Source: Nemertoderma westbladi
Lineage: Eukaryota; Animalia; Xenacoelomorpha
Assembly (NCBI GenBank): GCA_032718475.1
Contig: JAUCBJ010008656.1
Location: forward strand, 1-44,045
Reading direction: 5' to 3'
Length of the DNA stretch: 44,045 nucleotides
In this document: piece by piece, positions 1 to 44,045 of the stretch
Layout: the number at the start of each line of letters is the position of its first letter
Numbering within the stretch: position 1 is the first letter of the stretch
The notes under the pieces: model-generated
What the model saw: only the letters and a program-made list of their open reading frames with translations
Database searches by the model: none
What the model was told of the DNA's origin: nothing
Translations under genes and position numbers: made by a program

Positions 1-2239
1 GAATCTAAGTTTCTCTCCATTAGATAGTACAGAGTTCTGTATGTTATCTTTGTAATATTCATTAAAAGGTAACCATTTCATCTCATCTCCATTGAACTTG
101 ACGATCTCTCCCACCTTCACCGCTTGCCGGGCTTCGGTTCTAGCCATTTGACGCGTAAAACTTTCTTGGGCCATCGTGTTATTTAATATCGAGTTATCGG
201 TATATAAATTTCTCGGATTATGATCAGGTCTATAGGGAATGTCATTATCAACAGGTCTATAATTACCCTTAATAGGGTTCACTATAGGAGTTTCTACTTC
301 GCTAGCAGTATATATGCGTGTAGGCTCCACACCTTGCGCATGAGATACTTCAGACCTAACAGGTTGACACATTGTTACCGAGGGTGGTGGTATACCCCTT
401 TGAGTATTTACTAATTTATCGCGTTCTAGCGCGATACTTTGCTGCACTTCTTGCAACTCTAGCCTACTTTCCCTTACTGTGCCCTTGAATTGCTGAACAG
501 TCTCCTGCATCTGCCCGAGCAGGAGATCCATCCCCCGCCGTCTCTCGTCCACCCATTCGACCGCCGAAGCGGGAGTCGCCAACGTTGTAGCGGGCGGACG
601 AGGGACAACGGGCGACAAATCATGAATATTTCGCTCGGGGTCCAGGACCTGAACTGTTTCCTGGGCAGTTCTACTGGGCACAGGTAGCTTAGTGCTATGC
701 AGAGGGAATTTAGAGGTAGCTTCAGAGAGCACAGGTGTATCTATCACCGAAGGGGTGATTTCAAGAACAGGCCTAATTATTTCAGGCTCATCTACTATAG
801 TAGGGAGTCTTTCTATTTTAATTATTTGGTCTGTGGGCTCTGTACTACCTAAGTTGGTGTTATTTAGTTGCCTTTTAACAGCTGGAGGCAAATCAGGCAA
901 TTTCTGACGGTGGAATGTTCTTTTACGTCTGCTTAGACGAGATCTATTTCCTTTGCCTTCAGTATCGGTGGTATCGCCTTCCTCAGATGATGTATATCCC
1001 TGTCTTTTGGGAGTAGATCGATTCATCATCTGCATATTACTAGCTGTTAACTGTTTATTTATGCAGTCTTGATTCTCCTGAATGTTTTCCAATTCTAATT
1101 GGATGGTTTCTTCAGCCGCTCTCCGTTCTGCTTCTGCCACCGCCTCTGCCGCTTTTCTTTCCGCTTCGGCCGCTGCCATTGCCGCCTTTCTTTCTGCTTC
1201 GGCCGCTGCCATTGCCGCCTTTCTTTCTGCTTCTGCCGGTTTGGCCTCTGCCGCTGCCTTTGCCGCTGCCGCTGCCGCTTTTCTTTCAGCTTCGGCCGCT
1301 TTTCTCTGCCGTCGCTTCACTTTCCACTTGGGAAAAAGTAGCGTCTGTTGATTCTCCATGGGTTGAGCGCTCCTCCAGCTGAGCTTTCCACTGAGCTGTT
1401 CCTTGAACCTGGAGACTCACCCTTTGAAACCAAGTCTTTACGGCAACTTGCAACGACGTGTCTTGCCTTCGTTTAGAAGCCTCCTCAAAGGCCGATAATA
1501 TTAGCCTGATTCGTAGAATTCTTTCTCTAACTTGATAAAGCCGTTGTCCCTGCTCTTGAGGTCCTTGTGGTTGTTGAAACAGTTGTCCTTTTACTCGCTC
1601 CATAGAGCTGAAGAATCCCTGTGCGTATCCGGCTGCGGACCTCTTCCACACAGCTGGATCGATGGTTTCCTTGGCTACTCCCATCCGGTGTATGTCTTCC
1701 CAGGCAGCTTCTGATAAATCAAACGGGAGTCCGGGTCCGGGGAAGTTCCATTGCGACTCGACCATGGACTTCAGTTCTTCCCTTGTGTATCCAGCATAAC
1801 TATCTCTAGTTGAACGCTGGCTTCTCGCCCAATCGATCTGGTGTTCTTCCACAGCGATCAATAACCTAGTGAGTACGGCTGCAGGAAGGATGAGAAGGGG
1901 ATCCGAATAAACCGCATCCATCATCTTTGCTCCGCGTTCTGGTGTCAGTTCTACAGTATCCTCACTACTGGAGCTGTTGGGCCGTTGAGAAGTAAGTTCT
2001 TGGCTCGCGGGTTGTTGCTGTTCTGCTGCTTCTTGGTCCCGCTTGACCTGAGCTCGAGTGCCTATGATAGACCTACGATGTTGGACCAGCCTAGGTTCTT
2101 TTATTACTACTGGAGGGATGACCTTCCTCACAGTGGGAGGTGAACTGAACTTACGACTAGACGGTTCTACGCCTCTATCTGAGTCGCAGATAGTTACATC
2201 TAATAAACTGTCTGACAGGTTCTGCTTAGTATCAGACAT
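1..2239 (-). pseudogene. gag: BEL/Pao gag N-terminus with one frameshift near 1305; open to the window edge
   Basis: ORF 2239-1286 continues in another frame from ~1305 to base 1 with no stop (manual translation), ending IVKFNGDEMKWLPFNEYYKDNIQNSVLSNGEKLRF, which resembles the F-x-G-D..W..F...LS..EKL motif of BEL/Pao gag DUF1759; missed by the ORF track because it has no stop in the window. Confidence 0.82.
1110..1310 (-). repeat. Coding repeat (AEAERKAAMAA-like) in gag, probable coiled coil
   Basis: 33-bp-like units GCAGAAAGAAAGGCGGCAATGGCAGCGGCCGAA on the minus strand. Confidence 0.8.
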
Positions 2240-3555
2240 GTTTAGGTGTACAGTTGAATGTCTACCGCTATATTACAGTCTGAGCAAGTCTAGTAACTCA
2301 GTATTAACTGCTAGCCTAGTAATTAATTACCGGTACTGCTACTCAGTGTAGCGTGATATATATAATATATTAGAATACCGGTATGCTTATAGTATATATA
2401 ACTATTATTACAGACTAGGTTTATCTCAGAATACCGGTATAATTTTAGCACAAATATATATAAATATATAATAGGCCTATCGGGAATACCGGTATACAGC
2501 TTACAGTTTTGTAGTATATATAATTATAATTATGGACTAGAATTAATTATAAAGTACCGGTATAGTTTCAGCCTAAATTTATAGAAATGAAGATAATAGG
2601 CCTATCGTAAATACTGGTATATCAATTATTTTAAATAATTGAATTTCTGAATTTTTGGGTTACTTGGTTACTTTACTTACTTTATTACCGTTATTTGAGC
2701 AGTAATCCATCTGATATTGAGACCTAATGGTTGTAGGGTAGGCCTACTATTTATAAATCGTTAGATTTGATTTATAATATATATATACCCGTTTTAATGG
2801 GTTTTGTCTATGTTTGAAATAAATGTTATTATTTCTGGGGAGTAATCACTACACAAAGCGGTGCGCTTTCAGTGAAGTGTTACTTATAGGACACTAAAAC
2901 AAATAATACTAATTTACCTAAGTTACTTAATACTACAAATTACGTACAATTCGGGTGAGATTACAATCTCTAAATAAACACAAAAATTTACAAAAACACA
3001 AAATACGAATTTTCAGGGTAATTTTACAAGAAGTCTACAAACCAGCCTAACAAAGGGTTAGAAATCTGGTTATTACAACGGACAGGGTACTACGGTATTT
3101 GAAAATAATAAGTAGTAGTAAATACACTGCGTTGTCCAGATAGGAAATACCACCGCCTGACGACCTATAGCCGTATCGCTATAGGTACTACGTTATGTAT
3201 CACGGAGTGTTCCTACCTAGAAGTTAATAGAGCTAATCGAACGTGCCTATCAACCACTTTACAACACAAATATAATGCCTACACTAATTACTTTCGGAAA
3301 GCACTGTACACTAAACCCTAAATTAGGTACGAGTACTTGTACAACATATAATCAGTAGTTAAATATACTTGAACAGCTAAAAGAACCACGGCATCTGCTG
3401 GAGTGACCGGTGCACAAAATCACCAGTCTTTACCTACGCCAAGCAGCCCGTGTAGTACCGGGGTTAATTTAACTATAACGGTATGTATAACAAACACAAT
3501 TATTGTAGGAACAAACTTGGGGAATGAATGTTGCGAATAATCGCATAAACTCTGA

Positions 3556-4130
3556 ATAATAAATATTACGCTACGCGTACAAACCACTCAAACAAAATGC
3601 AGACCGAATACTGACAGACTACTATCAAGCCTAAACAAACTACGGTATATGCAGACTCCGAAATGATTAGGTAGTATGCGTTCTAACCCAGTAGTACGAC
3701 TTATTCTTTAGTTGGGGGTTTACCTTACAGCATTGGCTGCCCCTACTTCCTAACCGTTCTTTATCGGACAGATGCTTTACACACACCGAAATCCGTTCAG
3801 ACCTAATAACAGCCAGACAACTATCCAGCCTACAAATTATCTAAATAAATATTATACGCTACCCGTACAGACTTACACAAACAAAGTACAGACTCAACGA
3901 TGGCAGACTACTCTCAAGCCTAAATATACTACAGGACATGCAGACTCCGAAATGATTAGGTAGTATGCGTTCTAACCCAGTAGTACGACTTATTCTTTAG
4001 TTGGGGGTTTACCTTACAGCATTGGCTGCCCCTACTTCCTAACCGTTCTTTATCGGACAGGTGATCTACACACACTGCAATCCGTTCAGACCTAACAGCA
4101 ATCAGACAACAGTTCAGCCTACAAATTGTC
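3556..4130. repeat. ~290-bp tandem duplication in the leader of element A
   Basis: 3556-3842 is repeated at 3845-4130; element B has a single copy near 15455-15750. Confidence 0.9.
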
Positions 4131-4304
4131 TGTACAATCTGATCAGGCTTACACGCCTTCTGTTCAATACTGGCCTACAAATAAAATAAAACTGACAGAA
4201 ATAAGTAAGCTCCAAAAGAAACAAGGGGTGTACAGTCCCTAATCTCTTAAACAGCCTACCGGTATACAATAATAAAATCGAATAATACTAATGTACTTAT
4301 AAGG

Positions 4305-4452
4305 GAAGTACCGGTTAGGACAGTTGGGCCTACGGACCTACAGAAGTACCGGTTCTGGCAGTTGGACCTACGGACCTACGGCAGTACCGGTTCTGGCGGT
4401 TGGGCCTACTGACCTACTGAAGTACCGTTCAGGTTTACCGGTTGACCGGTAC
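4305..4452. repeat. Short ~36-bp tandem repeat in the leader of element A
   Basis: Units like AGTACCGGTTCTGGCAGTTGGGCCTACGGACCTAC, 3-4 copies. Confidence 0.75.
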
Positions 4453-4557
4453 TTTCAACTTTATAGCTTACTGCAATAAAGAAGCTAAATATCCGTTATT
4501 GTTCTTACCAGAACAATATTAAACTGTATTTAATGCCTACACTGCAATACAGACTAA

Positions 4558-4568
4558 ATATCCGTTAT
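4558..4568 (-). promoter_or_regulatory. Primer-binding-site position of element A (ATAACGGATAT), complementary to LTR segment 5302-5312
   Basis: Abuts the LTR terminal CA; + strand 4558-4568 ATATCCGTTAT is the exact reverse complement of + strand 5302-5312 ATAACGGATAT. Confidence 0.75.
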
Positions 4569-5727
4569 TGTTCGCGCTTTTAGACCTTTGGCAGTTTAAC
4601 CCGCCAAATTAGGATGTCTTTAGATAATAAATCACTTTTAGCCTATGACAAGTATTTGATTCACTACACTAGTCGAAACCAATCTGTGCGCGATCATTCA
4701 CCCGCTGGATATACCCGGGAGATTGGGTTCGACGGCTTAATCTTATTGCTATGTAAGCCTAATGTATTATTCGACTGACAGTATTATATAATCTCTGACA
4801 ATATTATTCACCTTCGGGGAATATTAACAGTTCCTTTAGGACGTGGCGCTCTATCTATATAAACAGAGTTATGACTTAAACTACTCACAACGATATGGCT
4901 TAGTTATAATTCACATATATGGCGCATTCTTTAGGAAATGCTTCGTTATCAGTCTCACTCATACACAATGCTGCACAATACTGCACACTGATCTGCCGAT
5001 CTTCACTGATTTTAGTTATATATAAAAGGAACACGGACCGACTCATGTAGGGTCTATCAAATAACATTAGATTCACTTCAAACCACTTTAACATAAGTCA
5101 CAATCGTTATATGTAACCTTTCTCTCTTACCTTCGGTATATCAAGAATATTGGGTTTCGGGGTTATTTATCGTTATTCCAAATATAATAATTCATCAACC
5201 ATATTATGAAGAACTGACAGTAAATAGCAGTATAACAATAGAAAGACCAAACATCAGTTTGATAAATCAGTTTGGTTTGTTTTGTTATGATAACCAGTTT
5301 GATAACGGATATATGTCCTTATAATTAAGCCTACTAGTGTTAGACTCTGTACAGAAAAGCACAAATATTTCCAAGCCGTTCTCTCCTGGCTCAGGACAGA
5401 AAGACCAACAACACTGAAAACTGATAAGAATAACCTTATTTACAAAGGCTTCCACCCAACACAGAGAAAGAGCATACAGATAGGAAAATTCAGTTCAGTA
5501 GATCTGTGATAGGTCGAAATCAAAATCAACTCAAATCCTATTGGCAGATACTTTCCCAAGCTGGTTGGACAATCAAACGTAGCCCAGATCCCTTCGCACA
5601 GCGAATCAGCCAATCAGCCGGTAGCTTGCGCTATTCGAGTTATAGATCCCTTTTTAGAGTATTCTAGCGCCTGGGGGGAACTGGTTAGCAAGGCAAACGA
5701 ATCAGTTATCCCACAAAAACTTTTACA
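4569..5727 (-). repeat. 5' LTR of BEL/Pao element A (1159 bp)
   Basis: Sense strand TGTAAAAG...GCGAACA; same termini as 8102-9275 and 16031-17210. Confidence 0.88.
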
Positions 5728-8101
5728 CCGCTTGTAACGATCAGTAGTGGGAGTGGTGCGCGCGGGGATGGGTTTGGTGGTCACCAAGGTGGGGAACCAA
5801 TGGACACACTTGGGTGAGGGTTCCGTGCCCGACGTGGTGTCCCTGGTGGTGGTGTCCGAGCTCATGGTGTCCGATGTGGTGGAGGTGTCCCGCAACAGGT
5901 GGTGGCGGTTCCGGACAAGAGAACGTCCGGATGGCAATCGGACTACGTATTTACGGAGGGGCCGGGTTTTGGCAATGGTGCCGGCCCAGTCCCAGTGTCC
6001 AGTTCGTGGGTGCTGGATTCGGACAGGATCGCCGACTGCGAGGGCGGGGAGTGTACAGGCTCCGCGGTTGTAGGTCCGTTTGAGGCTTGCCGCGATGGTG
6101 GGTATCATGAGGTCAAGAGCTGTCCATGCGACCTGGTGGGTGTGCGTGAAGGTGGAGTGGTTTCTGGGAACCCAGGTGCAGACAGGGTGTCCAAACAAAA
6201 TTTCAGTGGGGGATAGTCCGTGCTCCCATGGTGAGTTTCGTAGTTCGAGGAGGCCTTCTAGGAAGGGTGTCGAAGAGACGCCCCCCTGGTCTTGTCTGTC
6301 TTGAGCGCCTTTACGGCAGATTCTGCCAGCCCGTTCGATTGGGGGTATTCCGGCGATGACGTCATGGGCGCGACGCCCCAATCGTGGAGGAACGATACGA
6401 ACGGCTGCCCTGTGAAGGGGGTCCCGCTGTCTGACTGAAAGTGGGTGGGGAAACCGAAGTGGCTGAAAATTTCTCGCATGGCATTTGCAGTCATGATCGA
6501 GGTGGGGGGTTTGGGAAATGGGGCAATCTCGGGCCATCCCGAATATTGGTCGACCACAGCCAGGAAGTGTCGACCCGTGTGCTTGAAGAAGTCGGTCGCA
6601 ATTTCCTCGAACGGCCGATTCGGGAGAGGGTCGGCAATGAGGGGCTCCTTCGGTTGGCTGGCGTGGTGAGTCAGACATGGGCTGCATGCACCCAGATATA
6701 GGAGTTGGCGGGCGCGTCGTAGCGACTTCTTGACGCCTTGGTGAGCGGAGTGTATGTGCGAGAGTGCGTCGCACCATGCCACAGCCGGGACAACTATGCG
6801 GGAGCCATACAGACCGAGATCGCCGTCGGTCGTTAGCTCCTCTCGAATGCCCCAATACGGGCGGACGCCGGAGCCGTGTGCGGCGGCGTTGGGGAACCCG
6901 GACTCGACTGCGGATCTTAGGGTGCAGTAGTCGTCATCATTGCGCGCCACGCGGGACAACTGGACGAGGAGGGGGTCCGGTAGTCGGCCATGGACGGTGT
7001 CATCGAGGTTGGTAGCGACAGACTCGGTGACGGCCTGTAGATAGATAGCCATCTCGCCGTCATCCATGATGTTGGTGGGAGTGGGGTCGTCGACGGGGGA
7101 CCGGGATAGGGCATCCAGGTTTCTGTGTTCCTTGCCCTTGCACCACGTCGTGGAGAATGAGTACGGCGCCAAGTGGGTTTTGAGCCGTTGGAGTCGCATA
7201 TTGTCCGTCACGTCCCATGTATATTTATCCACTATGGTAATGAGGGGTTGATGGTCGACAACCGCGGTAAAGTGCGGGAGGCCCAACAGATATAGTTGGC
7301 ATTTCTCCACAGCCCAGATGAGTGCGAGCAGTTCCAGCTCCACCATCGCATACCGGGATTAAGTGTCGGTGACGAACCGAGATCCGCACTCGATGAGTCG
7401 CCAGTCGGCGTCATGGCGCTGGAGCAGCGCGTATCCGAGGCCATGTAGTTGCAAGGCGTCCATCTCCAGCACCGTGTCTAGTGCCGGGTCGTACGGTGCC
7501 AGAATGGATGTCGTCACGAGTCGCGCCTTTGTATCTTCAAACGCCCGCTCATGGTCGTCGTTCCACAGGAACTGGTTCCTGGAACTGGTTCCTGGAACTG
7601 AGGAGGGGCCGAAGGGGTGACATAGCGCTCGATATCTCATGGGAGAAGGGAGCGAGTTGCTTCACCAATCACACGAAGCTGCGAAGGTCAGTGATATTTG
7701 CACCACTGCAGGTTGACCCACAGACGGGGCAGTTGTCTCTCCCCACCGGATGTCTGCATCCGCAGTTGCTGCAGTTCGTGCCTGACTTCATGTTTGCGCG
7801 ATTGCGACCGTGGCTTGGGGGAGCAGCCGGGTTTCCGCTGTTGTGGTGGTCAATGCCATGATTGTAACCTCGTTGTCCCCATTGGGGCTCTGTCGAGGCC
7901 CGTTTATCCATTTTATATAGGGAGAGTTTTGAGATCGCTCCCGAGCCGAGGATGGCGTCGTTCTGTCCGCTGGCCTCAAATGTTTGGCACGTCGTCACAC
8001 ATTGATCCAGCATTGGTTGGGGGAGATTTTTAAGAGATTGCGTCGGGTCTCCTCGTCGCAGATGCTGATGAGGATCTGCATTACGAGCTGGTCATTGCGG
8101 C
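5728..8101 (-). mobile_element. Decayed Ty3/Gypsy fragment: gag C-terminus, RT connection, RNase H and integrase; protease and RT core deleted
   Basis: Zn knuckle CSNCGCRH..C, then ITDLRSFV; RNase H HGLGYALLQ, ELELLALIWAVEK, DHQPL; integrase HSAHQG, VVDQYSGW, SDSGTPF, YPQSNGLAESAVK; several stops and frameshifts; GC-rich. Confidence 0.92.
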
Positions 8102-9275
8102 TGTTCACGCTTTTAGACCTTTAGCAGTTTAACCTGCCAATTTTAGGTGTCTTCTAGGTTATAAATCGACTTTAGCCTATAACAAGTATTTGATACACAT
8201 AAAGTTACATTAGCCGTAGCCAGCCTATGCGCGATCATTCACCCACGGTTAAGGGAGACTGGATTCGGATGCTCTGACCCTATTGCGGTGTAGACCTACT
8301 GTATTATTCGATTGATTGTTACTATAATATCTCTGACAAATATTATTTACTTTCGGGAAATATTAACAGTTCCTTTAGGACGTGGCGCTCTAAATATGTA
8401 AACAGAGTTATGACTTACACTAAACACAACGGTATGGCTATTGATTTACGTATAAGGCGCATTCTTTAGGAAATGCTTTGCTATCTGTCACACTCATACA
8501 CACTACCTCACACTGCTGCACACTGATCTGCCAACCTTCACTAAATTTGATCATATATAAGGAGAACAGCAACTGACACATGTAGGGTCTATGAAATATC
8601 ATTCAATTCACTCCAAAACCACTATAATGTAAGTCGCAATTGCTATATGTAACCGGTCTCTCTAACCTTCAGTATATCAAGAAGATTGGGGTTTTATGAT
8701 TATTTATCGATATTCTCCAAATATAGCAACATATCCATCAACTGATAACAATTAATAACCAACAGTAAATAGCAGTAAAATAATGCGGTGAAAGGTATGT
8801 ATAGTATGATATGATAGGTATGACAATATGATAACAGTTATACGTTTCTATAATCAAAGCCGTTCTAATGTTTGGCTAAAGTCTGAAACACAGAATAATT
8901 CCACAGCCGATGTTCTGGGCTCAGGAAAAAAGGTAAACAAAGACCATAATGCATTGCGCGATTTCCCGGAGGCTTCTGTGCAAATAAAATGAAAATCGCT
9001 CTGATTGGTCGAGTGAGTGAGCCTGAACAAAGAAAGCCAAAAAGTTCCACGTCTACATATCAGCTGATAGATGTCGTCATCTGAACTACACTGTATTAAG
9101 AGTATTTTGGCGCATTGCGGAATAAGATTGCTTGTTATGTCCGCTAAAGTACACATACAGAAAATGTCCACTAAAACACCTACACAGTAGGAAAACGGCT
9201 TTTTATGTCCGCTAAAACACCTACAGAGTACTTTGCGGGGAAAATGACTAGCTAGATCCGCAAAAGCCTTTTACA
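8102..9275 (-). repeat. 3' LTR of element B (1174 bp)
   Basis: TG...CA termini; preceded on the sense strand by GGGAGCGG (9283-9276), a possible short polypurine tract. Confidence 0.88.
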
Positions 9276-9345
9276 CCGCTCCCAGAAAATGGGATTTAAT
9301 TCTATAAAATATAAAAAATCACAGTTTCTAAAATATAAAAATACT

Positions 9346-10903
9346 CTAAACAGTTAGTCTTTCTTGCACGGACAGCGTTTACGCAGTTTTTTGAGGCTAG
9401 CAAGAGTCCTTTTCTCTTTGGGGCGAGCCACTTTACTAGGAGGGCTATAACTCCTGGGTGAAGGGTGCAATACAATTGCATCGGAAGGTTTAGGATTACG
9501 GTCGATGTATCAGCCGGTCGAGGTACCTGGTTGATCTATATCAACCTCAGTGGAACGAGGTCGAACAACCTTGAGAGCGCATTTTAAGACAGCAGCTCTT
9601 ATTGGTCCCTGACGGGTCGTTTGCACGAAAGCGGTAGGTGGACCGTGTGTAGTGAGAAATTTCCTCGGTTTGATGATTCATTTCAACTCGCGTTCTCGGG
9701 CTCTATCGGAATCGATATGCTTCTCCTCGAGCTGATTTTCCTCCGCTTGTTGTTGGAAGCATTCGTCTAAAACTCTTTTAGAGTAGAGTCGTCCAAGTTC
9801 GATATCTTCTTAGAGATTCTGGATTTCCTGATCGAACTGAGATAAAGCTAATTCGTTTACCGCTTGGACTTGCTGCTGCAATTTACGTTTCTCTAAACAA
9901 TTGTAGGTTCCTTTTCCGATCTTTTGACGAATAGTGTCCAACGCGTTTCGTACAACTCTCTCCTCCGCCTCGGTGACAGGTTGTATCGGGTTAAACCGGG
10001 ACAATGATACGGTTGAATGGCGATATTAGATGTCCGCGTCCCAATCTGACTAGGTAAGATGGGCGAATATTTAGGGAGCCCACAACCGGAGTGCCACCGA
10101 CTAATTGTTCGGGTAACACTAGATCTTTGAACAGTGAGTACAGTTCGGGAGGATCCGTGATACTATTAGGATCAAGAGTCTGAGGTCTCACTAGGGAGTG
10201 AGGAGGTCTGACCGAGTATTCCGGAACTCTGATCATAGGTTTATTTAAGAATCATTTGAGTCGAGCGAGCGTAGGTGATACATCGAACAAGTTTCGCTCG
10301 AAACTCCCGTAAATATAGCGAGTAAAACTGTGTTTAGAGCAACGTCTCCGCTGATGTTTATGTCTTTCCGTTTGTTGGTTGGGTCTTGGGCATTCATCGC
10401 AATAATACCAAAGACGCACGTCTTGTAGGGGAAACGCGGGTGATATTTATTCGGTTTTACAATGTTTCTCTCAAGAATTCCAAATATACGTTGGAGTTAC
10501 CGCGTTTATCAGGTTCTTTAACGTCTTCTCTTTCGAGTCGATTTCGAATAGAATTTTCGCATTCGATTTTCAGTTTATCGTTCCGACTCCGCTGGGTAGG
10601 ATATTTAAATAGGGCCATTTCCCTTTCGGTGTCGACATCGTCCGTATCGTGTAAATCGATAGGATGACCAGTAGTTAAGAAGTCCATATGCGTACCATTA
10701 CGATGCGTATAGCGAGCAGTGAATTTTCGATAGTCCAATTCACGAGTGAGTTGCTCCTTGGACATTGGCGGTTTGATATAACGACCATAGTCCTCCATAG
10801 TAGTTGGACCAGAGTCGCCGCGTATTAAGCTATCAACAAATGCTTGCAACGGTAGAGTATATCGCTCCCTGATACCAAGATCATCTTCTATCAACTCAGT
10901 CAT
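9346..10903 (-). pseudogene. Degraded extra ORF (~500 codons) between integrase and 3' LTR, product unknown
   Basis: ORF pieces 10903-10457, 10236-9991 and 10004-9810 are colinear; reading continues through isolated stops to TAG at 9346; contains WYYCDEC...H...CSKH. Confidence 0.6.
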
Positions 10904-11728
10904 AGCTGCTATATGAGTTTATCAATATTATAATGAGTTTATAATTAGGCTAGCGGGCGTCGCTGCCTACCCCTCACGGCCCCCGGACAGCGCAAGATCC
11001 TCAGCGCTGATGCACTGCCGCCGCTGTGCTTATCGCCAACATAGTAGCTGCACAACGACAACAACAACCAGCGCGAGTCACTCCACTGTCCGTCCCAAGG
11101 GCTAAGATTTACTTCAGGTTCTTACTGCAGAGTTAGGGCTACTTTCATAATTGCGACTCGCTACTGTAAACACACTTTAGTAGTAACATTCACCTATAAA
11201 CGCACAAATTCCACACAACTGTCACAAACCGCACACATTCGGGCCATTTGTCCGTTAGTCAAGTGCCTTCCAGAATGCCACGTTATTATTGGGTATCCTT
11301 GGATACTAGCAGTGTGCTATTTTATTCCTTATGCTATTCAATGGGGCAAGCCTTTATTGTTTTTTTAACTCACTTCTAATTCTAGCGTGGTTGTTGCCAT
11401 GGTGACATTATGGAAAGCTAGCAGTAGAATTAGGGTAATTCTCATGCATACAGATCTGGGATGCTATTTAATAGTAATTCTTTAATTGTCAATATTCCTC
11501 TTTATACATGATTTTATGAATTTTATCGGCTATTGGCTATATATTGGAGATTCTCGCACACTAATACACTTAATAGGGTGAATCTCCGCTCCCATGATCT
11601 ATTAATTAATGGAATTTTGGGAATGTTATAAATTGTATAAAAATGACAATTTATCAAATTCATTAAAAGAGATGAATTTAAATTTATTCCCGTAAATTTT
11701 ATTATTTAATATTAAAATAGACACAATT

Positions 11729-12057
11729 TTATTCCAGAACATGTCTGGGGACTGGGATCCTTGATTCTAGGAAATTTGTCCTTTTAAGAGTATCGGTAAG
11801 TGCTACGATATCTTAACAGACTAGAATTTTAAAGGATCTAAAATTTTACATATTTTAATTTATAGATTTTCTAGAGTTAACTTGTAAGTAGTTACTCTAT
11901 TGTATTTATTTGACAGATTTTACAAATATTAATAGTTAATATTTAAGATGGGCACCGGTTTATTCCAGAACTTGTCTGGGGACGTTAACCACTGATTCTA
12001 GAATTTTGTCTTTTAAGTATATCGGTGGGTGCCGCGATATCTTAATCGACTAGAATT
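11729..12057. repeat. Two diverged ~100-bp direct repeats with hairpin potential
   Basis: TTATTCCAGAAC.TGTCTGGGGAC...TATCGGT....GC..CGATATCTTAA...GACTAGAATT at 11729-11828 and 11960-12057. Confidence 0.75.
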
Positions 12058-12608
12058 ACAGATGGTCAAAGGGTTTAACAGATTTATTTGCGTTCTACGC
12101 TACTGTTAAAGGGACATCACGCTACTATATGTATTATTTAATATACGGTATGAGAGCAATATCGCAAGAAGCAATGTCAGTGAGAAGAGGCAAGTCGTTT
12201 CCAAGGTCTACCCAGAGCTTGGTTTAGCCGAGACACGAGGATCTGAATTTTGCATTCCTAATACTCTACTTACCAATAATACTTGAATATAGTAGGAGCT
12301 TTATTGTACTTTAATAAGTACGGATATTTCATCTTACTGTAGTCACGTATTTATAATGTAATACGGACAGTAAGGAAAGAGAAAAAGAATTATTTCTCGC
12401 CGTCGCACTAAATATATAATATATAAGTAATTAAGTAATAAGACTAATATATATTGCACTAATCTACTAGATAATCGCTAAAATAACATTCTACTAAATA
12501 AAATTAAAGAAAACGATTATAATAAAATTACATAATAATACATACATAAATATAAAATAATAAAAACAAATATAAAATAATATAGTCACACACCCACTCC
12601 AGACGCTG

Positions 12609-14262
12609 TCACGTTGGGGAGTCCCTAGATGTTTCTTGGATTAGGGAGGTGGTCGTGGGAAGAGTATCTTGCCTTCCATAGTTTCCGGAGAGTTCTCTGT
12701 CTCTTTCCAGTAAACATAAACGACCAACTGGGCGATTGAGCTGCTGCGTCTCGAAGACCATTCCCGGTTTCTTAAAGTTACGTCGCATGACGACGAGTTC
12801 TACCGATTGCACCAAACCATCATCCGAGATATGTCTCGATGATACGACCTGTCTGCCACCGCTTACGTGGAAGATCTGAATCCACAATAAGGACCATGTC
12901 TCCGGTGCTGACGTTTTCTTGGTGCGCAAACCACTTAGTTCGAAGTTGTAGCGTAGGCAGATAATGTTTTTCGAAATGGTCAGCGAAACGACGGGATAAC
13001 AACTGCGTAAGTTGCCAAGTTTGCCGGCAGTATTCGTCTCCGTCCGTGATTTCCGATCGTGGGAGCATGGCTACAGGTTTCTTCAGTAGGAAGTGCGCGG
13101 GTGTTAGCGCTTCCAGGGAATCGGGACTCGATGAGACTGGCATAAGCGGTCTCTCGTTGAGATAGGCGGCGATTTCCTCCATTAACGTCCGCAAAAGTTC
13201 GTTGGTGAGATACGCGGGGCACGGCACTATAAAGTGAAATGCTGTCTTCACGCTCCTGATTAATCTCTCCCAACTTCCTCCCCACCAAGGGGCGTCGGCA
13301 GCGTTGAAGGTCCAGCTAGACGCTGTTACCCTTAGCTGATCGTCCACCTGTCTCTGGTTCCAATCTTTGACGTAAGCCTTGATTTCATTGTTGGCACCAA
13401 TGAAGTTCGTTCCCTTATCAGATCTCATCGTGTTACTAGTTCCAAAGTGAGCGTTCTGTCGGCGTAAGCTCAATATGAAGCTATTGGTAGATAAATCGTT
13501 CACCATATCGAGATGGATAGCTCTACAAGTCATACAGACAAAGATGACACACCATCTCTTGACTATAGTCCTAGCACGATATACTTCAATAGGGCCAAAT
13601 AAATCCACACCGGTATTTGTGAAGGGTGGTTCATAGAAGCTTAATCGTTTCCTAGGTAATTCTGCCTCTCGCTGTGTTAAAGGCCTACTGAATGCTTTCC
13701 TACAGGGTATGCAGTTCCTAAGAACTTGGTTCAGAGCTCTACGGGGTTTATAATAATAATAGCGAGTTCGAATTTCGCTAAGAACTCGTTCTCTACCGGC
13801 ATGATAAAGCTTACTGTGAACGTCTACAATCATCTTGATTTGTATTTCAAGATTTCTAATGAGTATGGGAAACTTAGTGTCAAAGGATAATGGAGCATTA
13901 GTTAATCTTCCTCCAACACGTATTAACCCATCTATCATTGTGCTAGAGAAATGATCCCTTAAGCGCATCTGTGGATTTCTCAACAACAGGAAATACTTAT
14001 CGGAATCCTCATAGCATTGCAGGAGTCTCAGTATCTGCTTATTGGTTTCTTCATGCTCCTGGTAACTGATCTTCTCCTTAAGAAACTTGTCGGATATCTT
14101 GTATTTGGGAAGATCTTTAACAACATGGACGTGCGCAGATGTCGGTGGAGCGGTATCACTAGCGATCTTCGTCCTGGAGTAGTGATGATGAAAACATCGC
14201 TTTAAATAAGCAACGGCCTTACAAAGCCGATTCCAGGAGCTATAGTGAATACCGGTATACAC
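12609..14262 (-). pseudogene. BEL/Pao pol C-terminus: integrase (HHCC, DDE core, DUF5641-like tail); frameshift near 12825
   Basis: GLIRVGGRL, H-x4-H...CIPC, GVDLFGP, SDKGTNF, PWWGGSWERLIRSVK, LNERPL, LTPAHFL, then DDGLVQSVEL and RPVGRLCLLE in a second frame. Confidence 0.93.
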
Positions 14263-16018
14263 TTATAGTATATATATAAGTATTATTACAGACTAGGTTT
14301 GTCACAGAATACCGGTATATAATTTCAGCACAAATATATATAAATATATAATAAGCCTATCGTGAATACCGGTATACAGCTTACACTTATAATGTATATA
14401 TAAGTATAATTATAGACTAGAATTAATTACAGAATACCGGTATATAATTTCAGCTTAAATTTATAGAAATAAATATAATAAGCCTATTGTAAATACCGGT
14501 ATGTCAATTATTTTAGAATAATTGAATTTCTGAATTTAAGGGGTTACTTGGTTACTTTACTTTACTTTATTACCGTTATTTAAGCAGTAGTCCAACTGAT
14601 ATTAACACCTAATTGTTGTATGACAGGCCTACTATTTTATAAATCGGTTTGAGTTGATTTATAATATATATACCCGTATAATGGGTTTTTGTCAATATTT
14701 GAAATAAATGTTATTATTTCTGGGAAGGAGTCACTACACAGAAGCTGTACGCTCTCAGTGAAGTGCTACTTGTTGGACACTAAAACAAATAATTCTAATT
14801 TGCCTAAGTTACTTATTGCTACAAATTACGTATAATTGCGGGGTGATATTACAATCTCTAAGTAAACACAAAAATTACAAGTACAAATTTTTAGGTTAAT
14901 TTTACAAGAAGTCTACAAACCAGCCTAACAAAGGGTTAGAATATCTGGTTATTACAACGGACAGGATAATACGGTATTTGAAAATAATAAAGCAGTAGTA
15001 AATATACTGCGTTGTCCAGATAGGAAAAATACCACCGTCTGACGACTTATAGCCGTATCGCTAAAAGTACTACGTTATGTTTCACGGAGTGTTCCTACCT
15101 AGAAGTTAATTACCGCGGCCTACCAGAGCCAATGTGCCTATTAACCCCTCTTACAACACAAAAATACTGCCTACACACTAATTACCTTCGGAAAGCACTG
15201 TACACTAAACCCTAAATTAGGTACAAGCACTTATACAACAAATAACCAGCAGTTAAAAATACTTGAACAGCTAAAGGAACCACGGTATCTGCCGGAGTGA
15301 CCAAAGCATAAAATCTCCAGTCTTTACCTACGCCAAACAGCCCTGATGTAGTACCGGGGTTAATTTAACTATAACGGTATATATAACAAGCACAATTACT
15401 GTAGGAATAAACTTGGGGGTATGAATGTTGCGAATAATCGCATAAACTCTGAATAATAAATATTACGCTACCCTTACAGACTACACAAACAAAAATACAG
15501 ACCAAACGCTGGCAGACTACTATCAAGCCTAAATAAACCAGAGTATATGCAGACTCCGAAATGGTTAGTTAGTATGCGTTCTAACCGAGTAGTACGACTT
15601 ATTCTTTCAGGGGGGATTTGATTTACCTTACAGCACTGGATGCCACCCACTTTCCTAACTAGTACTTTATCGGACATACACTCTACACACACTGCAATCT
15701 CTTCAGACTTAACAACAGTCAGACAACAGTCCAGCCTACAAATTATCTGTACAATCTGGGCAGGCTTATACGTCTTCTGCTCAATATTAACTTATAGATA
15801 AATAAAACTGACAGAAATAAGTAAAATCTCAATAAAAAACCAGGGCGGCCGTCCCTGATTAAATATTAAGACCTACCGGTATATAATTATCAAAAACGAA
15901 TAATACTGCTGTACCTGTACTGCTGTAAGTACCGGTTCGGGTGGTTAGGTAGTCAGGCCTATTGGTTACCGGTCGACCGGTACTTTTGCCCTTTATTGCC
16001 TACGTGCAATAAAGAAGC

Positions 16019-16030
16019 TATAACTGTTAT
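16019..16030 (-). promoter_or_regulatory. Primer-binding-site position of element B (ATAACAGTTATA), complementary to LTR segment 16764-16775
   Basis: + strand 16019-16030 TATAACTGTTAT is the exact reverse complement of 16764-16775 and of 8831-8842 in the 3' LTR. Confidence 0.75.
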
Positions 16031-17210
16031 TGTTCGCGCTTTTAGACCTTTAGCAGTTTAACCTGCCAAATTTAGGTGTCTTCTAGGTTATAAATCGACT
16101 TTAGCCTATGATGAGTATTTGATACACTACATTAGCCGAAGCCATCCTATGCGCGACCATTCACCCGTTGGATATACCCGGGAGACTGGATTCGGAAGCT
16201 CTGACTTTATTGCGGTGTAGGCCTACTGTATTATTCGATTGATCGTTAATATATAATCTCTGACAAATATTATTCACTTTCAGGAAATATTAACAGTTCC
16301 TTTAGGACGTGGCGCTCTAAGTATGTAAACAGAGTTATGACTTACACTAAACACAACGGGATGGCTAATGATTCACGTATAAAGCGCATTCTTTAGGAGA
16401 TGCTTTGTTATCTGTCACAGTCATGCACACTACTGCACAATGCGGCACACCGATCTGCCGACCTTCACTAATTTTAGTCACATATAAAGAGAACAGCAAC
16501 TGACACCTGTAGGGCCTATGAAATAGCATTAAATTCACTCCAAAACCACTTTAATGTAAGTCGCAATTGCTATATGTAACCGGTCTCTCACCTTCAGTAT
16601 ATCAAGAAGATTGGGGTTTTATGGTTATTTATCGATATTCTCCAAATATAACAATATTCCATCAACTGATACAATTAATAACCGACAGTAAATAGCAGTA
16701 AAATAATGCAGTGAAAGGTACGGCGAGTCTGGTATGCCAGGTATGGCAGACTGAGTTGAGTTGATAACAGTTATACGTTTCTATAATCAAAGCCGTTCTA
16801 ATGTTTGGCTAAAGTCTGAAACACAGAATAATTCCACAGCCGGTGTTCTGGCATCAGGAAAAAAGGTAAACGTAAACCATAATGCATTGCGCGATTTCCC
16901 GGAGGTTTCTGTACAAATAAAATGAAAATCGCTCTGATTGGTCGACCGAACAAAGAACAAAGAAAAAGTTACACGTGTACATATCAGCTGATAGATGTCG
17001 TCATCTGAACTATACTGTATCAAGAGTATTTTGGCGTATTGCGACATAAAATCGCTAGTTATGTCCGCTAAAGTACACATACAGAAGAAATGGCTTTTTA
17101 TGTCCACTAAAACACCGGTACAGTAAGGAAATGGCTTTTTATGTCCGCTAAAACACCTACAGAGTACTTTGCGGGGAAAATGACTAGCTAATTCCGCAAA
17201 AGCCTTTACA
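16031..17210 (-). repeat. 5' LTR of element B (1180 bp)
   Basis: TG...CA termini; colinear with 8102-9275; CCAAT box on the sense strand near 16938. Confidence 0.88.
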
Positions 17211-17360
17211 CATCATCTGATATATTCACAGGTTATTGTTAGGTCTTAGGTCCGGTACAGTAAAGCTGTAGAATTTTAAAACAATAGCTGATTTACATTT
17301 TACAATGTTGTAATTTATAAATATTCAAACATCTAGTTTATAGTGGGCAAAGAACATATA

Positions 17361-19560
17361 CCGTAGCGTGGGGTGACATGAGACTAGGGGGAGGCTTGAG
17401 ACAGCAATTTATAAATAATGTTGAAGTGTGATTATGCGAAGACAGATGATTTTCAGTGCGGTTGGAAAAAGCATTTCCTGAAAGCTAAATAGTTCGCCTA
17501 TGTAAATGTACTAATTACTACCATAATATTAGATACTATTCGAAGTTAATTGCGAAAAAGAGTTTCGGTTTTTTACCCCACTTTCCAATAGCCCAAAAAA
17601 TTTCAGATTGCAACGGATGCTCATTCCTTTTCTCAGTTGTGTTTTTTTACATCATATTCAGCAACATTTTATCTTTATAATTTGATTTTAGTTTTCTATC
17701 AATTCTTCTTTGTTTAAGGTTAGCAGCGAATAATTGATCAGTACCTCTATTTTGGGGTGACTTTAGACACTAATGGTTTGACGGTTTGATGGTTCTAGAA
17801 TCCTGTAATGAGTGGTTGATTGATAATAAGCTATCCATTCACTACGGTAAGACTGAAAGTATTTTGTTTGGTTCCAAAAGAAAGTTAAAGAAGGTAACTA
17901 AGTTTGAAGTCACTAGTAATGGACATAAGATTGAAAATAAAAAGGAAGTTAAATATTTAGGCGCCACATTGGATAACTGCTTATCAGGAGAAAGTACAGT
18001 GAAAAATATTTTCTCGAAAGTTAACAGTAGGCTTAGGTTTCTATACAGAAATAAAAATAGTTTAAACACCGACACCCGCAAGTTACTTTGCTCTTATTTA
18101 ATACAGTGTCACATGGACTATGCGTGCTCTTCTTATGGTATGAAGGCTTAACCAAACAGCTTAAATGTAAATTACAAGTAGCTCAGAATAAAGTAGTACG
18201 ATTTATTAAAGACTACAAACCTAGGCACCACCTAACTCCAGATGACGTTTCTGAATCTGGACTACTTAACTTAGATAGTAGAGTTAAGCAGCTACGCCTT
18301 AACCATGTGCATAAAGTGTATAATGGTATATTTCCCAATTACCTAAAACAAAAATTCAACAGAGTACGCGATACACACTCTTACAGTACCAGAGCTAGTG
18401 CTTCAAACTTATACCTCCCGAATTGTAAATCCTTTGAATCTGATACTTTCTTTTTTAACGGTATTAAAAATTGGAACGCTCTGCCTAATGAAATTAAAAA
18501 CCTAAATAATCAACATTCTTTTAAATCTGCAGTTAAATCTCACCTCCGTATGCAATGTAAAAATAGGTACAATAGTCCTACAGTAAGTTATTAGTTTAAT
18601 AATTATTTACTATTTATACTGTAATTACGTTTTATAATAAATTGTTCTGTACATTACATCTTTATCGTTGAGTCGGGCATTGTCACGCTCTCGGTAAAGT
18701 TGTACATGCACATAGTGTAATTACGTTTTATATTGGTTTTAGGTTAGCGTAGTGTAATATTGTATTTGTAACCAAGTAACATAAAGGACCCCCTTGGAAA
18801 TACGCTGCAAAGCTTTAGGGGTAATCCTATATGTTATGTTGGACAATACCTTTATACCGGTACATTGTTTGGTGTATTTGTTATTGTTTTTACATAATGT
18901 ATAAATAAATCTATCTATCTATCTATCTATCTTGACGGACGTAAGATAACAAATGCAACGCGAACGCATGTATAGTATAATTAAATAAGATAACTAGGCT
19001 TGCGGTTTTAAACTCAACAAAAACTTTGTTTATTTAATATTCATATTTGCAATAATTGTAATATAATGCAGCACATAATACAGTAATAAATAAGGTGGAA
19101 TTGTTAATAATACGATTTCTAATGTTTGTCTACTTAACTGAATAATATGCAGTGTAATTTTCTAATATTGGTCTACTTCTACTGTATATAAAAATCCGGG
19201 TGCCATTATTTTATCTACACAGAAACTTAAGTGACTTACTTTTTAAACTTCACTAAAACTCTGTTTATTAATATTCATATTTGTAATAATAATTGTAATG
19301 TAGTAATGCAGTAAGTAGCTACTGTAGCAGTCAGAACCGTATATAATTCAGTAATAATGCCTAATTGTTAATAATACATTTCTAATATTGGTCTACTTTC
19401 TACTTAACAAAACAATCTTATGTTTATCTTCACTAATTTTGTTATAAAAATAATGAAAATTGCTGTAAAACAAACTATCCATGTATTGAATATATGGGGT
19501 TTGTTTTATGGCAAATTTTTTTAAAATATGCACAGTGTCTCATCTCACCCCTTAACATGG
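17361..19560. mobile_element. Old non-autonomous TIR DNA transposon interrupted by a LINE
   Basis: Imperfect inverted ends CCGTAGCGTGGGGTGACATGAGAC (17361) and GTCTCATCTCACCCCTTAACATGG (to 19560). Confidence 0.5.
17785..18931 (+). mobile_element. 5'-truncated CR1/L2-group LINE (RT C-terminus, 3' UTR, (ATCT)n tail) with 7-bp TSD
   Basis: WLIDNKLSIHYGKTESILF, VKYLG, LQVAQNKVVRFI, KNWNALP; one frameshift near 18135; AATAAA plus ATCT tail; TTGACGG at 17778-17784 and 18932-18938. Confidence 0.92.
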
Positions 19561-19571
19561 TTAAAATGATA

Positions 19572-20376
19572 CACCATGTCCCGTAATATAGTGTCATTTT
19601 CTGATGACACGGACCCCCCCCCCCCCCCCCCCCCCAGATTTTTCTACAAATCTTTATCATATTGCTTGAAATTTGAAACACAACTATTCCTTTTGTCTTT
19701 AAATTTTTTTTATAAGAGTTTTAAAAAAGTGTCTTTTACAAAATCACACCCTCCGTATCGTGGCCATTCTTCACATTAGACGTAATTTTTTCATTCAAAG
19801 ATTTTCGTTCAAAGATTGCAAGAATTATTGTTCGCAGCAGGCCATTTATTCTATCTAATAAATACACAAAATTCTAGAATGTGTTATTTATTTTATGAGT
19901 TGGTTGGAAACAGCGGTACTCCTATCCAATATATCTTTGCGTAGCTATTCATACATAAACAAAATGTTCCAGAACATCGTTTATTTATTAAATGGAATAA
20001 ATGGCCTGCAGTGAACAATAATTCTTGCAATCTTTGAACGCCTATATCTCAGCTGTTTCTCAACGAAATTCAGATATTGTTACATATTTGGAATCCTTGC
20101 AACGCAAGCTTTCTAATGATATGAAAAAATTATGACTAATGTGAAGAATGGCCACGATACGGAGGGTGCGATTTTGCAAAAGACACTTTTTTAAAACGCT
20201 TATAAAAAATTTAAAGGCAAAATCGAAAATTCCGGCTTCATGGGGTCAACCACGGTGAGTTGAACTAGGTTGTGTTTCAAATTTGCAAGCAATATGATAA
20301 AGATTTGTAGAAAAAGTTGGGGGGGGGGGGGGGGTCCGTGTCATCAGAAAATGACACTATATTACGGATCATGGTA
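19572..20376. mobile_element. Fold-back MITE with ~200-bp TIRs and an inner inverted pair
   Basis: CACCATGTCCCGTAATATAGTGTCATTTTCTGATGACACGGAC(C)n mirrored at 20320-20376; inner arms ~19810-19880 and ~19965-20040. Confidence 0.88.
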
Positions 20377-20621
20377 CACTTACAGATGTATTCGAGACTA
20401 ATTTCTATAACCGGACCATAAAATAACAGAGAATTTTGATTTTGAGAGATAATTATGACCTTGCAGTCCAATACCAGATTATTGTGCTATTTATGTCGGA
20501 AACAGCTGTTTTAGAGTTATGTTTAGTTCGTTTTTGTTAGCATGTTTCGAATATATTGAATAAGACATGTATCATGTTATTATAACTTTTTGTTGGGCAC
20601 AGCTTCTCAAATTCGGCAATA

Positions 20622-20692
20622 CGTCCAGGTGGAATCGAACTGGTGACCTCCGGGTTGGAAGTCTAACGCTCTAACCATTCAGCTAGCGGCTC
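20622..20692 (-). mobile_element. tRNA-derived SINE head or tRNA pseudogene (TCC, Gly-like anticodon position)
   Basis: A box TAGCTGAATGGTTAGAGCG, loop CTTCCAA, B-box-like GTTCGATTCC; acceptor and anticodon stems do not pair. Confidence 0.7.
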
Positions 20693-21794
20693 AGGTAAGA
20701 GGTAGATCGTGATACTATATGATACCTTGTATGTCCGCAATATATTATGTATCATATATCTTGTATGTATCATGTATCTCACAAACTGGTTGACAGCCAA
20801 TAATAATTTTCCTGCAATAAATCCAGTCCTAAAGTGTTACAAACATTCAAACACTCATGTGACTCAAACACATTCGAACACAAACATTTTTTAAAAATTT
20901 TATAAAAAGTGTCTCCGATGAGTACTCCTAAATGGCTGGTCAACGATGCAATACCTATATATTATTATCATTACGAAGTTGTAAAGTCAAGATCCGAATC
21001 CACAAATGTTCTTGCTTTGGATCTTCCCTGGACGTACTGAAAAATCCAGGGGTTCAAAGGTCTAATAAGTCAAGCCGTTCTAAATGCGATCTCAACTACC
21101 GGTCAAACAGTAGTCTTCCCTCTAAGATCCGCCAACCACTGCTAAACCCCCACGAACAGTGGAAGAATCAATAAACTTCCTATTCTCGGGTGTACAGGAC
21201 AGCTGCTGCTAACCACAGCAAATATGTAACCTCACCAGGGCAACGGTCTCCACTTGGGATGGAATCAATTTTGTTACTCAATAAATGAAGCCTTACTAAC
21301 CGACAGACAATCTGTAGATCAGAGTGCGTGCAAGGGCGCGGGTTCATTTTATTTTGGCAGTGATTTTTTATGTCCTTTTATTTGACTTGTTTTGTCCTCC
21401 TTTTTTTACGAATTGTGCATAATGACTTTTGTTGTCCCTTTAATGACTTTTGTTGTCCTTTTAATGACTTTTTATGTATGTATTTCTTCAAACTGTCAGA
21501 CTGCTGATTTCTGGACTGTCAGACAGCTGATTTCTGGACTGTCAGACAGTTGATTTAAACATCCCTATGCCAAAACATTCAAAATTTGTTGATTTCTGGT
21601 CTGTCGGACAGTTGGTTTCACTATGCCTGTGCCAAAACATTCCATGATTTATAGACTATGAGATAGATTTCCATATGCGCCTGTGGTAAAAGACTCTATA
21701 TTTAATAGTTTGTGGTTGCTGTCGATAATCGATTACCACATGACGTAGCAAAACACTCATTTTATAGCCAAAAACAATTACCAATTGATGGCGG

Positions 21795-22353
21795 GTTACA
21801 GAGGCGGGATTTTCTAACCAAAACAATAAGCAGTCACTTTACCAAATCAGGGAAAGGAGCAGGTTACAGAGACGGGATTTTCTAACCAAAACAATAAACG
21901 ATCACTTAACTAATTGATGGAAAGGAGCAGGTTACAGAGGCGGGATTTTCTAACCAAAACAATGAACGATCACTTAACTAATTGAGGGAAAGGAGCAGGT
22001 TACAGAGGCGGGATTTTCTAACCAAAACAATAAACGATCATTTAACTAATTGAGGGAAAGGGGCAGGTTACAGAGGTGAAATTTTCTAACCAAAACAATA
22101 AACGATTACTTAACTAATTGAGTGAAAGGAGCAGGTTACAGAGGCGGGATTTTCTAACCAAAACAATAAACGATCATTTAACTAATTGAGGGAAAGGGGC
22201 AGGTTACAGAGGCGGAATTTTCTAACCAAAACAATAAACGATGACTTTAACTAATTGAGGGAAAGTGGCAGGTTACAGAGGCGGGATTTTCTAACCAAAA
22301 CAATAAACAGTCACTTTACTAAATGAAGGAAAGAAGCAGGTTACAGAGGCGGG
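21795..22353 (+). repeat. ~63-66-bp tandem repeat, about 9 copies
   Basis: GGAAAGGAGCAGGTTACAGAGGCGGGATTTTCTAACCAAAACAATAAACGATCACTTAACTAATTGA-like units. Confidence 0.92.
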
Positions 22354-22606
22354 CCTTCTGTGCTGTTGGAAGTAGTGGTGCCGCTATCCGTAAAACACTA
22401 CTCAGACAGTAGTCATGATCCATTATTGATTATAAAACTAATACAGTAATAGGCCTAAATTATGTGAAAGGTATATCCACATTTTCCACAATCCTGCAAT
22501 CCAGTTTGGCCTATCAATTATTTAAAATTTATTAGCACAAACGGTAGGCCTACCATTACCGTATTTAAATGGTAGGCTACATAGTAGGCCTATAGCAGTA
22601 CCGGTG

Positions 22607-23557
22607 CCGGTGTCACAAGGAAATCAGCCCCCCCTAGAATATGCCCCCCGGGGCATTATTTCCTAGGATATTATGTCCCCCCGGGCAATTTTTCCTAGGA
22701 AATTTAGCCCAGGGGGGGCATTTTCTCCTTAGGAAATAATGCCTCCCCACAGGAAAATTAGCCCCCCTCAAAAGTCTGAAAACTGGTACGATACCGGTCT
22801 GCTGGTAGCCACTTTTAATCTACCAACTGCAGAACTTCTGAACTTGTAATAGTTGGAAGAATAGTACGGTACCGGTCTGCCGGTAGGTAAGCAGGTAAGG
22901 CAGTAAGGGGATGTAGAACAGCATACTGAAGTATCTAAGTCAGTAGGCTACCAGGCTACTGTAGTAAGTACTGGTATAAACAGCAGTGCGAGTGCGTGTG
23001 GTGTTGTGTGGGCGCCGAGCAGCTCCAAGCTTTTTTAAGTCTGTAACCTGCTCCTTTCCCTGATTTGGTAAAGTGATTGTTTATTGTTTTGGTTAGAAAA
23101 TCCCGCCTCTGTAACCTGCTCCTTTCTCTCAATTGGTAATGTTATCGTTTATTGTTTTGGTTAGAAAATCCTGTCTCTGTAACCTGCTCCTTTCCCTGAT
23201 TTGCTAAAGTGACTGTTTATTGTTTTGGTTAGAAAATCCCGCCTCTGTAACCTGCTCCTTTCCCTCTGCCCTCAATTAGTTAAATGATCGTTTATTGTTT
23301 TGGTTAGAAAGGCCTGCCTCTGTAACCTGCTCCTTTCCTTCATTTGGTAAAGTGACTGTTTATTGTTTTGTATAATTTTTGTAAGTTTTAGTAGTAGGCC
23401 TAATAAGTTTTGTTTATTGTATAATTCAGGGGGGGCATAATTTCCTAAGGGGGGGCATTTTTTCCTAGGGAAATTTGCCCGGGGGGGCATTTTTTCCTAG
23501 GAAAATATGCCCCCCCGGGCACATTTCCCGGGGGGGCATATTTTCCTGTTACACCGG
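22607..23557. mobile_element. Non-autonomous TIR element with G/C-run subterminal repeats
   Basis: CCGGTGTCACAAGGAAA ... TTTCCTGTTACACCGG; repeated CCTAGGAAA/GCCCCCC motifs at both ends. Confidence 0.8.
23040..23370 (-). repeat. Inverted block of the same tandem repeat as 21795-22353, about 5 copies
   Basis: TCTGTAACCTGCTCCTTTCC...TTATTGTTTTGGTTAGAAAATCCCGCC is the reverse complement of that unit. Confidence 0.9.
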
Positions 23558-24036
23558 TACTAAAATACAGAAATACCTGCTTTATACCTAGGCCTACATC
23601 TGTACATACAATACAGCAAAATAGTGCTACTAATACCGGTACTGAGAGCCTGAGAGAACAGCAGTAGAGAAACCGGTAGCATGGAACCTAACATTAGACT
23701 TTTGGAGGACATAAAAAATAAAAAAAAAGGACAAAAAAAGGATTTAAACGGACAATAAAAATTATTGCGATTCTAAAATAGGTTTTTTTATTGTACGGTA
23801 AATTTTCAGAATAGCTCGTTACAGCGTTATAGGTGGTTATACCTGTATACTGTTTACTGTTATAGCCCGTTATAGATCGTTCTACCAGTCTACCTTTTAG
23901 TACGTACCAGTATAACAGTATAATGCCATTAACTGTCAGTTTTAGTCAGTATGGATACTGGGATAGGCCTAACGATATTATTAGTCATTATTTACATCCG
24001 TCATAGACGGCAGGACGGAGCGGCGATTGAAAAGCA

Positions 24037-25740
24037 ATGAAAGATAACAGCGGTCTAGACAACGGAATCAACAACAACGAGGAAATTCCTTCGCTAATCT
24101 CCGACGTCTCGAGTCGTAACTACCGCAATGCGTCGCTAGGGGGCGCGGCAACCGACCCCCGTGTCTCGGTAGACCTCCCAGACGGGCTGACCCGTTGTCT
24201 CAGCTGCGGAATCCTGGGACTCGCTCACAACTTCTACAATAAATCCCGCGTATTCTGCTCGATGAGTTGCCAGCGGGTCTGGCTGGCCGAGGGAGTCTAC
24301 GCTTCTTCTAACGGCAAAACTAACTCCAACCCCAAATACAATAGTACCGGTAGCGTTAGTAATTGCCGTGTCAACACAACCGTAGAATCGCCTACCGTCG
24401 GACCTTGGCCTTCCTATCTGATTCGGAACATCGGCGTGGTGACATCCGCTCCCGTCACAATCTTCCACCACGCCCCTTTACGCAACGCCTTCCAACACGT
24501 AGAGGAAGGTATGAAACTGGAGGTTATGTACGACGAGAACGAATTCAAGATGGCTTGCTATTGGTTGGTTAGTGTGGTCGCGGTGTTCGGGTACTACGTG
24601 GCGGTGCGGTACGAGGGAGTAACAGAATCCACACACGACTGTTGGGTCCACGCCGCGTCGCAGTGCGTCAAGGGGGTGGGTTGGTGCGCGGCTAACGGGG
24701 TGTCCCTGGTCCCGCCTCTGTGTCTCCGGGGTGCCTCGTTGCCGTGGAAGGAGTTCCTAGCCAAACGTTTAATCGGTTGTAAAACCATCCCGGACGATTT
24801 TAGGAATTATTGTTTGGAGAGGATTAAACCAGGGCTCGTTAAGGGAACTCGTTGTGAGTTTAAGGATAAACGGAAGGCGTTGGTGGCAGGTCGCGTTGAG
24901 TCGGTGCTAGGCCATCGTGTGAAGGTTGTCGCGAGTTGTGGCGACAGCATGTGGGCGCATTACCGGTGTCCGCAGCTGCACCCGGAGGGCTGGGCGCACT
25001 ACGTCGGCTGCGATATAACGGCGGACCCCGAGTACTGCGAGCGGTTCGCGGTTAACTTCTCGTTGCGACGTCCGTTGGGGCATCGCGTACACTGGTCGCA
25101 GTTCCTCGACACCCAGAGCTACGGGACGGACGACGAGCGGGAGGAAGAGGTCCCGATCGGCGTCGGGATGAAACTCGAGTTGGTGGATCCGTTGATGCAG
25201 TCCGCGTTGTGCGTGGCCACGGTTAAACGCGTGCTACGTGGCGGCTTCCTATTGGTTGCCGTGGACAGCGGGAAGGACTCGAGCGAGGACTCCCGCAACT
25301 GGTTCTGTTACCACCGCCACTCCTCCAACATATTCCCTCTGGGATTCTCCGACTTCCACAACATCGAGTTAGTGTTCCCGCGGGACGGACTGGCCCAGAC
25401 TCCGGGTCCGCAGTGGACAGGCTACCTGAACGCGACGGGTTCATCCCCGGTTCCCGTGGCAGCGTTCCGACGCGAGTCGCCCCGTTCCGGCCCGTTCCAC
25501 GTCGGCATGGCCTTGGAGGCGGTCTCCCCTACCGACCCCTCCAGACTGTGTCTCGCCACAGTGAACCGCGTGGTCGGCAGACTGCTCCGTCTGGGACTCA
25601 GCACCAACAACTCAACGACCCGCGAGATTTGGGTGGATTGCGACTCTCTGGATATTTATCCGGCTGGATATTCGGAACTAACCGGTTATCCCATCGTGTC
25701 AGTGAACTCTCGACGTTCTAGTATAATTCAATTGGACTGA
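24037..25740 (+). CDS. MBTD1: FCS zinc finger + four MBT repeat protein (MBTD1/L3MBTL2/Sfmbt family), 567 aa, single coding exon
   Basis: CLSCGILG...FYNKSRVFCSMSC; MBT motifs GMKLEV..YWL..RYEG..VGWC, LHPEGWA, GMKLELVDPL..CVATV..WFCYH..IFPLGF, GMALEAV..WVDCDSLDIYPAGY; in-frame stop just upstream of the ATG; exact orthology not established. Confidence 0.92.
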   Translation: MKDNSGLDNGINNNEEIPSLISDVSSRNYRNASLGGAATDPRVSVDLPDGLTRCLSCGILGLAHNFYNKSRVFCSMSCQRVWLAEGVYASSNGKTNSNPKYNSTGSVSNCRVNTTVESPTVGPWPSYLIRNIGVVTSAPVTIFHHAPLRNAFQHVEEGMKLEVMYDENEFKMACYWLVSVVAVFGYYVAVRYEGVTESTHDCWVHAASQCVKGVGWCAANGVSLVPPLCLRGASLPWKEFLAKRLIGCKTIPDDFRNYCLERIKPGLVKGTRCEFKDKRKALVAGRVESVLGHRVKVVASCGDSMWAHYRCPQLHPEGWAHYVGCDITADPEYCERFAVNFSLRRPLGHRVHWSQFLDTQSYGTDDEREEEVPIGVGMKLELVDPLMQSALCVATVKRVLRGGFLLVAVDSGKDSSEDSRNWFCYHRHSSNIFPLGFSDFHNIELVFPRDGLAQTPGPQWTGYLNATGSSPVPVAAFRRESPRSGPFHVGMALEAVSPTDPSRLCLATVNRVVGRLLRLGLSTNNSTTREIWVDCDSLDIYPAGYSELTGYPIVSVNSRRSSIIQLD

Positions 25741-26348
25741 TTTACTTTATTTCCTGTTTTTTTTTATTCACGGTTGTTTATATTATATAAAGTTTTATTG
25801 GTCTCCGTCCAATAGCGTACTAAACTAATTTATTATCTTGCAAGACATTTTTTTCCTATTAGTTTTATGGCGGTGGACTAACACTGACTGATTATGATAA
25901 AATGTGTGGCACTCTGAAATTGTAATTGTAATTTCCACTCCATTATACAATAGCTTGATACGTTGGTGGTGTCGCAGCTGGGTTGAAATCCTGTGAGAGT
26001 TACAATTGGAGACGCCCTTTCATATTTGAACTTATTGTATGTGTAATTATAATGTGGCGGCTGAGCTTTAGTTGTAAGCTGAATATAAAAAATACGAGGC
26101 GATTCATGATGTGAGTTTGCGATCCTATATTTCATTGTATCCGTACAAAAATTTTAAATGTGAGAAGTTAGTATAGGAAATACAGTTTATTTAATCAATA
26201 AATCAAAATGTTGGTGATTGTCCTCCGGACATCTTTCGATGATATTGGGTATCAAACACCCACACCCACATTTACATTAACGTATTTCAAATTGATTGAT
26301 TTTACGGGATTTTATTTTCCGAGACTTACATATTACAATACCTAACTA

Positions 26349-28508
26349 CACCACGTCCTGGAATATAGTGCCGTTATTCAGGTACCCGCCCCCCCCCCCC
26401 CCAAATTTTTTTTACAAATCTTAATGAGATTGCATGAAATTTGAAACAGAGTTAGTTTCACCTCCCGACCACTGACTGGGTGAGCCAGAATTTTTAATTT
26501 TACTTTCATTCTTTAGCTACAAGCGTTTGAAAAGGTGTACTATGGTTGCGAAACCTGGATTTGCTCGTCTTATAAACCACTTGAAGCACAATACATACGC
26601 GTAATCAAGTCGCTATTAGGAGTTCGCACACAAACAAATAATGATGCTTGTCTCATCGAATCAGGATTTCCCAGTTTGTCTGCCATGATTCATGAGAAAC
26701 AGCGAGTATGGTTACTGAAGAAAATGGGTTCATGGGATGTCACAGATCAATTTTACATTGCGTTCAGCGCTGGGTCGAGAATAAACTCTCCTATGGTTCG
26801 CGCAGTCAATCGTTTAATCGGCTCTAATCGAAACTACATTACTGAGGATTTCGTTGCTCGTCAGCAGCGAATTCGTCAGCTGGCACCGTCGCACACAAAG
26901 CTACGAACCTACCTGGAGATCAACCCAACGCTTACACCGTTCAGTTGTTACAACCTCAATCTAAACAAAAGTCTATTCGAGGAGCATCGTCTCGCCTTAA
27001 CGCGATTCAGAGTTTCGGCTCATCGCTTGCGCGTCGAAACAGGGAGGTGGAGTAGAATTGATCGGAAACAACGAACCTGTTGTTGTGGTTCAGGCGACGT
27101 GCAAGATGAGAAACATGTTTTGTTCCATTGTAAATTAACAGAACATCTGCATATTGACGGCGAACATAGCGATTTGCATGGAATCATGGAACACGATTCG
27201 GATTATCGAACTCTAGCAAAAAGGGTCTACGATACACTAACGGTGTACAATTGATTACTACGTCTTCTATTAATTTTAGTAATACAATTATTCTAACAAA
27301 TGTTTCTTCCTGTGAAATAAAATAAATTTATTTTCTTACTTGTGTAGTGAATTTGAATTTGTAATTATTATTTTGCTTAGTCCGATATTTTCACATTCTT
27401 TTAAGGACTTATGATTACGTCGGGAAATTTATTTGTGCTATAACTTTAAGTCTATAATTATATATATATATATATTACAAGTTCACTACCAGTAACAGTG
27501 TTTGCCATAACACTGCAATGTTACAAAATTTGTAACTCATAACTGCAAACATAATCCTTATTCCTTACATTTTTATTTTCTCGAGCTTGGTTTCTCCTTA
27601 TTTATGATTGACCAGTGTCTAAATACATAAATATACCCCTACATGTTAATTCATTATTGTTGCTATGTAAAAAATCTGTCGTTAAGATAAATAGTGTTCT
27701 AGAAAAAATTGCTCAATGCGGACTATGTGAAATATAACATAATTTCAAATGGTTTATACAAGTTAACACTTTCAGCAAAAAAAACTGCAGTCATACCCAA
27801 TTTGAACGGTAGTCGGTACTGTCTACTTGACTAATTGGAAAGCTGACCGTGCAAGGATTCCAAATATGTAAAAAATATTTGAATTTGGTTGGGAAATAGC
27901 TGAGTTATTGGCATTATCGAATTTTGCATGTATTGGCTTCCATTGCGGGCCATTTATTCTATTAATAAATACACAATGTTCTAGAACATTTTGTTTATCT
28001 CATAAGTAGCTTGGCAACAATGCAATGCCTGCATGATAATACTAGTATATGGATATTCATACAGAATCAAAATGTTCTAGACAGGACATTTGGAACATTT
28101 TTCTAGAACATTGTGTATTTATTTAATAGAATAAATGGCCTGCAGTGGAAGCAAATACATGCAAAATTCGAATGCCAATAATATTCTATTAATATGCTAT
28201 TTCCCAACCAATATTTTTACATATTTGGAATCCTTGCACGGTCAGCTTTCCAATAGTACCAACAAATCACTAAATGTTTGAAGAATAACTGCGGTGTAAC
28301 TGGTGCAATATCGACGGAGACACCTTTTTCAAACGCTTGTAGCTAAAGAATGAAAGTAAAATTAAAAATTCTGGCTCACCCAGTCAGTGGTCGGGAGGTG
28401 AAACTATCTCTGTTTCAAATTTCATGTAATCTCATTAAGATTTGTAAAAAAAATTGTGGGGGGGGGGGCAGGTACCTGAATAACGACACTATATTGAAGG
28501 ACATGGTG
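26349..28508. mobile_element. TA-flanked fold-back MITE related to 19572-20376, carrying a LINE fragment
   Basis: TA|CACCACGTCC...(C)n...AAAAGGTGT (26349-26538) mirrored at 28320-28508; inner inverted pair ~27835-27990 and ~28100-28252. Confidence 0.88.
26538..27330 (+). mobile_element. 3' fragment of a non-LTR retrotransposon (RTEX-like C-terminal zinc knuckle)
   Basis: YGCETW, LLGVR, LTRFRVSAHRLRVETGRW...TC.C...VQDEKHVLFHC; AATAAA-rich end near 27320. Confidence 0.82.
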
Positions 28509-28921
28509 TAGAGGAGAGCGTAAAACTATTTATTTTACAAAGAAAGTTTATCTTCTCCGAAGTTAAAGTAAAAGCATACGTTTAAAGCATGCTGCTAAAG
28601 CATGCTGCTAAAGCATGCTGCTAAAGCATGCTTTTACTATTGACACTTTTTATTACTATTACTATTTAGTTTATTTTTATTTTACTATTGACACCCACTT
28701 ACTCTTTTTCGTGCGCTTGCTGTAGCTAAAGATTGAAATTGAAATTGTAAATATTTAATGAGCAAACATGGCGACTGAATAACCAAGCCCAACCCCTTAC
28801 TGCCCAACCCCTTACTGCCACCATATTGACGCAAAGTAACTAGTCATAATGCTCTCGATATTAATTATATTATAATACCCTGTTTTTACCCACAAAATGT
28901 TTTTATTATGACAATATTTGT

Positions 28922-29090
28922 TTAACGTGAGAGCCAACCCAACTGATCCAGATTCACATTGCCTCCACACAAGACTACACCAATAGAAGCACCTGGGTCT
29001 ACGATATCCGAGAGTTTGTTGTCGAGAAGTAAAGCGACGCTGACACCGGCACTGGGTTCTATTGTCAGTTTCATCACCTCCCAGACCAAC
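28922..29090 (-). CDS. SRR: Racemase exon 5 (with stop)
   Basis: cag| then LVWEVMKLTIEPSAGVSVALLLDNKLSDIVDPGASIGVVLCGGNVNLDQLGWLSR*. Confidence 0.9.
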
Positions 29091-32000
29091 CTGATAGATA
29101 AATGAGAATAACAGTAAATTGCAACAGATTATTCTGTAACAGAAAAGTTCCTAAATATTTTCCAAATGACGAAACGCAACTAATGAATATACTTATTTAT
29201 TTTACTCAATAAAATGAAGTAAATGTGTTTGTTTACCTCGTCGCGTATTTAATTTCATCTTCTGATACGGTGACCACGTGATCTACAAGATCTCTTATGA
29301 TTGGCCAGGTTGTCTGAGTTATGTTAGAGCGCAAGGCGTCAGCTATTGTATCCGGGTCTTTAGTTATCGGCATTAACCTGTTAGTGGAGAAGATTCGTTT
29401 ACGTCATATAAGCTCAAGACAGGTAGGTCTACATAAGTTTGTGTGAGAGGAGGCGGTTGATAATAATATTATTTACTCAACTATTAATATTATTATGTCA
29501 CCTTTTCGCTCACCTGTTGTTTAATTTCGACTGACTGCAGTCATCACCCAAGGCCGGTTCCGCTGCGACTATCTTTATTGTTGGTTTGATCTGCTTTGCG
29601 GCTACCGCTATTCCTGATATCAAACTACCACCGGCTACCGAAGCTATGATCACGTCTAAGTTTGGTACCTATAAAGATAATTTATAACACATCCAAGGAT
29701 TCATTCAAACCTATCTTCCTTGTAGTAGGCCTACCCGTAAATGATCCCGGGACATCCAAGGATTCATTCAAACCTATCTTCCTTGTAGTAGGCCTACCCG
29801 TAGATGATCCCGGGACATCCAAGGATTCATTCAAACCTATCTTCCTTGTAGTAGGCCTACCCGTAAATGATCCCGGGACATCCAAGGATTCATTCAAACC
29901 TATCTTCCTTGTAGTATGCCTACCCGTAGATGATCCCGGGACATCCAAGGATTCATTCAAACCTATCTTCCTTGTAGTATTCATAGATGATCCCGGGACA
30001 TCCAAGGATTCATTCAAACCTATCTTCCTTGTAGTAGGCCTACCCGTAGATGATCCCGGGACATCCAAGGATTCATTCAAACCTATCTTCCTTGTAGTAT
30101 GCCTACCCGTAGATGATCCCGGGACATCCAAGGATTCATTCAAACCTATCTTCCATGTAGTATCCGTAGATGATCCCGGGACATCCAAGGATTCATTCAA
30201 ACCTATCTTCCTTGTTGTAGGCCTACCCGTAGATGATCCCGGGACATCCAAGGATTCATTCAAACCTATCTTCCTTGTAGTATTCATAGATGATCCCAGG
30301 ACATCCAAGGATTCATTCAAACCTATCTTCCTTGTAGTACCCGTAGATGATCCCAGGACATCCAAGGATTCATTCAAACCTATCTTCCTTGTAGTACCCG
30401 TAGATGATCCCGGGACATCCAAGGATTCATTCAAACCTATCTTCCTTGTTGTAGGCCTACCCGTAGATGATCCCGGGACATCCAAGGATTCATTCAAACC
30501 TATCTTCCATGTAGTATCCGTAGATGATCCCGGGACATCCAAGGATTCATTCAAACCTATCTTTCTTATAGTACCCGTAGACGATCCCGGGACATCCAAG
30601 GATTGATTCAAACCTATCTTCCTTGTAGTATTCATAGATGATCCCAGGACATCCAAGGATTCATTCAAACCTATCTTCCTTGTAGTACCCGTAGATGATC
30701 CCGGGACATCCAAGGATTCATTCAAACCTATATTCCTTGTAGTATTCATAGATGATCCCGGGACATCCAAGGATTCATTCAAACCTATCTTCCTTGTAGT
30801 AGGCCTACCCGTGGATGATCCCGGGACATCCAAGGATTCATTCAAACCTATCTTCCTTGTAGTACCCATAGATGATCCCAGGACATCCAAGGATTCATTC
30901 AAACCTATCTTCCTTGTAGTATTCATAGATGATCCCGGGACATCCAAGGATTCATTCAAAGCTATATTCCTTGTAGTAGGCCTACCCGTAGATGATCCCG
31001 GGACATCCAAGGATTCATTCAAACCTATCTTCCTTGTAGTACCCATAGATGATCCCAGGACATCCAAGGATTCATTCAAACCTATCTTCCTTGTAGTATT
31101 CATAGATGATCCCAGGACATCCAAGGATTCATTCAAAGCTATATTCCTTGTAGTAGGCCTACCCGTAGATGATCCCGGGACATCCAAGGATTCATTCAAA
31201 CCTATCTTCCTTGTAGTAGGCCTACCCGTAGATGATCCCGGGACATCCAAGGATTCATTCAAACCTATCTTCCTTGTAGTAGGCCTACCCGTAGATGATC
31301 CCGGGACATCCAAGGATTCATTCAAACCTATCTTCCTTGTAGTATTCATAGATGATCCCGGGACATCCAAGGATTCATTCAAACCTATCTTCCTTGTAGT
31401 ATGCCTACCCGTAGATGATCCCGGGACATCCAAGGATTCATTCAAACCTATCTTCCTTGTAGTATTCATAGATGATCCGGGACATCCAAGGATTCATCCA
31501 AACATATCTCCCTTGTAGTAGGCCTACCCGTAGATGATCCCAGTTCATCCAAGGATTCATTCAGACCTATCTTCCTTGTAGTATTCATAGATGATCCCGG
31601 GACATCCAAGGATTCATTCAAACCTATCTCCCTTGTAGTAGGCCTACCCGTAGATGATCCCGGGACATCCAAGGATTCATTCAAACCTATCTTCCTTGTA
31701 GTAGGCCTACCCGTAGATGATCCTGGGACATCCAAGGATTCATTCAAACCTATCTTCCTTGTAGTATCCATAGATGATCCCGGGACATCCAAGGATTCAT
31801 TCAAACCTATCTTCCATGTAGTATCCGTAGATGATCCCGGGACATCCAAGGATTCATTCAAACCTATCTTCCTTGTAGTAGGCCTACCCGTAGATGATCC
31901 CGGGACATCCAAGGATTCATTCAAACCTATCTTCCTTGTAGTATCCATAGATGATCCCGGGACATCCAAGGATTCATTCAAACCTATCTTCCATGTAGTA

Positions 32001-35000
32001 TCCATAGATGATCCCGGGACATCCAAGGATTCATTCAAACCTATCTTCCTTGTAGTAGGCCTACCCGTAGATGATCCCGGGACATCCAAGGATTCATTCA
32101 AACCTATCTTCCTTGTAGTATCCATAGATGATCCCGGGACATCCAAGGATTCATTCAAACCTATCTTCCTTGTAGTAGGCCTACCCGTAGATGATCCCGG
32201 GACATCCAAGGATTCATTCAAACCTATCTTCCTTGTAGTATCCATAGATGATCCCGGGACATCCAAGGATTCATTCAAACCTATCTTCCTTGTAGTAGGC
32301 CTACCCGTAGATGATCCTGGGACATCCAAGGATTCATTCAAACCTATCTTCCTTGTAGTATCCATAGATGATCCCGGGACATCCAAGGATTCATTCAAAC
32401 CTATCTTCCATGTAGTATCCGTAGATGATCCCGGGACATCCAAGGATTCATTCAAACCTATCTTCCTTGTAGTAGGCCTACCCGTAGATGATCCCGGGAC
32501 ATCCAAGGATTCATTCAAACCTATCTTCCTTGTAGTATCCATAGATGATCCCGGGACATCCAAGGATTCATTCAAACCTATCTTCCATGTAGTATCCATA
32601 GATGATCCCGGGACATCCAAGGATTCATTCAAACCTATCTTCCTTGTAGTAGGCCTACCCGTAGATGATCCCGGGACATCCAAGGATTCATTCAAACCTA
32701 TCTTCCTTGTAGTATCCATAGATGATCCCGGGACATCCAAGGATTCATTCAAACCTATCTTCCTTGTAGTAGGCCTACCCGTAGATGATCCCGGGACATC
32801 CAAGGATTCATTCAAACCTATCTTCCTTGTAGTATCCATAGATGATCCCGGGACATCCAAGGATTCATTCAAACCTATCTTCCATGTAGTATCCATAGAT
32901 GATCCCGGGACATCCAAGGATTCATTCAAACCTATCTTCCTTGTAGTATTCATAGATGATCCCGGGACATCCAAGGATTCATTCAAACCTATCTTCCTTG
33001 TAGTAGGCCTACCCGTAGATGATCCCGGGACATCCAAGGATTCATTCAAACCTATCTTCCTTGTAGTATCCATAGATGATCCCGGGACATCCAAGGATTC
33101 ATTCAAACCTATCTTCCTTGTAGTATCCATAGATGATCCCGGGACATCCAAGGATTCATTCAAACCTATATTCCTTGTAGTAGGCCTACCCGTAGATGAT
33201 CCCGGGACATCCAAGGATTCATTCAAACCTATCTTCCTTGTAGTAGGCCTACCCGTAGATGATCCCGGGACATCCAAGGATTCATTCAAACCTATCTTCC
33301 TTGTAGTAGGCCTACCCGTAGATGATCCCGGGACATCCAAGGATTCATTCAAACCTATCTCCCTTGTAGTAGGCCTACCCGTAGATGATCCCGGGACATC
33401 CAAGGATTCATTCAAACCTATCTTCCTTGTAGTATGCCTACCCGTAGATGAACCCGGGACATCCAAGGATTCATTCAAACCTATCTTCCTTGTAGTATCC
33501 ATAGATGATCCCGGGACATCCAAGGATTCATTCAAACCTATCTTCCTTGTAGTAGGCCTACCCGTAGATGATCCCGGGACATCCAAGGATTCATTCAAAC
33601 CTATCTTCCTTGTAATATCCATAGATTTTCCCGGGACATCCAAGGATTCATTACCACCTCACTTTCTACCCTTAGACTGTGAGGTGCACATCCAGCTTTT
33701 TAACCATTTTTTATATTTATTCAATTATTAATTTCATCATATGATTAGTTTTGTTTGTTATATCGCCATTGTATTACTCATCCAATTTATTTGAAGTTAA
33801 AAATACCGGTACGTTATTTTACTGTAATATTTATAAGTTTCTTTTTGTCCATCTATGTCGTTGTAGGCTCTTAGCCTGAATATATTATATCTTCTTAATC
33901 TCAAATTCACCCATCCCATAGAGATAGTAATTTTAATAAAGTTGATATTGTTGAATGGTGTCAATTATTATAATTATGGGGTATTACAGTCCTCCCAGAG
34001 TTTCCTTTTTTCCATTTTTTTTCCTCATCTTCCTTTTTTCCTTTTTTTTCCACCTCTTCCTTTTTTCCTTTTGTTTTTTTTCTTTTTTCATCTTCCTGAG
34101 TTAAATGAAGATAAAAGGAGTTAAATGTCCTTTTTTAATTTTTTTGAGCTAAATCGACATTAGATTTGATTTTTTCTTTAAAAATGATGGTTTTTACAAA
34201 ATTACTGACCGACACTACAACTGTTCTGGAATTTTGCTTTACTACCGGACATGTACGTACTGTGGTACATATACAGTAGTGAGTGTTTACTGTATTGTAA
34301 TAGGCCCAGATTGTATGTGAAATTGGGTACCAGAATAACAGTGGAATCTGTCTCCTGCGGATACTGTCTGGGGTGGGGATATTTATTTATTTATTTTATT
34401 TTTGGGGTTGAGCTTTGAGAGGAGATGGCTGTAGCAGCGGGAGCTAGTGTAGCCAGCAGCTCCTTTTTGTTTTTGTTTTCTTTTTGTTATAACTTGGTTT
34501 TCTGATTTAAAGTAGAGAAATGGGGGGTCGAATCCGCTAGTGCACTCTGTCCGCAGATCCAGTCCCCCCTTTAAATTTTCATTTTATACTGTAGTACATA
34601 AACAGACTGTGTTAAAATGCAGTACCAGTTGTAGCATACTGTATTTTTACAAACCCCATACAGTCTCGGCACTGGCAATGTAATTAAAACAGAATTAAGA
34701 ACCAATCAGAGATCAGCAGTTGTGATAAGGAACACAAATTTGTGTTTTATCAATTTCTATCGCATTTGGTCAGGTCTAAATTTGTAAACTCATCTGACTT
34801 GGTACTGTAGAAACACAAATTTTTGTTTTATGTGAATGTACGCGAACTGGTGAGAAAAAATCGATTGACGTTCTCCGAGTTGGTAAGAACACAAATATGT
34901 ATTTACCTGAGCTGCTATCCACTTGGTTCTGACGCTTTTTTGTGTTTTAGACTGTTCGCGGCGGAACTACTGAACTGAGTAATCTGATGATGAACTGAAA

Positions 35001-38000
35001 TATGTGAAATACTGTCTGACTGTATCTGCATTCTAATTCTATTGAGAACAATAGTCTACGCCGCTCAACTATGTTCTATTTTGGTTGATCGCTAATTCTG
35101 TCTGCATGGGCTGATGGAAAAGGTTTAAAGACAGTGGTTGTGTCATCTTGCATTTTATTGGAAATGTAGTAATTACCGGTTGCCGGTACCATAGGCGAAT
35201 GAATATGACTAAACTAAAGTATCTAAATATTATACTGCCGGACTGGATATTGAATCTGAATATTATCTAAAGTAAAGATCTACTAAGGCTGCAATGTCTG
35301 GATGTAAAAGAAAGGGCTGAATTCTGAATGAAGGAGTACTGAAGTAGGAAAGCGGAAAAGGCAGAAAAAGTAATAACCAAATTTGTGGGAAAAAATGTTG
35401 TGATTGAAATAGAATACAAAAATGAATCGGAAAGTCTGATAGTTGAGCTTTATATATACAGTACGGTCTGAATCTGAATGCTGATTGGTTACTCTATTCT
35501 GAGACATACTGTACAGTATGTCGAATAAATATATTTATTGAATATGGCATTTCGCCGATGACAGTCCCCCCTACAATTTATGGCGAACATTTTCGCAATA
35601 AATTGGATTGAACTACGTGGCGAAATGTTACGACATGTTTATTTTAATTCTGCAGGGATATAAAACTTGTACTTTTCCTATTAAGTCGGCTCTTACAGCT
35701 ACAACTGACACCTTCAGAAAACTACCATTTACATATACATATATAAGTCGTCCACATGCTCAAGCATACCATCCTTTGAGCTTATGCTCATCCGATCAGA
35801 GACTTGCTGAGGACTTTCAAAGTTAACTGTCAGAATGTTGGTCTTTCTGGAGTTAATAAAAAGACCAACACTAGAAGCAGCATTTTCTAATGAGCTGAGG
35901 AGCCGTTGGGCTCCCTCTAATGATTCTGAGAGTACGTCCTAAGTCATCAGCAAAGTCTAGATCAGTTAGGTACTTGGCAGGATTTCCTCGACTTCTGGAG
36001 CCAGTAGGTGGAGTTATCATCACCCCATCATCATTATGATGATCTAAGGACATGCGTAGAACATAGTCAACCACAATAATGAACAAGAATGGTGCAAGTG
36101 TGTCTCCTTGGAGGACGCCCCATAACACTTCAAATGGTTCTGTGTCACCGTCAACAGTAGACACAAATGTTGTCGAACCATCGTATACTGATCTGATTGC
36201 TGCAATAATTTCATCAGGAATCCCATATAATGAAAGTATGCTGAACATACGTGAGCGAGAGACTGAATCAAAGGCCTTGAAGAAGTCAACAAAGATAACT
36301 GCCAGGCCTGTCTTTCTTTTTTGATAATTCTTCAATTATCCTTCTAAGTGCCAAAATGGGCTCCATGGTTCCACGACCTTTGCGGAACCCATTCTGATTT
36401 CCACGGAGCAGTCTCTCAATGGGATCCCTGATGCGATTTAATAGAATCCTATTGTATAGCTTTGCAGCAATCGAGATCAATGAGATTCCCCGAAAAGAAC
36501 CATAGAGTGTTAGGTTGCCCTTCTTGGGAACTGGCACCAACTTATTTGTTTTCATTGTTGTTCGGTACATGTCTACTATGATGGGATAGATGAGCTTTAA
36601 ACACTCAGGTATTTTAAAGACCTCAGGGCAGGGGGAACACCATCTACTCCACTGGCACGATTGGTCTTAATGCTCTTTGCAGCAGCCTTCACTTCTGCAA
36701 AGGAGATATCGCCAATGGGAATATCTGGGAGTACAGACTCAGACACTTTTACTTCTATAAAGTTATCAGGCAATACCCTGTCATTATTGAGGAGCTTTTC
36801 AAAGTGGGCTTTCCAACCATTGAGGCGATCGGCTGGTGATTCAGCCTTAACCTTGGTGGTTGGTTGGCTTTTCCGCCCAGTAAGCAGATTGATCGATTTC
36901 CATGCCTGGGATGATTGCCTGCTGTCGTCAGCATCATTGATGGCATCAACCTGTTGGTTTATTAGCTCCTGTAGATTAACAGAGTACTGCCTGTTTAGGG
37001 ACCTAGATGCAGCCTTAACTGCATTCTTGGCCGCTGTAGTCTGTTTGAGTCGGGACTCTTTCTGCGCCTTATGAAGGTCATTTCGGCACTTCTGAATTTT
37101 GTTGTCAGTCCAGGGGGCCCTTTTCCTGTTTCGAGGGTATACAGGAACTGTTTCTGCAGCTGCTAACTTAACTGCTTCTGGGAAGGCAGTATAGCCCTCA
37201 CAGTGATCTGCCGCCTCAGAGGCAAGAGCCTCATACCTGTTGCTCAGCTGTAGTGTAAAGCTGGATCTCACACTTGGCTGTTGCAACAGATAGGACCAGT
37301 CATGCCGCGGCAAGGCAGATTTCGTTGTTCTGCTAGCACGCAGACTAAGTCTTACCTTGGCCAGTCCGTCCGTAATATCATTTAACTCATTTATATATAG
37401 ATGCGGTGCAATTTTGGTGACGGTATATAATACCTGCGCGAGTCTATCGATCTACTTAGGCTGCATATCAAATTTCTTTTTCAACATTATTTTTCCTTTT
37501 TCAATATTTTTCTTTTTGATTTGTTTTGATTTCTGCCCTTTCAAAAAAAATTCATATTGGTCTTATTTTAGCTTATTTTAGTACTGATTGGTACCTCTAA
37601 AAAAAAATAAAAAAAAAATCGAAAATATAAAATTCAAATTATATACTATATACTATATATAACTATATGTGTGAGTAAATTCACACTAATAAAATAAATT
37701 AAAAATAATATAAAAGTAATGGTTCTCCCCTTAGTCCTTTCGTATGGTTTTAATCCATACTTTTAATTGTACGTCGTCCTATATGTGCCCTTTGTATGTC
37801 CACATCCGTCGTCTGTATGGTTTTAATCCATACTTTTAATTGTACGTCCTATATGTGCCCTTTGTACGTCCTATATGTGCCCTTTGTACGTCCAGTCAAT
37901 TAAATATGATTCAATTTGTAATAATACACACCCTAATTAAATAAAAATTATAATATATCCCTACAGAATTAAAATAAATTAAAATAAACATGTAACATTT

Positions 38001-41000
38001 CGCCACGTTTTTTAACATTTGGTCGGATGAACAAAAGATTACCACTACTAGATAGCCCTGCTTATGGGCTTTCTTCCGATACCTCATATCCGCCAGTTTG
38101 GCATCCCCAACGCCCACACATAAGGTTTTCCCACAGGTATGCTTCACAGTATAACAATAACTGAATCTCAAGACTTCGGCTGCAATATTCCCACACCCCA
38201 TAAACTTATATAAATGGTTTTTCGTTACTTCGTTTTAGTATCAACGGATTGCTATAGACCAACTGTGGAAGAAAATAACTATATCTTACTCTTTTAACTA
38301 CATCGGATTGCCAGACCCACTGTGGAAGAAAATAACTATATTTTACTCTTTTTAACTACAACGGATTGCTATAGACCAACTGTGGAAGAAAATAACTATA
38401 TCTTACTCTTTTAACTACATCGGATTGCCAGACCCACTGTGGAAGAAAATAACTATATTTTACTCTTTTTAACTACAACGGATTGCTATAGACCAACTGT
38501 GGAAGAAAATAACTATATTTTACTCTTTTTAACTACATCGGATTGCTAGACCCACTGTGGAAGAAAATAACTATATTTTACTCTTTTTAACTACAACGGA
38601 TTGCTATAGACCAACTGTGGAAGAAAATAACTATATTTTACTCTTTTTAACTACATCGGATTGCTAGACCCACTGTGGAAGAAAATAACTATATTTTACT
38701 CTTTTTAACTACAACGGATTGCTATAGACCAACTGTGGAAGAAAATAACTATATTTTACTCTTTTTAACTACAACGGATTGCTATAGACCAACTGTGGAA
38801 GAAAATAACTATATTTTACTCTTTTTAACTACAACGGATTGCTATAGACCAACTGTGGAAGAAAATAACTATATTTTACTCTTTTTAACTACAACGGATT
38901 GCTATAGACCAACTGTGGAAGAAAATAACTATATTTTACTCTTTTTAACTACAACGGATTGCTATAGACCAACTGTGGAAGAAAATAACTATATTTTACT
39001 CTTTTTAACTACAACGGATTGCTATAGACCAACTGTGGAAGAAAATAACTATATTTTACTCTTTTTAACTACAACGGATTGCTATAGACCAACTGTGGAA
39101 GAAAATAACTATATTTTACTCTTTTTAACTACAACGGATTGCTATAGACCAACTGTGGAAGAAAATAACTATATTTTACTCGTTTTAACTACAACGGATT
39201 GCTATAGACCAACTGTGGAAGAAAATAACTATATTTTACTCTTTTTAACTACAACGGATTGCTATAGACCAACTGTGGAAGAAAATAACTATATTTTACT
39301 CTTTTTAACTACAACGGATTGCTATAGACCAACTGTGGAAGAAAATAACTATATTTTACTCTTTTAACTACCATCTTTATTTGGATATTTTTTATGACGT
39401 GGAAAACTTTTCTACTCCGGTATTCATTCGATTCATGTTATCAAATTGGAGAAACTTATTTATTAATGAATTTATTATTTTAATTTATTATTATTAATTT
39501 ATTATTAATTATTTATTTATATTTCGTATTTATTATATTAAGAAAAATAGCCGTTAACTCCTGTCCCGTTTATTAATTTTTCGCACCTTGCTCATGAATT
39601 ATGGAGTTTATATAAAATGGCTACTTTTATTCCTAAGCCTAAGTTAATAAATATTTCTTTTAAATATCAGTGTGTGCCTACCATGTGCTTCAGATGTAAT
39701 GTACCACTATGTGTCCTCGACTGCTTTGAAAACTATCATACGAAAAAAGTTTATGGTACAGATGATAGCCAAATTAACTCTGACTCTGATTAACTGTCTA
39801 TATAACTGATTAAAACTGTTTGTCTAATTGTCTGTCTTAGATGTTTAACCGTTTATCTTGTATATTAATGTTATTATATTATAAAATTATTATATTATTA
39901 TATACATGTTATACAATATTATTTAATAATACTTCAATACAATTAAAAAAAAACAATTTTCTCCTTATTTTAATAAAAAGATTTTTTTACATAAACATCT
40001 AAGTAATTATAAAATCCAAAGAAAAACGCTGACCAATTGGGATAAAACTCATAAAAACATCTCACAAAGTCAGACAATACTTACTAAAACACAAATTTGT
40101 GTTCATACCAACTCGAAGCGTAGTTTCTAAAATAGTTAGACCAGCTCGTGACATAAAAGTGTAAACACATATTTGTGTTTTTACTAAGTCAATACAACAA
40201 CGAAATATATACAGGACCAAGTCAACATTGTATTCTGAAAACAAAAATATGTGTTTATACAGTACCAGTTTAAGTGTTAAATGGATGTCTTGTACTGAAA
40301 AATTTATGTTTTGCTTTTTGAGCTGCAGTTTATCGTGTCCTTTTTTTGGGCTATGAATCGTCCTTATTTTTCCTTTTTTTTGGGCTGTGGATTGTCCTTT
40401 TTCTCCTTTTTTTTCCTCGAACTTACCGGTTGAGGGGAGGGGGGTGCTGGTGCTGGAATTAGTAACATCTACAACTCTAGAGTAAGGGTACGCTAGTATG
40501 AAGATCTATCTAACTTGTTCCAAGAATTCTATAGCTATTGTCCCACTTCCAGCTATTGAATTGGGATCATCTGAAGTACCAAACAACCGTCCGCCTGTTT
40601 CCATGGCAACTTGTTTAGCAGCAGCAGATCTAAAACTATCTTGTTCTTGGCATTGGGTAACCATCCCACCGTGATTAATGATTGCGTCTCTGGTACTGAC
40701 ACTTTGGCCAATAGCAATGTGACACGGTACACTGAGGAGATGACACGATGTAGCTAAGGCCCGTCCAGCATTGCCACTAAATAAAAGGAAGAACTCTTAA
40801 TAGTAGTGAATAATTTAAGTAAGAAACCGTAGCGGTAGGTATACAGGGGGTTGAACTCCATCAGCTGCATGGAAAAAATATATTTTTAAGTGCATTGTCC
40901 ATGTCCATTGTGCCACAAAGTGGTGTAATAAATAAAGAATTAACAGAATTTAGCTAATTTTTGGTAAGTAATGTATGAGTATATTTTTTCCTATGTTTTA

Positions 41001-41436
41001 TATCATTTAGATCTTGGAGTTGTTTTCATAACCTGTTCCCTTCAACAAGCTGCTTTGCGCGGCATAAAACACCAACATAATGTTATTTATTCTTGGGGGA
41101 GATATCCAATTATAATTATATTAACGAATTAATTAATTATTAAAACATGAACCGTACCGGTTAGGTAGGCCTATGTTTTACTGTAACGCACCTTGAACTT
41201 AACACTATTGTTTGTTGACCTTTTCCCTCCTCCTTAATTTTTCGTACAGCGTTATAAGCATTGCGAAATTTAAAGGATCCAGTTTTCTGAAACAATTCGC
41301 ATTTAAAATGAATCTGGTATCCTGAGAGTTGATTTAGACGCGTTGAGGTCAGTACTGGTGTACGATGGACGACGTCCTTGAGATATTCGGCAGCTTCTTT
41401 AATGTCGTTGTAGGAAACAGCGTAAACCTTGTCCAT
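28922..41436 (-). CDS. SRR: Serine/aspartate racemase family PLP enzyme, 5 exons: 41436-41192, 40776-40515, 29668-29514, 29377-29237, 29090-28922 (972 nt, 323 aa)
   Basis: All four introns GT-AG and frame preserved; motifs HRTPVLTS, FKCELFQKTGSFK, SSGN, IAGSGTIAIE, AAEP..DDC.QSK, TIAD, TWPIIRDLVD, LVWE.MKL.IEP.AGV, GGNV. Confidence 0.93.
29237..29377 (-). CDS. SRR: Racemase exon 4
   Basis: LMPITKDPDTIADALRSNITQTTWPIIRDLVDHVVTVSEDEIKYAT; cag/gtaaac boundaries. Confidence 0.9.
29514..29668 (-). CDS. SRR: Racemase exon 3
   Basis: VPNLDVIIASVAGGSLISGIAVAAKQIKPTIKIVAAEPALGDDCSQSKLNN; tag/gtgag boundaries. Confidence 0.9.
29689..33652. repeat. Intronic minisatellite, mixed 57- and 63-bp units, roughly 65 copies
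   Basis: ACATCCAAGGATTCATTCAAACCTATCTTCCTTGTAGTA[GGCCTA]CCCGTAGATGATCCCGGG and variants. Confidence 0.97.
35870..37355 (-). mobile_element. Decayed RTE-like LINE reverse transcriptase fragment
   Basis: ASGVDGVP, VPVPKKG, FRGISL, QNGFRKGR, FVDFFKAFDSV, GVLQGDTLAPFLF, LDFADDL spread over three frames. Confidence 0.92.
37740..37893. repeat. Short compound tandem repeat
   Basis: GTATGGTTTTAATCCATACTTTTAATTGTACGTC twice and GTCCTATATGTGCCCTTTGTA three times. Confidence 0.7.
38241..39371. repeat. 60-bp tandem repeat, about 19 copies
   Basis: CAACGGATTGCTATAGACCAACTGTGGAAGAAAATAACTATATTTTACTCTTTTTAACTA; shorter variants alternate in the left third. Confidence 0.97.
39671..39793 (+). pseudogene. 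piggyBac transposase C-terminal cysteine-rich domain remnant
   Basis: Manual translation CVPTMCFRCNVPLCVLDCFENYHTKKVYGTDDSQINSDSD*, matching C-x2-C-x-VPLC-x3-CF-x2-YHT. Confidence 0.75.
40515..40776 (-). CDS. SRR: Racemase exon 2
   Basis: GNAGRALATSCHLLSVPCHIAIGQSVSTRDAIINHGGMVTQCQEQDSFRSAAAKQVAMETGGRLFGTSDDPNSIAGSGTIAIEFLEQ; ttag/gttaga boundaries. Confidence 0.88.
41192..41436 (-). CDS. SRR: Racemase exon 1 with PLP lysine
   Basis: MDKVYAVSYNDIKEAA...HRTPVLTS...FKCELFQKTGSFKFRNA; donor AG|gtgcgt. Confidence 0.92.
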
Positions 41437-41746
41437 TGTGCAGTAAAGCTACTCTACTTTAACACGCAATCACCTTTACTTACATCAAGAATGGAATAAC
41501 GAAACGGAACAATAATTTAAAAATAATTAAATTTTCATTAATTTAGTAAACGATATTTTTTCGTTTCTGCGAAATATCCTTAGTTCCGTTTCGTGGCCAC
41601 CCTGATTTACACTTCGGGTTAATTACTCATTATTAATAAGTATGACGCGAGATATAATAGGCCAGACAGCATGGTTGGACACCAACTAAACCTAACCGAA
41701 AAACAACGCGTTAAGCGCAATTGTATCCCTAGGCCTACATATAAAT

Positions 41747-41995
41747 AGACAGATAGGGGGGGAAACTGGAGGCAATAAAAATTTATCCCTCTCCAGGGGA
41801 AAATGGACGCAAATAACAGCTGATTACTCTCAAAAATAAAGCTGTAACCTGTTTTATTGTGTTTAGTTTATTGTTTTGGTTAAAATATCGTGCCACTGTA
41901 ACCTGCTCCTTTCCCTAAATTGAGAATTTAACATTGAGGCGGGATATTAATTCGCCTAGGCGGGTTTTGCGTCAAGTTTCCCCCCCCTGTCTCTA
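41747..41995. mobile_element. Small TIR element carrying a degenerate copy of the 21.8-23.4 kb repeat unit
   Basis: AGACAG..GGGGGGAAACT versus AGTTTCCCCCCCCTGTCT; internal TTATTGTTTTGGTT...CTGTAACCTGCTCCTTTCCCT. Confidence 0.6.
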
Positions 41996-42799
41996 AATAG
42001 ATTAAAGTCAACAAAGTCAACTTATTTTCCTAAAAAAATGTGATTTTTAACTCCAAATACATTATATGGATAGGAAAATACATTATTATTCTGGTTGATG
42101 CATAATATTCTAGCAGTACTGAACAGACATTATTTCACAAGAAATAAATGATTATATTTCCCTTACGACCGATTCATTAAAGATAATTGTTTTAAATTAA
42201 TTCGCGTAGTCTGTAAATCGCGCAATCAGGGTTTATCACGTTGGTTTTATGCAATTATGTAAAATTGCGCACCAGCTGCAACACCATATGTACGAATAAC
42301 TCTTTAAACAGATAATTATTAAAATTTCTCAATAATTTACAATAACTGACAGAACAGTTTCACAATTCACACAAGTAATTAGGCCGACTAGTTTACCCCG
42401 GTTACATTAGTGAGATACACTAATTTGGGACTTGCCGGGTAATTTATTCCTTGGAGAACAGGGGAAGGAGAGAATGCAAATAAAATTCCCCACCCCCCCC
42501 CCCCCCCCCCCCCCCAGTTTTGATAGCGAAGTTATCTTAGTTTTAGTTAGGATAGGATCAGCACTCCCAGAAGACTTCCGTCCGCATTCACAATGGGTAA
42601 TCCTGGGTATGACATCATCAACCAGCTGTCTATTGAACTCGCTTTCTTAAAAACTTCAAATCAAACTCATTTTCTCTAGTCGAACCATGTGAAACAGAAA
42701 TTATCTTTTACTTATTAGACATAAAAATAACTGCTCAACTTTTGATGATTTTCCTGTAAACCTCGTTATACTTGCGGCCTATATGTTAGCTTAGCACCA

Positions 42800-44045
42800 C
42801 ATTTAACATATTTAATCTGTTTTTCAATCAAAAATGTTTTTTTCCCAGATATTTTAAAAAAGGCCAAAATTATCCCAATTTTTAAATCCGAAGATCCAAC
42901 AGATAAAAAGAACTAACCGTCCCATATCTATTTTACCAATTTTCACCAAAATTTATGAACGTATTATCAACACACATACACTAAGGCTGTAGCTTACCTA
43001 AACAAATACGAATTATTATCTCCATCACAGCACGGATTCCGTAAACAAATTACTACTATCGACGCACTCCTTACCATTACAGAACAACTACTGGAATCTC
43101 TCACAACCAGAGCTCCGCCTGCTTAATCTCAGTAGACCTCAATAAGGCTTTTGACACAATAATATGTAGAGACTCCTTAAAAACTGGAACTCTATGCGGT
43201 ACCCCCCAGGGATCGATCTTAAGCCCGATTATATTTTTTATACATCAACGACCTACCGAACTGTACTAAATTACTGGATACACTTTTTGCAGACAACACG
43301 ACCCTACTTTACTGTAACAAAAATACTCACACACTTATTTGTATTGTTAATGCTGAACTACGGAAGCTTAATGAATGGCTCACGGACAATAAACTCTCCT
43401 TGCATCTAAAAAAAAACAGAAGACACGTTCGCGGGGCATCGCGCAGCACGCGAACTTGAGCAAGTTCTAAACAAGTTCGATTTGATCTGGAGTCAAAAGT
43501 TCGAGAGGTATTTGCCCGTAACTTTCAAAAATATGGGAACCTTTTCTCTAGTATGCCCATAGAAAATTGAGTTGAAAATGGTTAAAATCTTCAAAAGTTA
43601 CTTACGAATGAATTTTTCATTATAGACGGACAGACAGACAGACATAAAATTTTGCCCTATTTAGTAATTATAATTGTGCGCTAAGGCTCGCCCTGACTGC
43701 GTGGCTCGCCCCACATTATCTTGGACAATCGCAATTCAAATACAATAATTCCGGATGTAAGCCTTCATTCAACTTACTCCAATAACTAAAACTACGGCAT
43801 AAAATTTTCTATGAATCTACTTAGACAATAAAATAAACTGGAAAATTCACTGCAACCATGTATTAGCAACAATATCAAAATTATCCGGGATCTTCTTTAA
43901 ACTGAGACACATTGGATTCTACCTCTTGATATTCTTAGAACTCTTTACTTCGCTCTAGTACAACCCTTATATAATATACGGAATACCTCTTTGGGGAAAT
44001 AGTAACCACTGCTAAAAAATCAAAGTGCAAGTTAACAAAATAGTT
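42800..44045 (+). mobile_element. Heavily decayed CR1/L2-group LINE RT region, interrupted
   Basis: Fragments FPDIFKKAKIIPIFKS, SQHGFRK, DLNKAFDT, PQGSILSP, YINDL, NEWLTDNKLSL, ISKLSGIFFKLRH across frames. Confidence 0.8.
43414..43712 (+). mobile_element. Short non-autonomous insertion, possibly Helentron/HINE-like
   Basis: Interrupts the LINE; 5' hairpin GTTCGCG...CGCGAAC, (GACA)n microsatellite, GGCTCGCCC twice at the end. Confidence 0.4.

Follow-up and report, generated by a model that had tools for sequence, protein, structure and literature searches.

Analysis of a 44,045-nucleotide stretch of DNA (the window) identified copies of a BEL/Pao retrotransposon family that probably primes its own reverse transcription, as judged from complementarity in the sequence. 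A segment of the LTR would anneal to the primer position, be cut at its 3′ edge and prime minus-strand synthesis in place of a tRNA. This reading had been put forward in an earlier note on the same DNA and is the best one, backed by 12 of 15 related loci; flush pairing as a rule and an origin specific to this family did not survive the analysis.

Comparison of the window with itself showed three related LTRs of ~1.17 kb on the minus strand, which start with TGT and end with AACA. LTR A (5727-4569; 1159 bp, TGT...ACA, terminal CA at 4570-4569) is the 5′ LTR of element A, LTR B (17210-16031; 1180 bp) is the 5′ LTR of element B, and LTR C (9275-8102) is a 3′-type LTR. The 3′ end of the LTR was fixed because LTR C stops at the same AACA and then runs into Gypsy sequence. 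LTRs B and C, 88% alike, may stem from separate insertions; no target-site duplication was found for this pair, the 5′ flank of B differing from the 3′ flank of C.

Elements A and B have in common a leader of ~2.3 kb (2273-4557 in A, minus strand), with 87% identity between 2373-3842 and 14247-15748. In element A, a gag-like region (1-2272, minus strand) occupies two frames (2272-1286 and 1416-1) and runs off the window, so that the element leaves the window ahead of its pol. This region had no Pfam match, and its last 35 codons, at the window edge, matched a BEL/Pao polyprotein weakly (E 0.001). In element B, the leader runs straight into an integrase region with PF17921 and PF18701 domains (12820-14247, minus strand), and gag, protease, RT and RNase H are missing. 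The ~3.3 kb between the end of the integrase and LTR C (12600-9284) holds short broken frames, among them a 153-codon frame (10918-10457) without a Pfam match that is possibly the remnant of an extra gene. A purine-rich, PPT-like tract (9276-9283, minus strand) precedes LTR C. Between LTR C and LTR A lies a broken Ty3/Gypsy-type pol fragment with RNase H and rve (5728-8101, minus strand), which is outside the coding region of the BEL/Pao elements themselves. The five bases before LTR A (5732-5728) recur as the final five of the purine tract that precedes LTR C, and may reflect chance, a primer remnant or a chimeric unit made of LTR C, the Gypsy fragment and LTR A.

On sequence grounds, the family is a divergent, high-copy BEL/Pao retrotransposon, unplaced in the superfamily. 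The two integrase domains of element B are of BEL/Pao type; among the matches listed, PF05380 was present in 119 of the 120 longer homologs, and the best homolog identity was at most 43% in two homolog searches. Element A is tied to B because of the common LTR and leader. The LTRs (1159-1180 bp, TGT...ACA, with the purine tract before LTR C) fit the BEL/Pao range (0.2-1.2 kb, TG...CA, polypurine tract). The ICTV profile of the Belpaoviridae describes tRNA priming, at an 18-nt site that pairs with the 3′ end of tRNA-Arg or tRNA-Gly, and calls replication poorly understood (PMC8742986). The window elements resemble this description in integrase domains, TGT...ACA LTRs of ~1.2 kb and a purine tract before the 3′ LTR, but, unlike it, neither A nor B has the 18-nt tRNA site or a TGG near the LTR end (PMC8742986). 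A tRNA-type site is also absent in 12 of the 15 BEL/Pao relatives described below, and is therefore not universal in the group. The BEL/Pao-type integrase sets the element apart from the Tf1/sushi group, which has a Ty3/gypsy chromovirus pol, and by analogy the element most likely works like Tf1 without being a Tf1/sushi member.

Pairing between the LTR and the primer-binding position

The primer-binding position of element A (4558-4568, minus strand) has no TGG and is the exact complement, over 11 nt, of a site inside LTR A (5302-5312, minus strand) that ends in AT followed by C and is the candidate self-primer. In element B, the primer-binding position (16019-16030, minus strand) is the exact complement, over 12 nt, of 16775-16764 (candidate self-primer at 16764-16775, minus strand), and the same 12-mer is found in LTR C at 8842-8831. 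The sites of A and B are homologous, and both end 733 nt before the LTR end. The earlier note had placed the complementary segment of A correctly, at a distance of ~735 nt, and rightly reported that no TGG follows the terminal CA: the first TGG lies 59 nt past LTR A, and none was found within 150 nt past LTR B. Its claim that the pairing is flush with the LTR holds for A and B, where the offset from the LTR end is 0, and fails as a general rule, given a spacer of 0-4 nt in relatives. Dinucleotide shuffles of the LTR reached the observed pairing length in 13 of 20000 cases for A and 10 of 20000 for B, a chance of ~5e-4 each. A second copy of A's primer-binding 11-mer, overlooked in the earlier note, is present at 4489-4499 (minus strand) through a 69-nt duplication and is absent from several contigs of other copies. 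We rejected the reading of the two arms as DNA-transposon terminal repeats, as only the left arm lies within LTR C, which stops short of the right one.

Two positions of the site distinguish elements A and B, and both differences are matched at the partner positions of the primer site, as had been claimed. Crossed combinations break the pairing, leaving 5 nt for the A primer site with LTR B or C and 6 nt for the B primer site with LTR A. Correspondingly, duplex energies were -12.0 and -11.4 kcal/mol for the own pairs and -2.8 and -5.6 kcal/mol for the crossed ones, a loss of 6-9 kcal/mol. If two random changes must meet both partner positions and letters, the expectation is 1 in 495; this evidence consists of two site versions, A and B, each paired with its own primer site. 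The stretch or part of it was present in six public sequencing runs from four studies, of which four were compared, all as contigs, and the family is very abundant in the contigs of one organism. None of the runs listed was an RNA run. Six further versions of the primer site, decoded by hand and readable on the primer-site side, were each A-type or B-type at both variable positions, with none mixed, and three of them carried one extra change.

The site is a conserved island. Far upstream, LTRs A and B were 40% similar; the value was 54% over the 48 nt just ahead of the site, 83% in the site, 34% from +4 to +65 and 81% beyond. LTRs B and C were identical over these 48 nt. The upstream fall in similarity that the earlier note had taken as the mark of a nearby U3/R boundary was thus present, but similarity drops on both sides without a clean edge. 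Directly after the site lies a hypervariable, low-complexity segment (5240-5298, minus strand). In run X1, alignment depth on B's site fell from ~60,000 to 11,000 and then 1,200 within 10 nt past the site, and run X3 showed a similar drop (~50-fold within 10 nt), with loose ends unlike one another. Together with the A/B identity of 34% against 81%, the drop in depth indicates that the site closes a conserved block and that the hypervariable segment comes next. A 21-nt LTR-end pattern had no match in metagenome contigs.

In predicted folds, the duplex was part of the minimum-energy structure if the RNA starts at the site, with mean pair probabilities of 0.87 and 0.94 in A and B. With starts farther upstream than 16 nt in A or 2 nt in B the duplex dropped out, lying 2-9 kcal/mol above the best fold. 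A 7-bp hairpin is predicted in U5 (4588-4607 in A, 16069-16050 in B, minus strand; pair probability 0.99 in both), and another just 3′ of the primer-binding site (4524-4552 in A, 16014-15991 in B, minus strand).

Primer sites of related BEL/Pao loci

An alignment of 33 BEL/Pao polyproteins led to 94 loci; relatives were not found in the viral collection. The LTR 3′ end was fixed by comparing two copies in 15 loci, of which L077 ends at the contig end, and the LTR ends of L011 and L018 were set by hand, on inspection after the first results. The search for pairing permitted a spacer of 0-5 nt and one GT-AG intron. With these settings, 12 of the 15 loci paired over 10-13 nt with their own LTR, nine across a predicted splice junction and three contiguously, and no more than 2 of 500 shuffles equalled the pairing length of any one of them. 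The remaining three had a TGG-type site and self-pairing of only 4-5 nt. In a first pass over 13 loci, L013 (truncated LTR) and L077 (stricter acceptor cut-off) had failed; splice thresholds were loosened after the first results and the controls rerun under the new settings.

Cross comparisons reached 10 nt in 7 of 272 cases, all within L013/L024/L032 or within L084/L094, which are sister families, and the 12 loci therefore stand for about nine lineages. The sister loci L084 and L094 keep the pairing with three different letters. Among 14 self-complementary rows, which include both window copies, the site ends in AY in 12 and is followed by C in 9. A blind scan covered 46 further or overlapping regions, 26 expected to hold an LTR and 20 upstream-only. 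Matches equalled in no more than 2 of 25 shuffles were obtained for 21 of the former and 2 of the latter. The matches in L026, L033 and L082 look spurious, being unrelated to the LTR end, and were omitted from the later comparison; the scan missed L011 and L018. The repeats of L011 (~91) and L018 (~911) end in TA and not CA, and both have self-complementary primer sites.

A quick integrase tree of 94 rows grouped the three TGG rows (support 87) and mixed the contiguous and junction types. As 59 of the rows are unlabelled, it cannot count intron gains or losses, and the window row sits on a long, unplaced branch (2.19). Kinship of the window family with the self-complementary relatives is suggested by domain content and the shared end motif. 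The earlier note had supposed an independent origin of self-priming within BEL/Pao; any such origin would not be particular to this family, the signature being common to a broad BEL/Pao set. One record titled as a Wolbachia chromosome holds a TGG-type BEL/Pao element with both LTRs (L093), through host contamination or a real insertion, and the other genome-contig loci, found in MAG records, are probably host DNA.

Candidate mechanism and alternatives

Under self-priming, transcription would start at or slightly upstream of the site in the 5′ LTR. The site would then base-pair with the primer-binding position, 733 nt away, in the same RNA molecule or in its partner. Cleavage where the duplex ends on its 3′ side (between AT and C here, AY and C in most relatives), probably by the RNase H of the element as in Tf1, would free a new 3′ end, and synthesis from it would begin at the terminal A of the LTR. 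RNase H cleavage of the Tf1 primer is a precedent for such a cut (available text of PMC7175516), of which the ending in AY before C, shared with most relatives, would be an indirect sign. From what is generally known of LTR reverse transcription, plus-strand copying of the primer should carry changes in the site to the primer-binding position, and we propose that matched changes therefore arise without double mutation. Misaligned strand transfer at the cut end, again on general grounds, might yield the hypervariable segment after the site. Element B, having no RT, would need RT in trans.

As described in the available portions of the sources, Tf1/Tf2 of Schizosaccharomyces pombe, Tj1, Tf1/sushi and Tcn1, which are Ty3/gypsy chromoviruses, resemble the window elements in having no tRNA site and an LTR segment of 11-12 nt that is complementary to the sequence just after the 5′ LTR (PMC7175516, PMC4600332, bioRxiv 10.1101/2022.12.06.519325). 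They differ in carrying a chromovirus integrase, in contrast to the BEL/Pao integrase here. In Tf1, the first 11 nt of the RNA serve as primer, and a ‘pretzel’ of three duplexes is required, according to the accessible part of PMC7175516. In predicted folds of the window elements, unlike Tf1, only local hairpins flank the site, with a looped-out stretch of 733 nt, and no Tf1-type three-duplex structure was common to A and B. Self-priming is not confined to Tf1/sushi, the lineage with which the earlier note had associated it: as far as the available text of PMC6317226 goes, in the Copia TAR lineage (Houba, Osr-1) it is likewise predicted, on the basis that 10 nt or more, lying 0-5 nt from the LTR end, are complementary to the LTR. 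The window elements show complementarity of this length and position, but the TAR elements are plant Ty1/copia, and neither matched changes nor splice-junction evidence was seen for them in that text. No report of BEL/Pao self-priming was found in the literature, with most subscription papers, Repbase notes and supplements outside the coverage, which agrees with the earlier note, and the ICTV profile describes these elements as tRNA-primed. The words PBS, primer and tRNA do not occur in the accessible text of PMC3118150, nor do PBS and tRNA in that of PMC554778. The supplements of PMC3118150, as described there, hold classified BEL/Pao sequences bearing on superfamily placement.

It is unlikely that the pairing, though real and selected, acts as a structural or regulatory switch (in packaging, dimerisation, translation or primer-site shielding) and that the primer comes from the host, for example as a fragment of a tRNA or as a small RNA. 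Such a primer would have to change with each family: the site letters differ among about nine lineages and track their own LTR each time, and the pairing sits exactly where the three tRNA-type relatives, which are without self-pairing, have TGG. In its favor, the duplex is not the best fold at most start positions tried, and half-tRNA priming exists in Copia lineages, according to the available text of PMC6317226. The window contained no tRNA gene, and comparison of 2300-17400 with Rfam gave no match. It is very improbable that the complementarity arose by chance, or that a single local inversion or template switch left it behind, without function, in a common source of both copies. The window holds only two informative copies, and the duplication of A's primer site region shows that rearrangement occurs there. 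Nevertheless, the low chance expectation per copy, the matched changes and the fact that distant relatives show such pairing again in other letters, in part across predicted splice junctions, strongly disfavor this explanation.

The position of the transcript start bears on a further alternative that we also regard as improbable, namely that the element is tRNA-independent but the site lies in U3 just upstream of the start, so that the primer comes from the 3′ LTR copy of the genomic RNA, cut at the U3/R border, probably on a partner RNA. The sole TATA-like word lies 10-11 nt before the site and, if used, would put the start downstream of it; in both A and B this word is 23 nt before the A of the TCA that follows the site. 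The conserved block ends there, and no AATAAA common to the three LTRs was found that would fix R. However, 23 nt is short for a TATA box, whose usual spacing is ~30 nt. In relatives, AATAAA or ATTAAA usually comes after the primer, and 10 of 31 non-window rows have TATA-like words 26-75 nt ahead of it, a raw count with no null. In 33 hand-picked rows, likewise with no null, such words lay 41-64 nt before the primer in seven, 26-28 nt in two and elsewhere in two, and were absent from 22. Moreover, junction primers should not be able to come from a copy in which the intron has to stay if the LTR is to be rebuilt.

For self-priming from the 5′ LTR, the start predicted in the earlier note, at ~5312 in A and 16775 in B, is not supported as given, and one exactly at 5312 is uncertain. 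The junction-spanning segment in nine relatives needs an upstream exon, and the primer may therefore be internal and not the first 11 nt; in terms of the model, an internal primer in a short leader is as plausible as a 5′-terminal one. A splice-junction primer was rejected for the window LTRs, where the best junction reached 8 nt in A and 6 nt in B, compared with contiguous pairing of 11 and 12 nt. The LTRs do contain a conserved, strong splice-donor-like site ~170 nt after the candidate primer (5130 in A, 16591 in B, 8666 in C), which could remove the primer site and the long leader from the messenger. A conserved acceptor-like or initiator-like motif lies 35-41 nt before the candidate primer (5347 in A, 16816 in B, 8883 in C), and no good splice donor was found upstream of it in the LTR.

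Taken more broadly, self-priming is quite possibly, though still short of probably, the usual mode in a large, mostly aquatic branch of BEL/Pao. It would descend from one ancestor, distinct from Tf1, and would use a leader-segment primer cut at a sequence-defined position between AY and C. In many lineages, host splicing of an LTR intron would assemble this primer, and the window family would be the intron-less form. If a large part of BEL/Pao self-primes, tRNA independence arose in a third LTR-retrotransposon superfamily, annotation based on tRNA sites misreads or misses such elements, and host control via tRNA fragments would not be expected to reach them. The junction-type relatives would tie reverse transcription to splicing. 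The model specifies the primer, the cut site and the RNA-DNA junction at single-base resolution, so the mechanism is directly testable on natural RNA and cDNA.

Other features of the window

Several other features were seen in the window. Tandem arrays occupy 29600-33700, 38200-39500 and 21720-23530, with units of 57/63 bp, 60/117 bp and 68 bp, and both arms of a long inverted repeat consist of the 68-bp array. Elements at 19570-20375 and 26346-28511 are related to each other and, with their long terminal inverted repeats, are MITE- or foldback-like. RT fragments (Pfam RVT_1) were found at 35871-36666 on the minus strand, and frames at 17774-18594 on the plus strand resemble a non-LTR RT tail by eye, with no Pfam match. 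An uninterrupted 569-codon frame at 24031-25740 on the plus strand encodes four MBT repeats and an FCS zinc finger, and by this domain content we take it to be L3MBTL2/Sfmbt-like.
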